Translations under genes and position numbers: made by a program
NCBI GenBank assembly: GCA_002497905.1
Contig: DAFJ01000073.1
Span: 3,929-67,928, forward strand
Length of the DNA: 64,000 nucleotides
From: Euryarchaeota archaeon UBA251
GTDB taxonomy: Archaea; Thermoplasmatota; Poseidoniia; Poseidoniales; Thalassarchaeaceae
Reading direction: 5' to 3'
The notes under the pieces: generated by a model
Seen by the model: only the letters and a program-made list of their open reading frames with translations
What the model was told of the DNA's origin: nothing
Database searches by the model: none
In this document: positions 1-64,000 of the stretch, piece after piece
Numbering within the stretch: position 1 is the first letter of the stretch
How the letters are laid out: each line of letters starts with the position of its first letter

Positions 1-290
1 TCGAAGACATCACCGATATGGATGACCTCGTCCTCGTCAACTTCAATTTCTTCATTGCTACTGTGTGCTCCGTCAGAAAGAGTGAACTGAACAATCACTG
101 CCTTTGGAGGCCTGACATGAATCAAGTGGACATGAGAGCAGGTTTCGCATCGAACCCTGTAGTCTGCTCCTCCACCTACCTCTTTCTCGGAGAGTATCTC
201 ATGGACTTCTTCAGTGCCACAAGATGGACATTCTTCCACATGGACGAGTTCCTCGTCTTCCTCGTCGGTATCGTGAGTTGCATCCTCCAT
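1..290 (-). CDS. CPxCG zinc-ribbon protein, N-terminal part only (ORF runs off left edge; not in supplied ORF track)
   Basis: Hand translation of reverse strand from ATG (complement of 288-290): MEDATHDTDEEDEELVHVEECPSCGTEEVHEILSEKEVGGGADYRVRCETCSHVHLIHVRPPKAVIVQFTLSDGAHSSNEEIEVDEDEVIHIGDVF, open to position 1. Four-Cys ribbon CPSCG...CETC. Confidence 0.55.
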   Translation of the reverse strand, partial: MEDATHDTDEEDEELVHVEECPSCGTEEVHEILSEKEVGGGADYRVRCETCSHVHLIHVRPPKAVIVQFTLSDGAHSSNEEIEVDEDEVIHIGDVF

Positions 291-335
291 AGACGCGCGC
301 CGTTCACACTTCATTTAGGTCTGTTGGATAGTGGG

Positions 336-1121
336 ATGGTTCAAGGGCAACGAACGGGAGCGTTTGGTATGGACGGAGGCTTGCCTCAGTTTTCTCAAGA
401 GGAGATTATGACTGCACTCTTGGCAGGCTCCGAAAGAGGGGGTGAGGAGCCAGAGATTGCTGCTAACATCACTCAGCAGATGTTGCACATGGAACTCGAA
501 CCTCTATCAAGATCTATGCGTGCACGACTTCGGGACATTGTAGTCCGTTTAGAGCCTGATCACTTTATCGAGGTCGGTGCAGGTATTGGTCAACTCAGTG
601 CATGGTTCCACGATGCTTGGGAAAGTGGTGGTCATCCGAAGTCCTATGCGATGGTAGAGGAAGGTCAGCGATTCGGAGTTATTCTACAGAGGGTCGTTGA
701 GCGCTTCTCTGCTGCCGATTGGTGCAATGTCCGCGTTGGCCCTTGGGATTCTATGGTAAGTGAATCAATTGCTTGGCTTGCAGCGAATGCCTCCATGCCA
801 GAGGAGGCGCGTTCGGGATCAATCCTCCCTGTTCCCGCAGATGTTGTGTTGGTTAACACAGATTGGAGGAGTCAAGTGAAGGATGTTGAGAATGCGTTCC
901 AACTTCTTCGTCCAGGTGGCGTTCTTTTGACTCCCGAACCATTGGTTCCATCATCAGATGTGGGCGATTATCCCGAAGGCGAACCTCAGAGTGATGCACA
1001 AATACGTGTCGAGGTGTTCAATCACTGGATTCGTCTGATTCAACGATGGTCTACTCAGCATGCCGTTGGAATTGCGGAAGTCACAGCTGGTTCGGTTGTG
1101 GCAATTCGACGCTTGAAATAA
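336..1121 (+). CDS. Class I SAM-dependent methyltransferase (O-methyltransferase-like)
   Basis: Motif I-like FIEVGAGIGQLSAWF and distal VVLVNTDW / LLRPGGVLL blocks. The track ORF starts at 18, but 18-290 overlaps the better opposite-strand zinc-ribbon ORF, so start is taken at ATG 336 (alternative ATG 369). Confidence 0.6.
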   Translation: MVQGQRTGAFGMDGGLPQFSQEEIMTALLAGSERGGEEPEIAANITQQMLHMELEPLSRSMRARLRDIVVRLEPDHFIEVGAGIGQLSAWFHDAWESGGHPKSYAMVEEGQRFGVILQRVVERFSAADWCNVRVGPWDSMVSESIAWLAANASMPEEARSGSILPVPADVVLVNTDWRSQVKDVENAFQLLRPGGVLLTPEPLVPSSDVGDYPEGEPQSDAQIRVEVFNHWIRLIQRWSTQHAVGIAEVTAGSVVAIRRLK

Positions 1122-2444
1122 TCAGAATGCGCTCGCCGGGGGTGTGTCCGGATCGAGTCCAGTGAGACTTTGGAAGAGGGCAGCAGCATCGAGTTGTCCG
1201 TAACCTTCGTAGTCATCATGTGATTCAGGAGCATCTGAAGCGGTTTCCATCAAGGCTTCTTTCACATTCAATATAGCATCTGGACCACCATCAATAGCAT
1301 TCGGTTGGAGGTTCGGTGCACCTTGGAGTGTGATTGCTAATGCGCCGGTGACGTAGACCGTTGCTGCACTTGTTCCAGATGACCAACCCCATACATAATC
1401 GGAAAATTCGGAACTGGGGATGATTAGAACCGGTACCTCGTGTCCTCCTCCTGTGATTTCTGGTTTCATATCTGGGTCGCTGTTTGGGAGGCGTGGGGGG
1501 AAGAAACCGCCATTGTTGTCACCCTGACTGCTTCCTTCCCACATGTCTCCAGTGCGATCGTGGCCTCCTACACAGATGACTCGCTGTATCGAACCCGGAC
1601 TCTCTACATCGCCATCATCATCTGGACCTCCATCGTTTCCTGCCGCGGCGATTACGTAGATTCCTGCATCGAGTGCAGCCTGAACAGAGTTTTCTGACTC
1701 GTCTGTTGATTGTCCAAAGAAGCGTAGTCCTGCAGTCCCGCCAAGGCTCATGCTGATGATGTCGACTTCCTGTTGAATGCACCAGTCCACAGCAGTAGCA
1801 ACTGTTTGATCATCTCCACTTCCGTCGCTTGAGAGTGCTTTAGCGATATACAGGTTCACTCCCTTCGCGATACCATTCAAACCGCCATCAGCAACAAGGA
1901 TGCCTGCCATAGACGTTCCATGCCCCTCATCGTCGTAGGGTTCAGGTTCCTGATTAATCACATCAGTCCATCCGGCTAGAGTGACTTTGCTTAGATCTGG
2001 ATGAGCTAGATCAATCCCTGTATCCACTATGCATACATCTACGCCGCTACCGTCCCATCCAACAAATGAATCGAGTCCAGTCATTAATTCGTGATCTTCT
2101 TGCCAATCAATGAGTTCTTGAGGTGGCCCGAGTAGAATTATCTCACCTTCGGGAAATAGCACAATCAGGGATGAAGCTAAGACAATCATTATTGATGCAA
2201 GTATGACTTTTGGTTTCCTAAGCCAATTGATTGGTGGGAACCACCAAGGCATCAACCATATATCGGCCTCATCGAGTATTTTTTTTGGAAGCGAATCAAT
2301 CCCCTCTTCTCCTTTTTGAGAGTCGAATAATTCGCCCTCGATAGATTCAGGATTGGCTAATGATGAGGTGAAGTGTTCCTCTAAATTGTTAGGAGCAGTT
2401 TGTTCAAGGATGGAATCAATCACATCCTCCTCGTCGCTATTCAC
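1122..2444 (-). CDS. Membrane-anchored subtilisin-like serine protease (peptidase S8)
   Basis: Catalytic triad contexts VCIVDTGIDLAHPDL (Asp), EGHGTSMAGIL (His), SSGTSAATVYVTGALA (Ser). Acidic N-terminus followed by a TM helix (VILASIMIVLASSLIVLF). GTG start. Confidence 0.9.
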   Translation of the reverse strand: MNSDEEDVIDSILEQTAPNNLEEHFTSSLANPESIEGELFDSQKGEEGIDSLPKKILDEADIWLMPWWFPPINWLRKPKVILASIMIVLASSLIVLFPEGEIILLGPPQELIDWQEDHELMTGLDSFVGWDGSGVDVCIVDTGIDLAHPDLSKVTLAGWTDVINQEPEPYDDEGHGTSMAGILVADGGLNGIAKGVNLYIAKALSSDGSGDDQTVATAVDWCIQQEVDIISMSLGGTAGLRFFGQSTDESENSVQAALDAGIYVIAAAGNDGGPDDDGDVESPGSIQRVICVGGHDRTGDMWEGSSQGDNNGGFFPPRLPNSDPDMKPEITGGGHEVPVLIIPSSEFSDYVWGWSSGTSAATVYVTGALAITLQGAPNLQPNAIDGGPDAILNVKEALMETASDAPESHDDYEGYGQLDAAALFQSLTGLDPDTPPASAF

Positions 2445-2483
2445 GGGGCTAGGTGGAGACCCTCCTACAAATCGATTCGGTCG

Positions 2484-3701
2484 TTATGTTCTCGGGATTG
2501 CAGTGAATAATTCATCCATAGCATCCACGGTTTGTTTTGCTTCTTCGATTGTGTTGTAGGCATAGGCCGAGAATCTGAGTGAGCCGTTTAGTGCATCATT
2601 AGCATGGAACCATGGATCGACACAGTGGAGTCCACTCCGTGCATAAATCCCGAATCCCTCATCGAGCATGATGGCAATTTGATGAGGGTCGCGTCCTTCC
2701 AGCAAGATTGAGGTAATTCCTCCTCGCTCTGACGGGTTATCAGGTCCAATGATGGAGGTGCCATCAAGGTCACGTACCCCCTCGCTGATAATTCGGTTTA
2801 TTTTCACTTCATGTTCGTGGATTTTTTCCATGGATAAATCGTTTAGGAAATCAACTGCTGCCGCAGTCCCATAGTACCCTGCGTAATGGCCAAGGCCACC
2901 CTCAAGATGGCCTCTTCCTGGCTTGAATACAAAGTCGTCGATTGTAGATCGTGATACTGTCTGCCCTCCTGCAGCGATTGACCTTAATCCATTGAATGCC
3001 TCCTCAGATGCGACAAGTGCTCCCATCCCAGATGGCCCCATCATCTTGTGGATACTAAATACTAGGAAATCGGCTTCGATTTCCTGCATGTCTACTACCT
3101 GGTGCGGGACAGATTGCGCAGCATCTAGGAGAATTTGTGCTCCGTGATCGTGGGCGATCTTTGCACATTCTTTTGCAGGGGTCGAAGTCCCATCGAGATT
3201 CCTTGTGTGCCCTATTGCAGCCATGCGAAGGGAGTCGCCTGCATCAGCACATATGGCTTCGAAGTCCTCGAGATCGAATCGTCCATCTTCATCAGTTCGA
3301 GAGACACGGACATCTACGCCATCCTGCATCCTCCAAGGGATGGAGTTAGAATTATGCTCTTTGTCAGTGATTACGACAACATCACCCTTTTCCCATTTTG
3401 TTCCATGTGCAACAGCGTTGATTGAATGAGTTGCATTTCTAGTAAAAACCACTTCATCTGGACCCTGGGCGCCTACAAGTCGAGCGATTCCATCTCTCGC
3501 AGCGTGTTCGGTTCGGGTCACAGCCATACCCCATCTATGTGCGCTGCGGCCACCGCAGGAAGGTTCCTGTTCGTAATATCGGGTCACTGCATCTATGACG
3601 CTCTGTGGACGAAGTGTAACACATGCATTGTCTAGATAGATGGGGCTGTCGCCTTGTAGCGAGGGTATCTGACTGCGGATATTCTTAGGGTCCATTACCA
3701 T
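2484..3701 (-). CDS. Cysteine desulfurase, class V aminotransferase (SufS/CsdA-like)
   Basis: PLP-lysine context FLVFSIHKMMGPSGMGAL and active-site Cys context ARSGLHCVDPW. Start taken at ATG 3701 (MVMDPKNIRSQIP...), which overlaps the TGGTAA end of the upstream gene and is preceded by GGAGG. Confidence 0.85.
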   Translation of the reverse strand: MVMDPKNIRSQIPSLQGDSPIYLDNACVTLRPQSVIDAVTRYYEQEPSCGGRSAHRWGMAVTRTEHAARDGIARLVGAQGPDEVVFTRNATHSINAVAHGTKWEKGDVVVITDKEHNSNSIPWRMQDGVDVRVSRTDEDGRFDLEDFEAICADAGDSLRMAAIGHTRNLDGTSTPAKECAKIAHDHGAQILLDAAQSVPHQVVDMQEIEADFLVFSIHKMMGPSGMGALVASEEAFNGLRSIAAGGQTVSRSTIDDFVFKPGRGHLEGGLGHYAGYYGTAAAVDFLNDLSMEKIHEHEVKINRIISEGVRDLDGTSIIGPDNPSERGGITSILLEGRDPHQIAIMLDEGFGIYARSGLHCVDPWFHANDALNGSLRFSAYAYNTIEEAKQTVDAMDELFTAIPRT

Positions 3702-4846
3702 GCATCCTCCATTGGAAAGAGATCTGATACTGAGGCGCCTGTACCACAGGATGCACATTCGATGATTGCAGATATTGGATTCTCACAGATAGGACAGTCT
3801 TGGCTGACCGGTCCTTCTCCATTACAATCAGGAGTATTACAAGCTGAGACGATAATCCCATTTGCAGTCATGTGTGCTGCACTCGGTGTGCCGCATGAAG
3901 GGCATGTACCAATGTCGTTTGAAGTGTCGACGATAGCAGCAGTTGCCATTCTTGATGCTTCAGACTCGATAGTCAGTGTGGTACCCCCAAGCATGAACTG
4001 TGGGTACCATAGTATGAGCATCATTAGAGTCGCAGAGAGCATGGTGAAGAGGATGTATGTGAGATAACTAAACATCCGTGAGGATTCAAACGGTGGGCGT
4101 TGCGCAACATGTGCTGCGCCTGCGAATCCTGCGAGGTTGATACATACTGCGAACAGGAAGATGGCCAATGTCCACCCTGCGAGACTGTGGTCTCGCTTCG
4201 CCCGTTCCATTTCGTATGGGTCTGGATGTTGGTGTCGCGTTTGAACATGTAAATCTCGGGTTTCAGTCACAGATCGGTGGATTACGACGATGAGGATGAA
4301 TACTAGAATTGCTTCTCCCACGAAAATTCCTAGAAAATCAGATGCATTGGTTCCAAATGGGAAGTTCGGTGCGCCAGCATGGGCTGAAATCATGCCAACT
4401 TGGACGCATACTATACTGGCCATCAGAGCAATTGCATGGGATCTCATTAGAGGAAAAATCTGCCAATTAACTCCAATGAATCCTAGCCATAGGGCTCCAG
4501 AGATGATGGTTAGGAAGAAGGAACTGGAACTAATTGCAAACAAACCTGATTCGGGATTGAAGATGCTTATGCCGGAGAATCGGTAATCACCTCCCCCTGC
4601 GAGTTCTCCGATTCCCAAGTCCCATGCGCCTGCTATGGTTGCGAGCCCAGCGAGTGATAAGGCGAGTAGATTGAGGCCTGACCAGTTCGAGATTGCTAAC
4701 CGAATCTTATGCGAAAAATCGGTTAGCATGTGGTCTATCCACTCAAGGCTCTCATGCCATTCTACGAAATCAGTGACTGTAGCCATCTCAGAGAGCCTGA
4801 CCATGCCGTTGGGCTCACCGCCTTGGAGGTCGTCCTCTTCGGACAT
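3695..4846 (-). CDS. Polytopic membrane protein with C-terminal Cys-rich (four Cys-pair) tail
   Basis: Multiple hydrophobic helices. C-terminus is GTCPSCGTPSAAHMTANGIIVSACNTPDCNGEGPVSQDCPICENPISAIIECASCG. Track start 4996 is rejected because 4906-4991 is a tRNA gene, so start is taken at ATG 4846 (MSEEDDLQ...). Confidence 0.6.
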   Translation of the reverse strand: MSEEDDLQGGEPNGMVRLSEMATVTDFVEWHESLEWIDHMLTDFSHKIRLAISNWSGLNLLALSLAGLATIAGAWDLGIGELAGGGDYRFSGISIFNPESGLFAISSSSFFLTIISGALWLGFIGVNWQIFPLMRSHAIALMASIVCVQVGMISAHAGAPNFPFGTNASDFLGIFVGEAILVFILIVVIHRSVTETRDLHVQTRHQHPDPYEMERAKRDHSLAGWTLAIFLFAVCINLAGFAGAAHVAQRPPFESSRMFSYLTYILFTMLSATLMMLILWYPQFMLGGTTLTIESEASRMATAAIVDTSNDIGTCPSCGTPSAAHMTANGIIVSACNTPDCNGEGPVSQDCPICENPISAIIECASCGTGASVSDLFPMEDAW

Positions 4847-4905
4847 GAATGGGTCATGTGAAGACCGGTCATGAATGCACCGCCGAAGTACCGTGTATGC
4901 AATGA

Positions 4906-4991
4906 TGGCGCCGAGACGGAGATTTGAACTCCGGAGGGAAAATCCCACATGATTTCCAGTCATGCGCAATACCAGGCTATGCGATCTCGGC
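4906..4991 (-). tRNA. tRNA-Ser (anticodon GGA), CCA encoded
   Basis: Hand-folded cloverleaf on the reverse strand: acceptor GCCGAGA/TCTCGGC, D arm GCAT-AGCCTGGTA-TTGC, anticodon arm CATGA-CTGGAAA-TCATG, long variable arm TGGGATTTTCCCTC (GGGA/TCCC stem), T arm CGGAG-TTCAAAT-CTCCG, discriminator G, then CCA. Confidence 0.9.
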
Positions 4992-5010
4992 AGCAAGTGC
5001 TCCGAGTCAG

Positions 5011-5020
5011 GTTTTAGTTT
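5011..5020 (-). promoter_or_regulatory. Candidate TATA-like box for tRNA-Ser
   Basis: Reverse strand AAACTAAAAC, centred about 25 nt upstream of the tRNA 5' end at 4991. Confidence 0.3.
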
Positions 5021-5070
5021 TCACGCTACCGCTTTGTTTTGTATTGGGTTGAAACGGGTCCAAATCCTAG

Positions 5071-5280
5071 TCATCTACGCTGTCTAAACATTTGGGGCGG
5101 AGGCGGAGTAAGCGTTTTTTGGGTTACTCTTGTCCGTTGTCTGGCCGGATTCATTGGAGGTATTTTCCAAAGATTAGGGGTGGTCTTTGGTTGATTTCGC
5201 ATTATTTTGACAACCAAAATCGCCGAGAGTACAAGGGCGATTCCAGCAAGCGTGAATATCAACGTCTCTGATGCAATCAT
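5071..5280 (-). CDS. Small single-pass membrane protein (hypothetical)
   Basis: 69 aa with one clear TM helix (LIFTLAGIALVLSAILVVKIM) and a basic Pro-rich tail. The ATG is preceded at about 25 nt by TCATATAC (see promoter call). No recognisable family. Confidence 0.35.
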   Translation of the reverse strand: MIASETLIFTLAGIALVLSAILVVKIMRNQPKTTPNLWKIPPMNPARQRTRVTQKTLTPPPPQMFRQRR

Positions 5281-5301
5281 AGTTGATGTGGGTTTGAATC
5301 C

Positions 5302-5309
5302 GTATATGA
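5302..5309 (-). promoter_or_regulatory. Candidate TATA-like box (TCATATAC) for ORF 5071-5280
   Basis: Reverse strand TCATATAC, centred about 25 nt upstream of ATG 5280. The spacing fits a leaderless transcript. Confidence 0.3.
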
Positions 5310-5343
5310 AATGCTGTTAATGTCAATGAGCACGTTCCGTAGC

Positions 5344-5351
5344 GATTAAAC
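5344..5351 (+). promoter_or_regulatory. Candidate TATA-like box for tRNA-Thr
   Basis: GATTAAAC, centred about 29 nt upstream of the tRNA 5' end at 5377. Confidence 0.25.
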
Positions 5352-5376
5352 CGAGGTCCCGATTCGTGGAGGCGCT

Positions 5377-5448
5377 GCCACTGTGGCTTAGGGGTATAGC
5401 GACGCCTTGGTAAGGCGTAGGTCGCGAGTTCAATTCTCGCCAGTGGCT
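5377..5448 (+). tRNA. tRNA-Thr (anticodon GGT), no encoded CCA
   Basis: Hand-folded: acceptor GCCACTG/CAGTGGC, D arm GCTT-AGGGGTA-TAGC, anticodon arm ACGCC-TTGGTAA-GGCGT, variable AGGTC, T arm GCGAG-TTCAATT-CTCGC, discriminator T. Confidence 0.9.
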
Positions 5449-5572
5449 CTCCTAGAGCGTTTCGGCGATTCCGCATTTCTGTTAGAAACGGCATATCAGG
5501 AATGAACAATCTCTCTAGTTTATAGACCCTGAAAGAGGGGCGTAAGCCTCGAGGACAACGTCCTCAGATGGG

Positions 5573-5773
5573 ATGGAAATGACAGTGCAGATGAAGCCGA
5601 GAGGCAAGGAAAAGAATGTAGAGGCATCAATGAGTGAGCTCAAGTCCGAGGTTGAGGATCTTCGTCAACTTGTGCACACGCTCCTTACAATAATCATGGA
5701 GGAAGCAGATGGTATCCAGTCTGGAGCCGCACCTACAATTCCTAATCAGCCTAAGCGCCGCTTCAGCATGTAA
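5573..5773 (+). CDS. Small hypothetical protein (coiled-coil-like)
   Basis: 66-aa ORF occupying an otherwise empty gap. Has a heptad-like stretch SELKSEVEDLRQLVHTLLTIIMEE. GTTTATAG box at 5518-5525 upstream. No family recognised. Confidence 0.3.
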   Translation: MEMTVQMKPRGKEKNVEASMSELKSEVEDLRQLVHTLLTIIMEEADGIQSGAAPTIPNQPKRRFSM

Positions 5774-5780
5774 TTCATGT

Positions 5781-6407
5781 TCAATATTGCACCGGCGATT
5801 CGTCGTGTTGTCTCCATAGGTACCATACGGCACAGGTTCGAAAAGGCTTCCAAATTTCAGCACGCTGTTCAATCTCTCCGATTTCGAGAGGACCTCTCCC
5901 TTCCATTGCCTCAATACACCGGATGACCCCAATATCTCCTATTGGTAGTACATCTGGATCTAGGAGGGAGAATATCCGTACCATATCGATTGTCCAAGGG
6001 CCAACTCCCCATATTGGCCTGAGTTCTCCAACGACTTCTTCGGAACTCATCTTGGACCATTCTATATCTTGGAGATGTTCCGAAATTTCAGCAATACCTG
6101 CGAGAGTGCGCCCCTTCGATCGTGAAATCCCTATTTTCTTCAGATCATTTTCCGTGATTTTTGCAATGGGTTTTGGGTCGAAGGTTCCTCCGCAATAATC
6201 CAGGAGTCGCTTCCAGATAGCATCAGCTGCAATAGCAGAGATCTGCTGCCCTACGACGGCGTTGCAGATTGTTCTGACGATATCACCTTCGCCAATAAGT
6301 GGTGGCTCCTCCACATAATCTATGATTCTACCAATCTCAGAATCTACGTCTCGAAGGTGTCGTTTTGCATCTTCCCACCAGAATGGGGTGCCTTTGGGTG
6401 TGGGCAT
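5781..6407 (-). CDS. HhH-GPD DNA glycosylase, 3-methyladenine DNA glycosylase II (AlkA/Mag-like)
   Basis: NAVVGQQISAIAADAIWKRL, a helix-hairpin-helix IWGVGPWTIDMVRIF, and the catalytic-Asp context DVLPIGDIGVIRCI. Confidence 0.8.
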   Translation of the reverse strand: MPTPKGTPFWWEDAKRHLRDVDSEIGRIIDYVEEPPLIGEGDIVRTICNAVVGQQISAIAADAIWKRLLDYCGGTFDPKPIAKITENDLKKIGISRSKGRTLAGIAEISEHLQDIEWSKMSSEEVVGELRPIWGVGPWTIDMVRIFSLLDPDVLPIGDIGVIRCIEAMEGRGPLEIGEIEQRAEIWKPFRTCAVWYLWRQHDESPVQY

Positions 6408-6460
6408 TTGAGTTGTTTTCTAGCCGTTCGTTTGAAAAGACTCGTGTGCCTCCCAGAATC

Positions 6461-7033
6461 ATGGTGGATGAGAAGACAATACTGATTGCTGCGGCTATCG
6501 CATTTCTTGGATTCATAGGAGTGTCCCTTCTTAATCCCGGATTAGGGGTCACAACGGATGATGAGCGGATTGAGGATGGATGCCTAGCAGGTGGTCACTC
6601 AGGAGGTACAATTGTTCGTCACGACCACATACATGTTGACATTTTCATCGAGGATGAGAATGGCGTCATGCAGCATGTTTCTCCTTTGACAGACGTTGGC
6701 GCAGGTTCGCCCGAGGACCCGTTGAATTCTCCTTGTATGCGTTTCATCCACACGCATACTCCGATGCCTCATAGTACGACAGGCGAACAGAGTACCACTG
6801 CATACCTGCATATCGAGACACCAACGGCTCTTGAGATTGAATTGCGCCATTGGTTCATGATATGGGGTCAGGAGTTCTCTGAGACCAACTTGATGGGATA
6901 CGATACTGGCGAGACACATGAGATTGTTGTGACATACAATGGTGAACCGGTTGAGGACTACATGTCACTCTTGATTGAGGAAGGTGTGCAGGACGACATC
7001 ATCAAGATTGAGTACCGATCAAAGGTAGCTTAA
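6461..7033 (+). CDS. Membrane-anchored or secreted His-rich protein of unknown function
   Basis: N-terminal TM/signal anchor (ILIAAAIAFLGFIGVSLL) then His clusters (VRHDHIHVDIFIEDENG, RFIHTHTPMPH, LHIETP). Start taken at ATG 6461 because the track start 6365 overlaps the glycosylase gene. Confidence 0.5.
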   Translation: MVDEKTILIAAAIAFLGFIGVSLLNPGLGVTTDDERIEDGCLAGGHSGGTIVRHDHIHVDIFIEDENGVMQHVSPLTDVGAGSPEDPLNSPCMRFIHTHTPMPHSTTGEQSTTAYLHIETPTALEIELRHWFMIWGQEFSETNLMGYDTGETHEIVVTYNGEPVEDYMSLLIEEGVQDDIIKIEYRSKVA

Positions 7034-7037
7034 TCCA

Positions 7038-8516
7038 TCATCCCTTGATGACAGCGATTGGAGTCAGACGGGCGACAGGTCGGGCGAGTCCTGCTTGGGA
7101 AGTAAGACGAATCACGTCGTCTACATCTTTGTACGCATTAGGAGCCTCTTCCGCGATGACTCGCGGTGTCCGTGCTCGAACTTCAATCCCTTTCGATTGG
7201 AGATCAGTGATGAGTTTCTCTCCGTTGATTGTTTCACGAGCCGCTTTTCTAGATAGTCGCCGTCCTGCTCCGTGGCAGGATGAAGCGAAGGCTTGATTCG
7301 ACCCAGACTTGGGCCCAGCGAGAACCCAAGAGGCAGTTCCCATATCTCCAGGTACGAGAACGGGTTGGCCTACACCGGAGAATCGAGAAGCTAGTTCAGG
7401 ATGGTCTCCTCCTAGTGCTCGAGTTGCTCCTTTGCGATGTACACAGCATCGACAAGATACGCCATGTACCCGATGATCCTCGATTTTTGCGATATTGTGA
7501 CTTACATCGTAGATTAGATTCACTTCGGTATCGCCACCGGAAAACTTCCGCATAGTGCGTCGGAGTCTTTCGGTCAGCGCTGATCGATTTGCAAAGGCGT
7601 AGTTTCCTGCTGCATGCATCGCATCGAGATAGGCTTCTCCCTCTTTACTATGAATCGGAGCGGCAGCTAGTTGGCGATCAGGGAGTCGATGCCCCCAGGA
7701 TTCTGCATGCCATGTATCTCCATCCTTTTGATACTTAGACTCGATTGCCTCGACATGTTCGCTGCAAACCTGGTGTCCGAGACCTCTGGACCCTGTATGG
7801 ATCATTGCAGTGAGTCCTCCTTCAACGAGGCCGAAGGATTTTGCAGCCTTCGGATCGACGATTTTGTCTACTACTTGTACCTCAAGGAAGTGGTTCCCGC
7901 TACCCAACGTTCCGAGTGCTTTCATTCCTCTTTCAATAGCCCTCTCTGATACATTCCTCTCTTCGGATTCAAGCAATCCATTACTCTCAATTGCTTCGAG
8001 GTCCTTGTCATTCCCAAGGCCAAGATCAACGGCCGCTTCTGCACCTCTGGATAGGATCTGATCCATCTGATGTTTCTTGAGGTCCCATCCTCCTTTCGAG
8101 GAGGCGCCTGCTGGCACTGCGTTGAACAGTCGTCTTGCCATCTCTTTGAGATTAGATCCCTCGGGTTTCGGTAGATCAATGGATAGAAGGCGCACTCCAC
8201 AGTTTATGTCGAATCCGACGCCTCCAGGAGAAATACTTCCTCCTAACTCTCCTGCTTCGATGTCTGTTGCAACAACGCCCCCAATAGGGAATCCATATCC
8301 GTAGTGCCAATCAGCCATGGCCCAAGCGTCACCTACTATGCCTGGCAAACTTGCCGTATTGACAACCTGTTGAGGAGATCTATCGTCGCTCAGGTCATTC
8401 CACTGAGCCTCATCCGCAATCATGCGGGCATCAGTTAGCATCTGCCCATGCTTCTTGATTCGAATCGTAACTTCATCTTCCCGAATCGCATGATTACGCC
8501 ATTCGGGCTCATCCAT
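7038..8516 (-). CDS. rtcB: RNA-splicing ligase RtcB
   Basis: RtcB signature blocks read by eye: GYGFPIGGV, GVGFDINCGVR, GSGNHFLEVQ, HTGSRGLGHQV, CHGAGR. Start taken at ATG 8516 (MDEPEWRNH...), giving 492 aa. The track extension to 8810 overlaps alaS. Confidence 0.9.
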   Translation of the reverse strand: MDEPEWRNHAIREDEVTIRIKKHGQMLTDARMIADEAQWNDLSDDRSPQQVVNTASLPGIVGDAWAMADWHYGYGFPIGGVVATDIEAGELGGSISPGGVGFDINCGVRLLSIDLPKPEGSNLKEMARRLFNAVPAGASSKGGWDLKKHQMDQILSRGAEAAVDLGLGNDKDLEAIESNGLLESEERNVSERAIERGMKALGTLGSGNHFLEVQVVDKIVDPKAAKSFGLVEGGLTAMIHTGSRGLGHQVCSEHVEAIESKYQKDGDTWHAESWGHRLPDRQLAAAPIHSKEGEAYLDAMHAAGNYAFANRSALTERLRRTMRKFSGGDTEVNLIYDVSHNIAKIEDHRVHGVSCRCCVHRKGATRALGGDHPELASRFSGVGQPVLVPGDMGTASWVLAGPKSGSNQAFASSCHGAGRRLSRKAARETINGEKLITDLQSKGIEVRARTPRVIAEEAPNAYKDVDDVIRLTSQAGLARPVARLTPIAVIKG

Positions 8517-8633
8517 GTTCTGACGATATGGTGTCGCTTCAAGTCGATTGCGGAAGGTTCGCCCACTTAATGGCTGGATTTCGGGTGGCCTTGAAGTGCT
8601 TCGGTCGGGTCCAAGGGATATCGAGGTGAGGCC

Positions 8634-11492
8634 ATGGCGTTCGGAGATATCGATGCCCCATACTTCCACGAGAATGGATTCGTTCGAACTCGCTGTCGAG
8701 TATCGGAACTTTGGTTCTGGACAAGAGATGAGGATAGGACGACTTCCGGTGACACGGATGAAGATGAATACACTTTCATTGGCGCACCGATTATCAAGGG
8801 ATTTGATCAAAGGGGTAAGGCGTTGAAGGATGCGATGCGCGAGGCATTCCTAGAATTCTTCGAGAAAAGGTCCCATTTACGAGTAGCCCCCTACCCAGTA
8901 ATAGCTCGATGGCGTGACGATATTCATCTTACAATCGCCAGTATTGCAGATTTCCAACCTCATGTTACTTCCGGAGAAGTCCCTCCTCCTGCCAATCCAT
9001 TGACTATCTCTCAGCCCTGTATCCGTCTAACTGATGTGGCTGCAGTAGGCCGTTCGGGCCGTCATCTTACAACTTTCGAGATGATGGCTCATCATTGCTT
9101 TAATCGTCCACAGGATGGTGATATTCACTACTGGATAAACGAGACAATCCGTTTCTGTGATGTGCTCTTTACAGAGGTTCTCGGAATCGATCCCATGGAG
9201 ATTAGTTATGTTGAGAATCCGTGGTCAGGTGGAGGGAATGCCGGTCCGGCTGTTGAAGTCATTGTTGGCGGTCTTGAACTAGCTACTCTTGTTTTCATGA
9301 ATCTCAAAGAAGACGAGACCGGTGATGTTGAAATTAAGGGTGTTCGATATAGTGAGATGCCATTACAGATCATAGATACAGGTTATGGATTAGAGCGTTT
9401 TTGTTGGGCTGCTGCTGGCACCCCAACGATTTACGAGGCTATCTATCCAGAGACCGTTTCATGGCTTCGTGAACTTTCATCTTTTGATGAACGCTTGAGT
9501 ACACTTGGCGATGTAGATGTGGATTTACTGTTAGCGGAACTTAGTCGTCTTGCAGGGATTTTGAATATTGATGTTGGAACAGATGTAGATGCGTTGTACG
9601 TCCGATTAATTGAACGCCTTTCGGAACGAAATGTCTCTCTTGATGTGGCTACGCTGAAATCAATCACAGAGCCACTCTCTTCCATCTATGCTATCCCTGA
9701 TCATATGCATGCTTTGTGTAACATGCTCAATGATGGCCTAGTTCCATCCAATGCAAAGGCCGGATATCTCGCTAGGATGATGGCACGTCGCGCATGCCGT
9801 ATGAAGGACGATCTTGGACTTACAATTGGTCTCGATGAAATTGGTGCTCATCACATCGATGTCAATTTGTCCGGTTCGATTGAACCTAAATCACGTCAGA
9901 ATATCCTAACGATTCTTGCTTTAGAGGAATTACGATATCGTGAGATGCTTAGAGCAGGACAAGCTGCTGTAAGAACGGCGTTCAAGGATATTCCTTCAGA
10001 TGCTAACAAGGTTCCCTCTGAGATTTTGTTTCGGCTCGCTGAGGAGCGTGGTTTGCAACCAGAGATGGTTGTCAGTATTGCATACGAGGCAGGTTGGCCG
10101 AATGTAACCGTCCCTGTCGGTTTTGCTGCGGATATGGCTGCTCGTCATGCAGAGCAAGTCAGGATGCTTGCAAAGCGCAAGGGTGGTGATGGAACCGGGC
10201 TTGGAGCGGGTCATCCTGCTACTATACGTTCATTCTATGATGACACTGCAGCAGTCCAATTTGATGCGAAGGTACTCTCTTGCATTGAAGGAATTGATGC
10301 TATTTCAACAGGCTCTGAATCTCTTGGCAATGCGACGCATGCTATAGTTCTCGATCGTACCTTGTTTTACCCTGAGGGCGGGGGGCAACTTTCAGATCAT
10401 GGTATTCTTTCAGATGGGTCGGCCTCAGTACGAGTTGTTGATGTCCAAATCGATGGTGATGTAATCTTACATCTGACAGATGGACCTCTGGCGACTGGTT
10501 CGGTTCAGGGTGAAATTGACTGGTCTCGAAGGAAGCAACTTATGGATCACCACACTGCTGTTCACATTGTAGGAGGTGCCGCTCGTCAGATTTTAGGAGA
10601 TCATATTTGGCAAGCCGGGTCAAACAAAGGTGCTAGATACGCACGTCTTGACATCACTCATCACAGTCGTCTTGAGCGCGAGGTACTAGATGCAATAGAG
10701 GACTTGGCAAACGAAGTCGTTGCTTCAAGTCCGACTGTGGAGAAGTTACTAATTCCTCGCGCTGAAGCTGATGCAAACTTTGGTTTCGAACTCTATCAGG
10801 GCGGACCCCCAAAGCATTCTGAAATTCGTGTGATTCGTATTGGTGAATTCGATGTTCAGGCATGTGGAGGTACTCATCACGATGATGCAGGCATGGTGGA
10901 TTACGTCCGTGTCATCCGTTCGAATCTTGTGCAAGATGGAGTAGAACGACTCCACATTCTTGCAGGTTCGGCAGCACGAGAACATGCAAAGCAACAGGAG
11001 GATCTACTGTCGCGTAGTGCTGATGTTCTTGGTGTTCAAGCGGATGATCTCCCGGCTACAGTAGGGCGTTTCTTCAATGAATGGAAAGAGCAGCGGAAGA
11101 GAATCGAAGCTCTAGAAGCAGAGATTGTCAGACTTCGTACCTCTGGTAGTGATGGCGGAACCACAGAGGTAGATGGGGTTAGAATTGTTGTAATGGAAGT
11201 CGATGGTGGTATGAAGCAGATGCAAGCTATGGTCAAGGAGCTCACCTTAGACCCTTCAAATCCAACTATTGCAGTCCTAGGCAGTCGAGATGGAGGAGGA
11301 AAATTACTTGCTGCAGTCACCGAGGGAACAGAAGCGACTAACAGGGTTGATGCTGGTTCGCTAATTCGTGAGATAGCCCCGCATATTTCGGGTGGTGGCG
11401 GAGGTCGTCCAACATTCGCTCAAGCCGGTGGATCAAATCCCAATGGTCTCGATGCGGCCCTTGATGCCGCTCGAACTATTCTTGGATTGTAA
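8634..11492 (+). CDS. alaS: Alanine--tRNA ligase, archaeal type
   Basis: ENGFVRTRC...FWT, YPVIARWRDDIHLTIASIADFQPHVTSGEVPPPANPLTISQPCIRL, editing-domain HTAVH...CGGTH, and a C-terminal DHHA1-like GGGGGRPTFAQAGG. GAGGTGA Shine-Dalgarno-like sequence 6 nt before the ATG. Confidence 0.93.
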   Translation: MAFGDIDAPYFHENGFVRTRCRVSELWFWTRDEDRTTSGDTDEDEYTFIGAPIIKGFDQRGKALKDAMREAFLEFFEKRSHLRVAPYPVIARWRDDIHLTIASIADFQPHVTSGEVPPPANPLTISQPCIRLTDVAAVGRSGRHLTTFEMMAHHCFNRPQDGDIHYWINETIRFCDVLFTEVLGIDPMEISYVENPWSGGGNAGPAVEVIVGGLELATLVFMNLKEDETGDVEIKGVRYSEMPLQIIDTGYGLERFCWAAAGTPTIYEAIYPETVSWLRELSSFDERLSTLGDVDVDLLLAELSRLAGILNIDVGTDVDALYVRLIERLSERNVSLDVATLKSITEPLSSIYAIPDHMHALCNMLNDGLVPSNAKAGYLARMMARRACRMKDDLGLTIGLDEIGAHHIDVNLSGSIEPKSRQNILTILALEELRYREMLRAGQAAVRTAFKDIPSDANKVPSEILFRLAEERGLQPEMVVSIAYEAGWPNVTVPVGFAADMAARHAEQVRMLAKRKGGDGTGLGAGHPATIRSFYDDTAAVQFDAKVLSCIEGIDAISTGSESLGNATHAIVLDRTLFYPEGGGQLSDHGILSDGSASVRVVDVQIDGDVILHLTDGPLATGSVQGEIDWSRRKQLMDHHTAVHIVGGAARQILGDHIWQAGSNKGARYARLDITHHSRLEREVLDAIEDLANEVVASSPTVEKLLIPRAEADANFGFELYQGGPPKHSEIRVIRIGEFDVQACGGTHHDDAGMVDYVRVIRSNLVQDGVERLHILAGSAAREHAKQQEDLLSRSADVLGVQADDLPATVGRFFNEWKEQRKRIEALEAEIVRLRTSGSDGGTTEVDGVRIVVMEVDGGMKQMQAMVKELTLDPSNPTIAVLGSRDGGGKLLAAVTEGTEATNRVDAGSLIREIAPHISGGGGGRPTFAQAGGSNPNGLDAALDAARTILGL

Positions 11493-11493
11493 T

Positions 11494-12186
11494 TCAATCT
11501 GAGTTGTCAAGTAATCCTTCCATCGATAGCAGGCCACCTTGTAGACCCGCAAGTATCCCCCATTCAAGGATTGCAGCTAATTCAAGATACATCATCAAAA
11601 AGGGAATGCCAATCAAGATGCCAGATCCGATACCAAGTATCAAACTCCAGCGTCGTACATCTCTTGCAGGGAAACTAAACACAAGTCCTGTGTCATCATC
11701 TTCGCCTATTATCCAGTGAGCAGCGAGAATCCAAACAAGGCCACTGGAAAATATGATCACAGCAAGGATATGATGGGAGAGTGGATACACTGTGAACGGT
11801 AGATGAACAAGTAGCATAAGGCAGATGCCATTTGTAACGCCTATGCCTGTTGCGACATATTCAAACCAAGTTCCATTCTTATTCAATGGCCCCCCTCTTC
11901 TTCCCATTCTGATGACCAACCATGTAGAAAGCAGTCCACAAATGGTAAATCCAATCTTGAATAGATGAATTTCCGGTTCGTAGATGCCCCCTGAGGAGAT
12001 AAAGGAAGGAAGCCCCTCAAACACAAAAGAATCGATGAAAGGTGCGAGTGAATCTCCAAGGTCGAATATCTCATCACGTTCACCTCCTCCTGTTTGCATC
12101 AAGATTTGAGTGAGGATTGCTGTGAATACACCAATTCCCACAATCAAACGGATATGGTGTCTACGAACTAATTCGAATCCGTTCAT
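11494..12186 (-). CDS. Polytopic membrane protein, unknown function
   Basis: About 6 hydrophobic helices. The ATG overlaps the stop of the upstream Nudix gene (ATGA), which suggests co-translation. Confidence 0.55.
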   Translation of the reverse strand: MNGFELVRRHHIRLIVGIGVFTAILTQILMQTGGGERDEIFDLGDSLAPFIDSFVFEGLPSFISSGGIYEPEIHLFKIGFTICGLLSTWLVIRMGRRGGPLNKNGTWFEYVATGIGVTNGICLMLLVHLPFTVYPLSHHILAVIIFSSGLVWILAAHWIIGEDDDTGLVFSFPARDVRRWSLILGIGSGILIGIPFLMMYLELAAILEWGILAGLQGGLLSMEGLLDNSD

Positions 12187-12962
12187 GCTCTTCCCTCTAG
12201 ATTCTTCAATGCCTTTAGGGCTTCCTCATCAAATTGAGATGCGGCACGTTGAATTGCCTCATCTAGAGTAAACCACTCCCCCTCCTCAATTTCATCAGGT
12301 TTCGGTTTAAGCTCAGGTCGTTGGTTGAGATCAACAAGGTATGTGAAGGAGACATATTGGATTCCCTCGCTACTGAAGATCCGTTCCTGGATGTGACAAA
12401 AGTCGTCTCCAGGTAATGCATCTCCTGATTCACCCATTGGATCTGCAATTGAGATATCGATTCCCATCTCCTCGTAAGCTTCTCGAATTGCTCCGTTTCT
12501 TGGATGTTCAGCATAATCTAGGTAGCCACCAGGTAGAGTCCAGAATCCTGTGAAGTGTCCCCGAAGCACTTTCCCAAGGAGTACATTGCCCTCTGGGTCT
12601 CGGATAATGACTTTGGCAACCAATCGGTGAATCGTTCTGTAGACGGATTCTCTAGCTAATGGATGTACAGCTGAATCTGAGATTACATGGTCTTTCCATG
12701 CCCAGTTTGCAGGCCACTCAATACGGGGTGTTCCATATTTGACGACATGGATTGTTTTTCCATTGTCCATTCGATTGGTTCGCTTCACATCCCATTCAAA
12801 TCCCATATCTCGGACTTCATCTTCTGATGGAAGACGAAGTAGCCAACCATTGGGGCCAGTTTCTGTTCTACCCGGTAATGGAATCTGAGGTCCTTGTCCG
12901 TGCTCGTCTACGAGGAGAATCTTCCCGTCGTGTTCGAGATGGAGGTACACCTCGCCATCCAT
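12183..12962 (-). CDS. Nudix hydrolase with N-terminal extension
   Basis: Nudix box GGYLDYAEHPRNGAIREAYEEMGIDI (GX5EX7REUXEEXGU). Confidence 0.8.
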   Translation of the reverse strand: MDGEVYLHLEHDGKILLVDEHGQGPQIPLPGRTETGPNGWLLRLPSEDEVRDMGFEWDVKRTNRMDNGKTIHVVKYGTPRIEWPANWAWKDHVISDSAVHPLARESVYRTIHRLVAKVIIRDPEGNVLLGKVLRGHFTGFWTLPGGYLDYAEHPRNGAIREAYEEMGIDISIADPMGESGDALPGDDFCHIQERIFSSEGIQYVSFTYLVDLNQRPELKPKPDEIEEGEWFTLDEAIQRAASQFDEEALKALKNLEGRA

Positions 12963-13029
12963 GATACTGGGTAGTAGCGCCCCGTCATCAACCCGACGAT
13001 TAATTCAACGTTCCAAATTGGCCTGTTGC

Positions 13030-14010
13030 CTACAAAAGGTCACTTACAGCCTCTCGTTCACTGAGGAGTGCCGCTACATTTTCATCGATTTTCGCCTGTG
13101 CGAATGTGTCAACCGAAAGGTCGTCAACCACAATCACCTCTCCACCTTCACATCGACATGGGAAACTAAACACAATCCCCTCGGGTACTCCATACCAGCC
13201 CTCTGAAGGGAGTGCGACGGAAACAATGCGTCCATCTGACCCTTGCCACCAATCGCGCATATGGTCTACAGCAGCCGAAGCAGCAGATGCGGCGGAAGAT
13301 GCTCCACGAGCCATGATAATCGCCTTTCCACGTGTTGAGACAGTATTGAGGAATTCACCTTGAAGCCATTCTTCATCGAATACTTCAGTCGCTGATTTGC
13401 CACCAATTGTCGCCATCGAGGGGTCAGGGTACATCGTATTGGCATGATTTCCCCAAATGAATACGTCTTGAACTTCTGAGGCTGGAACGCCGGCACGTTC
13501 TGCCATTTGTCCGACCGCGCGATTTTGGTCGAGGCGAGTCATAGCTGTGAACTGCCGAGGAGGGATGCTTGGTGCATTTGCAGAGGCAATTAGTGCATTG
13601 GTATTGCACGGGTTGCCAACAGTAATCACCTTCACCTTGCGAGAAGCTACAGCATCAATTGCCTTGCCTTGACCTACGAAGATTGGTCCATTGGCAGCGA
13701 CAAGATCGGATCGATCCATGTCCTTAGTTCTCGGGCGTGATCCGACAAGGAAGATTGCATCTGCTTCGTTGAATGCAACTTCTGCGTTATCCGTGCCTAC
13801 GATGTCGTGCACCAGTGGAAATGCAGAGTCCCTTAGTTCCATGATTACGCCCTCGAGACGCTGCATTCCAGGGGGGATTTCCAGTAGCTGAAGAATTACT
13901 GGCTGATTGGATCCAAAGCAATCACCGCTTGCGATTCGCCACAATAAGGCGTATCCAATGTTTCCAGCCGCTCCAGTGACGGCAACTCGTATAGGCGCTT
14001 GAGTTGTCAT
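13030..14010 (-). CDS. mdh: Malate dehydrogenase (NAD-dependent, cytosolic/Thermus-like MDH group)
   Basis: N-terminal Rossmann motif [23 protein letters not shown], plus [21 protein letters not shown] and [12 protein letters not shown] blocks. Confidence 0.9.
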
Positions 14011-14031
14011 GCCCGCGAATGCTGAGGTTCC

Positions 14032-14039
14032 GTCTATGA
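14032..14039 (-). promoter_or_regulatory. Candidate TATA-like box (TCATAGAC) for mdh
   Basis: Centred about 25 nt upstream of ATG 14010. Spacing fits a leaderless mRNA. Confidence 0.25.
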
Positions 14040-14080
14040 CGATTGCCCCACCGTAATGCGGATTATTGAAAGGGCCCTAG

Positions 14081-14821
14081 GTGTCAGAGAGGATTGTGGA
14101 TATCGGTCCAAAAAAGCCGATGTGGGCATTATTACTCCTAATTCCTGCTCCTTCAATAGGTGTCCTTGCAAATGGTGTACTTGCAGAATCTGATATTGCT
14201 GTATATGCTCTGATTGGGCTTGTCATCTGGATGATTTGCAAGGTATGGATTGTAGCATTCCCAGCATTCTGGCATCGGCGATTCGATCAGGGTGAATTCG
14301 GGTTCTCACCTCTTGCTGAGGATTCAGGCCTACGGCCGTGGTTGGAGGGGATTCTACTTGGGGGGGCACTTTCAACAGTACTCTTCGTAACTTTCCTTGC
14401 AGCAAGGCCTCATATCAATCTCGTAGAGATAGGTGCGTCTATTCGAGAAGTAGGCCTCGATTCTTGGCCCAAAGTGATTGCAGCCATCCTATTCTGGGTC
14501 TTCATCAATAGCGTTGTTGAGGAGTATGTGTATCGTTGGTTTATCACAAATCAGGCGGCTTCAATCATAGGAGATTATCCAATTCGTGTTGGGGCGATTT
14601 CAGTTGTTGCGTTCACACTTCATCATTTTGTGGCAGTGGCCCTCGTTGCTCCATCATTGTGGATAGCCTTGCTCGCTGCTGCTGCTGTCGCTATAGGGGG
14701 TGCGGCATTTTCCTTCCTTTATCATCGTCACAGTTCCATTTGGCCAGCATGGGCGTGTCATGCGATTCTCGATGTGGTTGTCTTTGGGGGCGTTGCATGG
14801 ATTGCTCTTGTCGCGACATGA
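14081..14821 (+). CDS. CPBP family intramembrane glutamic endopeptidase (CAAX protease-like)
   Basis: Motifs VVEEYVYRWF (EExxxR), FTLHHF and ACHAILDVV in a multi-TM protein. GTG start at 14081; alternative ATG at 14120. Confidence 0.75.
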   Translation: MSERIVDIGPKKPMWALLLLIPAPSIGVLANGVLAESDIAVYALIGLVIWMICKVWIVAFPAFWHRRFDQGEFGFSPLAEDSGLRPWLEGILLGGALSTVLFVTFLAARPHINLVEIGASIREVGLDSWPKVIAAILFWVFINSVVEEYVYRWFITNQAASIIGDYPIRVGAISVVAFTLHHFVAVALVAPSLWIALLAAAAVAIGGAAFSFLYHRHSSIWPAWACHAILDVVVFGGVAWIALVAT

Positions 14822-14895
14822 GCTAAGAATTCTGAATACATAGAGTTCAAATGCCGGTTTCAGATGGCTGCAAATATTCCGATTGGGAAGTGTTG

Positions 14896-15720
14896 ATGAT
14901 GGATTTTGTTGTGCTGTTGAAGCAGGTTCCCAAGCCGAAGGAGATGCGCGTAACCGCTGAAGGCACATTGGACCGTGCATCCGCTCCAAGTCAGATCAAT
15001 CAGGACTGTCAGCATGCTCTTGAGATGGCTCTCTCGATGAAGGACGCCTATGGTGGCCGCGTAGTGGTCGTATCTATGGGTCCTCCGAATTTCCAGATGT
15101 CTCACATTACCGCGATGGAGCGCGGAGTGGATGAAACAGTACTTCTCTCCGATCGAAAACTCGGTGGTTCTGATACTTGGGCTACAGGATACGCTCTTTC
15201 TGGGACTCTCAAGCATATTGGTTACAGTTCAGAGCGTAATGATTGGCTTGTCATGGGCGGTCGTCAGACTACCGACGGAGATACTGCACACGTACCAAGT
15301 CAAGTCGCAGAAAACCTTGGCATACCTCAGGTGACTCTTGTAGAGACCTGTGAGATTATGGATGGTTCGGCAAAGGTTCGTCGAATCGTCGAAGGTGGTA
15401 GTATGGATCTAAGTATGCCACTACCTTGTATGCTTTCCATTGCACCGACAGCCGCTCCTCTACGTGGCCGTAACATGAAGGCAGCAGTTGCTGTCAAGAA
15501 GCATGTCACAAAGGACCAACGTGGCAAAGACACATTCAAGGAAGGTGCGCCAATATTCCGACTTCTTTCAGCAGATGATGTTGAACTTGAAGGCACGAAA
15601 ATCGGCCTTGCTGGATCTCCAACGATAGTTGCTGCTGCTCCAAGGGTAGAGAAAGCCTCTCGTGATCTTCAGTTAACCGATTCTGATGGCCTAATTGGCG
15701 TCGTGGAGGGATGGCAATGA
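14896..15720 (+). CDS. etfB: Electron transfer flavoprotein, beta subunit
   Basis: MMDFVVLLKQVPKP start typical of EtfB, GRQTTDGDTAHVPSQVAENLGIPQVT block, and overlap with the etfA start. Start taken at ATG 14896 rather than the track start 14851. Confidence 0.85.
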   Translation: MMDFVVLLKQVPKPKEMRVTAEGTLDRASAPSQINQDCQHALEMALSMKDAYGGRVVVVSMGPPNFQMSHITAMERGVDETVLLSDRKLGGSDTWATGYALSGTLKHIGYSSERNDWLVMGGRQTTDGDTAHVPSQVAENLGIPQVTLVETCEIMDGSAKVRRIVEGGSMDLSMPLPCMLSIAPTAAPLRGRNMKAAVAVKKHVTKDQRGKDTFKEGAPIFRLLSADDVELEGTKIGLAGSPTIVAAAPRVEKASRDLQLTDSDGLIGVVEGWQ

Positions 15721-16820
15721 GTGACTGGCCAGAGGACGCAACTGTTCAGAGGTTCAGTGATGCTACTTCGTCAGAAGGAGTCATGGTCTTCGCAGAAATG
15801 GTGGATGGGCATCTTCTCAATGTTGGCCGAGAACTAATGGGGCCAGGGCGCGAGATGGCAGATCATCTAGGCGTAACTCTCTCTGCCGTTCTCATCCACC
15901 ATTCTGTAGGTGATGCTCCACAGGATCTCATATCCCTTGGAGCTGACAAGGTGATTGTGGTTGAAGATGCTCGATTAGAGCATTACACGACCCTCCCATA
16001 TGCGCGTGCCCTCTCAGATTATCTGACAAATGTACATCGCCCTGAGATTCTCCTCATGGGTGCTACAACGACTGGTCGCGATCTTGCTCCACGGGTTGCA
16101 AGTCGTGTCGATGCGGGCGTTACAGCCGATTGCACGAAACTAAGCGTCGGTCCATTCTACCACCGCAAGACAAAATCAGTCACAACTCACATGCTTGAGG
16201 CTCATCGACCATCCTTCGGTGAATCGAAGTTAGCCTGTATCATGTCTAACCCCGAACAGTTGTGGGCTCCTGCAATGGCAACAGCTCGCCCTGGTATTTT
16301 CGTTGCTCCTGCGTCCGATTCCTCAAGAACTGGTGATGTGGAGGCCTTTACTCCGGATTGGCAGGATGGAGATTTCTCTGTCGAAGTGATGGATGTCCGC
16401 AGAGGCGGAGGCGAGCGCGTCGATTTAGGGCACTGCAAGATTGTTGTCGCCGGTGGAATTCCATGTGGACAGACTGGGTTCCGAGAAATTCACGATCTTG
16501 TTGATGCTCTCAAGGCACAGGGATTGGATGCAGAATGGGGTGCAAGTCGAGCTGCTGTTGATGCAGGTCATGCGCCAAGCACGCGTCAGATTGGTCAGAC
16601 TGGTCAGAGCATCCGTCCTCCAGTTTACGTCGCTGTTGCAATTAGTGGTGCACCTCAACACACTGCCGGGATGAAGGATAGTGAACGGATTGTTGCAGTA
16701 AATACGGATGAATCATGCACGATGGTTCAGTCTGCAGATGCAGCCATCATTGGGGACTACCGCGAAGTTGTTCCTCAACTTACTGAGAAGGTAAAATCAG
16801 GGTTCACTTTTGGCCTCTGA
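15711..16820 (+). CDS. etfA: Electron transfer flavoprotein, alpha subunit
   Basis: C-terminal FAD-binding block QIGQTGQSIRPPVYVAVAISGAPQHTAGMKDSERIVAVNTD. Alternative start ATG 15717 overlaps the etfB stop (ATGA). Confidence 0.85.
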   Translation: MAMSDWPEDATVQRFSDATSSEGVMVFAEMVDGHLLNVGRELMGPGREMADHLGVTLSAVLIHHSVGDAPQDLISLGADKVIVVEDARLEHYTTLPYARALSDYLTNVHRPEILLMGATTTGRDLAPRVASRVDAGVTADCTKLSVGPFYHRKTKSVTTHMLEAHRPSFGESKLACIMSNPEQLWAPAMATARPGIFVAPASDSSRTGDVEAFTPDWQDGDFSVEVMDVRRGGGERVDLGHCKIVVAGGIPCGQTGFREIHDLVDALKAQGLDAEWGASRAAVDAGHAPSTRQIGQTGQSIRPPVYVAVAISGAPQHTAGMKDSERIVAVNTDESCTMVQSADAAIIGDYREVVPQLTEKVKSGFTFGL

Positions 16821-16844
16821 AATCACCTTTGCACTGGTCCAGAA

Positions 16845-18707
16845 TCAATCAACACAATGGCCCATCAATGAGGCTTTCATAGCCAGATGAATGTGGACTT
16901 GATCTATCATTTCAGGAACTCCTGATGCGTAATATCCGTAGGTATCGAATCCCTCACCTACGCTCTGATCTATAATTTGTGAACAATCTCCTTGGAAATA
17001 TACTGGGACGGGTCGATTTGTGTGGCTTTGACCACCATATGGATCTGATTTACTCGGTCCCCAAAAATGCCCCATTTCCTCCACATTGCCTCCAAGTGTG
17101 AGATTCAAAGCGTTGTCGTTTCGAATTAATTCTGGGAAACTATCAGTCAGTGTCAGATAGTGGTCATGATCTGCAGTGACTACTAACATATTTCTTTCCC
17201 AACCTCCGTTCTGTTCTATCCAATCAACAACTGTTGCGACTGCCTTGTCAAAATCGATGACTGAACCGATTAAAGCATCCAAATTGTTGGAATGGGCGGC
17301 CCAATCGATGTCGCCAGATTCAATCGTTAAGAAAAATCCCTGTTCATCATCTCCACAGGCCTCTAACATACTTGCTGACATTTCAGCAAGAGTTGGATTT
17401 TCATCGCGTTCTTTTAGGATATATTCCTCTTTTGTAAGTGGTCCGTAATCTCTGGAAATATCCGATGGAGGGCCATTTTTGAGATTGAGCCCCCATCCCG
17501 TTTGATCATAAGAACCATTGGCGCCTGAATATGGAAGATTGGCTTGTCCTATCCCTCCATACAATCCCAAGATTTTCCCATCAGATGCACTATCATATGC
17601 TGATGTTACAGAATGAAGAGTATCTGCTGAATTTGGGCTGTTAAGTAGTAGAGTATTGTTCGAGTTCGATGTAAATTCATCGAGATATGATGAAGGTACA
17701 TAGAAATCGCTAACATGGGAATTTGGGTTTCCAGTTCCTAACAATATATTGATTCCATCTGAATTATCATACCAAGAGAGTACATCATCACCAACCATTG
17801 AATTAGAAATAGATCCATCATGGAAACGATATCGACTGTTTATTTTCGCGAATGCTGAGGCAGGGGTTGCATGTGTAATTGGTACATTGGAACTAATTCC
17901 TACACACATCCCCTTACCTGAAGCAATATCTCCTAAACTCGGGTTGGCTCGTTCATTTAGATCAACTCCCACTGCATTGTAGAAGGTCTTGACACCTGTC
18001 ATCAGCGTAGTTGCAGTTTGAGCACTATCGGGATAATCATAGGTAATATACAGTGGATCGAAAGAAGTAGAATCATCGTTGTGATAGTATCTTGAATCCC
18101 ACGGAGAAGCCCCTCCAAGATCGGGATCGTATCGAACTAAGTTCGCCCTTGGATCGAACTCAATATCTCGATAGTCTTCACTTGCAGTGGGTGTATTGCT
18201 TCCAGTATCAACACGTAGGCTATTCTTCTTGGATCCATCAACAGTTGTTGAGTAGGTTGTAGCAATTTGAAAACCAGATAATTCTTGCATTGCAAGACCA
18301 TTTCCTTTACCTGAGGTGTAGAAATCTGTTAGTAAATCCCCCTGGGTACCAGAGTTAATTTGGCTATAAATCGCTGCAGCTCGAACCATTTCCCACCCCA
18401 TGCCATCACCAATCATCAGGATGACATTCATGCTGAGGTCACAGTTTCCATCATCTTCAGTAGCATTCGCGATGAAATTACGCGCTTTGGGATTGGTACA
18501 ACCCGTTAGCACGTTGTTTTGGTCTTGATTCTCTTCTATTACGTAATAGCATGAACCATCATCATTGGTTGCATTAAGGTTGTAATTGAGTGCAGTAGAA
18601 TCATTGCACCCATAGATTTCAGATTCTTGATTTTCATCTTCACTGAGGCACCCAATGTAAGGGGACAGCATCACAATAACGACCAGTATTGCAACAGTTC
18701 TCTGCAT
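16845..18707 (-). CDS. Secreted alkaline phosphatase (PhoA family) with N-terminal duplicated Cys motif
   Basis: Signal peptide MQRTVAILVVIVMLSPYIG. Metal/active-site contexts VILMIGDGMGWEM, ITHATPASAF, SGDIDWAAHSNN and VVTADHDH. Confidence 0.8.
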   Translation of the reverse strand: MQRTVAILVVIVMLSPYIGCLSEDENQESEIYGCNDSTALNYNLNATNDDGSCYYVIEENQDQNNVLTGCTNPKARNFIANATEDDGNCDLSMNVILMIGDGMGWEMVRAAAIYSQINSGTQGDLLTDFYTSGKGNGLAMQELSGFQIATTYSTTVDGSKKNSLRVDTGSNTPTASEDYRDIEFDPRANLVRYDPDLGGASPWDSRYYHNDDSTSFDPLYITYDYPDSAQTATTLMTGVKTFYNAVGVDLNERANPSLGDIASGKGMCVGISSNVPITHATPASAFAKINSRYRFHDGSISNSMVGDDVLSWYDNSDGINILLGTGNPNSHVSDFYVPSSYLDEFTSNSNNTLLLNSPNSADTLHSVTSAYDSASDGKILGLYGGIGQANLPYSGANGSYDQTGWGLNLKNGPPSDISRDYGPLTKEEYILKERDENPTLAEMSASMLEACGDDEQGFFLTIESGDIDWAAHSNNLDALIGSVIDFDKAVATVVDWIEQNGGWERNMLVVTADHDHYLTLTDSFPELIRNDNALNLTLGGNVEEMGHFWGPSKSDPYGGQSHTNRPVPVYFQGDCSQIIDQSVGEGFDTYGYYASGVPEMIDQVHIHLAMKASLMGHCVD

Positions 18708-18787
18708 TAATTACGCGCCTAACCTGAATAGGGATAATCATTCGGATTGTGAAAGCATCCTCATTGAGCCACCGGAACTAGGCCGAT

Positions 18788-20458
18788 TCAAGACATACGT
18801 TCTAATTGCCAGTCAGTAAGATTCTCAAGAATTACTCTAGCCTCGGATTTTTTGAGTTTTGCGAGGTGCACATGGGCGGTAGCATGGTGCTCCATGGCCC
18901 GCGTCCTCCCATAATCGATTGAGCCAACCGATTCCATTTCCTTAATTGCCTTCGAGAGCAAGTCCTTGCCAGATTCCCCCTTTCCAAAGATTGCGTGAAA
19001 TGTAGGGAGAGATGCAGGGTCTTGCCTTAGTGCATGAATCGCCATTAGTGTCCGCTTCCCCTCCAATACGTCACTTCCAGCAGGCTTACCAAGTGTCTCA
19101 GTATCGCCCGTAATGTCGATTATATCGTCCATCAACTGGAAGCAGAGTCCGGTCTCTAGGCCCCACTTTCGACAAGCCTCTTGGATATCGGTAGAAGCAC
19201 CTGCGAGCATAGCTCCAGTCAAAGCACAGGTCTCAAACATGGCTGCTGTCTTTCCACCAATCATCCGAAGATATTCTTCCTCGGATACCAGATCCTCTCG
19301 ATTCTCGAAATCCATGTCCATTTGTTGTCCTTCTGAGACATTTCGTACCATGCGCCCAATTACCCGTACTAGATCTCGCATCATCTCGCCACGTATGTCC
19401 TTGGATTCTGCAATCATTTCGAAGGCGAGAGCAAGCATTGCGTCCCCTGCATTGATTGCCGTAGGCATATCGTAGGCGATATGGACCGCAGGACGCCCTC
19501 GTCGAATAGGGTCATTGTCCATTATATCGTCATGGACGAGTGTGAAGTTGTGGATGATTTCAATGGCGGCTCCAAGGTCGTGATGTCCAGGGTGGTGGTG
19601 CCCTACAGCCTCACCTACAAGGCTTGGAAGAACAGCACGAAGTCGCTTCCCTCCACCCTCGATGAGGTGCATCATAGCGCCTGCGAGACGTGGCTCAGTA
19701 CTCTTTTCGATTGCTCGAGCGATACATTGTTCCGCTGCAACCCGATGCCTCTCCATCATTGAGAGTCCTGCACGATCTGGCCTTTCTTGAATGAATCGAT
19801 GGATTACTCCGTCGACATGTTTCGACATATCGTCTATGTCACCCCACCAATCTTTCAGTAGATTGATTCGAATCAGATCAAACCAAGGCGCTATTACCAA
19901 TTCACCATTGTTGTGGGCCTTGACCATGTCTTCAAGTTCGTCTTGAGTTACCCAACGACATTCATCGATTTCGTTCGGATTAGGATTCGCTTCGACATTT
20001 GCTCGAGTCACGAGAATATGATCGATTTCGTGTTCAACCCAAACCTCGTTCATTCGTGCTTCGTACTCCATGCGTGTAACAAATTGAAGAGATTCCTGAG
20101 GTATATTACCCATGGGAATCCCTAATTCCTGTTCCATCTTTCTTACTGCAGCGTTCCTGACACCTGAGGCATCATCTGTTTCACGCTCTCCGTTGATATC
20201 TAGAGGGTGACTACAGCACGAGTTCGCCCAGACGCCTGGGAAGGTAATTTTGTCACTGGCTCTTTTTTGGAGGAGCAGACGGTTTTGGTCATCAAAAATC
20301 AGAACGGAGAATGCGCGATGACGCAAGCCTGCACCTCGGTGACAATCCAACTTGCTAGCAGATCCGATGGGCATGTCTTCTTCATCTACGAGTATGCACA
20401 TCTCATCCATCATGTCGGCTTGTTCAGGGTCTTCCCCCTCAAGCACGTCACCAGCCAT
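18788..20458 (-). CDS. Fusion protein: type 1 isopentenyl-diphosphate isomerase (N) + geranylgeranyl/polyprenyl diphosphate synthase (C)
   Basis: N-terminal half: HRAFSVLIFDDQNRLLLQKRASDKITFPGVWANSCCSHP and EHEIDHILV (IDI type 1, Nudix fold). C-terminal half: GGKRLRAVL, first Asp-rich motif LVHDDIMDNDPIRRGRP, second motif FQLMDDIIDITGD. Confidence 0.85.
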   Translation of the reverse strand: MAGDVLEGEDPEQADMMDEMCILVDEEDMPIGSASKLDCHRGAGLRHRAFSVLIFDDQNRLLLQKRASDKITFPGVWANSCCSHPLDINGERETDDASGVRNAAVRKMEQELGIPMGNIPQESLQFVTRMEYEARMNEVWVEHEIDHILVTRANVEANPNPNEIDECRWVTQDELEDMVKAHNNGELVIAPWFDLIRINLLKDWWGDIDDMSKHVDGVIHRFIQERPDRAGLSMMERHRVAAEQCIARAIEKSTEPRLAGAMMHLIEGGGKRLRAVLPSLVGEAVGHHHPGHHDLGAAIEIIHNFTLVHDDIMDNDPIRRGRPAVHIAYDMPTAINAGDAMLALAFEMIAESKDIRGEMMRDLVRVIGRMVRNVSEGQQMDMDFENREDLVSEEEYLRMIGGKTAAMFETCALTGAMLAGASTDIQEACRKWGLETGLCFQLMDDIIDITGDTETLGKPAGSDVLEGKRTLMAIHALRQDPASLPTFHAIFGKGESGKDLLSKAIKEMESVGSIDYGRTRAMEHHATAHVHLAKLKKSEARVILENLTDWQLERMS

Positions 20459-20494
20459 TTTGACTCCCTCTTTTCTGTCTGCGTTGTTCCCGGG

Positions 20495-21316
20495 TTATAA
20501 TCGAACGGGAGATTTGAGGATGCGTGTGCCGATTGTGTTCAACCCATTGCATGCATCAACAATACGAGAGGAGTATCGTCCGTCGACAAACCAAACTTGT
20601 GGTACAATTTCTGCGATACTTGCGGCACGCTGGGCCTTGTAGTCGATACCTCCTGTAACATCAATTTCTGATTCATGACGTCCTCCAAAGCCGATAGATG
20701 AATCCCAAGTGTTGAGTAACGTGGCATCAGGGTGGCCGGGCGGATGTGTAAGAATCCCATCACAATCGGCGAGACAGAAAATACAGGATTCGACTCCTTC
20801 CCATTCTGTCGCAATACGGAACATGAGGTCATCTCCAGAAAGAATCCCGAACCCTTTGTCTCTAACATCGACGACATCTCCGTGCGTGATGGTTACAGGA
20901 GTCTTACCAAGGAAGTCGAGATTACCTGTGAATTCAGCACCTGTACCGTGTGCCCATTGGTGCGGGTGATGTGTAATCGCTTTGATTCCATGATCGGACA
21001 AAGCTTCTGTTACTAGTTCGTTGAGTGCCATCATATCTCTTTGGACAGCATAAACGGCCTCTTTCTGGTTTGAAATCCCGTCTTCCTCTCCAAGGTCTGC
21101 ATTGATTTCCCCTTCATTCAATCGCCATCGTTTCGCCTTCGCATGTCCGAAGGAACCGGCCCCGTGGACGAGCGAAATCTGCCAACCTTGGTTAACAAGC
21201 TGGGCAATTGCTTCTGTCGAAATTTGGATTGAATCATAGTCGGGTTCGCAAAGGCCATTTTTCACAGTGATGAGACCTCCGCCAAGCTTGATGACGGCTC
21301 GTCGTCTCTCGACCAT
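20495..21316 (-). CDS. ipk: Isopentenyl phosphate kinase (amino-acid kinase fold)
   Basis: VIKLGGGLITVK and LVHGAGSFGH motifs. About 270 aa. Lies immediately upstream of the idi-GGPPS fusion on the same strand (36-nt gap). Confidence 0.8.
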   Translation of the reverse strand: MVERRRAVIKLGGGLITVKNGLCEPDYDSIQISTEAIAQLVNQGWQISLVHGAGSFGHAKAKRWRLNEGEINADLGEEDGISNQKEAVYAVQRDMMALNELVTEALSDHGIKAITHHPHQWAHGTGAEFTGNLDFLGKTPVTITHGDVVDVRDKGFGILSGDDLMFRIATEWEGVESCIFCLADCDGILTHPPGHPDATLLNTWDSSIGFGGRHESEIDVTGGIDYKAQRAASIAEIVPQVWFVDGRYSSRIVDACNGLNTIGTRILKSPVRL

Positions 21317-21355
21317 AGCCTTCCCAGGGATTTCTCATTGATGATGGTGCGCACA

Positions 21356-21363
21356 CATATTCA
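21356..21363 (+). promoter_or_regulatory. Candidate TATA-like box (CATATTCA) for ORF 21389-21712
   Basis: Centred about 30 nt upstream of ATG 21389. The identical octamer lies at the same distance upstream of the thiolase ATG. Confidence 0.3.
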
Positions 21364-21388
21364 TCCGTTCCACAGTGTTCGGCAGGGC

Positions 21389-21712
21389 ATGGCGCCCACC
21401 ATCGATGAGTTCCGGCGATACCTGCAGGCGCGTAGAAACGATCTCGATGCAATCGTTGATCCCGATGAACGTGAGCGTGTTCGAGTGCGAATAGATGCTG
21501 CACTCCAAGAGGCATTAGACTTCTCGGCAGCAGTAGAAATTAGAGAGGAACTCAAGAGTCGAGTATTCGAAGAAGTTGATTCATCAGCGCGCCTAATTGA
21601 AGCCGCTGAATCGAGACCTATTGAGCGCGTAGACGGTGATGGCTGCTCTAAGTGCGATGCTCCGTTAGAGGCAGACATTGAGTTTTGTCCAGCCTGTGGT
21701 CACAGGCCTTGA
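21389..21712 (+). CDS. Small acidic protein with C-terminal zinc ribbon (hypothetical)
   Basis: C-terminus CSKCDAPLEADIEFCPACGHRP. Start taken at ATG 21389 (MAPTIDEF...) from the promoter spacing. The track start 21338 is a TTG that abuts the ipk start. Confidence 0.45.
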   Translation: MAPTIDEFRRYLQARRNDLDAIVDPDERERVRVRIDAALQEALDFSAAVEIREELKSRVFEEVDSSARLIEAAESRPIERVDGDGCSKCDAPLEADIEFCPACGHRP

Positions 21713-21715
21713 GGG

Positions 21716-22417
21716 TCATTCTTCTTCGTCCCATTGAGCTACGTGGTGAGCTAGGTCATCATGATCTTCTTCGATTCGATCGAGATACTGTGGCGCGACC
21801 TTCTCTGCGAGATATACTGTGGTGCCTGCACGCCAGACTGAGTCGCCGTCTGCAATCATACGAGCAGTATCAATCTCGAGAATAATGGGTCGCTTCAATT
21901 TCTTTCCTCCAAGGCGGCCTGCTTCTACTGCCTTGTCGATTGTTTGTGAGAGGTGGACGTGGCTTCGGTCTCCAGGTAGTAGGCCAATATCCATCAAGAC
22001 CTCAAGCTCGTCGTCCCCACAGGGGAAGTAGAGGGCGTTGGGAATATTGTCGGTAGGTAGGTCAAGTTCAATCTCAACCGTGTGTCCATAGGTTGCTCGA
22101 ACTGTATTGCCACGGACCTCGTATCGTCCCTTCCCATCACACTCGGCTACAGCCTTGATGTGGTGCGGGCGTAACCAGCGGCCAAACCTTCGCTGCTCCT
22201 TGTCACGCAGAGCCTCTACGAATTCACGGATATCTACCCAGCCGTTGATGTCCATTTCAAGGCCGTAACGGTCCGGGTCGTGTCTACATACTCGAGCGAG
22301 CCGCCGACCTAGATTTTCTCTTTCGCCTGTACGCATGATGAATTTCCCTTCGGAATTGCATACGGGGCAGAGGTTGTCGTCAGAGAAGTAGCCGTGGACG
22401 TTGCATTCACGAATCAT
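21716..22417 (-). CDS. kptA: RNA 2'-phosphotransferase (Tpt1/KptA) with N-terminal zinc ribbon
   Basis: LARVCRHDPDRYGLEMDINGWVDI, VRATYGHTV, and SHVHLSQT near the C-terminal half. N-terminal CNVHGYFSDDNLCPVCNSEG. Confidence 0.85.
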   Translation of the reverse strand: MIRECNVHGYFSDDNLCPVCNSEGKFIMRTGERENLGRRLARVCRHDPDRYGLEMDINGWVDIREFVEALRDKEQRRFGRWLRPHHIKAVAECDGKGRYEVRGNTVRATYGHTVEIELDLPTDNIPNALYFPCGDDELEVLMDIGLLPGDRSHVHLSQTIDKAVEAGRLGGKKLKRPIILEIDTARMIADGDSVWRAGTTVYLAEKVAPQYLDRIEEDHDDLAHHVAQWDEEE

Positions 22418-22485
22418 GGGAACGAATCCTGCGAATCCTTGGCCATAGATAAGACGATTGCATCCCTTTGCTTGACTTTATTCGG

Positions 22486-22493
22486 CATATTCA
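22486..22493 (+). promoter_or_regulatory. Candidate TATA-like box (CATATTCA) for thiolase gene
   Basis: Centred about 30 nt upstream of ATG 22519. Confidence 0.3.
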
Positions 22494-22518
22494 TTCGACG
22501 CGGTGTTGCCCCAAGTCC

Positions 22519-23655
22519 ATGGACGCCTACATTTGTGGCTACGTCCGGTCCCCGTTTACTCGCGCACACCGGGGGGCTCTGAAGGACGTCCGTCCAGATG
22601 ATCTTGCAGGGCAGGTTGCTTTTGAATTGTTGAAACGCACAGGCGTGAATCCTATTGATCTCGATGATGTGATGATTGGTTGTGCCTATCCAGAGGGGGA
22701 GCAGGGACTCAATATTGGGAGGATTGTCACACACTACCTCAAAGGGCCACCCAATATTCCTGGAATGACCACAAATCGTCTATGTGGGTCGTCGATGCAG
22801 GTAATGCATAGTGCTGCAGGAATGATCTCACGTGGATGGGGCGATATGTTCCTCTGCGGAGGCGTTGAATCGATGAGCCGTATTCAACGAGGTGGCTTCA
22901 ATCGTTCTCCCTCGCCGTTCCTCGAGGAAATTATGCCTGATGCTTACATCAGTATGGGGCTCACAGCAGAAAATGTCGCAGAACGCTATTCGATTTCTAG
23001 AGTGCGTCAGGAGGAATTTGCTCTCGCTAGTCACCAGAAGGCAATCCTTGCGAAGCAGAAAGGCCTCCTAGACGAAGAAGTCGCTACCGTTTGTTCATCT
23101 GATGTAACCTACGGTGTTGATGTCGATGGTTGTATGCGTGAATCTTCTTTAGAGGCCATGGCAGGACTAAAGCCGGCATTCGCCGAGGAAGGAGTTGTCA
23201 CCGCAGCGACCAGTTCACCTCTAACCGATGGGGCCTCTTTCAGCTTGATTGCCTCACAGGAGGCAATTGATTCGCATGGGCTCAGTCCGATGGCGCGTAT
23301 TGTATCTGCAGCAGTAGCGGGGGTCCATCCTGATGAGATGGGCCTTGGTCCAATTCCAGCAACTCAACTTGCTCTCAGTCGTGCTGGAATTACTGTTAAC
23401 GATCTTGATGTCATTGAATTGAATGAAGCGTTCTCAAGTCAATCAATTGCATGTATTGATGAATTGAATCTACCTGTGGAGAATATCAATTTAGATGGGG
23501 GAGCCATCGCAATTGGTCACCCATTGGGCGCCTCAGGTGCACGTATCATGGGTAAGTCTGCAAGCCTTCTCCAGAGAACCGGTGGCAGATATGCCTTAGC
23601 AACTATGTGTATCGGGGGCGGGATGGGAATTGCTACAATTCTTGAACGCATCTGA
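22519..23655 (+). CDS. Acetyl-CoA C-acetyltransferase (bacterial-type thiolase II)
   Basis: Active-site Cys context NRLCGSSMQVM, NEAFSSQ, GGAIAIGHPLGASGARIM, and C-terminal ATMCIGGGMGIA. Start taken at ATG 22519 (MDAYICGYVRSPF). Confidence 0.9.
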   Translation: MDAYICGYVRSPFTRAHRGALKDVRPDDLAGQVAFELLKRTGVNPIDLDDVMIGCAYPEGEQGLNIGRIVTHYLKGPPNIPGMTTNRLCGSSMQVMHSAAGMISRGWGDMFLCGGVESMSRIQRGGFNRSPSPFLEEIMPDAYISMGLTAENVAERYSISRVRQEEFALASHQKAILAKQKGLLDEEVATVCSSDVTYGVDVDGCMRESSLEAMAGLKPAFAEEGVVTAATSSPLTDGASFSLIASQEAIDSHGLSPMARIVSAAVAGVHPDEMGLGPIPATQLALSRAGITVNDLDVIELNEAFSSQSIACIDELNLPVENINLDGGAIAIGHPLGASGARIMGKSASLLQRTGGRYALATMCIGGGMGIATILERI

Positions 23656-23670
23656 TGTTGCGCAACGCCT

Positions 23671-24696
23671 ATGTGTGCCGCCTCATGTAGGCCACTGATG
23701 TTCAACCGACGTGGTCGAGAAGAGGCGACGAAGAATCTCCAAGTCGATGAGGACGGCGACTGTTCTCGATGTGGGGGGGATGCTCAACCGTCGAGCATTC
23801 AAGGCTACCTTAAGTGCGTTCGATGTGAATACGAATGGCCAGATCCAAACGCTGTATCTTCTGGCCCGAAACGCGAGACAATCCATGATGAGCAGAAGAA
23901 GGTCGAGGAGTTCAAGCAGGAACTTGAGAAGGGAAGTCTTCGCGGTGTCCTTGGTATCGAATCTCAATTGAGCAATGAGCAAGAAGCGACTCTTGGTCGT
24001 TTACAGGATAAATGGATGGATGGACTGGTAGGTACTTTCAACGCGGCTGAAGATGAGCGCAAGCCGCTGATGATTTCCTTCGATGCAGAGGACAACATCG
24101 TCGGAACAGACCTCGCCATCATCTCAGTGCTCGGAAATGAGTTCGATGGTGGCGAGGAAATCCGTATCGAATACCCTGGTCAGGATACCGAGTTCTACAG
24201 CATGGATGCTCGTGACGACAGAGGTTGGCGCGTTGGTCGTACAATCTCCGATACATGTCGAAACATTGCATCCATCATCAATCGCAAATCCACAATCGTT
24301 CATGCAGAGGGTGTTGATGATACAATCGTGTTTGAGCCACGTGATGCCAGTATCAATCCTGGAAGTGTCGTAATCTTCGTGGACGATCCAGGTGGCAAGA
24401 ACATGCTCCTAGAACGGGATGGCCGTGTTATCGATGTAGATGCTATGATGACGATTGAGGACTATCGTGAGATGCTCGGGCTTGTTCTCGATGATGGCGT
24501 CATCACACCCTCAGAAGATGAACTTCTGTGGATTATGAGATCAAATCTTGGTATCACAGACGAGCAGCATATGCAGCTTCTCATCAATCGATTTGGCAAC
24601 GGGGTCATCAAAGAGTGTCCCGCATGCCATGGCATGATTGCCTATCTCCCAGATCACGGTGGATGGTGGTGTGAACCCTGTCAGTCGTGGGTCTAA
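23671..24696 (+). CDS. Hypothetical protein with zinc ribbons at both termini and a TerB/DjlA-like helical segment
   Basis: N-terminal CSRCGG...CVRCEYEW and C-terminal CPACHGMIAYLPDHGGWWCEPCQSW. The segment GVITPSEDELLWIMRSNLGITDEQHMQLL resembles TerB-type repeats. Alternative start ATG 23698. Confidence 0.55.
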   Translation: MCAASCRPLMFNRRGREEATKNLQVDEDGDCSRCGGDAQPSSIQGYLKCVRCEYEWPDPNAVSSGPKRETIHDEQKKVEEFKQELEKGSLRGVLGIESQLSNEQEATLGRLQDKWMDGLVGTFNAAEDERKPLMISFDAEDNIVGTDLAIISVLGNEFDGGEEIRIEYPGQDTEFYSMDARDDRGWRVGRTISDTCRNIASIINRKSTIVHAEGVDDTIVFEPRDASINPGSVVIFVDDPGGKNMLLERDGRVIDVDAMMTIEDYREMLGLVLDDGVITPSEDELLWIMRSNLGITDEQHMQLLINRFGNGVIKECPACHGMIAYLPDHGGWWCEPCQSWV

Positions 24697-24754
24697 TCAC
24701 GTCGCGCTGTTCATATACTGCCACACATAGCCCTCCTTCCAAGGTGATGGATAC

Positions 24755-25783
24755 ATGGCTGGAGACAACGACCTATACATTGGAATCGACCTCGGAACTT
24801 TCCGTTCCGTTTTGACTTCGAGTGCTGGCCATGAGGAACAAGTCCTCACTGTTGTTGGCACCCCTAAGGACCCGATTGCTCGCAACATGTTGGGCAAGGA
24901 TGTTCTCTTTGGTGAAGAGGCACTGAAGAACCGTCTTGCTCTGAACTTGTATCGCCCTCTCGAGCACGGTGTGATCAAGGATACACCTGAGGACAAGAAG
25001 TTCATTGCACATTTCATCAATCACCTGATCAATCTTGGTGACCCCGAAGATTACGACAACGTTGTTGCCGTCATCGGCGCTCCAGCTGAAGCATCATTCA
25101 CTGATCAGACAGCGATTTTCGATGCTGCATCTGGTAGCGTTAACGCCGCCATGATTATCTCTGAGCCTTTCGCAGTTGCTTACGCTCTTGACATGATTGG
25201 CCACACAATCGTCATCGACATAGGTGCTGGAACTTGTGATATCGCTAGAGTATACGGTACTATTCCCGGCCCCGATGACCAGATGCATACTAGTTATGCT
25301 GGCGATCATATCGATAATACACTCATCGCAGAGGTCCAGAAGAAGTACGCTGGCGCACAGGTCACCAAGGACATGGCGCGCCGTTGGAAGCAGCAGTATT
25401 CCTTCGTCCGCACTGCAATGCCCGATGCGCCGATTGTTGTCGACTTTAGTATCGAAGGAAAGGCAATGTCACTAGACATCACCGATTGCATCCAGAGAGC
25501 TTGTGAGTCAATCGTCGATCCGATCGTTGCCAATGTGAAGGCATTGATTTCCTCAAGTAACCCCGAGTTCCACAATGAGTTCCGTAACAACATGGTTCTT
25601 GCTGGGGGTGGATCAGGAATCAAGGGCCTGAACATCATGATTGAAGATCGCCTCGGCGATATCGGTGAATGCACAGTTCAAGTCGTTGATGACCCCGTAA
25701 TGCTCGGTGCTCTCGGCGGACTTCGCCTGTCCATGGAAGTGCCTACAGACATGTGGTCTTCGCTAACCCTAGCCTCTCGATGA
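24755..25783 (+). CDS. Actin-fold ATPase of the MamK / MreB-like family
   Basis: Phosphate-1 LYIGIDLGTFRS, VVGTPKDPIARNMLG, YRPLEHGVIKD, SEPFAVAYAL, phosphate-2 IVIDIGAGTCDI, adenosine motif MVLAGGGSGIKGL. The block order and wording match my recollection of MamK better than MreB or ParM. TCATATAC at 24711-24718 and GGTGAT 6 nt before the ATG. Confidence 0.8.
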   Translation: MAGDNDLYIGIDLGTFRSVLTSSAGHEEQVLTVVGTPKDPIARNMLGKDVLFGEEALKNRLALNLYRPLEHGVIKDTPEDKKFIAHFINHLINLGDPEDYDNVVAVIGAPAEASFTDQTAIFDAASGSVNAAMIISEPFAVAYALDMIGHTIVIDIGAGTCDIARVYGTIPGPDDQMHTSYAGDHIDNTLIAEVQKKYAGAQVTKDMARRWKQQYSFVRTAMPDAPIVVDFSIEGKAMSLDITDCIQRACESIVDPIVANVKALISSSNPEFHNEFRNNMVLAGGGSGIKGLNIMIEDRLGDIGECTVQVVDDPVMLGALGGLRLSMEVPTDMWSSLTLASR

Positions 25784-25787
25784 GCAA

Positions 25788-26378
25788 TTATTCCTGCTCT
25801 TCTTGGTTTCGTGCTGATGGGACTAGAGGCTGTTCGCAGTGTGGACAGACATCGTGAGGTGTCATTTGTTCTACAACGATTGCAAGCAGACTCGTACATG
25901 AGGGGCAACTGGCGATTACCTCATTGGAACGTGCAAGCATGCTCTGAGCTAAACCCGTCGAACCTGATGTGTACCACGAACGGTATCGGGGATCCTCAAT
26001 TCTGCGTGTACGGATGACTCCGAAAATCCCTAGGATGAGAAGTAGAAATCCATCAATGAATATTCCAGAAGACAACCAGAGTGCTCCGAATAGGAAGAGT
26101 ACAGTTGAACTGATTATGTATGACAACTGTCCAATCCTCATTGCAATCATATTTGCTCTCCTTGAGAATAGAAGTGCAGCAACTGCATGGAATGTGGCGA
26201 AGGCGTACCCTAGTATCGTCATCATTTCATGCATTGATCCTAGTACCCAAGCAGAAGTAAAGCCGTTCAATGCAATGAAAAGGGACTGCTGCCGATGGGC
26301 TTTTCTCATCTGTTCGTCCATTGAGCGCAGACCATCCATGTACATCTGAATCGGTGCTGAGACATCAGTATTGGCCAT
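25788..26378 (-). CDS. Four-TM membrane protein with C-terminal zinc ribbon (hypothetical)
   Basis: Hydrophobic helices followed by CPSCTSLLAIVVEQMTPHDVCPHCEQP. Convergent with the actin-like gene (4-nt gap). Confidence 0.55.
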   Translation of the reverse strand: MANTDVSAPIQMYMDGLRSMDEQMRKAHRQQSLFIALNGFTSAWVLGSMHEMMTILGYAFATFHAVAALLFSRRANMIAMRIGQLSYIISSTVLFLFGALWLSSGIFIDGFLLLILGIFGVIRTRRIEDPRYRSWYTSGSTGLAQSMLARSNEVIASCPSCTSLLAIVVEQMTPHDVCPHCEQPLVPSARNQEEQE

Positions 26379-26414
26379 CGACGGTCTATTGAGGGCGGAG
26401 TTATTCCGCTGGTT

Positions 26415-27623
26415 ATGCCTCGCGATGTTGATGTCGTCCAGAAGGGGCTCTCCCTTGAGGGGCGTAAGGTCCTCCTAGGGATTAGTGGTGGCATTGCAGC
26501 AGTCGAGACTGTTCGATTAGCTCGAGAGCTTCGTAGGCATGGAGCCAGCATCCATGTTATCATGACTCGAGCAGCAACCGAGGTAGTTTCACCTCTTGCG
26601 GTTAGGTGGGCAACGCAAGCTAATGTGGATGTAGAGTGGGATGGAGACATGGCCCAACTCGATGGATATGATGGGTTATTGGTCGCTCCTGCTTCGAGGA
26701 ACACTTTGGCTAAACATGTGAACGGTGTAATGGATTCGCCTTTGACGATGGCGATGGCGGCCGCTGCAGGAAATGGAACGCCTACAATGGTAGTTCCTTC
26801 GATGCACAATGATCTCTTTGACGACGCTGTGACTCAGGATTTACTCGATTCTGTAGTTGCGCGCGGGACGAAGGTCTTGGTTTCACCATCAGAGGAGGGT
26901 AGGCGGAAGCAACCTAATCCAGTTAGTATCGTAGCGGAGTTTGCTCACCATCTGAATAGGGGTCCGCATCATCGGAATGTCCTCGTTCTCCTTGGAGGAA
27001 CTGAATCCTCGATTGATGACGTCAGAGTAATCACGAATCGGAGCACTGGTCAAACAGGTTTCGCCATATGTGATGGTTTACATCGTTTAGGTCATCAAGT
27101 AACTATCCTTGCTGGGCGCACTTCTTTCGATATGGATGATTCACGATTCAAAATTGTTCATTCTCCTGATGCTGCTTCGATGAAGTGTTGGGCAAAGGAC
27201 CTAATCGAGAACGACGACCTTGGAATAGATACGGTAATCAGTGCCGCAGCCATATCTGACCATGTGATGGAGGAATCTTTCTCTGGCAAGTTATCCTCGG
27301 ATGATGTGCTGAATCTTCAATTGGTTCCGTTTCCGAAGATTATCGATGGCATGGTATCTTGGTTGGCTAAGAAACGAGGATCTAATGCTGGTCCAGTTGT
27401 TGGTTTCAAACTCTTGTCGGGTAATGATGAAAAGGCACTTATCGAAGCCGCTCGCTCTCAGATTGAACGGAGCGGCGTCTCTGCAGTAGTGGCCAATGAC
27501 CTGTCTTGGGTTGAGGGTGATGGAAGACGTGCTCTCTGGGTCACGAAGGACGAGGTGAGCGAACTCGAAGATATCGAATCTATCGTTGTAGCCATTGATG
27601 GCCTACTTTTGGCGCAGGGTTGA
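26415..27623 (+). CDS. coaBC: Bifunctional phosphopantothenoylcysteine decarboxylase / phosphopantothenate-cysteine ligase
   Basis: N-terminal flavoprotein motif VLLGISGGIAAVETVRLARELRRHGASIHVIMTRAA, PASRNTLAKHVNG, and CoaB motif ITNRSTGQTGFAI. Confidence 0.85.
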   Translation: MPRDVDVVQKGLSLEGRKVLLGISGGIAAVETVRLARELRRHGASIHVIMTRAATEVVSPLAVRWATQANVDVEWDGDMAQLDGYDGLLVAPASRNTLAKHVNGVMDSPLTMAMAAAAGNGTPTMVVPSMHNDLFDDAVTQDLLDSVVARGTKVLVSPSEEGRRKQPNPVSIVAEFAHHLNRGPHHRNVLVLLGGTESSIDDVRVITNRSTGQTGFAICDGLHRLGHQVTILAGRTSFDMDDSRFKIVHSPDAASMKCWAKDLIENDDLGIDTVISAAAISDHVMEESFSGKLSSDDVLNLQLVPFPKIIDGMVSWLAKKRGSNAGPVVGFKLLSGNDEKALIEAARSQIERSGVSAVVANDLSWVEGDGRRALWVTKDEVSELEDIESIVVAIDGLLLAQG

Positions 27624-27646
27624 AGTTCAGCGTCCTAGGCCTCGGA

Positions 27647-29143
27647 ATGATGGCTAACCACGACAAGGCGAAGCGCGGAATCCCCCCAAAGGCGGATTTC
27701 AACGCCTGGTACCCTGCTATTGTTGAGATTGCAGACCTCGTGGATAAGAGATATCCAATCAAGGGCATGGATGTTTGGCGACCTTATGGTTGGCGTGCGA
27801 TGAAGCGTATCGATGCGTTGACACATGCAGAGATGGAACGGACAGGTCACGACGAAGTGCACTTTCCATTACTTATCCCTGAGGATTTGTTGGAGAAAGA
27901 GAACCGTCTCGTTGCTCTTCTCAAGGCGGCTCGTGAGGCAGGCGTGGATCCATCTGAACTTCGTATGGATGAGGAGCTTGCTGGATTCAAGAAGGAGGTC
28001 TATTGGGTCAAACATGCGGGAGAGAATGACCTCGATGTCCCCATGTTCTTGCGCCCTACCTCTGAGACGGCGATGTACACCATGTTTCCACTTTGGGTCC
28101 GCAGTCATGCGGATTTACCTTTGAAGACCTATCAGATTGTCAACACGTTTCGATATGAGACGAAGCAGACTCGCTCATTCATACGTGTTCGTGAAATTCA
28201 CTTCTTTGAAGCTCATACCGCTCATGTAGACGAGGATGATGCCACTCGCCAGATTGAGGAAGATCTTGAGATTGTTGCGAATATCATGAACGATCTGGGC
28301 CTCCCATATATTGCCTCACGCCGTCCTGTATGGGATACCTTCCCCGGTGCCTGGTACACAATCGGAATCGATGTAATCATGCCCAATGGGCGCACCCTTC
28401 AGGTTGCATCTTGTCATCACTATCGTGATCAATGGGCTCAGGCTTTCGACCTGACCTATGAAGCAGAAGATCGGACTACGAAGTACTGTCATCAGACTAC
28501 CTACGGCATGTCTGAGCGACTTCTAGGCGCCGTTGTCGGCATGCATGGTGATGACGCCGGGCTAATCATGCCACCTTCAATGGCACCTATCCAAGTAGTT
28601 CTCATTCCAGTTGCGGCTCACAAGACAGAGGCGGTAATGGAGACAATACATGAAGTCAATAATCGGTTGAAAGCTATTGGAATTAGAACCCATATCGATG
28701 ATCGTGATGTCCGTCCTGGACAGAAGTACTATGATTGGGAAATTAAGGGCGTACCTCTTCGTCTCGACATTGGTCCACGTGATGTCGAGAATGGGAATGC
28801 CTTCGCCGCTCGTAGAACCGGTGGGAAGCAACCAATTCCACTTTCTGATATCGAATCCTCCGTCCGTTCTGAACTTGCTGAGATTCAGGCTACGTTGGTC
28901 GGCCTTTCTGAAGAGCATCGCAATTCCATTGTACGATCAGTATCAAATCTCAACGAACTGGAGGGTGAAAACGCAATCTTTGAAGTTGCCTTTTGTGGGA
29001 CTGACGCAGATGCAGAGATACTTGAGAAGTCATCTGGCCTTACTCTTCTCGGTGAGGCTCTGGAGCCCTTTGGAGAGGCGAGGCCCTGCATTGTTACCGG
29101 GGAGATGACTACGATGCGTCAACATCTTGCGCGGATGTATTGA
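27647..29143 (+). CDS. proS: Proline--tRNA ligase (archaeal/eukaryotic type)
   Basis: FNAWYPAIVEIADLVDKRYPIKGMDVWRPYGW, FLRPTSETAMY, TFRYETKQTRSFIRVREIHFFEAHT, and a C-terminal Zn-binding-type domain. Start taken at ATG 27647; the track start 27620 is a TTG overlapping the coaBC stop. Confidence 0.92.
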   Translation: MMANHDKAKRGIPPKADFNAWYPAIVEIADLVDKRYPIKGMDVWRPYGWRAMKRIDALTHAEMERTGHDEVHFPLLIPEDLLEKENRLVALLKAAREAGVDPSELRMDEELAGFKKEVYWVKHAGENDLDVPMFLRPTSETAMYTMFPLWVRSHADLPLKTYQIVNTFRYETKQTRSFIRVREIHFFEAHTAHVDEDDATRQIEEDLEIVANIMNDLGLPYIASRRPVWDTFPGAWYTIGIDVIMPNGRTLQVASCHHYRDQWAQAFDLTYEAEDRTTKYCHQTTYGMSERLLGAVVGMHGDDAGLIMPPSMAPIQVVLIPVAAHKTEAVMETIHEVNNRLKAIGIRTHIDDRDVRPGQKYYDWEIKGVPLRLDIGPRDVENGNAFAARRTGGKQPIPLSDIESSVRSELAEIQATLVGLSEEHRNSIVRSVSNLNELEGENAIFEVAFCGTDADAEILEKSSGLTLLGEALEPFGEARPCIVTGEMTTMRQHLARMY

Positions 29144-29178
29144 TTAGGCCAGCATCTGAAAGCGATGATTTGTCGCAA

Positions 29179-29730
29179 TTAGCGACGTCGCATGAAGCCG
29201 AAGGCCAATAGGAGTGCGCTAGCGCCAACGAGTACCATGTCGGGAATCCCCCAAGTACCTACAGGACTCCAGCCTAGTTTGTCCGCAGTAAGGTGAGCGC
29301 TGGCCCAGTTGAGTTTGAGCGATATTCCACAGGTATCGTGCACTGTGTCTGCACAGGTTGGGAGGACATTGCCGAGGCCCCAGTAAACGTTTGCAAGTCC
29401 AATGCCAAGACCACCTATGCCTCCTAATGTGAGCATAAGTCCCATCTTTCCTGATGAGGATTTTCTACTAGATTTACGAGCCGAAGCAGAATCGATTGAA
29501 GCACGTACTACTGGCACTATTTCGGGGATGACCTCGACCATCTCAAGATCCAAATCGGGTTCATCTGATGCAGGCTCAGGGATGATTTCCTCACCTAGGA
29601 GTTCAAGAACAGATTCACCATACATCCGAAGTGCAAGTTTCCTTAGATCTGGACTTGCACGGATAGCCTCGAGTTCTTCCGCTGAGATGTTGCCATCCAG
29701 CAAATCTCGGAGTGGGTCATCCTCGGACAT
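29179..29730 (-). CDS. Hypothetical membrane protein (acidic N-terminus, two TM segments, C-terminal RRR)
   Basis: ORF fills the gap. TM segments GLMLTLGGIGGLGIGLANVYW and MVLVGASALLLAFGFMRRR. No family recognised. Confidence 0.5.
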   Translation of the reverse strand: MSEDDPLRDLLDGNISAEELEAIRASPDLRKLALRMYGESVLELLGEEIIPEPASDEPDLDLEMVEVIPEIVPVVRASIDSASARKSSRKSSSGKMGLMLTLGGIGGLGIGLANVYWGLGNVLPTCADTVHDTCGISLKLNWASAHLTADKLGWSPVGTWGIPDMVLVGASALLLAFGFMRRR

Positions 29731-29783
29731 TGTCCTCTTCCACCCGCTACCCGTTCATTAGGGCATTGCAAACTCAGAACGCC

Positions 29784-30725
29784 TCATACGTTTCGTCGTC
29801 TAATAGCAGTCTTCGCAGCATCGACGATGTCGTTAGCCGTTAAGCCGTAATGTTCCATCAACTCCGCTGGTTGCCCACTCATCCCATAGGTGTCCTTGAC
29901 ACCGACGCGTTCGAGTGGGACTGGATGATGTGCAGTCAGGCTTTCAGCGACAGCCCCTCCGAGTCCACCAATAATGGAGTGATCTTCTGCAGTGACTACA
30001 GCTCCACAACTTTCGGAGATACGCTTCATCTCATCATGATCGAATGGTTTCAGTGTGTGTACATCAACTACAGTTGCGTGTACACCTTCACCTGCGAGTG
30101 TCTCAGCGGCATCAAGCGCTTCTTGAACCATAACTCCACAGGCCAAGATTGCAACATCACTGCCTTCAGTCAACACGGAGAATTCACCGATTTTCAATTT
30201 AGCAGCCTCCTCATCTGTGTAGATTTGCCTTGTCTTATTTCTGACAGTTCGTGTGTAGGATGCTGAACCGTGATTCACCAGTGCTTTCGTTAATGCTCGG
30301 GTTGAAGATGCATCACAGGGGTGCATCACAGTCATGTTAGGTAGGGTTCGATAGATGGCTAAGTCCTCGATGGATTGTGCCGATGAACCGTCAGTACCAG
30401 TATGTATCCCACCATGACTTCCACAAATATGTGCTACCAATCCAGGTCGAGCAATCCCGTTACGGACTTGTTCAAAACCTCGTTCAGTGAAAATTGCGAA
30501 GGTAGAGGCGAAAGGAATCATTCCAGTGGATGCTAGTCCTGCGGCGACAAGCATCATATTCTGTTCTGCAATGCCCATTGAGAATGTGCGTTGAGGATGT
30601 TCAGAGCGGAAAAGACAAGACTTGGTGGACTTGCCCAGATCCGCTTCAAGAACGACGACTCTCTCATCTTCAGCGAGGTCGAGGAGAGCGGCTCCATAGC
30701 CGTCGCGACTTGCAGCGCCTGTCAT
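29784..30725 (-). CDS. Transketolase, C-terminal section (pyrimidine-binding + C-terminal domains)
   Basis: FSMGIAEQNMMLVAAGLA, GSHGGIHTGTDGSSAQSIEDLAIYRTLPNMTV. The ATG overlaps the stop of the N-terminal-section gene (ATGA). Confidence 0.9.
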   Translation of the reverse strand: MTGAASRDGYGAALLDLAEDERVVVLEADLGKSTKSCLFRSEHPQRTFSMGIAEQNMMLVAAGLASTGMIPFASTFAIFTERGFEQVRNGIARPGLVAHICGSHGGIHTGTDGSSAQSIEDLAIYRTLPNMTVMHPCDASSTRALTKALVNHGSASYTRTVRNKTRQIYTDEEAAKLKIGEFSVLTEGSDVAILACGVMVQEALDAAETLAGEGVHATVVDVHTLKPFDHDEMKRISESCGAVVTAEDHSIIGGLGGAVAESLTAHHPVPLERVGVKDTYGMSGQPAELMEHYGLTANDIVDAAKTAIRRRNV

Positions 30726-31558
30726 GCCAACTCCTCCATAGCGAGTTTGAATTCCTCATCGTCGGGGGCTTTTCCGTGGAAGGATGGATTGTTCTCCATG
30801 AAACTCACACCCTTCCCCTTTGTAGTTCGAGCTAGGATGACGCAAGGTCCAACAGTGGTTTTTGACCACTCAATTGCTTCCGCAATTTCCGTCATGTCGT
30901 GACCGTTCATGTCCCGGACCTTCCATCCGAATGCAGCCCATTTTGCGGACAAATCTCCCATTACCATTTGTTGATCAACGAAGTCGTCGTTCTGAATTCC
31001 ATTCACATCTACAATGACGTTGACGTTCTCTAATCGATGATGAGAAGCAGCCATCGCGGCCTCCCAAATCTCCCCTTCTTGGCATTCTCCATCTCCGAGG
31101 ATGACCCATGAGTGATGGTCACGGCCAGTTAGGCGGCCTGAAATTGCGACGCCTAGTCCGAAGGATAGGCCCATGCCAAGGCTGCCCCCTGAGAAGTCGA
31201 CACCAGGTGTCCATTTCGAATCCACATGCCCTTGGCAGATGCCGTTGAACATGCGATAGGAGTGGAGATCTGTTTCATCGAGAAATCCGAAGGCGTGCAA
31301 CGCAGCGTACATCGCAGGAGATGCATGGCCTTTGGATAGAATGAGACGATCCCTCCCCGGATGTTTCGGTTCGGTCGAGGATACTCGTAAGGTGCGCCCG
31401 TACAATCCTACAATGAGGTCGATTACGGAAAGGCTTCCACCTGGATGTCCTGCATTTGCCCGCTTCACCATCTTGACAATTTCTCGCCGACAACTGCGTG
31501 CAATATCTACCAGTTCATCCACGGATTTTTCAGTGAACTCCGGGGTATCGTCAGACAT
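30722..31558 (-). CDS. Transketolase, N-terminal section (TPP-binding)
   Basis: AGHPGGSLS, ILSKGHASPAMYA, GSLGMGLSFGLGVA, ILGDGECQEGEIWEA. The split-gene arrangement is typical of archaea. Confidence 0.9.
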   Translation of the reverse strand: MSDDTPEFTEKSVDELVDIARSCRREIVKMVKRANAGHPGGSLSVIDLIVGLYGRTLRVSSTEPKHPGRDRLILSKGHASPAMYAALHAFGFLDETDLHSYRMFNGICQGHVDSKWTPGVDFSGGSLGMGLSFGLGVAISGRLTGRDHHSWVILGDGECQEGEIWEAAMAASHHRLENVNVIVDVNGIQNDDFVDQQMVMGDLSAKWAAFGWKVRDMNGHDMTEIAEAIEWSKTTVGPCVILARTTKGKGVSFMENNPSFHGKAPDDEEFKLAMEELA

Positions 31559-31594
31559 GATTAGTCATCATCTGGGAAGGGTCTTTGATGATTC

Positions 31595-33859
31595 TCATCC
31601 ATCTTCTGAATCATCTACGCGCACAGCATCAACAAGGTCGCGACTTCCTTGGGCTACTATTGCCACAGAGTCGTGCAGAAGATCGAGGACAGGCATATCG
31701 AATCCAGGTGGTCGATTTCCATGCAGAGCGTCCTCTTCCTTTCGAGGGAGGGCACGGCTAACTAGATGGATGAAGACGAACACAAACCATAGGAAGAATA
31801 GAGCAGATATCCAAGTAGGCAAAATCGCGAGGGAGCGTTCGACACAGTAGGAAGCCCCCTCACTGTCGACAGCAGTCTGGCTACAAAACCATTCATCTGG
31901 ACGGCGGAGTGGCTTTACCACATCAGAGAGGACGATGAAAAGAGCGACAACAACGCCCATTAGTGCCTCGCCAGCAATGAGGCCCGCTGACAGAAGGACG
32001 CCTCGATCATGGGTTTTCTTGACCTCAATTTCAGCCTCTTCAGACATTTCTCCAATGAGGTCGCCATCAGTGCGCAATCGTGCCGTTCCTAGCATGAAAG
32101 CAGCGATGATGCCGCCAATCATGATACTCGAGGAGAGTTGGAGGGGTAGGTAGATGCCGATTGCGACCGACATTACAGGGAGTTTCTTCCAGATTAACAG
32201 ACCTGCGATGATGAATCCGAGTGTGACCATGGGTAGGTTGATGCTGCCTCCGAATACACCTTGGATGATTGCCCCGATCAGTTCTGCTTGGGGGGCGAGT
32301 AATGCACCACTACAGGCTTCAGCAATCAAATTTGGATCGGTCGGAATTACGCCATCGAGAGCAGGAGGGTCAGCGTAGCATGCTGTCTTCGTAATTCTGA
32401 ATGCGCGGTGTAGAAGGACGACTGTGAAGGGAGCAACCATTGCTCCGACTAGAACCCCCACAACCTCGGCAATCTGTTGTTTCCACGGTGTAGCGCCTAC
32501 GAGATGGCCGGTTTTCAGGTCCTGCATCACGTCTCCAGCTATTGCTGCGTTGACTGCGACAACTGAGGCGATTAGTAGGGTGGCATACATTAGTTCCTCA
32601 GTTTCTAGTCCGAGAGCAAGATCTCCAACTACCCAAACGATGAGTGAGGTCGCCATCAGGGTCGCGATTGTCATACCAGATACAGGTGAGTTGGAAGAAC
32701 CAACAACTCCGGCGATGTAACCTGCAACGGCACTGAAGAAGAATGCGGCGACGGTAAGGAATAGAGCGCCCACAAAGGCGAGTATGATACTTCCAATACT
32801 GTACCAATAGAATAGGAAGGTAAGTACTGCAATTACACCTGCAACATAGAATGTGGTGCGAATATCAATGTCTTGGTCTTCTCTACGGACTACAGCATCC
32901 GAATCGTCAGTTGCTCCCTTGATTGCCTTGGACACGCCAGATGCGATGGTGGTTCGCATTGACCAGAGAGTGTAGATTCCTCCGACTACCATTGCTCCAA
33001 CGCCAACGAAGCGGATGTGTTGTGACCAGAGTGCCATGAAGGCATCAGCTGGATCCATACCCACTGGCCATCCCTGCAGGATTCCGAGAATTGGTACAAG
33101 GATGCCGAAGCCGATGACACCTCCAAGGAAGATGAAGGATGCAATACGAATTCCAACGATGTATCCAACGGATACGAGTGCAAGGCTCATTTCAAATCCG
33201 ATATAGAGGCGCGTTCCGAGAAAATCCATTGCGCCAGAGAGGTGCGGTTCGCCATGCTTACCTATGATTTTGAACCCCTTCGTTACCCAGCCATACATTG
33301 CTCCGAGACCGAGTGCATAGATGATTGCGGTCATCCCAGAACCGCCGCGTTCACCTGCGGCGAGAACTTCCCTACAGGCGACGCCTTCGGGGTATGGTAG
33401 AGCCTCTTCAACGATGAAAATTCGTCTCAGCGTGATTGTGAACATGGTGCCTAGAACACCACCTAGGACAGCGATGATGAATGTCTCAAGTAGGCGCATC
33501 TCCATACCCATTACTAGGAGTGCAGGGACAGTGAATATCACTCCAGCAGCTAACGATTCACCAGCGCTTGCCATGGTTTGTACAAGATTATTTTCAAGAA
33601 TCGATACGTCCTTGAGACGCATTGAACGCAGGATAATCATTGAGAGAACAGCAGCTGGGATTGAAGCACTAACTGTCATGCCTAACTGTAAGCCTAGGTA
33701 AGTGTTCGCTGCAGTCAAAAGGGCACCGAGTACTATGCCGATAAGTAATGCACGGAGGGTGAGTTCGTGAACCGTACTTCCATCATTGCCGAATTCGATG
33801 ATTCGACCGTCCCCCATGCTTCTCCGAATACTATTCACCTCAAGATATCTGCGTATCAT
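31595..33859 (-). CDS. OPT-superfamily oligopeptide transporter
   Basis: Over 14 predicted TM helices. N-terminal block ELTLRALLIGIVLGALLTAANTYLGLQLGMTVSASIPAAVLSM is typical of OPT proteins. Alternative start ATG 33817. Confidence 0.85.
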   Translation of the reverse strand: MIRRYLEVNSIRRSMGDGRIIEFGNDGSTVHELTLRALLIGIVLGALLTAANTYLGLQLGMTVSASIPAAVLSMIILRSMRLKDVSILENNLVQTMASAGESLAAGVIFTVPALLVMGMEMRLLETFIIAVLGGVLGTMFTITLRRIFIVEEALPYPEGVACREVLAAGERGGSGMTAIIYALGLGAMYGWVTKGFKIIGKHGEPHLSGAMDFLGTRLYIGFEMSLALVSVGYIVGIRIASFIFLGGVIGFGILVPILGILQGWPVGMDPADAFMALWSQHIRFVGVGAMVVGGIYTLWSMRTTIASGVSKAIKGATDDSDAVVRREDQDIDIRTTFYVAGVIAVLTFLFYWYSIGSIILAFVGALFLTVAAFFFSAVAGYIAGVVGSSNSPVSGMTIATLMATSLIVWVVGDLALGLETEELMYATLLIASVVAVNAAIAGDVMQDLKTGHLVGATPWKQQIAEVVGVLVGAMVAPFTVVLLHRAFRITKTACYADPPALDGVIPTDPNLIAEACSGALLAPQAELIGAIIQGVFGGSINLPMVTLGFIIAGLLIWKKLPVMSVAIGIYLPLQLSSSIMIGGIIAAFMLGTARLRTDGDLIGEMSEEAEIEVKKTHDRGVLLSAGLIAGEALMGVVVALFIVLSDVVKPLRRPDEWFCSQTAVDSEGASYCVERSLAILPTWISALFFLWFVFVFIHLVSRALPRKEEDALHGNRPPGFDMPVLDLLHDSVAIVAQGSRDLVDAVRVDDSEDG

Positions 33860-33876
33860 TCTGATTTGGGGAGAAT

Positions 33877-33883
33877 GATATAC
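33877..33883 (+). promoter_or_regulatory. Candidate TATA-like box (GATATAC) for P-type ATPase gene in a 45-bp divergent intergenic region
   Basis: Centred 25 nt upstream of ATG 33905. A second A/T box CCATATGA (33885-33892) lies about 30 nt from the opposite-strand OPT ATG 33859. Confidence 0.3.
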
Positions 33884-33904
33884 TCCATATGATTAGGACA
33901 GTAA

Positions 33905-36808
33905 ATGGGCGAGGATTCGGGGGCCAATTCTACTCCCGCCACCACATCTAATTGGCATGTAATGAGTGCCGATGAGGTTCTAGATTTTCTTGATACAAAT
34001 CGGGATGGTCTTAGTGAATCAGAGGCCCTCCGAAGAGCTGCTGAAATTGGCCCTAACAAGTTAGACGAGGAAACCCCTACTCACTGGATATGGAAATTAG
34101 TTGATCAATACCGTGATCCGATGGTTTACCTTCTCCTTGCGGCTGCAGCCATCGCCTTCTTATTCGAACCTGAGGACAAGGGTACTCCAATCTTCATTGT
34201 AATCGCTCTGAGCCTTAACGGAATTTTCGGCTACATGCAGGAGGCGAAGGCTGAGAGGGCGATGGGTAGTCTGAAGGAGATGCTAGTCGGCTCCTGTGTG
34301 GTTCTTAGAGATGGTAAGGACGTTCGTGTAACAACGGAAGAACTCGTGCCTGGAGATCTTGTATTTCTTGATGAAGGTATGAACGTCCCTGCTGATGTAC
34401 GCATTATTGAATCACACAATCTAGCTATCGACGAAGCAACATTGACTGGAGAGTCGAATCCTGTTGCGAAAGTCACTTCATCCTTCTCCGAGGATGTGAT
34501 GCTAGCCGATCGCAAGAATATGGCTCACATGGGTACCGTGGTTTCCTCCGGTCGGGGTTGTGGCGTTGTAGTTGGTACAGGGATGAATACACAATTGGGC
34601 CGTCTCGCGGCTGATCTCGCTAAGGTCGAAGCACCTAAGACACCACTAGAAATCAAGCTCGAGACACTTGGACGATTCTTAGGATACGTCGCTATCTTCG
34701 CAGCATTACTTATCGTAACTCTGAGCCTTGGTAAGGCTTACCTGATTAATGGTATGCGAGGAGATGATCTCTACGCAGTTCTATCTGAACAATTCCTTGT
34801 TGCAGTGGCTATATTCGTGGCTATCGTACCCGAGGGGCTTCCCATCATTCTTGTTATCACCTTGTCAATCGGCATGAGAAATATGGCTAGGCACAGGGCC
34901 ATCATTCGTAAGATGAAAGCTGTTGAGACACTTGGTAGCACGACAGTCATTTGTTCGGACAAGACAGGTACGCTTACTACTGGCGAGATGACTGCACGTC
35001 GTTTTCACTTCAACGGCGTCTCCTATGATGTATCAGGTCGCGGCTTTAATCCTAATGAGGGTGGCCTTCACATTAACGGGGCAAAGGTATCTGAGGCCGA
35101 TCGTGCTGAACTGACGTCCATGCCTGCGTTCCGATGGATGATGGGTAGTGCTTTACTCGCCCAGAATAGTAACGTGCGACAGGCAGGATCCGTTTGGCAA
35201 GGCGTGGGTGACCCGACAGACACTGCATGTGCTGTTCTGGGTTGGAAACTACATTCGTCGGTAGATGATTTCAGGAAAATGCACCCCCGTTTTCGAGAAT
35301 TCCCGTTCGATCGTAGTCGGAAGAGAATGTCGACTATTCACGAATTTGAGGGCAAGCGTCGCCTCTTTGTTAAAGGGGCTGCGGGGAATCTCGCGAAGAT
35401 TTGTGATCGTACGGTTGAGAATGGTGAGATAGTTCCCTTGACTGAAGAGAGATTGCAACGTTTCCGCGAAGCTAACGAAGAGTATGCGGGTGATGCGTTA
35501 CGAATTCTTGGTTTCGCGACACGTGAGATTCATGAAGGCGAGGACATCGATGATGTCGAAGAAGTAGAAAAGGGCCTTATCCTTCTAGGGATAGTCGGCA
35601 TTTCCGATCCTCCGCGAATTGAGGTCCCCCAGGCTATTGCGACCTGCAATGAGGCAGGGATTCGTGTCATCATGATTACTGGAGACCACAAGTCAACCGC
35701 TGAAGCAATAGGTGCGGAGATTGGGATATTCTCAGGAGATGATCTATCCATTCATGGATCCGAACTCCGTGATATGTCTGATGATGAGTTGGATGCTCTT
35801 CTTGATCGTGTAGCAATCTTCTCGAGGACTACTCCTGATCAGAAACTCAGAATCGTCGACCGTCTCCAAAAGCAAGGACATGTCGTTGCAATGACTGGAG
35901 ACGGAGATAATGATGCACCAGCTCTTTCAAAGTCCAATATCGGCATCTCAATGGGCAGAGGTGGTACTGATGTTGCCCGCGATGCCTCGGACATGGTACT
36001 TCAGGACGATGACTTCTCTTCGATTGTCAGTGCCGTGGATCAAGGACGTAGAATATATCAGAACATTCGAAATTTCGTTCGTTATCAGATTAGTACGAAT
36101 GTTGCCGCAGTGACACTTCTCATATTTACTGGAATTTTCTTCGGTTGGACTGGGGAATGGCTTATTCTTACTCCAACTCAATTACTCGTCATCAATATCC
36201 TAATGGACGGTCCTCCAGCGGTTGCTCTAGGCATTGAGGAACAGACAAAGGATGTGATGAAAGAGCCACCTAGATCCATTGACGAAACACTACCTACGCC
36301 GCCCGATATCTTCCTGATTCTTTTCCTTGGATTCATTATGGTCATTGGAACTGCTAGTGTGTTCTATTTCGCAGGCGGGGATATGATTACTAATGCACCT
36401 TGCTCGCCCGGCCCTCTTGGTGAATCAGCATTCGGAGTAGTAGGTGATTGTGATGAGGAAGGGTGGACACATTATGCTGAGGATCGTTTCGCTTCTGCAA
36501 GAACGAGTGCCTTTGCCGTATTCATCTTCTTCCAATTGATGAACGTCATGAATTGCCGTTCGAACGAAGTGTCAGCATTCCGCTTAGGATTAACATCCAA
36601 TAGGTGGATTACCGTCAGTTTTGCGATTTCTACATTCATGCTACTATTCATGGTCCAGTCCCCATCGTTCGCTGGATTCAGAGTCGGAGAGATGGTATCT
36701 ACAGTACCGCTGTCTGGTATTGATTGGTTGGTTGTCTTCATGGTAGCGTCCTCTGTATTTATCGCTGAGGAACTACGCAAACTCTTCTGGCCAAAACCAA
36801 AGGCATGA
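33905..36808 (+). CDS. P-type cation-transporting ATPase, type II (SERCA/PMCA-like, probable Ca2+ pump)
   Basis: LTGESNPV (TGES), PEGLPIILVITLSIG, phosphorylation site ICSDKTGTLT, MITGDHKSTA, hinge MTGDGDNDAPAL. Confidence 0.9.
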   Translation: MGEDSGANSTPATTSNWHVMSADEVLDFLDTNRDGLSESEALRRAAEIGPNKLDEETPTHWIWKLVDQYRDPMVYLLLAAAAIAFLFEPEDKGTPIFIVIALSLNGIFGYMQEAKAERAMGSLKEMLVGSCVVLRDGKDVRVTTEELVPGDLVFLDEGMNVPADVRIIESHNLAIDEATLTGESNPVAKVTSSFSEDVMLADRKNMAHMGTVVSSGRGCGVVVGTGMNTQLGRLAADLAKVEAPKTPLEIKLETLGRFLGYVAIFAALLIVTLSLGKAYLINGMRGDDLYAVLSEQFLVAVAIFVAIVPEGLPIILVITLSIGMRNMARHRAIIRKMKAVETLGSTTVICSDKTGTLTTGEMTARRFHFNGVSYDVSGRGFNPNEGGLHINGAKVSEADRAELTSMPAFRWMMGSALLAQNSNVRQAGSVWQGVGDPTDTACAVLGWKLHSSVDDFRKMHPRFREFPFDRSRKRMSTIHEFEGKRRLFVKGAAGNLAKICDRTVENGEIVPLTEERLQRFREANEEYAGDALRILGFATREIHEGEDIDDVEEVEKGLILLGIVGISDPPRIEVPQAIATCNEAGIRVIMITGDHKSTAEAIGAEIGIFSGDDLSIHGSELRDMSDDELDALLDRVAIFSRTTPDQKLRIVDRLQKQGHVVAMTGDGDNDAPALSKSNIGISMGRGGTDVARDASDMVLQDDDFSSIVSAVDQGRRIYQNIRNFVRYQISTNVAAVTLLIFTGIFFGWTGEWLILTPTQLLVINILMDGPPAVALGIEEQTKDVMKEPPRSIDETLPTPPDIFLILFLGFIMVIGTASVFYFAGGDMITNAPCSPGPLGESAFGVVGDCDEEGWTHYAEDRFASARTSAFAVFIFFQLMNVMNCRSNEVSAFRLGLTSNRWITVSFAISTFMLLFMVQSPSFAGFRVGEMVSTVPLSGIDWLVVFMVASSVFIAEELRKLFWPKPKA

Positions 36809-36851
36809 GCGAGGATTCATGAGTCACAGCCTCGACCCATGACTGTTACTA

Positions 36852-38060
36852 ATGCTAGGTGCAAAGGGCCACTCAGATTGGCGTCGACGCTTTCCAACCG
36901 TCGTCGAGCAACTAGGAGGCATCGACGATATACTCGTTATTGAAGCGGCGAGGAATCTGGAAATAAATGGCCGAGTAAGCAATGATCTAGGCATCAAATT
37001 GCTTTTGGAGGCTGATTTAACCGACCTTCGACTTCTGGGTAAGTCGCTCAAAGTGGCCCGCTTCGAGGAGGAGGTCTATTTCAATTCAAATCTGCATGTC
37101 AATCCAACTAACATATGCGTCCTTGCTTGTCGATTCTGTGCATTTCGTAGAGGTCGGAAGGCAGCTGATGCCTACGCATTATCCGTCGAAGAATATCTTT
37201 CACGAATCCGACCTTTTTCGAGCCGTATCGACGAAGTACATTCCGTCGGAGGACTACATCCAGATTGGACCGTTGAGCATTATGCGGAACTAATCCATTC
37301 TGCGAAGAAAGCGCATCCTCATCTTTCCATGAAGTGTTTGACTGCAGTCGAAGTCAAGCACCTTTCTTCGATGAGTAAGATGACGTTTGTCGAGGTTCTT
37401 TCAACATTGAAGGACGCGGGTTTGACATCATTACCTGGCGGTGGTGCAGAGATTCTTGATGATGGGATTCGTAACATCATTTGTAATGGCAAAGAATCTA
37501 GTGAAGAGTATCTTGATATTCATCGAACGGCACATCATCTCGGTTTACCTACGAACTGTACCATGTTATTCGGGACTGTAGAACGTGCAGAGCATCGAAT
37601 TCGCCACTTGGATCGACTACGCCAACTTCAGGACGATACTGGCGGATTCCAGTGCTTTGTGCCTTACCCGTTCCTTCCTGATAGGTCCCGATTACCTCAG
37701 GCGCAACACTCTACTGGTTCAGAGACGATTCGGATGATTGCAATTTCAAGAATCATGCTAGACAATATCCCTCACATCAAGGCGTACAGGATGAACATTG
37801 GAGACAAACTTGCAGCAATAGCTCTGAATTCTGGTGCAGATGATGTGGATGGCACAGTCGGCCATGAGGAGATCATGCATGAAGCAGGGAGTATGACCTC
37901 CGTTGAGGATGATCTTGATCGTCTTTCACGACTCATCGAGGATGCGGGGGGGGTTCCAATTCGCCGTTCCACAATCTACAATCGATTTCAACGATATATC
38001 CGAAGACCACCTTCTGACGATGACCGTTGGGTTGCATTGCCGATTGCTGAAGGTGTGTGA
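36852..38060 (+). CDS. Radical SAM enzyme of the MqnE/MqnC (CofH/ThiH-like) family, futalosine pathway
   Basis: Cluster motif NPTNICVLACRFCAF (Cx3Cx2C). About 400 aa. Lies immediately upstream (4 nt) of mqnA. I cannot tell MqnE from MqnC by eye. Confidence 0.75.
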   Translation: MLGAKGHSDWRRRFPTVVEQLGGIDDILVIEAARNLEINGRVSNDLGIKLLLEADLTDLRLLGKSLKVARFEEEVYFNSNLHVNPTNICVLACRFCAFRRGRKAADAYALSVEEYLSRIRPFSSRIDEVHSVGGLHPDWTVEHYAELIHSAKKAHPHLSMKCLTAVEVKHLSSMSKMTFVEVLSTLKDAGLTSLPGGGAEILDDGIRNIICNGKESSEEYLDIHRTAHHLGLPTNCTMLFGTVERAEHRIRHLDRLRQLQDDTGGFQCFVPYPFLPDRSRLPQAQHSTGSETIRMIAISRIMLDNIPHIKAYRMNIGDKLAAIALNSGADDVDGTVGHEEIMHEAGSMTSVEDDLDRLSRLIEDAGGVPIRRSTIYNRFQRYIRRPPSDDDRWVALPIAEGV

Positions 38061-38064
38061 AAGG

Positions 38065-38895
38065 ATGCGTACGGATGTCATTGGTCGTGTGTCATTTGCG
38101 AATTGTGATCCGTTGTTCCATGGTCTTGACCCTAAATGGAAGGTTCTACCTGCACCTCCTTCGTGGTTGACTGGGCATCTCCTGCGTGGTGAATGCCTAA
38201 TTGCACCAATCCCAATGGCTGACTTAGCGAGAAATGCTGACACTCTCTGTGCGATTGATTCAATTGGAATTGCCTCCGATGGAGGGGTTGGGTCTGTACT
38301 CCTGTTTGGTGATTGTCCCGTTGAGGAAATGAGGGATATTGCAGTACCTACGGATTCCTCTACTTCGAGGACATTGCTACCATGGCTTCTATCTGAGCGC
38401 GGATTCCGGCCACGACTCATAGAGATGGGTCCGAATCTAGAATCTATGCTGGAACGATGCGATGGGGCTCTATTGATTGGTGATCGTGCAATCCATCACG
38501 CTCACCTTCAGCCAGACCTCGTTCGAATGGATCTTGGAGATGAATGGTTAGACATCACTGAGATGCCAATGGTATTCGGTGTATTCTGTGCCCGCCAAGA
38601 TGCGGATAATACAGCGGTTAGTGATGCTATTTCAGATCTTGAGAGCGCCCTATCTAGATTTGAGAATGAGCCTTTGTTTAGACAGGAGGTAATCGCAAGA
38701 TCAGCAAAAGTCACACGATTTAGTGTAGGTCGAATGGAGACCTATTTTGGATCCGAGGTAAGGAATCGATTGACACCTAAAGATCGTGCTAGTATGCAAC
38801 GATTTGCGACAGATGTCTGCGGCCTTGAGGGTGAAGTTCCCTGGTGGGGCGATAATCAGTCAGAACCAGTTAGTCGCCGCAATGCTGCATCGTAA
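38065..38895 (+). CDS. mqnA: Chorismate dehydratase MqnA (menaquinone via futalosine)
   Basis: N-terminus MRTDVIGRVSFANCDPLFHGL resembles the MqnA start (RIGRISYLN..P). PBP-like length of about 276 aa, next to the mqnE/C-like gene. Start taken at ATG 38065 rather than the track start 37903. Confidence 0.7.
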   Translation: MRTDVIGRVSFANCDPLFHGLDPKWKVLPAPPSWLTGHLLRGECLIAPIPMADLARNADTLCAIDSIGIASDGGVGSVLLFGDCPVEEMRDIAVPTDSSTSRTLLPWLLSERGFRPRLIEMGPNLESMLERCDGALLIGDRAIHHAHLQPDLVRMDLGDEWLDITEMPMVFGVFCARQDADNTAVSDAISDLESALSRFENEPLFRQEVIARSAKVTRFSVGRMETYFGSEVRNRLTPKDRASMQRFATDVCGLEGEVPWWGDNQSEPVSRRNAAS

Positions 38896-41420
38896 TCTTC
38901 GTCATCATCTGTGTTATCGAATTCGGAGCTATCCGGATTAACATCACTAGCTTCGAGAATCTCTTCCATTGTTACATCTCTAGTGACTCGTTTTGTCACC
39001 TTTCGCTTGGATGATCGACTTACGCGTCGTCGTCGAGTAGGTTCAGATGTCTCTGGTTCAGAGTATTCGTCTACTTCTTGTCTCTGATTAGGTGGTGCAC
39101 GAGGAGCTTTCTTCTGAATAGGTTCCTCGTTTGTTTTCTGTCGTTGATCAGGTGGTCGACGAGGTGCAGCCTTCGAGGTCACTTCTTCTTCGTTCCAGAT
39201 TTCTAGTTCTTCATCGAAATCCTCGTCGTCTTGCATTGTTTGTACGCTACCAATTGCCATTTCAAACTCTTCGAAATCAATGACTCCATTTCCATCTTCG
39301 TCCAAACTTTCCACTAGTGCTTCCAGTTGTGCCACTGGTAACGCAGCAATCTTGAGCGAGCGAAGTCCTGCGACTAGTTCATCTGATTCGAGTGTCCCGT
39401 TACCGTCTTCGTCAAAGCGATTAAACAGGTCCCGGACACTCATTTCATTATCTATCATCCATGACTCAAGTTTCTCCATTACTTGATCATAGACAAAGAG
39501 TGCACCACAATCAGAGCAGAGTAAAGCACCGGGAGAGTTCATCGATCCACATACCTCACAAATCTCCTCAAGTTCATACTCATAGGTCATGCGTCGCTTC
39601 AAAATTAGGAATATACTCGCGCCAACGGCGATTATGAGGGGGATAATTAGCAATGGTTGTAGAAGTGTGTCGAGAAAACTTCCTACAAGTGTGGGTTCTG
39701 GTTCTTCGGGAGGAATCACTTTGAGATCTAATACATCGCTCATGGTCCAAACGGTGGAGCTGTTCCTCAGTTCTCCCTCTACCATGATGTGGACAACTGC
39801 TGGTCTACTATCGATGCTCTGCAGGATACTACCATCTCTTGATTCGAGACCTTGGAGTATCCGTACATCATAGGGTTCCACCATGCGTGTCGGGTCAATC
39901 TTCAACGTTGTAGTCCAAGTCATCCTCACATGACTCAACCAACCTACGCCGTTTTGAAGAGTTGAAGTTCCACTCAATCCCTCGCTGATTTCACAACTCG
40001 TCTCTGCTCCCCAAGGGACGCTACCATTGATCCTCACAATGTCAATCCACTCTTGTGCGATGGAATCTAAATCCGTCGGACCACACAGTTGTCGTGCCAT
40101 CATTCCAGCTTCTGAGAAGGAAGTTGTTGCATCGTCAGTAAGGGCGACTGCAGATATGGTGCGAATGTCTCTTGAAAATTCCAACGGCAAGGTAATTGTC
40201 TCCTTGACAGTTAGTGTGCCATTCGGAGAAAGGTCAAGTTCAATCTGCCGTATGTTATCTAAGTCGGCATTGACGCTACAATCTGAACCCTCTGCGCAGG
40301 TGTTGTCGAATGAGTCCGGAATCATGTCACCGTCATCATCATTGTCCAATGAGTCCGGAATACCATCTCCGTCTGTGTCGACTCCATCAGCGGTAACTCC
40401 TGTTTCGTGAGGTATAGAATGGTGTATCGGGATGATTCCTGTATTGGTTGCGAAGGCAATTTCAGAAGAATCTGCAGATAGTGAAAATACATGTGTCTGC
40501 ATACCGAGCTGCATTCTCCAATTGAGTTGTTGATTGATTGTGTTCCAGGATTCCAACCATTGTTGTTCACCAACCGTTCCGGTTAAGGCGATAATCTCGT
40601 CATCGAGAAAGATTTCCTCAAATTGAATGACAGATGATTCCGTTTGAATGATTGATAGGAATGAGTAGGGATCTGTAGCCTGTCGTTGAACGATTGCATC
40701 ATTGAGTGACCATATTACTTCAGCACCATTGTGGTTGAATGCGCAGTCAGATATGGGTGCATCCACTGACCATGAATGAAGGATAGATAGGTCATCGAGA
40801 TTGAGGAGAGTTGCGAAATGGTCACTGTCATCCGTTAATCCAACGATTACGCGCGAAGTTGTGTTATCTACTGCAGTGCATCCGACTTCCCCTCCAAGAT
40901 CCACAGATGCCTCTAACTGGAGCCCGCTTTCGTTGATGTTGTATACTACTAGGTTATCATCTGCTGTCGAGAAGATTACCTGCGTTGAATTAACAGCTTG
41001 GACGCGAATTCCATCTACCGGTTCTTCTGTGTGGATTCGCTTGTCTGTGTGGTCTGCAACTTTCAGGGCAGTCACTGACGGGAGACCTGACATCGGTTGA
41101 ACTTGGGCTACAATCAACTTGGATGAATCAGTTGTCCAAGTGATATCGATAATCTCATGCCCACTAAATTCACCCATGGCGGTGGAGAAGAGGAGCTCTC
41201 CATCTGTTCTCCAGACGTTCACGTAGACCATGTCTGCCGAGGCAAACATTGAGCCATCAGGTGAGTACGCAACATCGATGATATCGGTGGCTGGCCTGCC
41301 ATCGAGTCGATTCATGTGTAGGCTATCATCGAGCACATGCACTGGCTCAGGTATGTCGGCTACGACGACAGGCAGGAGCAATAGCATGACAAGACATCCG
41401 CTGAGAACGCGAGCCCGCAT
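38856..41420 (-). CDS. Large type-I membrane protein: signal peptide, beta-propeller-like ectodomain, TSP3-like Asp repeats, TM helix, cytoplasmic zinc ribbon + EF-hand pair, charged tail
   Basis: Signal MRARVLSGCLVMLLLLPVVVADI (ATG 41420; the track TTG 41462 is an alternative). DVAYSPDGSMFASAD WD-like blades. DTDGDGIPDSLDNDDDGDMIPDSFDN. TM LLIIPLIIAVGASIFLIL. CEVCGSMNSPGALLCSDCG. EF loops DEDGNGTLESDE and DEDGNGVIDFEE. Confidence 0.8.
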   Translation of the reverse strand: MRARVLSGCLVMLLLLPVVVADIPEPVHVLDDSLHMNRLDGRPATDIIDVAYSPDGSMFASADMVYVNVWRTDGELLFSTAMGEFSGHEIIDITWTTDSSKLIVAQVQPMSGLPSVTALKVADHTDKRIHTEEPVDGIRVQAVNSTQVIFSTADDNLVVYNINESGLQLEASVDLGGEVGCTAVDNTTSRVIVGLTDDSDHFATLLNLDDLSILHSWSVDAPISDCAFNHNGAEVIWSLNDAIVQRQATDPYSFLSIIQTESSVIQFEEIFLDDEIIALTGTVGEQQWLESWNTINQQLNWRMQLGMQTHVFSLSADSSEIAFATNTGIIPIHHSIPHETGVTADGVDTDGDGIPDSLDNDDDGDMIPDSFDNTCAEGSDCSVNADLDNIRQIELDLSPNGTLTVKETITLPLEFSRDIRTISAVALTDDATTSFSEAGMMARQLCGPTDLDSIAQEWIDIVRINGSVPWGAETSCEISEGLSGTSTLQNGVGWLSHVRMTWTTTLKIDPTRMVEPYDVRILQGLESRDGSILQSIDSRPAVVHIMVEGELRNSSTVWTMSDVLDLKVIPPEEPEPTLVGSFLDTLLQPLLIIPLIIAVGASIFLILKRRMTYEYELEEICEVCGSMNSPGALLCSDCGALFVYDQVMEKLESWMIDNEMSVRDLFNRFDEDGNGTLESDELVAGLRSLKIAALPVAQLEALVESLDEDGNGVIDFEEFEMAIGSVQTMQDDEDFDEELEIWNEEEVTSKAAPRRPPDQRQKTNEEPIQKKAPRAPPNQRQEVDEYSEPETSEPTRRRRVSRSSKRKVTKRVTRDVTMEEILEASDVNPDSSEFDNTDDDEDYDAALRRLTGSD

Positions 41421-41458
41421 GCGAATAGCAAGGATACGCCTGTTATATCCGTATGGTC

Positions 41459-41935
41459 TCAATCAGCATAATTGAGACGTTTTGATGAGACATACTCTAG
41501 TAAATCGAGGGCAACTTCGCAGGATTCTGCTACTACAACAGCATCGTCATCCACGAATTCCTCTAGGGTTGCGAGAGCTGTTCTATCTCCGATTGCCCCT
41601 AAGGCTTCAGCTGCTTCATGGCGCACCATGACATCTTCCTCTCCATCGGCCAACCGATCGATTAGATGTGGGACTGCTGCAGAATCCTGCATCTGCCCCA
41701 TGACATACGCAATCTCGTGTTTGAGTAGCGCAGAATCAGATTCGAATGCTGCGGCTAACGCATCTACAGCATCTTTCCCACCAATATTTCGAAGCGAGAA
41801 TAGGGCACGCATTCGTAGAAACATTCTAGCAGATTCATCGCAGAGCGTGGATTTCAGCGAATATATGTCATTCTCATCACTGGGTGGTGCAGGGTCGACA
41901 GAATCAAACTCTGAACGTTCAGGTCGTTGGTCCAC
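41459..41935 (-). CDS. Half-length deoxyhypusine hydroxylase (DOHH)-like HEAT-repeat protein
   Basis: Two His-Glu motifs in DOHH-type context (SALLKHEIAYVMGQMQDSAAVP and DVMVRHEAAEALGAIGD), plus RMRALFSLRNIGG, AESCEVALDLLEY and terminal NYAD. 158 aa. GTG start 2 nt after the mqnD stop. Confidence 0.75.
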   Translation of the reverse strand: MDQRPERSEFDSVDPAPPSDENDIYSLKSTLCDESARMFLRMRALFSLRNIGGKDAVDALAAAFESDSALLKHEIAYVMGQMQDSAAVPHLIDRLADGEEDVMVRHEAAEALGAIGDRTALATLEEFVDDDAVVVAESCEVALDLLEYVSSKRLNYAD

Positions 41936-41937
41936 GC

Positions 41938-42804
41938 CTATTCCTCCGCTCCAATGAACTCAAGCGCATCCACGTCAAGATCAGCCCGGATCATCCCAAT
42001 TTGTTGGCCTTCCTTGAGAAAACGTCGTACTGCTTCTCTACCTTCAGGGCCATAGTCGATGGTTCGTTCGTTAACATACATCTGAACAAACTCTTCATTT
42101 GTCTCTTCGTCAATTCCTCGTCCCCATTCGATTGCGAATGCAAGGCCTTCTTCAGGGTCAGCAATCGCATGTGCTATTGAAAGTCGGACATGTTCCGTGA
42201 TGATATCGCATGCATCATTTCCGAGATCGCGTCGGACGACATTTCCACCAAGGGGAAGCGGCAGTCCTCCAGTCATTTCAGCCCACATCTCGCCAAGGTC
42301 AGCGACGAGATGGAGGCCTTCATCCTTCCAAGTTAATTGCCCCTCGTGGATGATAAGTCCTGCGTCAACATTGCCTGCCTTGACCTCATCCATGATTTTG
42401 TCGAATGGGACGACAACAGTATCCAAATCACCTACCATGATTCTAAGCGCGAGATGGGCTGATGTCTTTATCCCCGGTATCGCGATTTTTCCATCAAGTA
42501 TCTGATCGATGGTTTTCTCACCTAGTGTGACGATTCTCGGGCCATATCCCTCGCCCATCGAAGCCCCGCAGTTCATTAGAGCATAATCTTCGAGTACGTC
42601 GGGTAATGCATGGATTGAAACAGCTGATACTTCGAATTCGCTGTTCAATGCCTTTTGATTAAGTGTCTCAATGTCGAGAAGTTCATGTTTGTACAGGTAT
42701 GGAGTGGTATCGAAACGACCGGTAGTCATGGCATGAAACATGAATGCGTCGTCTGGATCCGGAGAGTGGCCGATGCGAATAGTATGGGATTCCCCTGAAG
42801 TCAT
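41938..42804 (-). CDS. mqnD: MqnD-like protein (1,4-dihydroxy-6-naphthoate synthase; MqnA/MqnD family)
   Basis: N-terminus IRIGHSPDPDDAFMFHAM matches the SPCPNDTF-type MqnD start. About 288 aa. Start taken at ATG 42804. Confidence 0.7.
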   Translation of the reverse strand: MTSGESHTIRIGHSPDPDDAFMFHAMTTGRFDTTPYLYKHELLDIETLNQKALNSEFEVSAVSIHALPDVLEDYALMNCGASMGEGYGPRIVTLGEKTIDQILDGKIAIPGIKTSAHLALRIMVGDLDTVVVPFDKIMDEVKAGNVDAGLIIHEGQLTWKDEGLHLVADLGEMWAEMTGGLPLPLGGNVVRRDLGNDACDIITEHVRLSIAHAIADPEEGLAFAIEWGRGIDEETNEEFVQMYVNERTIDYGPEGREAVRRFLKEGQQIGMIRADLDVDALEFIGAEE

Positions 42805-42827
42805 GTGACAGGACCGGCAGGTTCGGT

Positions 42828-42835
42828 GTAAAAAC
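42828..42835 (-). promoter_or_regulatory. Candidate TATA-like box (GTTTTTAC) for mqnD operon
   Basis: Centred about 27 nt upstream of ATG 42804. Confidence 0.25.
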
Positions 42836-42901
42836 GAATGTGTGACACTTGGGGTTCCTTTGGCCGCTGTCTTGAAATGCCTCGCTCGATTGTGGCATAC
42901 C

Positions 42902-43096
42902 ATGGTCGACGCAGAGAAACTCAGCATCGCTCGAGGTCAACTTGGACCTAAATGCGCATCGTGTGGATCACCTCTAATTTTCGCTGAGGCTTTGGTCATT
43001 GATTCTGAGTACCATTGCTTTTCTTGCTACGAGAAGGTCACTGGGGCATCTAGCGCTTCTGAGCCGAAGGAAGTATCTGGTCTCCGGATGGATTGA
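42902..43096 (+). CDS. Small zinc-ribbon protein (hypothetical)
   Basis: 64 aa from ATG 42902: CASCGSPLIF...YHCFSCYEK four-Cys ribbon. TTGAAATG box about 26 nt upstream. Confidence 0.4.
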   Translation: MVDAEKLSIARGQLGPKCASCGSPLIFAEALVIDSEYHCFSCYEKVTGASSASEPKEVSGLRMD

Positions 43097-43122
43097 TTTA
43101 GCGTCGTGCCCTGTCTGCGTAT

Positions 43123-44328
43123 GTGAGTACAGCGAGACATCAGTTCCGTTTCTCGGAGTTCTATCGTAGCCTCGCTCCCTCAGATCTCTATCTCCCTCCC
43201 CGTCTTCGAAGTCGGGAATGGATGTTCATGGGTTGGGACGAACGTCCTCCTCGTCGTCATTTGGGATATTCTAGTGCTGAAGATTTGCATCAAGTACTGA
43301 CGCGTTCAAGCCCTCCTCACTCATGCTTTCACAGTACGGCATACTATGACCGTCCGTCTGAGTGGAAGATGGCAGACAAGGGTTGGCGAGGTGCGGACCT
43401 AATTTTCGATTTGGATGGAGATCATCTTCCAGGGGTCGATGCTCTCAATTTCCCTGCGATGCTCACTACTATTCAGGAGCAGGCCTATCGACTTTGGAAT
43501 GACTTCTTAGAGCCAGATTTTGGATTCAAGGAAGAGCACGCAACTTTCAGTTTCTCAGGGCATCGTGGTTTCCATATCCACTACCGTCACCCTAGCATAC
43601 TGCATCTGGATTCGAAGGCACGTCAGGAAATTGTTTCACATATATCTGGTGCCAATCTGAATATTGAGATGGCCCTCGCAGGTCCACGAGTCGGCTGGGG
43701 GAGGCGTGTTGCCCGTGGCGTTGATTCCGTCCTTGATAGGTTGCAACTTTACCATGAGTCCTCTGACGCGGAACGTAATCGAATTTATCGGGAACTCCGC
43801 TCCACTGCCGTCTTAGGTTCAGCAAATATGTCAAGGAGGCCTACAATGAGTGAGAAAGCTATGGAAATGTTGGCAGCAATGTCTGTCGATGCTGACCGTC
43901 GAAGACGATTGAAGAATTCTCTCAATAATATGGGTAAGCAGTTTGGGAAGAATGGTGAATTGTTCACTTCCTTAATTCTCGGTGATCAGAGTGTGGTTCT
44001 CGATCAGGCTGCAGAGAATGATGACAATGTCACTGTCGATATACGGCGTGTGATTCGTTGGGTTGGGAGCCTCCATGGTAAGGCAGGACTTAGAGTGACT
44101 GAGTTTCCTCTATCTCGCCTTGACCCTGATGGTTCAGATGCGTTTGATTCACTCACGGAGGCAGTACCGTTTTCGATACAGACAATGGAGAAAGTCCGCA
44201 TTCTACATGATGATGTTACTGCGAGAATTGCCGATGAGGTCGTCGAAGGAAATCGAGGTGATGAAATCGAGGTGACAGAAGCAATGAGCATATTCCTCGG
44301 TTTGAAACGGTGGTGCGAACCTCTCTGA
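43123..44328 (+). CDS. priS: DNA primase small (catalytic) subunit PriS
   Basis: Catalytic Asp motif ADLIFDLDGDHL and FSGHRGFHIHY. N-terminal FSEFYRS...REWMF block. GTG start. Confidence 0.85.
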   Translation: MSTARHQFRFSEFYRSLAPSDLYLPPRLRSREWMFMGWDERPPRRHLGYSSAEDLHQVLTRSSPPHSCFHSTAYYDRPSEWKMADKGWRGADLIFDLDGDHLPGVDALNFPAMLTTIQEQAYRLWNDFLEPDFGFKEEHATFSFSGHRGFHIHYRHPSILHLDSKARQEIVSHISGANLNIEMALAGPRVGWGRRVARGVDSVLDRLQLYHESSDAERNRIYRELRSTAVLGSANMSRRPTMSEKAMEMLAAMSVDADRRRRLKNSLNNMGKQFGKNGELFTSLILGDQSVVLDQAAENDDNVTVDIRRVIRWVGSLHGKAGLRVTEFPLSRLDPDGSDAFDSLTEAVPFSIQTMEKVRILHDDVTARIADEVVEGNRGDEIEVTEAMSIFLGLKRWCEPL

Positions 44329-44405
44329 GGTTCCATTGATTCGGCGTCCTCCATCGGGGAATGTTAAAACCGTAATCGTGCTGAATCCAATACAGGGTGG
44401 CCGGG

Positions 44406-45629
44406 ATGACATCGGATGAAGAGAATCCACCTTTGCCACCAGGGGCTATGCCTCCTCCTCCACCTCCAGGTGGTATGATGCCCCCTCCACCTCCTGTAGG
44501 TATGCCTCCTCCGCCTGCTGAAATGCCGCCCCCGCCTCTGCCTGCAGAAGCTCCGTTGCCCCCTCCTGATGCCCCCCCTGCACCCCCTGCTGAGATGCCA
44601 CCACCGCCTCCTGCAGTAGCTCCCGCTCCCCCTGCTGAGATGCCGCCACCACCTCCTGCAGTAGCTCCCGCTCCCCCTGCTGAGATGCCACCACCACCTC
44701 CTGCAGTAGTTCCCGCTCCCCCTGCCCCTCTCCCAACTCCTACACTGACTCCTGATCCAGTGGCACCGGAACCTCAGCCCACACTGTCATCCAATGATCG
44801 GATTGATCTTCGTAGTCTTCGTGAGGGCTCTGATGACACGGTGCAGAATCATGACCAGATGTACGGGCATATCGATCGTATCGCTTCGGGGCAAGTCGGT
44901 ACTTTGCTCGATCGCTTCTCAAATCGTTTTGGTTCTGATCTCGACCGTGAGATCATTGTGTTGCGTAAGAAGGAGCAGCAGGCAATGCGCGAGGTTAATC
45001 CTACTGTTGAACTAATCAGTGGTGGGCAATCAGAAGTGGCAGATATTGAGGATCAGATGGATGATGCCGAAGATCTCAAGGCTGCGATTGAGGACGCAAT
45101 CCGTCCACTTAAGAAGCGTTTTGATAGGGCTAAGAAGGAACGGGATACATCCTTAATTCGTAAGATTCAACCACGCTTGAAGGCACTTGTTGAGGAGCGT
45201 AAGATAGTCATTGAGGTCATTGATGGAGAGCGAGATTTCGTTGATATCACTTCTCTAATCGATGAATATCTCGGTGAAATACCTCCTGAGGATGAAGATG
45301 AAGATGAGCATGTCATGGAGGATGTTTCAGAAGAGCCTGCCTCCGCAGGTGAGGATGATAGTGGAGATGAGGACTTCCGTGCCTTCACTGATTTGGCCAA
45401 TGAACTCCTAGGTCTAATGCCAGAGGACTTCCAGAAGGAGTTCATATCCGGACCAGATATCGAATTCTTCTCTACCGTGTTCAATGATCCTGCTGCCACT
45501 AGTGAGGACGATCGCCGTGGCTTTGTAGAGATGATAAATCGCGAACTAGGATCCGCTCCTGACGCGGTTACGGACCGTCTTGTCCAAGACATTGAATTGG
45601 CGAAGCGGATTAAGATAAGATATGGGTGA
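44406..45629 (+). CDS. Polyproline-repeat / acidic coiled-coil protein (hypothetical)
   Basis: The first 125 aa or so are almost pure Pro/Ala/Met repeats (PPAEMPPPPPAVAPA x3, plus PPPPPPGGMMPPPPPVGMPPPP), followed by a charged helical region. ATG 44406; the track GTG 44397 is an alternative. Confidence 0.6.
   Translation: MTSDEENPPLPPGAMPPPPPPGGMMPPPPPVGMPPPPAEMPPPPLPAEAPLPPPDAPPAPPAEMPPPPPAVAPAPPAEMPPPPPAVAPAPPAEMPPPPPAVVPAPPAPLPTPTLTPDPVAPEPQPTLSSNDRIDLRSLREGSDDTVQNHDQMYGHIDRIASGQVGTLLDRFSNRFGSDLDREIIVLRKKEQQAMREVNPTVELISGGQSEVADIEDQMDDAEDLKAAIEDAIRPLKKRFDRAKKERDTSLIRKIQPRLKALVEERKIVIEVIDGERDFVDITSLIDEYLGEIPPEDEDEDEHVMEDVSEEPASAGEDDSGDEDFRAFTDLANELLGLMPEDFQKEFISGPDIEFFSTVFNDPAATSEDDRRGFVEMINRELGSAPDAVTDRLVQDIELAKRIKIRYG
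44586..44720 (+). repeat. Three tandem copies of a 45-bp in-frame repeat
   Basis: Unit CCTGCTGAGATGCC(A/G)CCACC(G/A)CCTCCTGCAGTAG(C/T)TCCCGCTCCC at 44586, 44631 and 44676. Only 3 variable positions. Encodes PAEMPPPPPAV(A/V)PAP. Confidence 0.9.
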
Positions 45630-46489
45630 ATGATATGGGACTCCTAGACCGATTGGATGATGATGCGAGCGATGCCGATGAGGATGCTTCGATTGAGACC
45701 GCCCCTGCCAAGGATGTCAAGAAGGCCGAGGCCAAGAAGACGAGCCGTCGAGGACGACGTGCTAAGGCAAAGGAAGAGAGTCCTGTAGATGATATTGAAG
45801 AAGATGAGGAGGCGCCACGCCGTCGAGGAAGGGGCCGCCGAGAGCGTAAACCTCGAGAGAAGAAGGAACGAGTCGTCCGAAAGATTGGCGAAGATCGAGA
45901 AGTTGCTGGAATAGCTGCGTTCTCCTTTCGCCGGATAGTTGACTTCATTGTCAACTACGGCTGGGCGATTCCAATCTTAGGACTCAGCCTTCTTGGAACT
46001 AATTCTGATTTTACATGGTTCATCATCGGTGGTTTGGCTCTAATGTTGTTGAACAATATTTTCCTGCCTTATCAGTTCGGTAGGACGTTGGGGAATTTCA
46101 CAACACGTACGATGTTTGTTCGGCACACTGGAAAGCCTCCAATGTTCATGTTCTTCTTGATGAAGACATTCTACTTCCCGTTCTTGCTTCTCGGTTTGTT
46201 TGGGGTTCAGCTTGCTTTAGAATATAGCAAGGATACGAACATTATTGCCTTGGTAATCTGCATTCTCTCGCTACTCATCTTCCTTGCAGATACTATCATT
46301 TCCCGGGTTCGTAAGGATGACCGAATGGGCCTCTGGGAAACTGCATTCCTCGGTGTCTGGCTAACTAAGCATATCAGCACAGGTGAATCTAGCGGCTGGC
46401 TCAAACGCTTGGAGTCGTCGGGTGACTTCTTTGAGCAGCGTGGATGGGGCGTCGATGGTGAAGGCGATGACGAAGCTGATGAATCCTGA
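45626..46489 (+). CDS. RDD-family-like membrane protein with charged disordered N-terminus
   Basis: Lys/Arg/Glu-rich N-terminal 90 aa or so, then RRIVDFIVNY...GRTLGNFTTRTMFV with 3-4 TM helices. GTG 45626 overlaps the upstream stop; alternative ATG 45635. Confidence 0.55.
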   Translation: MNDMGLLDRLDDDASDADEDASIETAPAKDVKKAEAKKTSRRGRRAKAKEESPVDDIEEDEEAPRRRGRGRRERKPREKKERVVRKIGEDREVAGIAAFSFRRIVDFIVNYGWAIPILGLSLLGTNSDFTWFIIGGLALMLLNNIFLPYQFGRTLGNFTTRTMFVRHTGKPPMFMFFLMKTFYFPFLLLGLFGVQLALEYSKDTNIIALVICILSLLIFLADTIISRVRKDDRMGLWETAFLGVWLTKHISTGESSGWLKRLESSGDFFEQRGWGVDGEGDDEADES

Positions 46490-46503
46490 AGGATTTTCGT
46501 CTC

Positions 46504-47463
46504 ATGAGTAATTCTCCTAGTGACCCAAAAGTCACCCGCCCAGTTCTGGCACTCATCCTCATTGCATTGTCTTCTATGGGCCTAGTGATTGGTATCCTCC
46601 GCCTAGAGATTTTGTTAGTGATTTTTTCTTCATCTATTCTGTTAGTTGGTATCATTTCGCACAAGATTTTCACAGGTTTCGTTCGCCCAATCCGGAAAGA
46701 ACGAGGTCCAACTAGTGATTTTATTCAGCATCGATGGACTAGTGCGAAAGGTTGTACAGTTGCACGTTTCGAACAGTGGCTCGACAAGCCCGCCCCCCTC
46801 CTCATCGCAATCCATGGTTGGCAGTCGGATTCAAGTTCCACTGAGAAGCGAATCAGTCCGTTCCTTGAACGAGGTCATCATGCAGTTTTGATTGATCTTC
46901 CAGGCCATGGTAGTTCTGATGGCTTGGCCATATGGACTGCAGTAGAAAGTGGTAGAAATGTCTTGGAGATGATTCAACATCTCGTCAAAGTATGGGATTG
47001 GACACAGATTACTTCGGTTGTTCTCTTGGGGCATAGTATGGGTGGATTTGTGTCATTGAGATTTGCTGATCGTTTTAGCGAGATACTTCCTCAACCAATC
47101 GAACGAGTATACTTGGAATCACCAATGACATCTTTTCCGATGGTATTCAATCAACGAACCACTGGCCTAGCTCTTATTGGCCGCCATGTCTCTAGATTGG
47201 ATCTTCAATGGGCATATCTTCGTCGTGGCCCTGATCCGGATCTTAACTGGTCACATTTTAGCGTACCAAAATGGGGTATTCCATCAATGGAGATTCGTAT
47301 TCTTCAGGCGATGGAAGATATTGCGTTGGGATTACAACATCTCGAATTACTCCAGCCACATGCTAGTGATGATTGGGAGATTGTTATTGACAAGGATTTG
47401 AAGCATTTCGGAACTTCAAGAGGCGATGCTTATTCCACATATCTTAGATGGATTGATGATTGA
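46504..47463 (+). CDS. Membrane-anchored alpha/beta hydrolase
   Basis: Two N-terminal TM helices, oxyanion-region LLIAIHGW, nucleophile elbow LLGHSMGGFV. Confidence 0.75.
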   Translation: MSNSPSDPKVTRPVLALILIALSSMGLVIGILRLEILLVIFSSSILLVGIISHKIFTGFVRPIRKERGPTSDFIQHRWTSAKGCTVARFEQWLDKPAPLLIAIHGWQSDSSSTEKRISPFLERGHHAVLIDLPGHGSSDGLAIWTAVESGRNVLEMIQHLVKVWDWTQITSVVLLGHSMGGFVSLRFADRFSEILPQPIERVYLESPMTSFPMVFNQRTTGLALIGRHVSRLDLQWAYLRRGPDPDLNWSHFSVPKWGIPSMEIRILQAMEDIALGLQHLELLQPHASDDWEIVIDKDLKHFGTSRGDAYSTYLRWIDD

Positions 47464-47470
47464 TTTGGCC

Positions 47471-48817
47471 TCATAATTCCCCAATAAATCCTGATATGAT
47501 TAGGAATAGAAGTAAACCAATCACCATCCCGAATGCAACAAAGTGCATCACAATCGAGAATCCGATTCGTAGTTCGGGTTTCTTGATTTCATTAAAGGGC
47601 CAAATCGTGTTTACTTGGTCTTTACCTCCGCGAATACCGAAGAGTGGGCGAGCAAACCTTGTTCTTCGAATAATTTCGAAGCAAATCATCACTCCAGACG
47701 TTACTATGATTGTTCCAAGTACCATACCGATGTAGTAATTGAGGCCGATAGCGCCGAAGATAGCAATTGGGAGGAATGTTAGGTGCATGTGTACTACATA
47801 GGTGGGGTACACAGCCTCGTTGAGGTAGACTAAAGATGAACTTGGTCGATTCAGAAGTTTAGATGCCCATGAGAAAATCAGCATGCACCAGGACCAAGCA
47901 TGGAATGATTGCACGATGGAAGCTATTATCGCGATTCTGCTGAATGCAGGATAGCCTCTTTGGACCCAACCCCCTTCCATGATTCTTGGGACCTCACTTG
48001 ATTCGTTGATTATGAACCACGTGATAGAAAAGATTGGTACCATAATTGTTAGAGGGATACGAATACGATCGAGTACTGTGAAGTAATTTTCTTTTGCAGA
48101 GATTAGAAGATAGCCAAACAGGAAGTAGAGCATGTAGCGGGTAAACTCCCACCACATACCGACCTCTCCGAATCGCCATGGTTTGAACAGGATGGCATTG
48201 GCAGCAAGTATCAATGGAGGTGCGAGAAGGATGCCGAGACCAAACGGTATGTTCAGCAATCCCCTTACACCTCTCATAATTATTCCATCTGGTTTGTTCT
48301 TCACCATGAGGAAAATCGGTGAGAGTATGACTGAGTAGATTAAGAGGTTGTAAATGAACCAAAGATGGCCATATGGCATCTCTTCACTTCCAGGGAATAT
48401 TGTGAACAATCGAATGGTTGAGCTTATGGGTTCGAAGATTCCTAAGAACAGAATGTATACCCCGAACAGTAGGGGTATTCCGAGTCTAGTTGCTCTCTCC
48501 TTCAGATAGGTTCTCCCGTTTCTTCGTTTCAAGGCGAAGGCTGTACCCATCCCGGATATGAGGAATAGTGCGGCTAATCTCCATTGATGCATCACGCCAA
48601 TGACGAAGAAGAGTGGCAAATCCCATGCGCTACCTTCAATTTGACCAAGCGAGAAAGCCGAGTAATGAAACCAGATTAGAAGCGCAAAGAGAATTACGCG
48701 TAACCAGTCAAGGTCATGGCGACGGACAGGCTTCTGTATTATTTCTTCAGACGGGATGGATTGAATTATGGATTGAACATGATCCGTGAGAGTCGTCGAT
48801 TGGGGATTCTGAATCAT
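47471..48817 (-). CDS. Acyltransferase family 3 membrane protein
   Basis: N-terminal RRHDLDWLRVILFALLIWFHY motif and about 10 TM helices. The ATG overlaps the stop of the upstream CNNM gene (ATGA). Confidence 0.75.
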   Translation of the reverse strand: MIQNPQSTTLTDHVQSIIQSIPSEEIIQKPVRRHDLDWLRVILFALLIWFHYSAFSLGQIEGSAWDLPLFFVIGVMHQWRLAALFLISGMGTAFALKRRNGRTYLKERATRLGIPLLFGVYILFLGIFEPISSTIRLFTIFPGSEEMPYGHLWFIYNLLIYSVILSPIFLMVKNKPDGIIMRGVRGLLNIPFGLGILLAPPLILAANAILFKPWRFGEVGMWWEFTRYMLYFLFGYLLISAKENYFTVLDRIRIPLTIMVPIFSITWFIINESSEVPRIMEGGWVQRGYPAFSRIAIIASIVQSFHAWSWCMLIFSWASKLLNRPSSSLVYLNEAVYPTYVVHMHLTFLPIAIFGAIGLNYYIGMVLGTIIVTSGVMICFEIIRRTRFARPLFGIRGGKDQVNTIWPFNEIKKPELRIGFSIVMHFVAFGMVIGLLLFLIISGFIGEL

Positions 48818-49926
48818 TCAGATTCCTCTTGACGACGTTCGATTGCGAACTTACGGAGGTCTTCACCTGTGACGCCTTCTTCGATACCCTCGATGTCCTT
48901 TTCGTCCACAATTTCCACTCCCAGGATTGTTTCAATCACATCCTCCATCGTAACTAGTCCGAGTGTCGCTCCAAATTCGTCTTGCACAAGAGCCAACTGT
49001 TCCTTGCGAGAGAGGAAGATATCGAGTAGATCATCGAGGTTTGTCTCCTCACGTACACGGACGATATCTCGCATCAATGACGACATTGTGATTTGATGCT
49101 CATCGGCGGCGGCTTTACGATAAATCTCGGACCGGAGTACGAGTCCAACTGGTTGATCGATTTCTCCATCGAATACAGGGAGGCGACCATGGACCATGAT
49201 TGGATTTTTGTCCATAGCAGCCTGAACTGTATCATCTACAAGCACGAAGGACATTACAGTCCGGGGCGTCATCACAGAGGTGACGTTTTGGTCACGTAGG
49301 CTCAGCAAGTTTCTGATTGCCTTCTCCTCGTCTGTCTCGATGACACGTTCATCCTCTGCAACCTCTACCATGGCGGCCAGTTCATCGCGAGTAACTGCAC
49401 TTTCTGACTTCTCAGGGAACAGGTTTCTCATCCACTCCATCGGGATGACAATAGGGAGTAGAATCAGGATTAGGCCGCGCAGAGTGTAGGCTGAAAAGAC
49501 ACTAAGATTCTTCCAATATAATGCTCCAAGTGTCTTAGGGATTATTTCGGATAGAACAAGGATGCCTAGAGTCAGTACCGCGGATGCTATCGCCATTACC
49601 ATTGCTTCTGATTCAGTGCCCTCAACCATTGCTGCCACTTCAGCACCAACGCCGAGTGCCCCAACTGTATGCGCGATGGTGTTCAGGGTAAGAATCGCAG
49701 TTAGAGGCCGTTCTGGTTCGTCTTTGAATCGAGACCAAAGATGCGCGACTCGGCTGCCTTTCTGTTCAAGTACCTTGACGTGTGAAATCGAAGTACTGAG
49801 TAGTACGGCTTCAAGGACACTGCAAAGGAAGGAAGCTCCTAGAGCCAGTGTAGCATAGAGTATGAGTAATGTGTAATCGCCCTCGCCTGCCACGGAGGTT
49901 TGACCAACCAATGTATGGACATCCAC
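48814..49926 (-). CDS. CNNM/CorC-type transporter (DUF21 TM domain + CBS pair)
   Basis: N-terminal 4-TM DUF21-like region (LEAVLLSTSISHVKVL), a CBS pair (VMTPRTVMSFV..., ALVQDEFGATLGLVTMEDVIETILG). GTG start. Confidence 0.85.
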   Translation of the reverse strand: MDVHTLVGQTSVAGEGDYTLLILYATLALGASFLCSVLEAVLLSTSISHVKVLEQKGSRVAHLWSRFKDEPERPLTAILTLNTIAHTVGALGVGAEVAAMVEGTESEAMVMAIASAVLTLGILVLSEIIPKTLGALYWKNLSVFSAYTLRGLILILLPIVIPMEWMRNLFPEKSESAVTRDELAAMVEVAEDERVIETDEEKAIRNLLSLRDQNVTSVMTPRTVMSFVLVDDTVQAAMDKNPIMVHGRLPVFDGEIDQPVGLVLRSEIYRKAAADEHQITMSSLMRDIVRVREETNLDDLLDIFLSRKEQLALVQDEFGATLGLVTMEDVIETILGVEIVDEKDIEGIEEGVTGEDLRKFAIERRQEESE

Positions 49927-50078
49927 TTAGGACTCACTCCGGATGTGTGACTGGACCAGATTGGTTTGAAATCCTAGTCATGTGCATCTCTCTCAAGTGC
50001 TTCTAGGTCTAAAGGGTTCGTGAAGTGAGAGTCGTAGTTGAACGCCACATTGAATTGCGGGTCAGACTAGCGCAGAGC

Positions 50079-52334
50079 ATGACCGGGGAGCACGTGCTAG
50101 TATGCGTAGCGTGGCCATATGCCAACGGACCCCTTCATCTCGGCCATGTTGCAGGTTGCTATCTCCCTCCAGATATCACCGCTCGATTTGAGCGTGCAAG
50201 AGGTAACAGTGTCTTGATGGTATCCGGTTCAGATGAGCACGGGACACCAATCACAGTCACAGCTGAGATGGAAGGTGTTGACCCACAGGACATCGTGGAC
50301 CGATATCACGCCATCAACAGACAAGCCTTGTTGGATCTTGGATGTGTCTGGGAACCTAACATCGATCCTCGTGGAACGGAATATGGCGGTGCGCTGTTCA
50401 ACCGAACATCCGATTCATCTCACATCAAGCGGGTCCAAGAGAACTTTGCATCGCTTCTCGATGCTGGGCTCTTTGAGAAGCGGACGATGGACCAGTACTA
50501 TGAGGTTAGACCAGATGGCCAAGGTCGTTTCCTCCCTGATCGCTATGTTGAGGGCACTTGTCCGAATTGCGGCGACAATGATGCTCGTGGCGATCAATGC
50601 GATGCTTGTGGAACGACTTACGAATCCTCTGATCTTGAGAATCCGAGATCGAAGATGAATCCTGATGCAGCAATCGAAATACGACAAACACAGCATATGT
50701 TCTACCGACTGGATTTGTTCCAGAATGCCTTAGAGGAACATGCTGAATCACGTTGGCCAGTATGGAAGAACAACGTGCGTGCTATGACCAAGCAATGGTT
50801 GGACATGGGCCTTCGGCCTAGAGCCGTGACTCGTGACCTCGAATGGGGAGTCCCTGTCCCAATCGAGGATGAGGAGTTTGATGGAAAGTGCGTCTACGTC
50901 TGGTTTGAAGCAGTTCAGGGGTACCTGACGTGTGCTCAGATTTGGTCAGAACGTTATGGTCAGGATCATCCAGATGGTATCGAATCTTGGAAGCGTTGGT
51001 GGTGTGTGGATGAAGAAGGTAATACTCCTCGCCATCTTTATTTCCTCGGTAAGGACAACATTCCCTTCCATACGGTGATTTGGCCAGCTCTCATCATGGG
51101 ACTCAACATGGCAAAGAATGGCGAGGATTCTGCCCAACTCCCTGGTCCAGGAGACCTCCACCTTGAGGATAATGTTCCAGCCATGGAGTATCTGATGCTC
51201 GCAGGTGGTCAGTTCAGTAAATCTCGTAAGCATGCAATCTGGCTCCCCTCGTTTCTTGAGAAACACGATCCAGATACTTTGAGATATGTTCTCACAATCA
51301 ATATGCCTGAAGCCCATGATACCGATTTCAATTGGAGTGATTTCGTTGAGAAGATCAATACTGAACTAATCGCCGCGTATGGGAACTTTGTGCACCGAAT
51401 CATGACTCTTGCAGCTAGGCTTCCATCCGAAGGTCACTCACCATTACTCCCCTTCGATGATGTTGCAAATAATCGGGAACATGCAGACAAGCTCGAAGAA
51501 TTCCATGCATCGATTACGAATTCATTGGAACGCCATCGGTACAAGGAGGCCCTTCGTACAGTGATGTCGGCTGCTCAGTATGGGAATCAGATGATTCAAG
51601 CAGCAGCTCCATGGGCTCATCTATCGGAGGACGGGGACAAGGTAGAGAGGCAATCTTCCCTTTCGACCCTTGCATTTGGTTGGCGCATCGCCCGTTTCCT
51701 GTCCATTGTCACTCAACCCTTCATCCCATTTTCTGCTCAGAGGCTATGGGTGATGCTAGGGCAGGACGGTGATGTGTCAGCATCCCATTGGGACAATGCC
51801 ATCGATTGGTCAGCCCCCATGACATGGACAGGGGAGGCGGCTAAGCCTCTATTCCAGCGTCTTGACCTTGATGAGATACTTGCTCAAGAAGGGATGGTTG
51901 CAGAGGAACATGTGGACGAATCAGGACCATCTACCCATAGCGTCAAGGGCAGTAGCCGTCCAAAGAAGAACGGTAGTGCCATGTCTGACGAGCCCGAGGG
52001 TGTGAAGTTCATCGAGTTTGACCAGTTTATGGCAGTAGATATCCGGATTGGGAGGATTGACTCAGTCGAGGACCATCCAGATGCCGACAAGCTCTACGTT
52101 GTTCGAATCGATGATGGCAGTGAAGAGGGTCGTACGGTATGTGCAGGGCTCAAGGAATTCTATCAGCCGGATCAGATGACTGGACTTCACGTCGCATTCG
52201 TCGCGAACCTGAAACCTCGAAAGTTACGTGGAGTCATGTCTGAGGGGATGATGCTCGCTGCTGATGATGGAGAGGGTGGTGTTTGTCTTCTCACCGTAGA
52301 TTCAAAGATGGCTCCAGGTTCAGAAGTCCGTTGA
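50079..52334 (+). CDS. metG: Methionine--tRNA ligase with C-terminal tRNA-binding (Trbp111/EMAP-like) domain
   Basis: HIGH region WPYANGPLHLGHVAG, zinc knuckle CPNCGDNDARGDQCDACG, KMSKS-equivalent GGQFSKSRKHAIW, and C-terminal MAVDIRIGRIDSVEDHPDADKLYVVRID. Start taken at ATG 50079. Confidence 0.92.
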   Translation: MTGEHVLVCVAWPYANGPLHLGHVAGCYLPPDITARFERARGNSVLMVSGSDEHGTPITVTAEMEGVDPQDIVDRYHAINRQALLDLGCVWEPNIDPRGTEYGGALFNRTSDSSHIKRVQENFASLLDAGLFEKRTMDQYYEVRPDGQGRFLPDRYVEGTCPNCGDNDARGDQCDACGTTYESSDLENPRSKMNPDAAIEIRQTQHMFYRLDLFQNALEEHAESRWPVWKNNVRAMTKQWLDMGLRPRAVTRDLEWGVPVPIEDEEFDGKCVYVWFEAVQGYLTCAQIWSERYGQDHPDGIESWKRWWCVDEEGNTPRHLYFLGKDNIPFHTVIWPALIMGLNMAKNGEDSAQLPGPGDLHLEDNVPAMEYLMLAGGQFSKSRKHAIWLPSFLEKHDPDTLRYVLTINMPEAHDTDFNWSDFVEKINTELIAAYGNFVHRIMTLAARLPSEGHSPLLPFDDVANNREHADKLEEFHASITNSLERHRYKEALRTVMSAAQYGNQMIQAAAPWAHLSEDGDKVERQSSLSTLAFGWRIARFLSIVTQPFIPFSAQRLWVMLGQDGDVSASHWDNAIDWSAPMTWTGEAAKPLFQRLDLDEILAQEGMVAEEHVDESGPSTHSVKGSSRPKKNGSAMSDEPEGVKFIEFDQFMAVDIRIGRIDSVEDHPDADKLYVVRIDDGSEEGRTVCAGLKEFYQPDQMTGLHVAFVANLKPRKLRGVMSEGMMLAADDGEGGVCLLTVDSKMAPGSEVR

Positions 52335-52397
52335 GATTCTGATATCGGTCTGACTAATTTCAGGATATTAGATCGCGAATATACCTTGTTCACAGGA

Positions 52398-52934
52398 TTA
52401 CTCTGGCCTATCGAAGAATGACCACTGGGTTTCCACAACCTCAGTATTCGTCGAGCATTCCTGATATGCTGCAATTGGTTCAGCATTTAGTTCGAGAAAC
52501 TCCTGCCCAAATCGGAAGGGTCGTAACATACGTTCTGCTTGATCCATACGTCCCATAATTGCTGCACAAAGTGCCATAGCCTCGGCTGTGGATAGACGGC
52601 CTGGCTTACCCCAAGATACAGGGTTAGCAGGGAGTGCTAATGGAAGAGTTCGTGGTTCTAATCTGGTGTTGTTGAGAATTGAAGCCATCGAAGTATCGAG
52701 GTGTTTCCAACTGCAATCAAGGCCAACAATGGCAGCCCCTCTGTCGATTATTGTTCGGTCATCTGGGCCTAGGACGATTCCGGCCGATGGGTCTAGTAGG
52801 AATCCCCGTCGAGGTGCTCCTCGAACATCATGGTGGAGAATTGCTTCCCCGATGCGATACATCGCACGAGCAGTACACTTCTTCGGGTCATCTTGATCGA
52901 GATGGATGATGTGCATAGGCACGTCTTCAGCCAT
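52398..52934 (-). CDS. tsr3: 16S rRNA aminocarboxypropyltransferase Tsr3
   Basis: IIHLDQDDPKKCTARAM, GLDCSWKHL, NPVSWGKPGRLSTAEAMA blocks typical of Tsr3/DUF367. Confidence 0.8.
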   Translation of the reverse strand: MAEDVPMHIIHLDQDDPKKCTARAMYRIGEAILHHDVRGAPRRGFLLDPSAGIVLGPDDRTIIDRGAAIVGLDCSWKHLDTSMASILNNTRLEPRTLPLALPANPVSWGKPGRLSTAEAMALCAAIMGRMDQAERMLRPFRFGQEFLELNAEPIAAYQECSTNTEVVETQWSFFDRPE

Positions 52935-52939
52935 TCAAT

Positions 52940-53440
52940 TCACTCCTTTCGGAGCGCGTCCTGAAGGTAGTCTCCAAGGGTCATCGATCGACCGGATTTG
53001 GATCCCAGCGTTCTAGTCTCGGAAGGTTCTCTTTCAATCATGAGTTCGATATCGAGTGCGCGCTCAAGTTTCTTGATAATCTGATCACTAACAGTCTGTC
53101 CCTTCTCTATGCGTTGAATCACATTGACTCTTTCGGAAATAAGTCGTGCTAGACCACGCTGGTCGATGTTTCGATTACGTCTGGCTTCGACTACACGCTT
53201 TGACCAATCGTCGGCGAGCTCTTTCTCACCGCGAACCATGATATCCTTGCCTGCTTTACCGAGTCCACCGTATCCTCCAAAGGTTCGTACTTGATCTGAC
53301 TGACTCGCTCCTGTACTGGTAAGATCAGGTCGTAAGCCTGCAGCTTTCATGCAGCGATCGCAGGCATTTACAGTTCGTCCGCCGGAGGTCGAACGACGAG
53401 TAGATACTCGATTAGAACCGCAGATCTCGCAACTAGCCAT
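52940..53440 (-). CDS. Archaeal multiprotein-bridging factor (aMBF1): zinc ribbon + HTH
   Basis: N-terminal CEICGSN...CDRC ribbon and an XRE-type HTH (IDQRGLARLISERVNVIQRIEKGQ). Start taken at ATG 53440. Confidence 0.8.
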   Translation of the reverse strand: MASCEICGSNRVSTRRSTSGGRTVNACDRCMKAAGLRPDLTSTGASQSDQVRTFGGYGGLGKAGKDIMVRGEKELADDWSKRVVEARRNRNIDQRGLARLISERVNVIQRIEKGQTVSDQIIKKLERALDIELMIEREPSETRTLGSKSGRSMTLGDYLQDALRKE

Positions 53441-53520
53441 CTTCGTCGATGGGTTCCAGTGTCGCCTCTCCTTTGAACCAATCCATGAACCCAATGAGTG
53501 ATGCTGACATTCCGTGGTTC

Positions 53521-53528
53521 AAATATAG
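53521..53528 (+). promoter_or_regulatory. Candidate TATA box (AAATATAG) for pan
   Basis: Centred about 25 nt upstream of ATG 53549. Spacing fits a leaderless transcript. Confidence 0.35.
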
Positions 53529-53548
53529 TCGATGGGGAACCAAGAGGC

Positions 53549-54772
53549 ATGGCGGAGAGCGGTGCGGAGCGTCCTGGCGACGATGATAAGGACATCATTC
53601 AACGCCCAGATCTCACTGATGTCGATACGGAGGTACGAAATCTTCGGGAGCATGCGCAACAACTTCTGGTTGACAAGACATATCTTGAGAATGAGGTCGG
53701 ACAACTCAAGAAGCGTTCCGCAAGATTGGAAGAGGAATTACGCCACCTTCGTAGTCCTCCGTTCATCATTGGTAATGTTCAGGATATTCTCGATGATGAG
53801 CGTGCGATTGTTCGCTCATCGAATGGCACAGTGTTCCTTGTTTCACGAAATCTTCGTCTCAGCGAGGAGGAATTGAAGCCAGGTACAAGGGTTGCGCTTA
53901 ATCAGGATAGTTTGTCCATTATCGATGTGTTGACGGATGCTCACGATCCATTGGTCGCAGCGGCTGAGATTATTGATGCACCTGAGGTCGTGTACTCTGA
54001 TTTGGGGGGTCTTGATGATCAGATTGATCGTCTCAAAGACGCAATTGAATTGCCATTGATGCAACCCGAGGCCTTCACAAGATTCGGCATATCTCCTCCG
54101 AAGGGTGTTCTTCTCTGCGGTCCACCCGGAACCGGGAAGACCATGCTTGCGAAGGCTGTTGCAAATCAGACCAAGGCAACTTTCCTAGGTATGGTTGGTA
54201 GTGAGTTAGCCCAGAAGTACATCGGTGAAGGTGGTCGGCTTGTTCGTGAATTGTTTGATCTCGCACGTCAACGTGCACCATCAATCATCTTCATTGATGA
54301 GATTGACGCCATCGGTGCGAAGCGACTCGATGCAGCCACTAGTGGCGATCGTGAAGTCCAGAGGACCCTCATGCAACTTCTAGCAGAGATGGATGGTTTC
54401 TCTGAGGTCAATGATGTCAAGATTATCGCTGCAACGAATCGACCGGAGCTTCTCGATGAGGCACTTCTCCGGCCAGGGCGATTCGATCGAATTATCGAGA
54501 TACCACTTCCTGATGAGGAAGGTCGCAAGGCCATCTTAGATCTTCATCTTGGGAAGATGCCTTTAGACAAGAAGGTCAAGGTGTCTAATGTGATTGATCA
54601 GACCGATGGTTTCAGTGGTGCTGAAATCAAGGCGTTGTGTATTGAAGCTGGAATTCGAGCAATCAAGGATGAACGTAAGAACGTCATTCCAGATGATATC
54701 TCGGAAGCGGTTGATATCGTTCGTAAGAATCGAAATAAGCCGAAGGATACGGACTTAGTGCACTACGGTTAA
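53549..54772 (+). CDS. pan: Proteasome-activating nucleotidase (AAA+ ATPase)
   Basis: N-terminal coiled coil, OB region, Walker A GPPGTGKT, Walker B IIFIDEID, ATNRPELLDEALLRPGRFD, and a C-terminal hydrophobic-Tyr-X-like ending LVHYG. Confidence 0.9.
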   Translation: MAESGAERPGDDDKDIIQRPDLTDVDTEVRNLREHAQQLLVDKTYLENEVGQLKKRSARLEEELRHLRSPPFIIGNVQDILDDERAIVRSSNGTVFLVSRNLRLSEEELKPGTRVALNQDSLSIIDVLTDAHDPLVAAAEIIDAPEVVYSDLGGLDDQIDRLKDAIELPLMQPEAFTRFGISPPKGVLLCGPPGTGKTMLAKAVANQTKATFLGMVGSELAQKYIGEGGRLVRELFDLARQRAPSIIFIDEIDAIGAKRLDAATSGDREVQRTLMQLLAEMDGFSEVNDVKIIAATNRPELLDEALLRPGRFDRIIEIPLPDEEGRKAILDLHLGKMPLDKKVKVSNVIDQTDGFSGAEIKALCIEAGIRAIKDERKNVIPDDISEAVDIVRKNRNKPKDTDLVHYG

Positions 54773-54792
54773 CGGTCGGATTCAAGGGCTTC

Positions 54793-55842
54793 ATGGCGCA
54801 CGCAGTGCCCATGAGCGAGCCACTGGTAGCATGCATCCCCAATATATCCGAAGGTCAGGACGCATCCATCATTGATGCGATATGCGACGCTGCCTCCGGG
54901 GTCGATGGGTGTGCACTCATCGGATCTGAACCCGACCCTGACTACAATCGTACAGTCATCACACTCGCAGGGCATCCCAACAGTGTCAGTGAAGCCGCAT
55001 TCCGTCTCATCGCCGCCGCCGCCGAACTAATCGATATGAGGATGCACACAGGAAATCATCCGCGGATGGGCGCGGTGGATGTCTGTCCATTTGTTCCAAT
55101 AAAGAATGCCGATGCGGCTCTCTGTGAGGAACTAGCTGCTTCCCTTGGTTCAAAGGTGGATGCAGAACTCAGTTTGCCTGTTTTCTACTATGGTAGTGCT
55201 GCCAGTCATCCAGATAGGACGGCTTTGAGCGCGCTAAGACGGGGCGAATATGAATCACTCAAAGAGAGAATGACTGGTGAAGTAGAGCCCTCTATCACAC
55301 GTGATCCGGACTACGGGAGTGGATGGAATGTGCGTCATGCACGTTTCGGCGCAGTTGCAATTGGCGTTCGCCCCATTTTGGTTGCCTACAACGTCAACCT
55401 TGCTGAATCCGATGCGGCTGTTGCAAAGAAGGTAGGCACAATTGTTCGATCAAGTGGTCGTTTAATTCGCAATGGAGACGAACGCATGAGGGTGAGTGGT
55501 ATGTTGGACAAAGTGCAGGGCATGGGTGTCCCTTTGGAGGCCCACGGTATTTCGCAGGTATCGATGAATCTCCAAGATGTGGGAGTCACAGACATGCATC
55601 AGGCATTTGAGGCAGTGAAGTCATTGGCTTCAGATCATGGCGTAGATGTGGATGGTTCAGAATTGGTCGGACTCGCTCCACTCTCAAGCTTTCTTGCTGC
55701 AGGGCGATGGTATTCTCCCAGCGAGGTGGAGGAGGAGGCGCTCATAGAAGCGGCTGTGGAAGGTTTGGGTTTGGATAGACTCGGTTTGTTTAACCCGAAG
55801 GAACGAATCATCGAATATGCAGTGGAGGCGGCACTCCAATGA
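54793..55842 (+). CDS. Glutamate formimidoyltransferase (FTCD N-terminal-domain homologue)
   Basis: LVACIPNISEGQD, DYNRTVITLAG, HPRMGAVDVCPFVP blocks. Confidence 0.85.
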   Translation: MAHAVPMSEPLVACIPNISEGQDASIIDAICDAASGVDGCALIGSEPDPDYNRTVITLAGHPNSVSEAAFRLIAAAAELIDMRMHTGNHPRMGAVDVCPFVPIKNADAALCEELAASLGSKVDAELSLPVFYYGSAASHPDRTALSALRRGEYESLKERMTGEVEPSITRDPDYGSGWNVRHARFGAVAIGVRPILVAYNVNLAESDAAVAKKVGTIVRSSGRLIRNGDERMRVSGMLDKVQGMGVPLEAHGISQVSMNLQDVGVTDMHQAFEAVKSLASDHGVDVDGSELVGLAPLSSFLAAGRWYSPSEVEEEALIEAAVEGLGLDRLGLFNPKERIIEYAVEAALQ

Positions 55843-56471
55843 CTTCGTTCAAGGATTCAACATTGGGAGAATTTGCACTCGAACTCGCATCAGATGCTCC
55901 CACTCCCGGGGGCGGTTCTGCCTCCGGAGTCGCACTCTCCCAAGCAGGTGCTCTCGCGGTAATGGTAGCTGATCTGACTATCGGCCGTGAACGATATTCG
56001 GATGGGCATAATGCCGCGAATGAAGCAAAGATAGTCGGACTACAGGCGATGTTGCATGGCCATGATTTAGCGGACAGAGATGCTTCTGGATACGATGCAG
56101 TAGTGGCTGCGTTCAAACTCTCGAAGGATACCGATGATGAGAAAGCGATACGGAGAGAAGCAATCGCTTCTGCCAGTCTCGCCGCAGCCGGGCCCCCGAT
56201 GGAGATTGCTGAACTTTCTCTCAGTCTTCTTGAGACGTTACCTGAACTCGCACGTGTTGGGAATCAGAATGCTATCACTGACGTCGGTGTTTCATCCCTG
56301 CTAGCCAGTGCGGCATGCCGTGGAGGTTTGTTCAATGCACAAATCAATGTGGTTGGAGACGATTCAGAGGAGGCTCAGATGATGAAGACCCGTATTGAAA
56401 AGATTCGAAGTGCATGCAGCAAGCATTCTCGAGTCGTTATGGGACTCGTCAATAAAGCAATTGAGGGTTGA
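55839..56471 (+). CDS. Formimidoyltetrahydrofolate cyclodeaminase (FTCD C-terminal-domain homologue)
   Basis: LASDAPTPGGGSASGVALSQAGALAVMVADLT motif. The ATG overlaps the upstream stop (ATGA). Confidence 0.8.
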   Translation: MTSFKDSTLGEFALELASDAPTPGGGSASGVALSQAGALAVMVADLTIGRERYSDGHNAANEAKIVGLQAMLHGHDLADRDASGYDAVVAAFKLSKDTDDEKAIRREAIASASLAAAGPPMEIAELSLSLLETLPELARVGNQNAITDVGVSSLLASAACRGGLFNAQINVVGDDSEEAQMMKTRIEKIRSACSKHSRVVMGLVNKAIEG

Positions 56472-56504
56472 CAACCTCCATATCCAGATGCACGATGGAG
56501 TGCC

Positions 56505-58526
56505 ATGCACGTCGACCTCAGTTCATTGGCTGAGGGGATTCCTAAGCACCTCCCACCCCTTGCAATCCTTGACGAAACTGTAGATCATGCACCTGCACGT
56601 CGTTCTATTCTTGATTCTGCTGAGGAGAAACTTGCAATCCGTAATGCATTGCGATACTTTCCTAGCGAATGGCACCCCACTTTAGCTCCAGAGTTCCTCG
56701 AGGAACTCAGAACGTTCGGCCGAATCTACATGCATCGATTTAGGCCACTCGATGTGCCAATGCGAGCTCACCCCATCGACCTGTACCCCGCACGCACCTC
56801 TCATGCAGCTGCGATTATGCACATGATTCAGAACAACCTCGACCCAGCAGTCGCTCAGTTCCCACATGAATTAATCACATACGGCGGTAATGGTGCTGTG
56901 TTTCAGAACTGGGCACAGTATCGTATTACTATGAAGCATCTCTGTGAGATGACTGACCATCAAACCCTAGTGATGTACTCTGGACACCCCTTGGGCCTCT
57001 TCCCTAGCAGTGAGGCAGCCCCCCTAGTTGTGGTGACAAATGGGATGGTTATTCCGAATCATAGTTCTAAGGAGGATTATGATCGCATGAATGCTCTTGG
57101 AGTGAGCCAGTATGGTCAGATGACTGCTGGTTCTTACATGTATATAGGGCCACAAGGAATTGTGCACGGTACGACAATTACTCTCTTGAATGCGGCTCGA
57201 CTATATCTCGATCTTCCCATTGGTAAGAATCTCTCTGGCATCCGTTTCGTAACCAGTGGACTCGGGGGGATGTCTGGCGCTCAGGCAAAGGCGGCAGTGA
57301 TTGCCGGTGCATCCTGCATTGTGGCTGAATCGAATCCTGTTGCAGCAGAGAAAAGACACCAGCAAGGTTGGGTTGATCTTTTGTTTAACGATGTGGATTT
57401 GGCTATCGATGCAATGGTTGAATCAAGTGATTCTGGCGAACCGATATCTATCGGATACGTGGGCAATATTGTCACTTTGTGGGAACGTCTCGTTGAACGT
57501 GAGGTTGATGTCCATCTCGGTTCTGATCAAACCTCTCTTCACAATCCCTTCCAGGGTGGCTATTTCCCTGTAGGTCTAGATTTTGATGATGCTACAAAGA
57601 TGATGTCTTCTAACCCAGAAGGGTTTGCAGAACTTGTGCGTATTTCGTTGGTGAGACATGTGGACGCAGTCAATACTATGGTGGGTCGAGGTATGCATTT
57701 CTGGGATTACGGCAACGCTTTCCTACTCGAAGCAGAGAGGGCGGGGGCCTCCATAACAGATGATCAGGGGGAGCCGCTTTACCCGTCTTATGTCGAAGAC
57801 ATAATGGGTCCGTTATGCTTTGATCTAGGATTCGGTCCGTTTCGCTGGGTAGTCACTTCCGCGAATGCAGTAGATCTTCAGGAATCGGATCGCATTGCAG
57901 CTAATGTTTTGCGTTCTATGATGGATTCCGCTGCCCCGTCTATCAAACAGCAGATTGCTGACAATCTTCGCTGGATTGAACATGCACAGGAAAACGCTCT
58001 CGTTGTTGGTTCCCAAGCGCGCATCCTCTATGCTGACGATGTAGGGAGGCGTTCCATCGCTCTCGCGTTTAATCAGGCGATTGCTGAAGGTCGGATCACA
58101 TCACCTATTGTTCTGGGTAGAGACCATCACGACGTTAGCGGTACTGATTCTCCATATCGTGAAACTGCTAACATAAGGGATGGCTCTCGTTTTACAGCTG
58201 ATATGGCTGTACAGAATTTTGTTGGTGATGCATTTCGTGGTGCCACCTGGGTCAGCCTTCACAACGGAGGCGGAGTTGGTTGGGGTGAAGTAATGAATGG
58301 CGGATTTGGCATGGTAATCGATGGCTCGGAATCGAGTCGTGAACGCATCGAATCAATGCTCCATTGGGATGTTAACAACGGTATTGCACGTCGGGCATGG
58401 GCAAGGAACCGGCCTGCTGAGGAGGCAATCGAACGAGCCATGGTCAACGAACCTCGCCTCAAGGTCAATCTTCCGAACCATGTGAGCGATGAACTCATGG
58501 ATGACCTGTTAGGTGGCGAATCATGA
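56505..58526 (+). CDS. hutU: Urocanate hydratase, long (about 670 aa) form
   Basis: LAIRNALRYFP, ITYGGNGAVFQNW, TSGLGGMSGAQAKA, RDHHDVSGTDSPYRETANI. Confidence 0.9.
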   Translation: MHVDLSSLAEGIPKHLPPLAILDETVDHAPARRSILDSAEEKLAIRNALRYFPSEWHPTLAPEFLEELRTFGRIYMHRFRPLDVPMRAHPIDLYPARTSHAAAIMHMIQNNLDPAVAQFPHELITYGGNGAVFQNWAQYRITMKHLCEMTDHQTLVMYSGHPLGLFPSSEAAPLVVVTNGMVIPNHSSKEDYDRMNALGVSQYGQMTAGSYMYIGPQGIVHGTTITLLNAARLYLDLPIGKNLSGIRFVTSGLGGMSGAQAKAAVIAGASCIVAESNPVAAEKRHQQGWVDLLFNDVDLAIDAMVESSDSGEPISIGYVGNIVTLWERLVEREVDVHLGSDQTSLHNPFQGGYFPVGLDFDDATKMMSSNPEGFAELVRISLVRHVDAVNTMVGRGMHFWDYGNAFLLEAERAGASITDDQGEPLYPSYVEDIMGPLCFDLGFGPFRWVVTSANAVDLQESDRIAANVLRSMMDSAAPSIKQQIADNLRWIEHAQENALVVGSQARILYADDVGRRSIALAFNQAIAEGRITSPIVLGRDHHDVSGTDSPYRETANIRDGSRFTADMAVQNFVGDAFRGATWVSLHNGGGVGWGEVMNGGFGMVIDGSESSRERIESMLHWDVNNGIARRAWARNRPAEEAIERAMVNEPRLKVNLPNHVSDELMDDLLGGES

Positions 58527-60028
58527 TTCGCATCGATGGCTCCAGTCTCTCTCCGTCGGATGTGGCGGCCATCGTAGGCGGTGATTACGATGTGCACCTC
58601 GATGATACTTGCCGCGAAGCAGTCGAAATTTCTCGGCGGGCAGTGGAAGATATTGTTGCTTCCGGGCGACCCGCGTATGGAATCAATACTGGTTTTGGAG
58701 ACTTGGTTCGTGTTGCCATCCCTGACTCTGATCTGAAGGACTTACAGAGTAATTTAGTTCGCAGTCATGCATGTGGAATCGGAGAGGAAATGCCACCTGG
58801 TGAGGTCCTCGGAATGATGGCAATCCGTGCGAATTCACTCGTTACTGGACATAGCGGAATTCGATGGTCTACGATTCAGAGCCTTGTAGCCATGATTCGT
58901 GCAGGCATTGCCCCTGTTGTCCCTCGTATTGGTTCGCTTGGGGCCTCCGGTGATCTTGCTCCTCTTTCTCACATGGCATTGGGCCTGATGGGTGAAGGAA
59001 TGGTAAATGTTCGAAACAATGGAATTTGGCAGAAGGAAACAGCAGAGAATGCTCTTCGCACAGCAAGTATAGAACCGGTCGTACTTGAAGCAAAAGAGGG
59101 TCTTTCGCTCATCAATGGGACATCACAAATGTGCCTATGGATTTCTCTTGCAGAACAACGTATGAGTGGTTTGATGGCTGCTGCTGAGGTTGCCCTTGCA
59201 CTTTCAATCGAGGGTGCCCACGCTTCAATGACTCCATTCCATGAGCGATTACACCAAGTTCGTCCACATCCAGGGCAAATGAAGGTCGCCTCTCAGATGC
59301 GTCATCTATTATCTGACAGCCCTAACATGGCATCTCACGAAGGTTGTGAAAAGGTCCAGGACGCCTATTCCTTCCGATGCTCTCCCCAAGTGCTAGGTGC
59401 AATCCAAGAGTCACTCGATCGTGTTCGTTCCACCATCGCGATTGAACTGAACAGCACCACTGATAATCCTCTCATCTTCACAGATTCAGGTGATACAGAA
59501 GTAATCTCGGGGGGGAATTTCCATGGAGAGGTACTTGGAATGGTTTCTGATGACCTTCATCTAGCAGTCCACGAGATATCATCAATTTCCGAGCGTCGTA
59601 TCGCTAAGTTGCTAGATCCTGTTACAACAGGATTGACCGCATTTCTAGCTGCGGATCCTGGATTGAATAGCGGTCTGATGATTTTACAGTATGCTGCGGC
59701 AGCATCGGTGGCAGAGATTCGTGCACGAATCGGTCCAGCGACAGCTACTAACATCGTTGTATCGGCACAGCAGGAAGATCACGTGAGTATGGGTGCGACC
59801 GCATCTTGGATGCTTCTGCAATCAATCGATAACTGTGCGGCAGTGGTCGCGGCCGAGATGATTACTGCATCGGAGGCGATGAGTCACAGGAGCGAAGATG
59901 TAGGTCCCAATCTAATATCGCATCTTCAGATGATTCGTGATGTTGTTCCACTGAATCCAAGCGATTCAAGACGCGACGAAGGTATCGCTGCTCTTGTACC
60001 AATCATCCTTGAAGGACGTTTCATTTGA
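58523..60028 (+). CDS. hutH: Histidine ammonia-lyase
   Basis: MIO-forming GSLGASGDLAPLSH, YGINTGFGD, QEDHVSMG. The ATG overlaps the hutU stop (ATGA). Confidence 0.92.
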   Translation: MIRIDGSSLSPSDVAAIVGGDYDVHLDDTCREAVEISRRAVEDIVASGRPAYGINTGFGDLVRVAIPDSDLKDLQSNLVRSHACGIGEEMPPGEVLGMMAIRANSLVTGHSGIRWSTIQSLVAMIRAGIAPVVPRIGSLGASGDLAPLSHMALGLMGEGMVNVRNNGIWQKETAENALRTASIEPVVLEAKEGLSLINGTSQMCLWISLAEQRMSGLMAAAEVALALSIEGAHASMTPFHERLHQVRPHPGQMKVASQMRHLLSDSPNMASHEGCEKVQDAYSFRCSPQVLGAIQESLDRVRSTIAIELNSTTDNPLIFTDSGDTEVISGGNFHGEVLGMVSDDLHLAVHEISSISERRIAKLLDPVTTGLTAFLAADPGLNSGLMILQYAAAASVAEIRARIGPATATNIVVSAQQEDHVSMGATASWMLLQSIDNCAAVVAAEMITASEAMSHRSEDVGPNLISHLQMIRDVVPLNPSDSRRDEGIAALVPIILEGRFI

Positions 60029-60902
60029 TAGCACTGAGGTTCTCTTCCTCGATGCGGTCGAGAATCGAAACGATGTCCTCTAAGCTAGTCAACTGCATGC
60101 ATCTGAAGCGCATCTTCATGCGAACTGGGCTTGAGATGTATTCCGCATCTTCAATTCGTACAAGACATTCGGTTGCTGTGCGGATGTCTTGCTCAATTCG
60201 TTGGTAGGCTTCTCGAGCAAGGTCGAGATCAATAGAAATCGCATCGATTAGTGAAGCCACATCAAAACCGAATGAAGCCCATGCTTCTGCTCGTCGTAAT
60301 AGGGATGGATAGTCCATTGATTCACTAGGCAGGCGTGCAAGCATTGGCGGCACATCCTTCACAGGACCATCGGAATGGATTCCAATCTCGGGTTCCTGTA
60401 TCGTATCTTCGAGTTCTTCTGATTCGATTATATCCGTATCGCCAATTGTTAGGGATGGTGCTTCCCTACGCAATCTCGCCCATTCTGAATCACTCATTGT
60501 GCCAGGAGCGCCGACGATGATAACGGTCCATTCGCTCGTTCGACAGATATCTACAACTCCACGAACAAACTTCAGGACAGATTCGAATCCATTCGTTCTG
60601 ACAAGGAGTTCAACACCTTCCTGCCAAAGGATGCCTCTACCTTCTCGGATGGTTCGTTCGATAATCGAGAAGAGGTTCTCTAAAGTTGGACGAATAGCTT
60701 GGTCTACATCGCGATCTGTAATCCATTGTATGGAATGAGGTGTTGTTCTCGCAGTATCTGGAATTTGTTTTGGGTTCGTACGCGTGAATGCACGTATGGG
60801 TGTCAGTTTTCCATGTGTTCGGTGAAGTGCCATCAAAGAGGTCACTGGGTCAATGGAGGGTGCCAGTCGGACCGTTCCAGGTTCCAGCACCCCGTCACTC
60901 AT
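60021..60902 (-). CDS. DUF835-like protein with C-terminal helical domain (hypothetical)
   Basis: AFTRTNPKQI...IQWITD...LWQEGVELLVRTNGFESVLKFVRGVVDICRTSEWTVIIVGAPGTMSDSEWARLRREA matches my recollection of the DUF835 pattern. ATG 60902; the track TTG 60971 is an alternative. The 3' end overlaps hutH by 8 nt (convergent). Confidence 0.5.
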   Translation of the reverse strand: MSDGVLEPGTVRLAPSIDPVTSLMALHRTHGKLTPIRAFTRTNPKQIPDTARTTPHSIQWITDRDVDQAIRPTLENLFSIIERTIREGRGILWQEGVELLVRTNGFESVLKFVRGVVDICRTSEWTVIIVGAPGTMSDSEWARLRREAPSLTIGDTDIIESEELEDTIQEPEIGIHSDGPVKDVPPMLARLPSESMDYPSLLRRAEAWASFGFDVASLIDAISIDLDLAREAYQRIEQDIRTATECLVRIEDAEYISSPVRMKMRFRCMQLTSLEDIVSILDRIEEENLSAIK

Positions 60903-61037
60903 GGTTCCAGTTTCCTGTTCACTGGGTTCATCAATGGAATGGTTCCGAGCCGCCAAATCGAACCGATTCAAGCGTGAACCGTTATAGCGAGAATAGGACT
61001 CCTAAGCATGCGGCCGTAAGGTCGAGGGGAAGATAAG

Positions 61038-63236
61038 TTGGCTGATGATGAGAAAGATATGGCCACCTGTGGCGCTTGCCAGACCGAGGTTCCCGCGGAT
61101 TCCGAGAGTTGTCCAAACTGCGGCGTCTCTTTCTCTGGTGTCGTCGAGGATAACTTAGGCGAGTGTGGCGCATGTTCAGCCCTCGTCGCACTTGATTCGA
61201 AGACATGTCCTCAGTGTGGCGTACTCTTCGTGCATGATGATGTGGTTGCAGTTCTCGCCGATTGGATGACATCTACAGGCCTTGATGTTGAGACCTTGTT
61301 CGGACGTTTGGATACTGATGGAAATGGTCACATCGACACTGAGGAATTGCGCACCGGGTTGATTGCTCTCAAAATCGCGGCGTTGCCACCAGTCGAAGTC
61401 GACCGTCTTGTTGCAGAGATTGATCAAGATAACAATGGTGAAATTGAGCTTGGTGAACTACAATTCATCCTTTCCAGCGGTTCTATGCAGTATGCGGAAT
61501 CTGTTCTTAATCGCGTAATGAAGAAGCACGATATCTCTGATGCAGATGCTTTCCTCCAATTCGCGCGTTCCTTTGATGAAAATGAGAATCGATATTTGGA
61601 TCAGAAGGAACTCAAAAAGGCGGCTGAAGCCTTTGTTGACAAACCCGAGCCAGAAATGGTGGATGAACCTGAAGATGTTGAAGAAGAGGAGGTGGAAGAC
61701 GAATCTCCAGATGACGCTGAAGAGGTAGAGGCAGATTCCGAAGAGGAGGTAGAAGACGAATCTCCAGATGACGCTGAAGAGGTAGAGGCAGATTCCGAAG
61801 AGGAGGAAACTGAGGAAGTCACAGAATCCGAGGATTCCGATGCGGATGAAGAGATGGACTCAGCCTTTGCTACAATGATTTCCGAATCTACGGATGAGGA
61901 AGCTGTTGAGTCCGAAGATGATGAATCAGAAGACGATACTGATTCTGACGACGATTCCGACGATGATGAAGAGCAGGAATCTTCTGGAAAGGGTCGTTCT
62001 TTCGATCCTAGTTCGCTTATCGATGATGACGATGACAATGTCGGCGATGACGACGAAGAAGAATCGTCCGATGACATGGATGACCTCATTGATTCCATCG
62101 ATGATGATGGCAGTGATGGCGAAGATACTGATGAGGAGTCCGAAGAGGAGGAACTTGCTCCGATGGATCAGGAGAGTGCCGATGGCATCATGCTGGAAAT
62201 CGGTCGAAATCTGAACGAGTCAAACACAACCATTGACGCACTATTCGAAGGATTTGATGTTGATGAGAGTGGGGAATTGGATCACTATGAGTTTGCAAAG
62301 GGTCTCAAGAGCCTTGATTTAGCGGATCTCCCTCCACATGAGATTGATCGTATCGTCAAGTTCCTGGACAAGGATGACAACGGTAAAATCGATTTGAATG
62401 AACTCCGTTCAAACTTCAACGAATGGAATGTGCCTATTTCTGATCTTAAGCCCAAGCGTTTTGAGCCCGCAGGTTGGCAGAAGTTCTTCATGAAACAATA
62501 TGAGAATGTCTTCCCAGTTATGTATGTGCTATTGGCTCTGTTCATTGCTGGTCTTCTTGTCAACGCGCTTGTAGGGCCAGTTGATGGCTCTGGAGGAAAT
62601 ATCGCATTTGATGGAGAAGTCGGTGAATTCTCAGTTGAGAATAATTTCTACGTCGAACCTGGCGAAATATATCCTTGTGATAAGGCGATCCAGGTCACTA
62701 ATTGTGCGAACTCACTTACACCACTTGCTGGAGAGAATGGTTCCAGTTCAATGCCTAAGAATTTCTACTGGGATGGAATTGTCGGTATGGTCTTGGGCAT
62801 CGGTCTACTCATTGGAAGTGTGTATCTTCAACTTCAGACGAAGGGTTGGAGAGAGACAGTCCGTGCAGAACGAAAGGCAGCTTCTGAGGATTCAGAAGAT
62901 GATGAGGATTCCACCGAAGATGGATCGACAGATACAGATGATGCTGACGATGAGGAATCAGAAGAAGTTCCAGATGAAGACGCAGAAGATGCAGAAGACA
63001 CTGAAGTGGATGATGCAGAAGAAGAGGATTCAGATGAATCCGATGAGGCTGTAGAAGATGGCGGGGATGGAATTGACGTCGGAGACAGAGTCGGTGTGGA
63101 ACTTGAGGATGGCGAAGAGGCGTTTGGCGAGATTCTCGAATTCATCGAAGAAGACGACGAGGAATTCGTCGTTGTGTTACTCGACGATGGCGACGAGGTC
63201 GAGGTTGAGTTCGACATGATCTTCCTCGAGGAATGA
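61038..63236 (+). CDS. Two-TM membrane protein with two zinc ribbons, five EF-hand loops and long acidic repeats
   Basis: CGACQTEVPADSESCPNCG and CGACSALVALDSKTCPQCG. EF loops DTDGNGHIDTEE, DQDNNGEIELGE, DENENRYLDQKE, DVDESGELDHYE, DKDDNGKIDLNE. TM helices VFPVMYVLLALFIAGLLVNALV and IVGMVLGIGLLIGSVYLQL. TTG 61038 or ATG 61059 start. Confidence 0.8.
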   Translation: MADDEKDMATCGACQTEVPADSESCPNCGVSFSGVVEDNLGECGACSALVALDSKTCPQCGVLFVHDDVVAVLADWMTSTGLDVETLFGRLDTDGNGHIDTEELRTGLIALKIAALPPVEVDRLVAEIDQDNNGEIELGELQFILSSGSMQYAESVLNRVMKKHDISDADAFLQFARSFDENENRYLDQKELKKAAEAFVDKPEPEMVDEPEDVEEEEVEDESPDDAEEVEADSEEEVEDESPDDAEEVEADSEEEETEEVTESEDSDADEEMDSAFATMISESTDEEAVESEDDESEDDTDSDDDSDDDEEQESSGKGRSFDPSSLIDDDDDNVGDDDEEESSDDMDDLIDSIDDDGSDGEDTDEESEEEELAPMDQESADGIMLEIGRNLNESNTTIDALFEGFDVDESGELDHYEFAKGLKSLDLADLPPHEIDRIVKFLDKDDNGKIDLNELRSNFNEWNVPISDLKPKRFEPAGWQKFFMKQYENVFPVMYVLLALFIAGLLVNALVGPVDGSGGNIAFDGEVGEFSVENNFYVEPGEIYPCDKAIQVTNCANSLTPLAGENGSSSMPKNFYWDGIVGMVLGIGLLIGSVYLQLQTKGWRETVRAERKAASEDSEDDEDSTEDGSTDTDDADDEESEEVPDEDAEDAEDTEVDDAEEEDSDESDEAVEDGGDGIDVGDRVGVELEDGEEAFGEILEFIEEDDEEFVVVLLDDGDEVEVEFDMIFLEE
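61683..61796 (+). repeat. Two tandem copies of a 57-bp in-frame repeat (third copy partial)
   Basis: GAAGAGGAGGT(G/A)GAAGACGAATCTCCAGATGACGCTGAAGAGGTAGAGGCAGATTCC at 61683 and 61740. Encodes EEEVEDESPDDAEEVEADS. Confidence 0.9.
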
Positions 63237-63239
63237 GCA

Positions 63240-63545
63240 ATGAGTGATGCTTCCCCTTCGTATGAATCTCTTGAATCCTGTCCGGATTGTGGCGCACTGA
63301 GTCGAGTTGGTACGGTTCGATGCCCAGAATGTGGGCGCTTCCACGCTAACATTCACGTTCGTCAGGAGGCGACAGTCGAAGACGCTCGTCGTGAGGCAAG
63401 AACACGTTCTTCGACAGAAGTTGACCCCTCGTTATATTCCCTCGATCCTTCGGCTGCCATTGATATTGATGGCGATGAAGATGTCGAGGAAGTCTCCCGG
63501 CCGTGGGATGGCGGTTCCACTGATTTCAGATTCGAAGAGGAGTAA
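63240..63545 (+). CDS. Small acidic zinc-ribbon protein (hypothetical)
   Basis: CPDCGALSRVGTVRCPECG ribbon. Starts 3 nt after the EF-hand gene stop and ends 1 nt before the alaX ATG. Confidence 0.5.
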   Translation: MSDASPSYESLESCPDCGALSRVGTVRCPECGRFHANIHVRQEATVEDARREARTRSSTEVDPSLYSLDPSAAIDIDGDEDVEEVSRPWDGGSTDFRFEEE

Positions 63546-63546
63546 A

Positions 63547-64000
63547 TATGGATACAGAAGCACGCTTACTTATCCATCCGAGTGATCAGCCATCTCCATT
63601 CACTAGTACTGTTACAGATGTGAATGAGGATTGGATTAGATTGGCATCAACAGAATTCTATCCAACGGGTGGTGGACAACCTCATGATACTGGTTCAATG
63701 AGTTGGAATGAAGGACGTTGTCAAGTAATCGATGTAAAAGGTCGGAACGAGGTTCTTCACCAAATTGAGGGGGAACTTCCAGTCGTTGGCACCATCGTTG
63801 ATTGTTCAATAGATGCTCCTCGTCGTATTCGTCTGGCACAGATGCATACTGCTCAACATCTCGCCAGTGCATTGGCTGATGAGGTGTGGGGTGCAGAAAC
63901 TGTAGGTAACCAGATAGGTATTGAGACAACCAGAATTGATCTCAAGTTTGAGGATCGAGATGCGTTTGATCCCTTGGATTTAATCGAACGTATCAACGAT
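63547..64000 (+). CDS. alaX: Alanyl-tRNA editing protein AlaX (partial; runs off right edge; not in ORF track)
   Basis: Hand translation from ATG 63547: MDTEARLLIHPSDQPSPFTSTVTDVNEDWIRLASTEFYPTGGGQPHDTGSMSW...RRIRLAQMHTAQHLASALADEVWG... The FYPTGGGQP and HTAQH (HxxxH) motifs are those of the AlaRS editing / AlaX family. Open to the window end. Confidence 0.8.

Follow-up and report, generated by a model that had tools for sequence, protein, structure and literature searches.

The actin described here is MamK-like in the broad sense, a member of the MamK/BeeR-related group for which MamK is the top match by family profile, by sequence comparison with solved structures and by predicted fold. The whole of the evidence is best explained, with a probability of roughly 0.7, by a housekeeping MamK-like actin filament of the Poseidoniales that serves in positioning or organising. 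The gene was studied within a 64-kb stretch of DNA (the window), whose relevant features are collected in Table 1. Few archaea of the surface ocean are as abundant as the Poseidoniales (Marine Group II), and to our knowledge the order has no cultured representative. A literature search found no paper on Poseidoniales cell biology, and none on a Poseidoniales MamK-like actin in the searchable literature.

Table 1. Coordinates of the actin gene, its neighbours and its local signals in the window.
Feature	Position	Strand	Description
MamK-like actin ATPase gene	24755..25783	+	342 aa; ORF with ATG start; phosphate-1 motif GIDLGT 10-15, catalytic E137, phosphate-2 motif DIGAGT 155-160, adenosine motif GGG 284-286
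ZnR341	23671..24696	+	Soluble Poseidoniales-specific protein, candidate actin partner/adaptor; N-terminal C4 zinc ribbon (C31, C34, C49, C52), helical low-confidence linker, confidently folded domain ~150-311, C-terminal C4 zinc ribbon (C316, C319, C334, C337)
TM196	25788..26378	-	Membrane protein; ~4 TM segments, with a CxxC...CxxC zinc ribbon at a cytoplasmic C-terminus, predicted from hydropathy and sequence
TATA-box-like element TTCATATACT	24710..24719	+	36-45 nt before the actin ATG
Shine-Dalgarno/ribosome-binding site AGGTGAT	24742..24748	+	6 nt before the actin ATG, as read from the sequence

Family placement of the actin

The open reading frame that the earlier note had taken to encode an actin-fold ATPase was recovered at exactly that position and length, and each actin/MamK motif pair it had quoted reappeared in a HMMER alignment with M. 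magneticum MamK. These pairs include LYIGIDLGT/LFLGIDLGT, VVGTPKDPI/VVGYPKDVI, SEPFAVAYAL/SEPFMVGYGL, IVIDIGAGTCDI/IIVDIGAGTTDI, TIPGPDDQ/TVPGPEDQ, QQYSFV/EQFSFV, LAGGGSGIKGL/FAGGGSRIRGL and the C-terminal LRLS..P..W/LRLAEELPPQYW. Over 334 aligned residues the only indels are one of a single residue and one of two, and identity across the entire protein is 36%, below the impression given by the motif blocks. Judged on sequence, the resemblance is specific and well past chance. E137 and D155 of the actin align with E143 and D161 of MamK, and D12, G14, T15, E137, D155, G157, G159, T160 and G284-286 are invariant among 21 Poseidoniales sequences, so that by sequence the ATP-binding and catalytic residues are all intact. 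A hydropathy scan of the actin found no hydrophobic window and no membrane-binding helix or loop. The A278D mutant of MamK reportedly does not polymerise; the actin has Asn274 at this position, where several sequences of the MamK set (AMB-1 MamK retrieval) carry D or E, and this variable column was dropped as an uninformative clue to actin polymerisation.

A phmmer search of the PDB returned MamK (5ljw/5jyg/5ljv) at E 1e-69 (238 bits), followed by BeeR at 2e-42 and MreB at 3e-14. Among NCBIfam models the actin scored 353.1 bits against MamK (E 1.3e-105, residues 7-337 covering profile positions 1-330 of 335), 199 against BeeR, 82 against MreB, 44.9 against salactin and 23 against FtsA. Set against the curated cut-offs, this is 353 versus 400 bits for MamK (NF040964), 199 versus 530 for BeeR, 45 versus 400 for salactin, and 82 versus 293 and 73 versus 366 for the MreB models NF010539 and TIGR00904, respectively; the core begins at residue 7 and thus lacks an N-terminal extension. 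The actin therefore lies below the MamK family cut-off, and against the same model another Poseidoniales member scores 361 bits and the Poseidoniales paralogue P0127 330 bits. In Pfam the best match is MreB_Mbl at 82 bits (gathering cut-off 27), above a Salactin match of 40 bits that passes a low gathering score, while Hsp70, HscA and EutJ match weakly at 17-29 bits and a PHROG 'partition protein' family matches weakly at E 3e-8. No ParM-type family or structure appeared among the top matches in Pfam, NCBIfam or the PDB. The AlphaFold2 model (pLDDT 89.7) ranked MamK structures 5ljv/5ljw first in Foldseek, with a TM score of 0.87-0.91 and an rmsd of 2.1-2.5 Å, with BeeR (0.79) and MreB (about 0.75) behind, and the predicted fold is nearly superimposable on MamK. 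The profile, PDB and fold rankings thus uphold the earlier proposal that the closest characterised relative is MamK rather than MreB, ParM or crenactin. Public databases name the protein 'rod shape-determining protein' or MreB. This label is a mere fallback from the generic MreB_Mbl Pfam match.

A neighbour-joining tree of 107 sequences (Kimura-corrected distances, 200 bootstraps) recovered the Poseidoniales actins as monophyletic with 100% bootstrap, with a second Poseidoniales paralogue of the P0127 type as their sister and 98% support for the clade that includes it; the distances of crenactin, ParM, Ta0583, FtsA, salactin and volactin, which lie outside this tree, were judged by HMM scores only. 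The Poseidoniales clade stands apart from the named MamKs of magnetotactic bacteria, with deeper nodes below 55% and most below 10%, and the BeeR clade is likewise separate, with deep nodes mostly below 10%. Phylogeny had been named in the earlier note as a check; a position nested among the magnetotactic MamKs was not recovered, deep supports being low. The score falls short of the cut-off (353 versus 400 bits) and the clade is separate, at low deep support; by the family score, the actin is not MamK sensu stricto.

MamK forms ATP-dependent two-stranded, non-staggered filaments that position magnetosomes. The protein of M. (Paramagnetospirillum) magneticum AMB-1 (PDB 5JYG, 5LJV, 5LJW) has the same length as the actin, and the two have in common a four-subdomain fold, identical ATP-binding and catalytic residues and the C-terminal LRL..P..W. 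Whereas mamK sits in the mamAB operon with MamJ/MamY-type partners, the archaeal actin gene has housekeeping genes around it and no such partners. BeeR from the non-magnetotactic verrucomicrobiote Opitutus terrae (PDB 8R2N) is a published MamK-related actin outside magnetotactic organisms and forms three-stranded tubes (PMC11929497); it shares the MamK-related group with the actin and is its second-best PDB match, but has a disordered N-terminal extension of 30-50 residues and several insertions that are absent from the actin. By its description, the MamK-like protein of Saltatorellus ferox (Saltatorellota), which localises along a filamentous structure in E. coli and M. gryphiswaldense (bioRxiv 10.1101/817700), is a published MamK-like case in a non-magnetotactic host and a precedent for a non-magnetosome role, albeit a bacterial one. 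Salactin of Halobacterium salinarum is archaeal and forms a dynamic filament with a role other than shape (PMC10746226); its match to the actin is very weak, and its long charged N-terminal tail is missing from the actin.

The nearest relatives outside Poseidoniales are giant MamK-like proteins of the KSB1/FCB group (P0122-P0139; 45-48% identity, 300-328 bits), which a node of 53% bootstrap joins to the Poseidoniales clade. They differ in being bacterial and in measuring 523-1232 aa; fused to their actin domain are an N-terminal coiled coil and a lengthy disordered linker. In one case the gene adjoins Roadblock/LC7 and Arf-like GTPase genes. MamK-like actins were also found in Nitrospira sp., Gemmatimonadota, Acidobacteriota, Verrucomicrobiota, KSB1 and ANME-2, none annotated as magnetotactic, and most sampled members of the broad family come from organisms without magnetotactic annotation. 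Missing mam genes are therefore the normal state of this family. The suggestion in the earlier note that the actin was recruited for another role holds as far as its non-magnetosome context goes, but the implied magnetosome-first order does not, since the family as sampled is mostly without magnetotactic annotation. The Poseidoniales actin extends the known MamK-like family and is not a separate type of system.

Chromosomal setting and conservation

Loci at 99% identity are Poseidoniales MAGs, and the window carries archaeal markers that include the primase small subunit, a PAN-type ATPase, RtcB and an amino-acid-kinase-fold protein that we read as isopentenyl phosphate kinase. It is part of a Poseidoniales (Marine Group II) chromosome, probably from the Thalassarchaeaceae; these MAGs and markers bear out the archaeal chromosome that the earlier note had proposed. 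A Pfam scan of all 51 window ORFs of at least 130 aa and of ZnR124 (124 aa) found no mam-type families (among them Cation_efflux, LemA, magnetochrome, HtrA/PDZ and MamA-type TPR), in keeping with the earlier observation that no magnetosome genes were in view. No mam-type genes were found within 8-10 kb on either side of the actin in more than 120 related loci. Pfam scans likewise found no mreC, mreD, rodZ, rodA or PBP genes in the window, no envelope-synthesis or S-layer genes are linked to the actin, and no further actin gene was found in the 64 kb.

The actin matches more than 5000 clusters at 90% identity; the best 120 of these are 72-93% identical to it, and the named ones among them are all Poseidoniales, MGII, Thermoplasmatota or Euryarchaeota. 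Across Thalassarchaeaceae and Poseidoniaceae, 55 species-level genome loci keep the actin with the same neighbourhood, which settles in the affirmative whether the flanking genes are conserved in related genomes, a check that the first description of the gene had named. The block extending 8 kb to either side is syntenic over much of the order. The gene thus lies in a conserved housekeeping block shown to occur in both Poseidoniales families. With a dN/dS of 0.005-0.016, compared with 0.025-0.032 for the neighbouring ProRS, it is the most constrained gene of its neighbourhood and is under extreme purifying selection. Because of the order-wide loci, the fully supported monophyly and the low dN/dS, we regard the actin as chromosomal, vertically inherited and housekeeping. 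No match indicating viral carriage was found in IMG/VR under strict patterns, and the 20-30 kb interval of the window, within 10 kb of the actin, holds no iterons and no tandem or centromere-like repeats. A plasmid segregation actin of the ParM/Alp type was rejected given the chromosomal order-wide block, the lack of such repeats in that interval, and the lack of a ParM-type hit among the top matches or of a strict-pattern hit in IMG/VR.

The actin also appears to be expressed from signals of its own. Of 29 related loci compared, most have the consensus TT(C/G)A(T/A)ATAC(C/T) at a constant distance from the actin, within otherwise diverged sequence, and it occurs once in the whole window, which suggests that TTCATATACT is a putative promoter serving the actin gene alone. 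GGTGA-like elements similarly recur upstream of the actin in related loci.

The neighbouring proteins ZnR341 and TM196

The true start of ZnR341 is probably M10, at position 23698. Its zinc-ribbon cysteines are invariant among homologues, of which there are 244; the named ones among the best 120 are all Poseidoniales, MGII or Thermoplasmatota. A protein search and a metagenome scan found no homologues outside Poseidoniales, and all share at least 47% identity. The C-terminal part is modelled by AlphaFold2 at a pLDDT of about 90, yet Foldseek found no real match to it in the PDB (TM at most 0.2, to flagellin and phage tail proteins); a profile search of the PDB gave only a weak L37Ae-type zinc-ribbon similarity (E 0.007), and Pfam, NCBIfam and PHROGs contained nothing besides the zinc ribbon. 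None of the known actin partners resembles ZnR341 in Pfam/NCBIfam, Foldseek or PDB profile searches. Zinc ribbons of this kind are frequent in nucleic-acid-binding proteins.

ZnR341 lies immediately 5' of the actin in 122 of 123 loci, comprising all genome loci with room for it and 71 of 72 metagenome loci; at the exception (L107) it is present without an adjoining actin. The pair is kept where the upstream thiolase is lost or replaced and where the downstream TM196, CoaBC and ProRS are rearranged, and ZnR341 evolves at a dN/dS of 0.024-0.032, a constraint equal to that of ProRS. On adjacency alone we infer that ZnR341 is a candidate actin partner, and since the surrounding 8 kb are widely syntenic this adjacency counts as moderate evidence of partnership only. 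With an apparent promoter of its own, the actin gene would not need co-transcription with ZnR341. In a gene-fusion (Rosetta stone) test, ZnR341 and TM196 were compared with the long N-terminal parts of the closest bacterial MamK-like proteins; BLASTP gave nothing below E 0.03, and hence no evidence of fusion.

TM196 is convergent with the actin, the two stop codons lying 4 bp apart, and 72 of 105 loci have a convergent ORF with TM segments and a zinc ribbon beside the actin gene. It is replaced in a clade whose actin is 78-79% identical and, with a dN/dS of 0.07-0.17, is poorly conserved. TM196 is a possible membrane anchor whose tie to the actin is weak.

Proposed role and competing explanations

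By analogy with MamK, BeeR and the Saltatorellus protein, the actin would bind ATP and polymerise into cytoplasmic filaments, and their turnover may be driven by ATP hydrolysis through E137 and D155. Instead of guiding envelope synthesis, the filament would be a track for positioning or organising. The actin probably works with ZnR341, whose two zinc ribbons, helical linker and new globular domain could link the filament to its cargo in the way that MamJ, ParR and AlfB act with other prokaryotic actins. Where TM196 is the neighbour, which is so in part of the order, it may hold the system at the membrane. The lack of magnetosome context argues for a role other than magnetosome positioning. We favour the nucleoid or some large complex of the cytoplasm as cargo, in preference to a role in cell-shape control, because the actin has no membrane element, envelope genes are unlinked and the ribbons of ZnR341 are of the nucleic-acid-binding type; this is the weakest step of the proposal. 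In its most specific form the actin and ZnR341, joined by TM196 in some members of the order, would make up a Poseidoniales-specific cytomotive system with a double-zinc-ribbon adaptor, an occasional membrane tether and, for example, the nucleoid as cargo; in this form the proposal is speculative and on balance improbable.

Two other cellular roles deserve weight, each of them possible while rather unlikely. In prokaryotic segregation actins the adaptor gene adjoins the actin gene, and the near-constant position of ZnR341, with two zinc ribbons of which one is weakly L37Ae-like, would fit a DNA-segregation actin like ParM, AlfA or salactin whose filaments part chromosome copies through ZnR341 as a DNA-binding adaptor. 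Salactin, an archaeal actin of a subfamily reportedly closest to MamK and studied for DNA partitioning (PMC10746226), offers a precedent, and the PHROG 'partition protein' match adds weak support. The salactin score is nevertheless far below its cut-off, the absence of iterons and centromere-like repeats within 10 kb leaves a ParMRC-type design unsupported, and DNA binding by ZnR341 is a supposition. The segregation reading overlaps the preferred one and differs from it just by naming the cargo. A cell-shape cytoskeleton resembling volactin, crenactin or MreB, with sub-membrane filaments shaping a wall-less S-layer cell perhaps through TM196, would accord with the extreme constraint and housekeeping context typical of structural cytoskeletal proteins, with the convergent zinc-ribbon membrane protein at most loci and with the public 'rod shape-determining protein' annotation. 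That annotation is a fallback, however, a membrane-binding helix or loop is missing from the actin, envelope and S-layer genes are unlinked, and TM196 is poorly conserved and missing from the locus in an entire clade.

The remaining explanations carry little weight. A non-polymerising, chaperone- or kinase-like actin-fold ATPase might be read from the Hsp70, HscA and EutJ matches, but MamK scores 353 bits where these reach 17-29, filament-forming actins are the closest in fold and a substrate-binding domain is absent, which makes this very improbable. An ordinary MreB orthologue guiding cell-wall synthesis, as the database names and the best Pfam match would have it, is effectively refuted by NCBIfam scores far under both MreB cut-offs and under MamK, by the PDB and TM rankings (E 3e-14 against 1e-69; about 0.75 against 0.9) and by the absence of mreC, mreD, rodZ, rodA and PBP genes from the window. 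A true MamK with its magnetosome genes elsewhere in the genome would explain why MamK is the closest characterised protein. Against this, the mamK gene of magnetotactic bacteria is part of their mamAB cluster, whereas the actin occupies a housekeeping block at over 120 loci, free of mam-type genes for 8-10 kb on either side, scores under the MamK cut-off and falls outside the magnetotactic MamK clade (with low deep support), many non-magnetic lineages have equally MamK-like genes, and magnetosome gene clusters have been described only in Bacteria (PMC7602337); its probability is negligible.

In summary, the positioning filament proposed here for the Poseidoniales gives an archaeal branch to the wide group of positioning actins in which MamK is one specialised member, and the MamK-like placement helps to mend the systematic mis-annotation of these proteins as 'rod shape-determining protein MreB'. 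An actin that is found order-wide and is more constrained than a tRNA synthetase points to an important, unstudied filament system. If the more specific arrangement with ZnR341 and TM196 is true, archaea would have their own version of the ParMRC or MamK-MamJ logic, with accessory proteins that are unrelated, and the pair formed by ZnR341 and the actin is small enough to be approachable without a culture of MGII.

An order-wide, highly constrained archaeal gene for a MamK-like actin

The window carries, in a housekeeping context, an archaeal gene that encodes a MamK-like actin ATPase, occurs across the order and is highly constrained. The resemblance to MamK rather than MreB proposed in the earlier note holds in both profile and sequence searches. 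Among NCBIfam models MamK matched end-to-end with 353 bits (E 1e-105), followed by BeeR (the MamK-related actin of non-magnetotactic Verrucomicrobiota) with 199, MreB with 82 and 73, salactin with 45 and FtsA with 23 bits; Pfam gave the generic MreB_Mbl family at 82 bits and weaker matches to Salactin, Actin and Volactin. A search of all PDB sequences placed three M. magneticum MamK entries at the top (E ~1e-69), then BeeR (2e-42) and MreB (3e-14 or worse). The alignment with MamK covers 334 positions at 36% overall identity with only one 1-residue and one 2-residue indel, and it contains every motif pair the note had quoted. An AlphaFold2 model built from 48 sequences is confident (pLDDT 89.7, pTM 0.88), with MamK as its closest fold (TM 0.87-0.91, rmsd 2.1-2.5 Å), followed by BeeR (TM 0.79) and then MreB and eukaryotic actins (TM ~0.75). 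Across 21 diverse Poseidoniales sequences the phosphate-1, phosphate-2 and adenosine motifs are unchanged, and the residues matching MamK E143 and D161 are invariant.

Conservation of the gene is extreme. More than 5000 clusters matched in a protein search. Identity is 72-93% among the top 120, and any functional name that these bear is 'rod shape-determining protein MreB'. The whole block within 8 kb on either side of the actin is syntenic in 55 genome loci, and the actin is the best-conserved gene within it: at 72-76% actin identity, prolyl-tRNA synthetase (ProRS) retains 61-76%, the upstream two-zinc-ribbon protein ZnR341 47-54% and the convergent membrane protein TM196 24-41%. Nei-Gojobori dN/dS values, calculated for window genes against three close relatives, are lowest for the actin (table).

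Features of the window and dN/dS of selected genes
Feature	Position	Strand	dN/dS	Remarks
Actin ORF	24755-25783	+	0.005-0.016	342 codons, uninterrupted, ATG start
Ribosome-binding site AGGTGAT	6 nt 5' of actin ATG	+		read from sequence
TT(C/G)A(T/A)ATAC(C/T)	24710-24719			single occurrence in window
ZnR341	23671-24696	+	0.024-0.032	two zinc ribbons
ProRS			0.025-0.032	
Thiolase			about 0.07	
CoaBC			0.07-0.11	
TM196	25788-26378	-	0.07-0.17	
ZnR124	21338-21712	+		zinc-ribbon protein
NUDIX-polyprenyl synthetase fusion	18788-20458	-		IPP-isomerase-like NUDIX; single 556-aa ORF
EF-hand protein	38856-41462	-		868 aa; beta-propeller-like and EF-hand domains
EF-hand protein	61038-63236	+		732 aa; N-terminal double zinc ribbon, several EF-hands
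RtcB ORF	7038-8810	-		mechanical call
AlaRS ORF	8634-11492	+		mechanical call

Host and surrounding genes

The placement on an archaeal chromosome is borne out by related loci. MAGs labelled Euryarchaeota UBA40 and Thermoplasmatota supply the 99%-identical ones; Candidatus Thalassarchaeaceae MAGs are among the sources of those at 91-92%, and at 72-76% the loci belong to Thalassarchaeaceae, Poseidoniaceae and MGII. The window thus comes from a Poseidoniales chromosome, probably one of MGIIb. The Pfam scan, covering all 51 ORFs of at least 130 aa plus the 124-aa ZnR124, revealed housekeeping genes and no magnetosome-type family, in keeping with the earlier observation that no magnetosome genes were in view. 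The genes serve translation and RNA processing (AlaRS, MetRS, ProRS, RtcB, Tpt1), replication and proteolysis (primase small subunit, PAN-type ATPase), lipid and cofactor synthesis (the NUDIX-polyprenyl synthase fusion, thiolase, CoaBC, futalosine-pathway menaquinone enzymes and a protein of amino-acid-kinase fold interpreted as isopentenyl phosphate kinase) and central metabolism (split transketolase, histidine degradation).

Several features of the region merit separate mention. The NUDIX fusion is also kept in related loci. The surroundings of the actin are unusually rich in zinc-ribbon proteins (ZnR124, ZnR341, TM196), with the double-zinc-ribbon EF-hand protein further away; the domains of the two large EF-hand proteins suggest that they are calcium-responsive. 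The 5' ends of the RtcB and AlaRS ORFs overlap by 177 nt, and since the RtcB domain begins only at residue 148, the start codon of at least one was probably called too early.

Most related loci inspected carry the element TT(C/G)A(T/A)ATAC(C/T) 36-45 nt 5' of the actin start, a putative TATA-type promoter belonging to the actin itself. A similar ATGATATACT element lies within 33860-33904, ~35 nt 5' of a P-type ATPase gene start (33905), so in these archaea the motif may mark strong promoters in general.

Position within the MamK-like family

Among 1.84 billion representatives, 1096 matched the actin at E ≤0.001 and 130 below 1e-30. One of the nearest outside the main Poseidoniales clade is P0127, a second Poseidoniales actin (335 aa, 45% identical, 330 bits with the MamK model). 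This paralogue is carried by some Poseidoniales in another gene context (L056 8001-10381): an S8 peptidase gene lies upstream, and the 6 kb downstream include genes for GGGP synthase and rhodopsin. The gene directly after it encodes a 426-aa coiled-coil protein that ends in an acidic C-terminal tail, matches no Pfam family and may be a partner of the filament.

Beyond the Poseidoniales, the closest are giant bacterial proteins (P0122-P0139; 523-1232 aa, 45-48% identical). Their C-terminal MamK-like actin domain is fused, behind a long disordered low-complexity linker, to a conserved coiled coil of ~110 aa at the N-terminus. Their gene context is bacterial (UvrC, Ddl, Por_Secre_tail), and the actin neighbouring a giant protein gene clusters with a candidate division KSB1 protein. 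In these KSB1/FCB-group loci (L059 4864-13315; L060 10001-12364), the giant gene of L059 has downstream of it genes for a second actin (346 aa), a DUF4388-Roadblock protein, two further Roadblock/LC7 proteins and an Arf/Ras-like GTPase; the set appears to form a not yet characterised bacterial module of cytoskeletal and GTPase proteins. Relatives at 38-44% identity fall in clusters named Nitrospira sp. (annotated by NCBI as 'MamK family actin-like protein'), Gemmatimonadota, Acidobacteriota, Verrucomicrobiota and ANME-2/Methanosarcinales, with MamK-model scores of 330 to 425, either side of the 400-bit cut-off.

A neighbour-joining tree (107 sequences, 337 columns, 200 bootstraps, MreB outgroup) that included named MamKs of magnetotactic bacteria recovered the Poseidoniales clade at 100%, its union with P0127 at 98% and the addition of the KSB1-type clade at 53%; all deeper nodes fell below 40%, most below 10%, and the tree does not show the actin nested among magnetosome MamKs. 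The actin therefore represents a branch of its own in a wide MamK-like group, with weak support for its exact place there.

A candidate partner and possible cargo

Wherever a genome locus extends far enough, ZnR341 lies directly 5' of the actin, as it does in 71 of 72 metagenome loci; this gene order marks it as a candidate partner. The two genes have stayed together through rearrangements of three kinds: loss of the thiolase (L023, L026, L037 and others), presence upstream of a different thiolase-like gene of 453 aa (L103), and replacement of the downstream genes with inversion of ProRS (L103 3887-8842 and a Poseidoniales clade with 78-79% identical actin, in which other genes occupy the place of TM196 and CoaBC). 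In the single exception (L107 2065-4822) an inverted NUDIX-polyprenyl synthase gene takes the place of the actin after the ZnR341 homologue, which puts an inversion breakpoint, or an assembly chimera, between the members of the pair. TM196, which has ~4 transmembrane segments and a zinc ribbon on the cytoplasmic side, lies convergent to the actin in only 72 of 105 loci.

ZnR341 has 244 detectable homologues, and the named matches among the best 120 all belong to this order or its parent taxa. Two C4 zinc ribbons and many other residues are invariant. AlphaFold2 predicts a helical N-terminal half at low confidence and a confident domain at residues ~150-341; this domain has no meaningful counterpart among PDB folds, and the sole similarity found for the protein is a weak L37Ae-type zinc ribbon.

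By analogy with its family, the actin would polymerise with ATP into dynamic filaments, as described for MamK (PMC13170167), BeeR (PMC11929497) and the Saltatorellus MamK-like protein (10.1101/817700). What such filaments might act on is a matter of speculation, with shape control and a cargo such as the nucleoid or a cytoplasmic complex nearly equally likely; we slightly favour the latter because the actin is without a membrane-binding element, no envelope genes are linked to it, and its stable candidate partner, ZnR341, has zinc ribbons. Ribbons of this type often occur in nucleic-acid-binding proteins. Around the actin locus no centromere-like repeats were found.

MamK-related actins of non-magnetotactic bacteria have already been described in BeeR (PMC11929497) and Saltatorellota (10.1101/817700), and the NCBI pipeline names them as such. 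Archaeal members of the MamK branch received a passing mention in 2009 (PMC2651865), and salactin has been reported as the actin subfamily closest to MamK (PMC10746226). A literature search, whose coverage did not extend to one relevant review, found no paper on a Poseidoniales actin. The interest of this protein lies in its ecologically important uncultured host, its extreme conservation and its candidate order-specific partner.

What the first reader, a model, noticed from the sequence alone, without database searches (positions are those of the whole stretch)
41459..41935. Half-length deoxyhypusine hydroxylase (DOHH) homologue in an archaeon
The 158-aa product carries two His-Glu motifs in the exact DOHH sequence context (SALLKHEIAYVMGQMQDSAAVP and VMVRHEAAEALGAIGD). 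The flanking blocks VDPAPPS, RMRALFSLRNIGG, AESCEVALDLLEY and a terminal NYAD also match. As I recall the human DOHH sequence, these align colinearly with one complete half of that roughly 300-aa, 8-HEAT-repeat di-iron enzyme (compare VDPAPPAEE, RYRAMFALRN, SALFRHEVGYVLGQLQ, PMVRHECAEALGAI, ESCEVALD, QYAD). Eukaryotic DOHH is an internal duplication in which each half supplies two of the four HE iron ligands. This gene starts 2 nt after the mqnD stop and is followed by another gene, so it is a genuine single-half protein rather than a fragment. A homodimer could rebuild the di-iron site, which would make this a pre-duplication form of the enzyme. To my knowledge no archaeal enzyme for the hypusine hydroxylation step on aIF5A has been assigned.
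Basis: partly seen in the sequence, partly recalled or inferred. Interest (0 to 1): 0.85.

Follow-up and report, generated by a model that had tools for sequence, protein, structure and literature searches.

The report
Half-size deoxyhypusine hydroxylase in marine archaea
Marine Group II archaea carry a conserved 158-residue gene that is one half of the eukaryotic iron enzyme which finishes the hypusine modification of translation factor 5A, although reviews state that archaea have no such enzyme.

Summary
Window 41459-41935 (- strand) encodes a 158-aa, four-HEAT-repeat protein. It matches human deoxyhypusine hydroxylase (DOHH, PDB 4d4z) at E=4e-76. It aligns without gaps to both halves of DOHH (119 and 138 bits), and both His-Glu dyads and the substrate-binding Gly are invariant. 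Generic HEAT/PBS-lyase matches are far weaker.

The window comes from a Marine Group II archaeon (Poseidoniales). The half-length gene is present in at least 80 species-level genomes, always 156-162 aa (one extraction gave 176 aa). It always sits directly after mqnD and is under strong purifying selection (dN/dS about 0.03). A published pangenome table lists it as core in both MGII clades, alongside deoxyhypusine synthase. One MAG annotation table lists aIF5A, DHS and this gene together.

Most likely it is a homodimeric di-iron deoxyhypusine hydroxylase acting on aIF5A (about 0.68). Dimerisation and activity are inferred, not shown.

The "pre-duplication relic" claim is not proven. The protein is roughly equidistant from the N- and C-halves and sits at their junction, but bootstrap support is weak. 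Descent from a eukaryotic C-half cannot be excluded.

KEGG and IMG pipelines already label it DOHH. No paper in the searched library discusses it, and reviews still say archaea lack DOHH.

The parts
41459..41935 (-). Half-length DOHH homologue: 158 aa, N-terminal arm, four HEAT repeats and a short tail
   Evidence: human DOHH E=4.1e-76, both halves align; Pfam HEAT_PBS/HEAT_2 only; 80 orthologues, 79 of them 156-162 aa; dN/dS 0.03
41714..41719 (-). First His-Glu dyad (H73-E74), equivalent to human H56-E57 and H207-E208
   Evidence: Translate; alignment; invariant; role of the human residues from PMC9117371
41615..41620 (-). Second His-Glu dyad (H106-E107), equivalent to human H89-E90 and H240-E241
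   Evidence: Translate; PMC9117371
41696..41698 (-). Gly80 codon (coordinate computed, not separately translated), equivalent to the human substrate-binding G63/G214 in the GQ motif
   Evidence: Invariant G80; role from PMC9117371
41882..41902 (-). N-terminal arm SVDPAPP, invariant in MGII and matching the inter-half linker of eukaryotic DOHH
   Evidence: Translate; arm identity MG-C 0.56 versus MG-N 0.18
41938..42927 (-). mqnD (1,4-dihydroxy-6-naphthoate synthase-like), immediately upstream and probably co-transcribed
   Evidence: Pfam VitK2_biosynth 2.4e-65; directly upstream on the same strand in 80/80 loci and in L081-L083
38856..41462 (-). 868-aa beta-propeller plus EF-hand protein downstream; a lineage-specific insertion, not part of the conserved unit
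   Evidence: Pfam; found in only 12/80 loci; a 786-aa WD40 protein occupies this position in the P0186 lineage
37903..38895 (+). mqnA-like gene (VitK2_biosynth), convergent; directly abuts the DOHH-half gene in most MGII genomes
   Evidence: Pfam 2.1e-43; adjacent in 67/78 loci
36852..38060 (+). mqnC-like radical SAM gene of the same futalosine cluster
   Evidence: Pfam Radical_SAM and CofH_C; present in 75/80 loci

Best explanation
The gene encodes a half-size deoxyhypusine hydroxylase. Each 158-aa chain forms four HEAT hairpins and carries two His-Glu dyads. Two chains are proposed to pair around a two-fold axis, in the way the N- and C-halves of eukaryotic DOHH pair around a pseudo-dyad. 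[quoted passage not shown]

Shown: specific homology to DOHH, conservation of every mapped iron and substrate residue, half length, order-wide conservation under purifying selection, and co-occurrence with DHS and aIF5A in obligately aerobic hosts.

Inferred: dimerisation, iron binding, substrate and product.

On origin, the lineage separated from the eukaryotic DOHH lineage before the crown-eukaryote N- and C-half signatures became fixed. Whether that was before or just after the internal duplication is unresolved.
For: -: human DOHH E=4.1e-76. Both halves align over about 130-147 residues without gaps. The next best hits are non-DOHH HEAT proteins at 1e-38 that lack His-Glu.
- in a 1.84-billion-protein library the best hits of about 280-350 aa are two-stretch proteins at 41-52% identity. 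Those that carry names are eukaryotic DOHH (Geosiphon, crustaceans, Phytophthora, Pylaiella).
- H73, E74, G80, H106 and E107 are invariant. They map to the human iron ligands H56/H89/E90/H207/H240/E241 and substrate-binding residues E57/E90/E208/E241/G63/G214 (PMC9117371).
- 80 species-level MGII genomes have the orthologue at a fixed locus, 79 of them with a 156-162 aa ORF. The divergent P0186 type lies at the same locus. Together with the single pangenome cluster, this gives no sign of a second paralogue that could serve as a hetero-partner.
- dN/dS of 0.03.
- Tully 2019 Supplementary Data 10 lists DOHH as one gene cluster in 119/158 and 72/92 genomes of the two MGII clades, and DHPS in 153/158 and 91/92. 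The paper describes MGII as obligate aerobes.
- one MAG (SIMO Bin 19-2) has aIF5A, DHS and this gene next to mqnD, with a small non-zero metatranscriptome value.
- a head-to-tail fusion of two copies, modelled with a eukaryotic DOHH alignment, gives pLDDT 91.7 and superposes on 4d4z at TM 0.94 and rmsd 1.4 A over 288 columns. Continuous HEAT solenoids give a target-normalised TM of only 0.2-0.6. This shows compatibility only.
Against: - There is no biochemical or structural evidence for a dimer, for iron binding or for hydroxylation.
- The tandem model is not independent, because its alignment consists of eukaryotic DOHH. A single-sequence run failed (pLDDT 49.6).
- The gene is tightly linked to mqnD and embedded in a futalosine/menaquinone cluster in all 80 loci, not to aIF5A or DHS. 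Neither of those lies within the window or within +/-8 kb in 80 genomes.
- Whether MGII aIF5A carries hypusine or only deoxyhypusine is unknown.
- Early amino-acid analyses found mainly deoxyhypusine in several euryarchaea (summarised in PMC5178350).
Confidence: 0.68

Rival explanations
1. The fold and di-iron site are the same, but the substrate differs. The protein would be an oxygenase or accessory factor tied to menaquinone (futalosine) biosynthesis or another small molecule, which would explain its invariant translational coupling to mqnD.
For: mqnD lies immediately upstream on the same strand in 80/80 loci, and in L081-L083 the called mqnD gene ends on the base before the DOHH-half start. 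mqnA and mqnC flank the other side. No hypusine-pathway gene is nearby.
Against: - The whole region, including the unrelated primase PriS and a proline-rich protein, is syntenic across MGII, so linkage is not specific evidence of shared function.
- From established knowledge, the known futalosine route from 1,4-dihydroxy-6-naphthoate to menaquinone (prenylation, decarboxylation, methylation) has no orphan hydroxylation step.
- About 45-47% identity to eukaryotic DOHH halves, with every residue mapped to deoxyhypusine binding invariant, is hard to reconcile with a change of substrate.
Confidence: 0.12
2. Origin rival A is secondary reduction. An ancestor of MGII acquired a eukaryotic DOHH gene (or only its 3' half) by horizontal transfer. 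It kept only the C-terminal half with its linker, and this half then evolved to work as a homodimer.
For: - The SVDPAPP arm and the x-Y-x-D tail are shared only with eukaryotic C-halves. Arm identity is MG-C 0.56 versus MG-N 0.18.
- Overall the protein is slightly closer to C (46.8%) than to N (44.5%).
- In 100 of 200 NJ bootstraps the sister group was a small set of mostly C-half sequences, a single C-half in most of the replicates printed.
- High-scoring half-length forms were seen only in MGII.
- Extensive inter-domain transfer is reported for MGII (Deschamps 2014, cited in PMC6336850).
Against: - MG does not nest in any named eukaryotic lineage. The closest C-halves are only 51-53% identical and come from unrelated groups.
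- MG-N identity (44.5%) exceeds N-C identity (38.7%) and even N-N identity (42.4%).
- At positions 45, 63, 71, 72, 82, 87, 114 and 116 MG shares the N-half state against the C-half consensus. This includes GAIGD, which is also the generic HEAT_PBS consensus seen in the alphaRep alignments. A crown C-half origin therefore needs multiple reversions.
Confidence: 0.4
3. Origin rival B is a pre-duplication relic. The MGII gene descends from the single-half, homodimeric ancestor of DOHH, and the eukaryotic enzyme arose from such a gene by tandem duplication and fusion.
For: - In the best NJ tree MG attaches exactly between a block of 95 N-halves plus 1 C-half and a block of 98 C-halves.
- The character states are a mosaic, ancestral-like mix.
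- Identity to both halves is higher than the halves have to each other.
- The gene is core in both MGII clades.
Against: - Only 37 of 200 bootstraps recover the junction position.
- An unrooted three-group tree cannot place the duplication node.
- A homodimer must do the job of both halves, so selection could pull it towards the consensus.
- The distribution appears restricted to one order that is not close to the eukaryotic stem, so a horizontal transfer is still needed.
Confidence: 0.33
4. The protein is a non-catalytic HEAT-repeat scaffold or adaptor of the PBS-lyase/NblB type, as the NCBI and Prokka names imply.
For: Pfam reports only HEAT_PBS and HEAT_2. NCBI names it HEAT repeat domain-containing protein. 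Prokka calls it a HEAT repeat-containing taxis protein.
Against: - NCBIfam NblB, CpcE and CpeY scores are 41, 29 and 17 bits against cut-offs of 300-600.
- The DOHH match is 38 orders of magnitude better than any other HEAT protein.
- The His-Glu dyads are invariant across MGII and eukaryotes.
Confidence: 0.03

Closest known systems
Eukaryotic deoxyhypusine hydroxylase (DOHH / yeast Lia1; EC 1.14.99.29; PDB 4d4z)
   Same: HEAT-hairpin fold. 50-53% identity of the window protein to each human half in the core. His-Glu dyads in the same sequence context. The GQ glycine, the MVRHE block, the SVDPAPP segment and the C-terminal Y-x-D are all present. The host also has the substrate protein and the preceding enzyme.
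   Different: Half the size: 158 aa and four repeats with two HE dyads, against about 300 aa and eight repeats with four HE dyads. It must therefore oligomerise to build a di-iron site. It is encoded in an archaeon, in an operon-like arrangement with mqnD. SVDPAPP is an N-terminal arm rather than an internal linker.
PBS-lyase HEAT-like repeat proteins (CpcE/CpcF, NblB, CpeY; Pfam PF03130) and the alphaRep designs derived from them
   Same: Same repeat type (Pfam HEAT_PBS 1.1e-17). The ALGxIGD repeat consensus is shared.
   Different: They have no His-Glu dyads. Scores are far below family cut-offs. They form a continuous solenoid rather than the DOHH dyad: target-normalised TM of 0.2-0.6 against 0.94 for DOHH.
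Unidentified archaeal deoxyhypusine hydroxylase inferred from hypusine in Crenarchaeota such as Sulfolobus
   Same: It would catalyse the same reaction on aIF5A in an archaeon.
   Different: High-scoring half-DOHH homologues were seen only in Marine Group II. Nothing here shows a homologue in Sulfolobales, so this gene probably does not solve that older puzzle.

Membership tests
Deoxyhypusine hydroxylase (DOHH, EC 1.14.99.29) | Sequence similarity specific to DOHH rather than to generic HEAT repeats | tested here: met
   4d4z E=4.1e-76 against 2.5e-38 for the best non-DOHH hit; the top hits of about 280-350 aa are two-stretch DOHH-like proteins, and those with names are eukaryotic DOHH.
Deoxyhypusine hydroxylase (DOHH, EC 1.14.99.29) | His-Glu motifs and the GQ glycine in the conserved context (iron ligands and deoxyhypusine-binding residues) | tested here: met
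   H73-E74, G80 and H106-E107 are invariant. Roles of the human residues are from PMC9117371.
Deoxyhypusine hydroxylase (DOHH, EC 1.14.99.29) | Eight HEAT repeats and four His-Glu motifs in one polypeptide of about 300 aa (symmetrical dyad) | tested here: not met
   158 aa, four repeats and two HE dyads. All 80 orthologues are single-half ORFs, 79 of them 156-162 aa.
Deoxyhypusine hydroxylase (DOHH, EC 1.14.99.29) | Two four-repeat modules packed as a dyad around one di-iron site | tested here: inconclusive
   A tandem fusion modelled with a eukaryotic alignment matches 4d4z at TM 0.94, but this is alignment-driven. The single-sequence model failed. No multimer tool was available.
Deoxyhypusine hydroxylase (DOHH, EC 1.14.99.29) | Binds two Fe, forms a peroxo-diiron(III) species, and hydroxylates deoxyhypusine on a/eIF5A | not testable with these tools
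   Needs recombinant protein, spectroscopy and mass spectrometry.
Deoxyhypusine hydroxylase (DOHH, EC 1.14.99.29) | Host encodes the substrate (IF5A) and deoxyhypusine synthase and has access to O2 | tested here: met
   This comes from published annotation tables, not from the window itself. DHPS is in 153/158 and 91/92 MGII genomes. aIF5A, DHS and DOHH are in one MAG. MGII are described as obligate aerobes. None of these genes lies in the window.
Phycobilin lyase / NblB HEAT proteins (NCBIfam NF045915, NF058502, NF058505) | Score above the curated family cut-off | tested here: not met
   40.9, 28.7 and 17.3 bits against cut-offs of 300, 330 and 600.
Futalosine-pathway (Mqn) enzymes | Homology to a known Mqn protein family | tested here: not met
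   Only HEAT families hit in Pfam and NCBIfam. The link to mqnD is by position only.

The most novel reading that the evidence does not exclude
The MGII protein is a living representative of the single-half, homodimeric ancestor of DOHH. On this reading, hypusine hydroxylation by a HEAT-repeat di-iron enzyme arose in (or passed through) archaea before the internal duplication and fusion that produced the eukaryotic enzyme. The protein would then give direct experimental access to the pre-duplication state of a pseudo-symmetric metalloenzyme.
Probability: 0.3. Interest if true: 0.85.

Novelty: new variant of a known kind. Interest (0 to 1): 0.7.

Why it matters
Reviews of hypusine biology state that archaea have deoxyhypusine synthase but no DOHH orthologue (PMC5178350, PMC8153317). 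This leaves the origin of the second step, and the identity of any archaeal hydroxylase, open.

An order-wide, strongly conserved half-size DOHH in one of the most abundant groups of planktonic archaea in the surface ocean contradicts that statement. It predicts that MGII aIF5A is fully hypusinated.

It also offers a natural test of how a pseudo-symmetric di-iron enzyme relates to a symmetric homodimer. Each chain would bring one iron's worth of ligands.

The protein is small, soluble-looking and easy to synthesise, so the prediction can be tested directly even though MGII are uncultured. It also shows that NCBI and Pfam names (HEAT repeat protein) hide a specific enzyme that KEGG-based pipelines flagged without anyone following it up.

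Tried and rejected
- AlphaFold2 on a head-to-tail fusion of two copies without an alignment gave an unusable model (pLDDT 49.6).
- The same fusion with an alignment of tandem MGII homologues only would have been the more independent test.
Presence of these genes therefore rests on published annotation tables.
- The GTDB scan reported 397 relatives but showed only the best 80, all MGII. The representative search listed only the top 150, where full-length eukaryotic proteins outrank any distant half-length protein. Absence outside MGII is therefore not demonstrated.
- A scan of IMG/VR viral contigs found no relative, so a viral vector gets no support.
- A first NJ bootstrap in Biopython timed out and was replaced by a numpy implementation.
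- A single deletion or unequal crossover within a full-length DOHH was considered as the origin. It was rejected because the arm and tail are C-like while the central repeats are equally or more N-like. One breakpoint cannot produce that pattern.
- A hetero-partner paralogue was considered. The divergent P0186 type (62% identity) lies at the orthologous locus. MAGs with two copies have them on separate contigs at similar identity, which suggests mixed bins.
- Literature searches for DOHH or hypusine together with MGII, Poseidoniales or Asgard found no paper that discusses this gene.

Full report
**What is there**

Window 41459-41935 on the minus strand is a 158-codon ORF with a GTG start.

Translating the relevant codons confirms three motifs:
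- H73-E74 at 41714-41719
- H106-E107 at 41615-41620
- SVDPAPP at 41882-41902

The same-strand gene upstream (41938-42927) is an MqnD-type VitK2_biosynth protein (Pfam 2.4e-65) and stops 2 nt before the GTG. The same-strand ORF downstream (38856-41462) overlaps by 4 nt.

**Is the DOHH resemblance real?**

Yes, and it is specific. A phmmer search of all PDB sequences puts human deoxyhypusine hydroxylase (4d4z) first at E=4.1e-76. The query aligns without gaps to both halves of the enzyme: chain residues 9-138 (118.8 bits) and 144-290 (137.8 bits).

The next hits are synthetic alphaRep HEAT proteins at 1e-38. They reach that only through many weak repeats of no more than 42 bits each, and they have no His-Glu.

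Pfam has no DOHH model and reports only HEAT_PBS and HEAT_2. NCBIfam phycobilisome and lyase models score 41, 29 and 17 bits against cut-offs of 300-600.

In a library of 1.84 billion representative proteins, the best hits other than giant multi-repeat HEAT proteins and the MGII half-length clusters are proteins of about 280-350 aa. They match the query twice at 41-52% identity. Those that carry names are eukaryotic DOHH from a fungus, crustaceans, oomycetes and a brown alga.

The review PMC9117371 assigns the human iron ligands as H56, H89, E90, H207, H240 and E241. It assigns the deoxyhypusine-binding residues as E57, E90, E208, E241, G63 and G214. These map to window residues H73, E74, G80, H106 and E107. 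All five are invariant in alignments with MGII orthologues and with both halves of eukaryotic enzymes.

**Whose gene is it, and is the half length genuine?**

Proteins 93-97% identical are named Thermoplasmatota, Thalassarchaeaceae or Poseidoniales archaeon, so the window is from a Marine Group II (MGII) archaeon.

A scan of one genome per GTDB species found 397 stretches that encode a relative. The 80 best (70-97% identity) are all MGII MAGs or single-cell genomes. In 79 of them the extracted ORF is 156-162 aa; one came out at 176 aa, probably through the choice of start codon.

At 50% clustering there are only two further half-length clusters among the top 150 hits. Both are Thalassarchaeaceae. 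The more divergent one (P0186, 62% identity) sits at the orthologous locus. It is therefore an orthologue, not a second subunit.

dN/dS against close relatives is 0.03.

Tully 2019 (PMC6336850, Supplementary Data 10) lists "DOHH; deoxyhypusine monooxygenase" as a single gene cluster in the MGII core. It is present in 119/158 and 72/92 genomes of the two clades. Deoxyhypusine synthase is in 153/158 and 91/92. The paper describes MGII as obligate aerobes.

A MAG annotation table in Damashek 2021 (PMC9723583) shows aIF5A, DHS and this gene in one genome. The gene again abuts mqnD and has a small non-zero transcript value.

**Genomic context**

- mqnD lies immediately upstream on the same strand in 80/80 loci.
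- A convergent mqnA-like gene lies directly downstream in 67/78 loci, followed by mqnC.
- The primase gene priS is divergent upstream in 77 loci.
- The 868-aa beta-propeller/EF-hand gene of this window occurs in only 12 loci and is a lineage-specific insertion.
- No aIF5A or DHS gene lies in the window or in the 80 loci.

The gene is therefore embedded in a futalosine-pathway cluster. This is the main reason to keep a rival in which it serves quinone metabolism.

I rate that rival low for three reasons. The whole neighbourhood, including unrelated genes, is syntenic across the order. The known late futalosine steps have no orphan hydroxylation (established pathway knowledge). And 45-47% identity to eukaryotic DOHH, with all substrate-binding residues intact, argues for the same substrate.

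**How it most likely works**

One chain supplies only half of a di-iron site. The simplest reading is a two-fold homodimer that reproduces the pseudo-dyad of the eukaryotic enzyme.

A head-to-tail fusion of two copies, modelled with 70 eukaryotic DOHH sequences as the alignment, gives pLDDT 91.7 and pTM 0.89. It superposes on 4d4z with TM 0.94 and rmsd 1.4 A over 288 columns. Ordinary HEAT solenoids reach a target-normalised TM of only about 0.2-0.6.

This shows the sequence is compatible with both positions of the dyad. It is not independent evidence of a dimer.

**Relic or reduction?**

Mean identity in the core (window residues 30-150):

| Comparison | Mean identity |
|---|---|
| MGII vs N-halves | 44.5% |
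| MGII vs C-halves | 46.8% |
| N-halves vs C-halves | 38.7% |
| N-halves vs N-halves | 42.4% |
| C-halves vs C-halves | 49.5% |

The archaeal protein is closer to either half than the halves are to each other.

In the best NJ tree the MGII clade (88% bootstrap) attaches exactly between a block of 95 N-halves plus 1 C-half and a block of 98 C-halves. Only 37 of 200 bootstraps keep that position. In 100 of 200 the sister group is a small set of mostly C-halves, a single C-half in most of the replicates printed.

The character states are mosaic:
- MGII shares the N-half state against the C consensus at positions 45, 63, 71, 72, 82, 87, 114 and 116. This includes GAIGD, which is also the generic HEAT_PBS state.
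- MGII shares the C-half state at positions 39, 138, 141 and 148, and in the SVDPAPP arm and the Y-x-D tail.
- By region, the arm, repeats 1 and 4 and the tail lean towards C. The two catalytic repeats are equal or lean slightly towards N.

No named eukaryotic lineage stands out as a donor. The closest C-halves are 51-53% identical and come from unrelated groups.

I conclude that the MGII lineage split from the eukaryotic DOHH lineage before the crown-group signatures of the two halves were fixed. These data cannot say whether that was before the duplication (relic) or shortly after it (capture of a C-half). An unrooted three-group tree cannot place the duplication node, and a homodimer is expected to drift towards the consensus of both halves.

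**What is known**

Reviews from 2016 and 2021 state that no DOHH orthologue has been found in archaea. A 2026 review says only that some archaea seem to rely on deoxyhypusine. Searches that combined DOHH or hypusine with MGII, Poseidoniales or Asgard found no paper discussing this gene.

The gene is not invisible, however. IMG names it deoxyhypusine monooxygenase, and two supplementary tables carry the KEGG label K06072. NCBI and Prokka call it a HEAT-repeat protein.

The novelty is therefore a new variant of a known enzyme: half-size, presumably homodimeric and archaeal. It has been noticed by pipelines but not by people.

It probably does not explain hypusine in Crenarchaeota, because high-scoring homologues were seen only in MGII.

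**Verdict**

- Best explanation: a homodimeric di-iron deoxyhypusine hydroxylase for aIF5A (0.68).
- Origin: unresolved between secondary reduction (about 0.40) and pre-duplication relic (about 0.33).
- Interest: 0.7.

Noticed in passing
window 44397-45629 (+): A 410-aa protein whose first ~110 residues are almost pure polyproline (PPPPPP runs, and PAEMPPPPPAVAPAPP repeated three times from a 45-nt tandem repeat at 44583-44725 with 95% match). It has no Pfam hit. A homologue lies about 2.7 kb from the DOHH-half gene in 65/80 MGII loci. Polyproline is the classic a/eIF5A-dependent translation motif, so the proximity is a curious coincidence or a hint.
   Followed up: partly
window 38856-41462 (-): An 868-aa protein with a hydrophobic N-terminal segment, beta-propeller-like hits, an EF-hand pair and an acidic/basic tail. 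It is inserted between the DOHH-half gene and mqnA in only 12/80 MGII loci. A 786-aa WD40 protein occupies the same slot in the P0186 lineage.
   Followed up: partly
window 24755-25783 (+): An actin-superfamily protein that hits MreB_Mbl (3.8e-23), Salactin (2.7e-10), Actin and Volactin, i.e. an archaeal actin homologue.
   Followed up: no
window 33905-36808 (+): A 967-aa P-type cation ATPase with N- and C-terminal cation-ATPase domains. KEGG labels the MGII core orthologue as plasma-membrane Ca2+-ATPase ATP2B. Homologues were found next to the mqn cluster in only 9 of 80 loci at the threshold used, although L081 also has one.
   Followed up: no
L007/L021 (PAOK01) and L013/L028 (DALV01): Two MAGs each carry the half-DOHH gene on two different contigs (82% and 78%; 79% and 78% identity to the window). 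These are most likely mixed-strain bins rather than paralogues, but a second copy was not formally excluded.
   Followed up: no
Supplement of PMC9723583, SIMO Bin 19-2 gene 936: The eggNOG best hit of the MGII half-DOHH is a generic HEAT protein of Nitrosopumilus (Nmar_1251, 65 bits), whereas mqnD, DHS and aIF5A in the same MAG hit genes of the MG2-GG3 reference genome. That early MGIIa reference assembly may lack the gene or may not have annotated it.
   Followed up: no
window 36852-38060 (+) and 37903-38895 (+): The mqnC-like and mqnA-like ORFs overlap by 158 nt as listed. This is probably because the mechanical ORF call extends mqnA to an upstream TTG. The called mqnA in L081 is 264 aa against 330 aa here.
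   Followed up: no
window 4906-4991 (-) and 5377-5449 (+): tRNA-Ser(GGA) and tRNA-Thr(GGT) are the only tRNA genes in the window.
   Followed up: no

Follow-up and report, generated by a model that had tools for sequence, protein, structure and literature searches.

A zinc ribbon and EF-hand module shared by two Poseidoniales membrane proteins that may act as cytoplasmic calcium sensors

We analyzed a 64-kb stretch of Poseidoniales DNA (64,000 nucleotides; hereafter the window) in which two genes, A and B, encode membrane proteins with EF-hands. Gene A lies at 61038-63236 on the plus strand, starts with TTG preceded by GAGGGG, and encodes an ORF of 732 aa with zinc ribbons, EF-hands, polyacidic tracts and a two-transmembrane (2-TM) hairpin. 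Gene B lies on the minus strand. A first-pass annotation of the DNA had described B as 868 aa at 38856-41420; the gene exists, but two starts had been mixed, since the longest ORF (868 aa) covers 38856-41462 and a start at the 41420 ATG yields 854 aa at 38856-41420. The 854-aa form agrees with the orthologues P0066 and P0069. Hydropathy gave two TM helices in A and one in B, as expected from their earlier assignment as membrane proteins. No RNA families or tRNAs were found in the region. Two Ser-rich ORFs run on the minus strand within A (61601-62098 and 62834-63352; GC skew 0.14), which we attributed to the GAN-rich composition of the opposite, coding strand and rejected as genes. In public assemblies the A gene is systematically broken or frameshifted at its acidic repeats and is under-annotated for that reason.

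The two proteins share a module composed of a Zn ribbon, a connecting helix and an EF-hand pair, located at 61155-61475 (plus strand, residues 40-146) in A and at 39249-39569 (minus strand, residues 618-724 of the 854-aa form) in B. In A, where the module was delimited by BLASTP against B, alignment and AF2 helices, the ribbon (Zn ribbon 2) has its cysteines at C43, C46, C57 and C60, the connecting helix (helix 0) spans residues 67-80 with an invariant Trp at position 77, and the loops of EF pair 1 occupy residues 92-103 and 129-140; the AF2 block pLDDT over this region is 61-94. The module carries four invariant candidate Zn-ligand cysteines and two canonical 12-residue EF loops. In B the ribbon, helix 0 and the EF pair follow the TM helix, the ribbon starting ~10 residues past it. 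The colinear ribbon and EF-pair segment that had been noticed in the two proteins was confirmed over 107 residues by BLASTP, in which A43-154 matched B635-744 (868-aa numbering) with E=9e-21, 40% identity and 2 gaps; A402-456 aligned with B679-733 (same numbering) with E=7e-9. The similarity, which the first-pass annotation had left to a significance test, persisted even for the ribbon and connecting helix alone: the Smith-Waterman score was 77 against 21 ± 4.4 for shuffles, z was 6.3 when the cysteines were held fixed, and none of 20,000 shuffles attained the score in either test. We concluded on sequence grounds that A and B owe their Zn ribbon-helix-EF pair module to common ancestry.

By profile, A and B are members of the EF-hand superfamily, all matches being above the curated Pfam thresholds. 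Against EF-hand_7 (PF13499), EF-hand_6 (PF13405) and EF-hand_1 (PF00036), A gave scores of 68.8 bits (EF-hand_6; cut-off 25), 57.9 bits (cut-off 25.4) and 50.5 bits (EF-hand_7; cut-off 30). B scored 41.1 bits against EF-hand_7 (cut-off 30) and 36.3 and 33.4 bits against other EF-hand families. A regular expression modeled on the PROSITE EF-loop signature matched at residues 92, 129, 180, 407 and 444 of A and at residues 684 and 721 of B; when the window was translated in all six frames, nothing outside A and B matched. The loops occur in pairs and follow the ligand, Gly and hydrophobic pattern, and helices flank each of them in the AF2 models of both proteins. The earlier statement that all loops are canonical holds broadly but is slightly overstated, because two loops have Leu rather than Ile at position 8 and one has Ser at position 5. 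The later EF pair of A that had been noticed (407/444) is real, whereas the EF-hand at residue 180 had been overlooked. A also has the features of a double zinc ribbon protein, with two CxxC ribbons and a Pfam DZR (PF12773) match across residues 11-61 just above threshold (29.5 bits; cut-off 27.3). The single ribbon of B is under the DZR threshold by itself (13.8-15.6 bits) and aligns with ribbon 2 of A.

Protein A begins with Zn ribbon 1 (61068-61121, plus strand; CGAC-x10-CPNC, residues 11-28), a DZR element present in A only. Behind the shared module lies a second EF pair (61485-61640, plus strand; residues 150-201), recognized by the regular-expression match at 180 and by AF2 helices over 154-201, in which EF3 is degenerate and the EF4 loop corresponds to residues 180-191. 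EF pairs 1 and 2 are predicted to form a calmodulin-like four-EF domain. Calmodulin, CDPK, centrin and SCaMC domains came out on top in Foldseek with the A model (probabilities 0.93-1.0), the E-values of 1e-3 to 2e-2 being modest because the whole 732-aa model served as query. By its four EF-hands and the Foldseek matches the domain has a calmodulin-like fold, albeit with a degenerate EF3 and with pair 2 absent in some orthologues (see below). Polyacidic linker 1 follows (61650-62162, plus strand; residues 205-375), which is predicted to be disordered (pLDDT <50) and holds a 57-bp tandem repeat. The repeat had been placed at 61683-61796; it is real, but TRF extended it to 61683-61806 (2.2 copies, 98% match). 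Helix 0 and EF pair 3 (62169-62426, plus strand; residues 378-463, loops 407-418 and 444-455), delimited by BLASTP against B and AF2 helices, sit just N-terminal of TM1, ~25 residues away. The membrane hairpin (62499-62837, plus strand) consists by hydropathy of TM1 (488-514), an outer loop of ~63 aa and TM2 (578-600). The cytoplasmic location of the EF-hands proposed earlier agrees with the positive-inside counts (K+R of 4.5 in the 19 aa before TM1, 4 in the 20 aa after TM2 and 2.5 in 62 aa of the loop), and both termini of A are predicted to be cytoplasmic as well. Polyacidic linker 2 (62889-63074, plus strand; residues 618-679), identified by composition and likewise predicted to be disordered (pLDDT <50), leads to a small C-terminal SH3/Sm/Tudor-like beta-barrel (63075-63233, plus strand; AF2 strands 684-724, block pLDDT 79-92) and a conserved hydrophobic-acidic tail, MIFLEE. 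A profile of the barrel gave sub-threshold matches only (LSm5, E=0.14; Myosin_N SH3; RimP SH3). The AF2 model of A is confident at residues 5-205, 378-463 and 684-728.

Protein B is laid out as a signal peptide, a beta-propeller-like ectodomain, one TM helix (39588-39659, minus strand; by hydropathy, with KRRM next to it on the cytoplasmic side), the module, and a polybasic and acidic tail. The beta-propeller gave weak Pfam matches only. Two Asp-rich DxDxDGxxD motifs were read from the sequence of the ectodomain (40302-40382, minus strand); in our reading they may be thrombospondin type-3-like, and the sole NCBIfam match across this region was a weak one to BamM. The AF2 model of B was poor (mean pLDDT 49.9, 9-sequence alignment), so the evidence for calling B receptor-like comes from hydropathy, secondary structure and weak Pfam matches.

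Gene A was single-copy in every Poseidoniales locus recovered (80 loci, both named families). Conservation was assessed in 52 full-length orthologues of 584-790 aa. All eight ribbon cysteines are invariant (52/52), and the EF1, EF2, EF5 and EF6 loops have the canonical Ca2+-ligand positions in 51-52 of the 52 proteins, the loops of EF pair 3 being canonical in 51; the positions retained order-wide are 1, 3, 5 and 12. The first-pass annotation had named a lack of such conservation in orthologues as a refutation, and the module withstood this test. The second EF pair is present in 33 of the 52 orthologues (canonical in 19) and missing in the remaining 19. A module profile was then run against 1.84 billion representative proteins and the best 150 were examined. 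Giant multi-EF proteins dominated the raw search because their scores were summed across 7-20 repeats; per-domain rescoring resolved them into generic EF pairs of at most 49 bits with no ribbons, and they were rejected as module carriers. Calmodulin scored 34 bits per domain. Among the best 150 representatives the full module was confined to the A and B families, with matches of 143-177 bits and one at 105, all of A-type or B-type architecture. B orthologues were found as P0066-P0072 and P0240, and P0069 and P0240 scored 155.7 and 143.2 bits against the profile. No NCBIfam family matched A, B, the small ORF next to A or the DUF835 protein (both described below) above cut-off; the A and B families have no curated name, in keeping with their earlier description as uncharacterized. 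We concluded that the module is a new domain architecture made from known parts. The literature on EF-hands in Poseidoniales or Marine Group II yielded one relevant item, a one-line mention that modules specific to subgroups IIa and IIb hold four calcium-binding-domain families that "may be involved in signaling" (BMC Biol, 2022, PMC9258230). A and/or B may be among these families, for which that paper gives no architecture, Zn-ribbon link, topology or conservation analysis. A literature search combining double zinc ribbon with EF-hand found nothing relevant.

A gene for a small Zn-ribbon protein (63240-63545, plus strand; 101 aa) begins 3 nt past the A stop codon. The protein carries the motifs CPxCG...RCPECGxFH, DPSxYSL and WxGGSTDFxF and matched no Pfam or NCBIfam family above threshold. 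The gap between the two genes is -4 to +7 nt in 35/35 orthologous loci, an operon structure on the basis of which we consider the small protein to be co-transcribed with A and to be its likeliest candidate partner. On the other side, a DUF835 gene (60021-60971, minus strand; inactivated KaiC-like, Pfam 62.5 bits against a cut-off of 33.1) is divergent from A with a 66-bp spacer and adjoins A in most of the 80 loci. DUF835 has been described as iKaiC, with response regulators of archaea using it as an output domain (PMC5847659), and the product of this gene is a possible signaling neighbor of A. The adjacency may also mean nothing, since synteny is general in the order and HutU and HutH are equally conserved nearby. 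Because the order-wide conserved gene order includes HutU/HutH and the Mqn genes to the same degree as the candidate partners, adjacency carries little functional weight, and we discarded synteny as functional evidence.

Our preferred explanation, held with about even confidence, is that A and B are lineage-specific integral membrane proteins of Poseidoniales (Marine Group II) whose cytoplasmic module senses Ca2+, although sequence by itself does not discriminate between a sensor, a buffer and a structural site. The Poseidoniales are uncultured, rank among the most abundant planktonic archaea, and live in seawater with 10 mM Ca2+. Ca2+ leaking in from seawater would raise the cytoplasmic level and bind to the loops of the Glu-12 (Ca2+-selective) type; binding would open the EF pairs as in calmodulin-like sensors, and the opened pairs would alter the partner choice of the cytoplasmic domains. 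In A, the sensor would comprise the four-EF domain behind two ribbons together with the third EF pair beside TM1. The polyacidic disordered linkers would tether these EF domains to the two-helix hairpin and the C-terminal SH3-like barrel, and the acidic tracts would probably provide low-affinity cation binding or serve as electrostatic spacers. The likeliest partner of A would be the co-transcribed small Zn-ribbon protein with its conserved aromatic motifs. In B, the module would be placed directly under the membrane in a receptor-like type I protein, where it could couple the extracellular beta-propeller to the cytoplasmic polybasic tail.

Alternatively, A might be a membrane-tethered cytoplasmic Ca2+ buffer whose EF-hands, and above all whose polyacidic tracts, absorb Ca2+ from seawater with no signal being passed on. 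Known acidic Ca2+ buffers include calsequestrin and the cyanobacterial CcbP. Asp and Glu make up 32.5% of A against a window median of 13.9%, and a net charge of -140 to -215 is kept in all 52 orthologues, in which the composition of the linkers is conserved and their sequence is not; in addition, the same genome encodes a P2A ATPase that resembles Ca2+ pumps. We nevertheless consider a buffer unlikely, as it leaves unexplained the invariant Zn ribbons, the two-Cys outer loop, the SH3-like barrel, the co-transcribed partner gene, and protein B, whose tail is basic although it has the module. Furthermore, low-affinity carboxylate sites are mostly Ca2+-free at usual cytoplasmic levels.

The EF pairs might also be structural or protein-interaction units, constitutively Ca2+-loaded or Ca2+-independent. 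A and B would then be membrane scaffolds that organize envelope, division or transport, and calcium would convey no information. Many EF-hand pairs mediate dimerization or docking, and in Foldseek the single best structural match to A was EF1-EF2 of the spectraplakin ACF7 (TM-score 0.83). Scaffold proteins are also typically built from elements such as Zn ribbons, SH3-like barrels and disordered linkers. Purely structural EF pairs, however, usually have degenerate loops, whereas ligand positions 1, 3, 5 and 12 and a Gly or small residue at position 6 are near-perfectly kept in four loops of A across the whole order, which argues that metal binding itself has been selected and makes a scaffold role rather improbable.

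That A is a Ca2+-regulated 2-TM channel-like protein appears very unlikely; in this reading its hairpin would either assemble into a pore or control a transporter, with gating by the EF pair beside it. Few parts of A are better conserved than the hairpin with its loop: the loop contains two invariant cysteines, C547 and C556, as well as NSLTP and SMP motifs, TM1 has an invariant Asn, and TM2 is Gly-rich. With both termini inside this is a 2-TM channel topology, and EF pair 3 lies close ahead of TM1. The hairpin profile, on the other hand, had no match in Pfam and nothing significant among PDB sequences (best E 0.014, hemocyanin; NavAb chimera, 0.1), so the channel idea is speculative; no selectivity-filter-like motif is recognizable, and the AF2 confidence of the loop is low (45-59 in most 10-residue blocks).

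The ATPase encoded at 33905-36808 had been described as a SERCA-like pump. It contains all five Pfam P-type domains, its closest PDB relatives are Ca2+-ATPases (LMCA1, 2e-155, followed by SPCA1 and SERCA2), and the alignment shows the M4 PEGLP motif and the M6 Asn and Asp. We take the PEGLP Glu and the M6 Asn and Asp to be Ca2+ site II residues, and the M5 position that corresponds to the site I Glu of SERCA holds Ala, as in LMCA1. In line with the description, the enzyme is probably P2A-type and is nearest to Ca2+ pumps, but its best NCBIfam matches, the Ca2+-type equivalogs, are under the curated cut-offs (662 vs 798 and 588 vs 703). It is best explained as ordinary Ca2+ housekeeping, outside any dedicated system. 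That A, B and this pump form one dedicated calcium-responsive membrane system, as the first-pass annotation proposed, is highly improbable: all three genes fall within one 64-kb window, the pump keeps its site II residues and Ca2+-ATPase relatives, and the B-Mqn-ATPase order is retained in an orthologue of 44% identity, but A is 20 kb from B, A occurs order-wide while just two 50%-identity clusters turned up for B, B and the pump are on opposite strands with two menaquinone-synthesis genes (MqnA-like and radical-SAM) between them, the pump falls below the equivalog cut-offs, and the conserved order also holds HutU/HutH, OPT, transketolase and tRNA synthetase genes, which indicates genome collinearity.

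To our knowledge, canonical EF-hand proteins are rare in archaea, and Ca2+ as an intracellular signal in archaea is essentially unexplored. The A family is a defined target: each of the Poseidoniales loci recovered carries it, its metal-ligand positions are strongly constrained, and its domains are small enough for expression and titration. If the module senses Ca2+, it would provide a handle on Poseidoniales signaling and add the Zn ribbon as a new EF-hand fusion partner; if it does not, A would be another lineage-specific membrane protein assembled from common parts. A more far-reaching proposal, which we regard as doubtful, is that A, its small Zn-ribbon partner and the DUF835 protein form the core of a dedicated Ca2+-signaling pathway, the module being a sensor cassette reused in B. 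If true, this would be a concrete, order-wide conserved candidate for second-messenger-type Ca2+ signaling in archaea.

With respect to known systems, the A hairpin has neither profile similarity to known 2-TM ion channel families nor their filter motif. Calsequestrin and CcbP-type buffers resemble A in their extreme Asp/Glu content and large net negative charge but have no sequence or fold relation to it; no Pfam, PDB or fold match indicated a calsequestrin-type thioredoxin fold in A, and its acidic parts are predicted disordered cytoplasmic linkers. Canonical EF-hands also occur in the prokaryotic proteins EfhP, CasA, CabD and calerythrin. In Pseudomonas aeruginosa, EfhP (PA4107) binds Ca2+ with a Kd of 13.7 µM, shows a Ca2+-dependent rise in hydrophobicity and mediates Ca2+ regulation (PMC9132961). 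Unlike A, EfhP is small, has two EF-hands, is predicted to be periplasmic and is without a Zn ribbon, acidic tracts or a membrane hairpin; between EfhP-type proteins and A or B no homology was seen beyond the EF-hand itself. DZR (PF12773) proteins share with A two CxxC-x10-CxxC knuckle pairs at the N terminus of prokaryotic membrane or signaling proteins, and the NCBIfam PRK14559 Ser/Thr phosphatase model gave a weak match across A residues 8-247. In A, however, ribbon 2 runs straight into an EF pair, an arrangement that, within the best 150 representatives, no family other than A and B showed. Calmodulin, CDPK and SCaMC share with A paired helix-loop-helix units in which the 12-residue loop has Asp-1, Asp/Asn-3, Asp/Asn-5, Gly-6 and Glu-12. 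Residues 65-205 of A are predicted to form four EF-hands for which Foldseek retrieves these same proteins, while the sequence likeness to calmodulin is generic (34 bits against 143-177 within the module family). Fusion of a four-EF domain to a membrane carrier or to an enzyme has precedents in SCaMC and the CDPKs. Protein A differs from these calmodulin-like domains in that it is archaeal, has a Zn ribbon placed directly in front of the EF-hands via a conserved extra helix, and is tethered to its membrane hairpin through a polyacid linker of ~170 residues.

Protein A is encoded by a single ORF of 732 aa at 61038..63236 (+), with a TTG start preceded by GAGGGG 10 nt upstream, and its residues 2-7 are kept in the orthologues. 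For the second membrane protein, B, the longest ORF (38856..41462, -) encodes 868 aa and the orthologues begin at the ATG at 41420, giving 854 aa; the first-pass annotation, which placed 868 aa at 38856-41420, had combined two different start codons. A module consisting of a Zn ribbon and an EF-hand pair had been proposed to be common to A and B, and the comparisons bear this out, with a helix (helix 0) between the two parts. In BLASTP, A43-154 matched B635-744 (868-aa numbering; E=9e-21, 40% identity, 2 gaps) and A402-456 matched B's EF pair (E=7e-9). The ribbon and next helix alone scored 77 between A and B, against 21 +/- 4.4 for shuffles; z was 6.3 in the Cys-fixed shuffle test, and 0 of 20,000 shuffles attained the observed score with or without Cys fixed. 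Significance, whose loss had been named beforehand as refuting the module, thus holds in both alignment and shuffle tests, and because the ribbon and helix alone beat every shuffle, we concluded that the A-B likeness exceeds generic EF-hand similarity.

Pfam EF-hand families were far over threshold in A and in B, and DZR (double zinc ribbon) was slightly over threshold in A. A PROSITE-type EF-loop pattern was run on the six-frame translation of the window and gave five matches in A (residues 92, 129, 180, 407 and 444), two in B and none elsewhere in that translation. The loops listed previously for A were confirmed and the one at residue 180 had been overlooked; the loops are mostly canonical as claimed, except that position 8 is Leu in two of them and position 5 is Ser in one. 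The 57-bp tandem repeat was also found, its extent being 61683-61806 (2.2 copies, 98% match).

The AF2 model of A (44-sequence alignment, mean pLDDT 66.8) has a bimodal profile. Two beta-knuckle ribbons (residues 8-60), helix 0 (67-80) running into EF pair 1, the second EF pair (154-201), a further helix 0 and EF pair before TM1 (378-463), a TM hairpin whose outer loop is partly beta, and a C-terminal barrel of five strands (684-728) are ordered, and the polyacidic tracts (210-370 and 622-680) are disordered. Hydropathy places the two TM helices at ~488-514 and ~578-600. When the model was searched against PDB by Foldseek, the matches were calmodulin, CDPK calmodulin-like domains, centrin, the SCaMC regulatory domain and ACF7 EF1-EF2 (TM-score 0.83), and on the strength of the calmodulin-type matches residues 65-205 are modeled as a calmodulin-like four-EF domain. 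The barrel gave SH3, Sm and Tudor hints, all sub-threshold, and no relatives of the TM hairpin were found in Pfam or among PDB sequences. A has 32.5% D+E versus a window median of 13.9% and far exceeds every other protein of the window in acidity.

Conservation was judged on a 52-sequence alignment, in which all eight ribbon Cys and the outer-loop C547 and C556 are invariant. As the first-pass annotation required of true EF-hands, the loops are kept in orthologues: EF1, EF2, EF5 and EF6 (numbered in order along A, EF5/EF6 lying near TM1) are canonical (Asp-1, Asp/Asn-3, Asp/Asn/Ser-5, Glu-12) in 51-52 of the 52, and Glu-12 is never substituted where a sequence covers that site. Of the 52, 33 have the EF3/EF4 pair, which is canonical in 19. 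Residues 1-140, 480-620 and 680-732 are the best-conserved blocks. The acidic linkers are unconserved in sequence but keep their character, every orthologue having 26-37% D+E and a net charge of -140 to -215. Across orthologues there are 4.5 K+R in the 19 residues before TM1 and 4 in the 20 after TM2, against 2.5 K+R and 10 acidic residues in the 62-residue outer loop. Zn ribbons need a reducing compartment. Together with the invariant loop Cys pair, these features point to a predicted N-in, C-in topology, which agrees with the cytoplasmic EF-hands suggested previously.

B has an N-terminal signal peptide (MRARVLSGCLVMLLLLPVVVA), a beta-rich ectodomain of ~570 residues with weak beta-propeller Pfam matches, and a single TM helix, after which come KRRM and, ~10 residues further on, the start of the module ribbon. 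From the signal peptide of B and the KRRM behind its TM helix, the module is predicted to be cytoplasmic here as well. Two Asp-rich DxDxDGxxD motifs in the ectodomain (40302-40382, -), thrombospondin type-3-like by our reading, raise the possibility that B may bind Ca2+ on both membrane sides. Polybasic stretches occur in its tail, as does a conserved ...DYDAALRRLTGS motif at the C-terminus. For B, AF2 gave a poor model (pLDDT 49.9), which was left out of the fold search.

Every homologue of A's N-terminus came from a metagenome bin of Poseidoniales (Marine Group II); the nearest family-named bin is Ca. Thalassarchaeaceae (77% identity), and Poseidoniaceae-labelled bins show 51-59%. From 80 loci, 51 full-length orthologues of 584-790 aa were recovered, with 2-7 EF-loop pattern matches each. 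One variant, P0113 (751 aa), has an extra EF pair on the cytoplasmic stretch that follows TM2, so the number of EF pairs varies within the family. Most database entries are N- or C-terminal fragments labelled 'partial', truncated or frameshifted within the acidic tracts, where many contigs stop, which accounts for the 'partial hypothetical' annotations. Such breaks were seen in loci L001-L008, L016, L030, L042, L054-L055 and L074-L075 and affect proteins P0011, P0016 and P0020.

A 107-residue module profile searched against 1.84 billion representative proteins gave 30,853 matches at E <= 1e-3, which constitute the EF-hand superfamily, and the best 150 were rescored domain by domain. The whole module including the ribbon was present in 28 representatives of these 150 (27 at 143-177 bits, one at 105). 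A-type matches carry it at ~residues 40-160 and are 530-750 aa long if complete; B-type matches form two clusters with the module at ~617-724 of ~850 aa. All others were giant multi-EF proteins with a best single unit of <= 49 bits; calmodulin itself scored 34 bits. Among these best 150 matches, whose reach for any third architecture ends at ~140 bits, the predicted cassette was seen in exactly two architectures, A and B. Many of the proteins P0099-P0247 are ribbonless giants of 1-5 kaa in which 7-20 'helix plus EF pair' units are repeated in tandem, and one is encoded on a JGI metagenome contig (L083) amid unannotated genes.

The order HutU, HutH, DUF835 (-), A (+), small Zn-ribbon ORF (+) recurs in almost every one of the 80 loci, even where protein identity has dropped to ~45%. 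Since the unrelated catabolic genes are just as conserved, this order is genome collinearity and not linkage evidence. Four loci with the HutU-HutH-DUF835-A order (L032, L048, L069, L073) are filed as bacterial bins (Yoonia, Deltaproteobacteria, Rhodobiaceae, Salipiger), most likely by mis-binning. The small ORF (63240-63545, +; 101 aa) begins 3 nt past the A stop codon and is kept order-wide; with a gap of -4 to +7 nt in 35/35 loci, it is almost certainly co-transcribed with A. The encoded protein carries a conserved ribbon of its own as well as conserved aromatic motifs (DPSxYSL, WxGGSTDFxF) and matched no known family. The DUF835 (inactivated KaiC-like) gene (60021-60971, -) is transcribed away from A, with a 66-bp spacer separating the two, and lies beside it in most Poseidoniales loci; the C-terminal 140 residues of its product gave no domain match. 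DUF835 is classed as an inactivated form of the KaiC domain, used by response regulators of archaea as an output domain (PMC5847659), and its adjacency to A is suggestive at most. Tightly spaced and co-directional with B are a HEAT_PBS-repeat gene (41459-41935, -) and a VitK2_biosynth (futalosine-pathway) gene (41938-42927, -). The three-gene order (38856-42927) is repeated around a 44%-identity orthologue (L082, 273-4191); they possibly form an operon, one without obvious logic.

A and B hence carry a homologous Zn-ribbon-helix-EF-pair cassette with strongly constrained ligand positions on their predicted cytoplasmic sides. By established EF-hand knowledge, a loop with Asp-1, Asp/Asn-3, Asp/Asn-5, Gly-6 and Glu-12 binds Ca2+ selectively, and calmodulin-type paired EF-hands open upon binding. 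We consider it an even bet that A and B serve as membrane-tethered cytoplasmic Ca2+ sensors, in which Ca2+ would alter partner interactions; the co-transcribed small ribbon protein would be the first candidate partner of A. That A is a pure Ca2+ buffer is suggested by its conserved polyanion, but this doubtful reading leaves the ribbons, hairpin, barrel and partner gene unexplained. Scaffolding independent of Ca2+ is unlikely given the conserved ligand positions, and an EF-gated 2-TM pore, which has no similarity to support it, is very improbable.

The first-pass annotation had also joined A and B with the P2A-type ATPase at 33905-36808 (+) in one calcium-responsive system. The ATPase is closest to Listeria LMCA1 (2e-155), then SPCA1 and SERCA2, its best solved relatives. 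It keeps the PEGLP motif and the M6 Asn and Asp, which we take to be Ca2+ site II residues, and in M5 has Ala in place of the presumed site I Glu of SERCA, like LMCA1; it falls under the NCBIfam curated Ca2+-pump equivalog cut-offs. We give the joint system very little credence and saw no basis for it, the ATPase and B being on opposite strands with two menaquinone genes in between, the ATPase-A distance being 24 kb, and collinearity being order-wide.

Each of the parts, namely the EF-hand pairs, the DZR ribbons and the SH3-like barrel, is already known. Neither a ribbon fused directly to an EF pair nor the occurrence of such a fusion in a membrane protein that is extremely acidic and found across an order was met in the searchable literature. 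In its candidate role, the module would offer a clean and testable way into the study of Ca2+ sensing by archaea that are abundant but uncultured. The nearest mention of such families comes from Meheust et al. (2022), in one sentence of which the Poseidoniales IIa- and IIb-specific modules together hold four calcium-binding-domain families (PMC9258230). The best-studied prokaryotic analogue is EfhP, a small, predicted periplasmic protein with two EF-hands and a Kd of 13.7 uM (PMC9132961).
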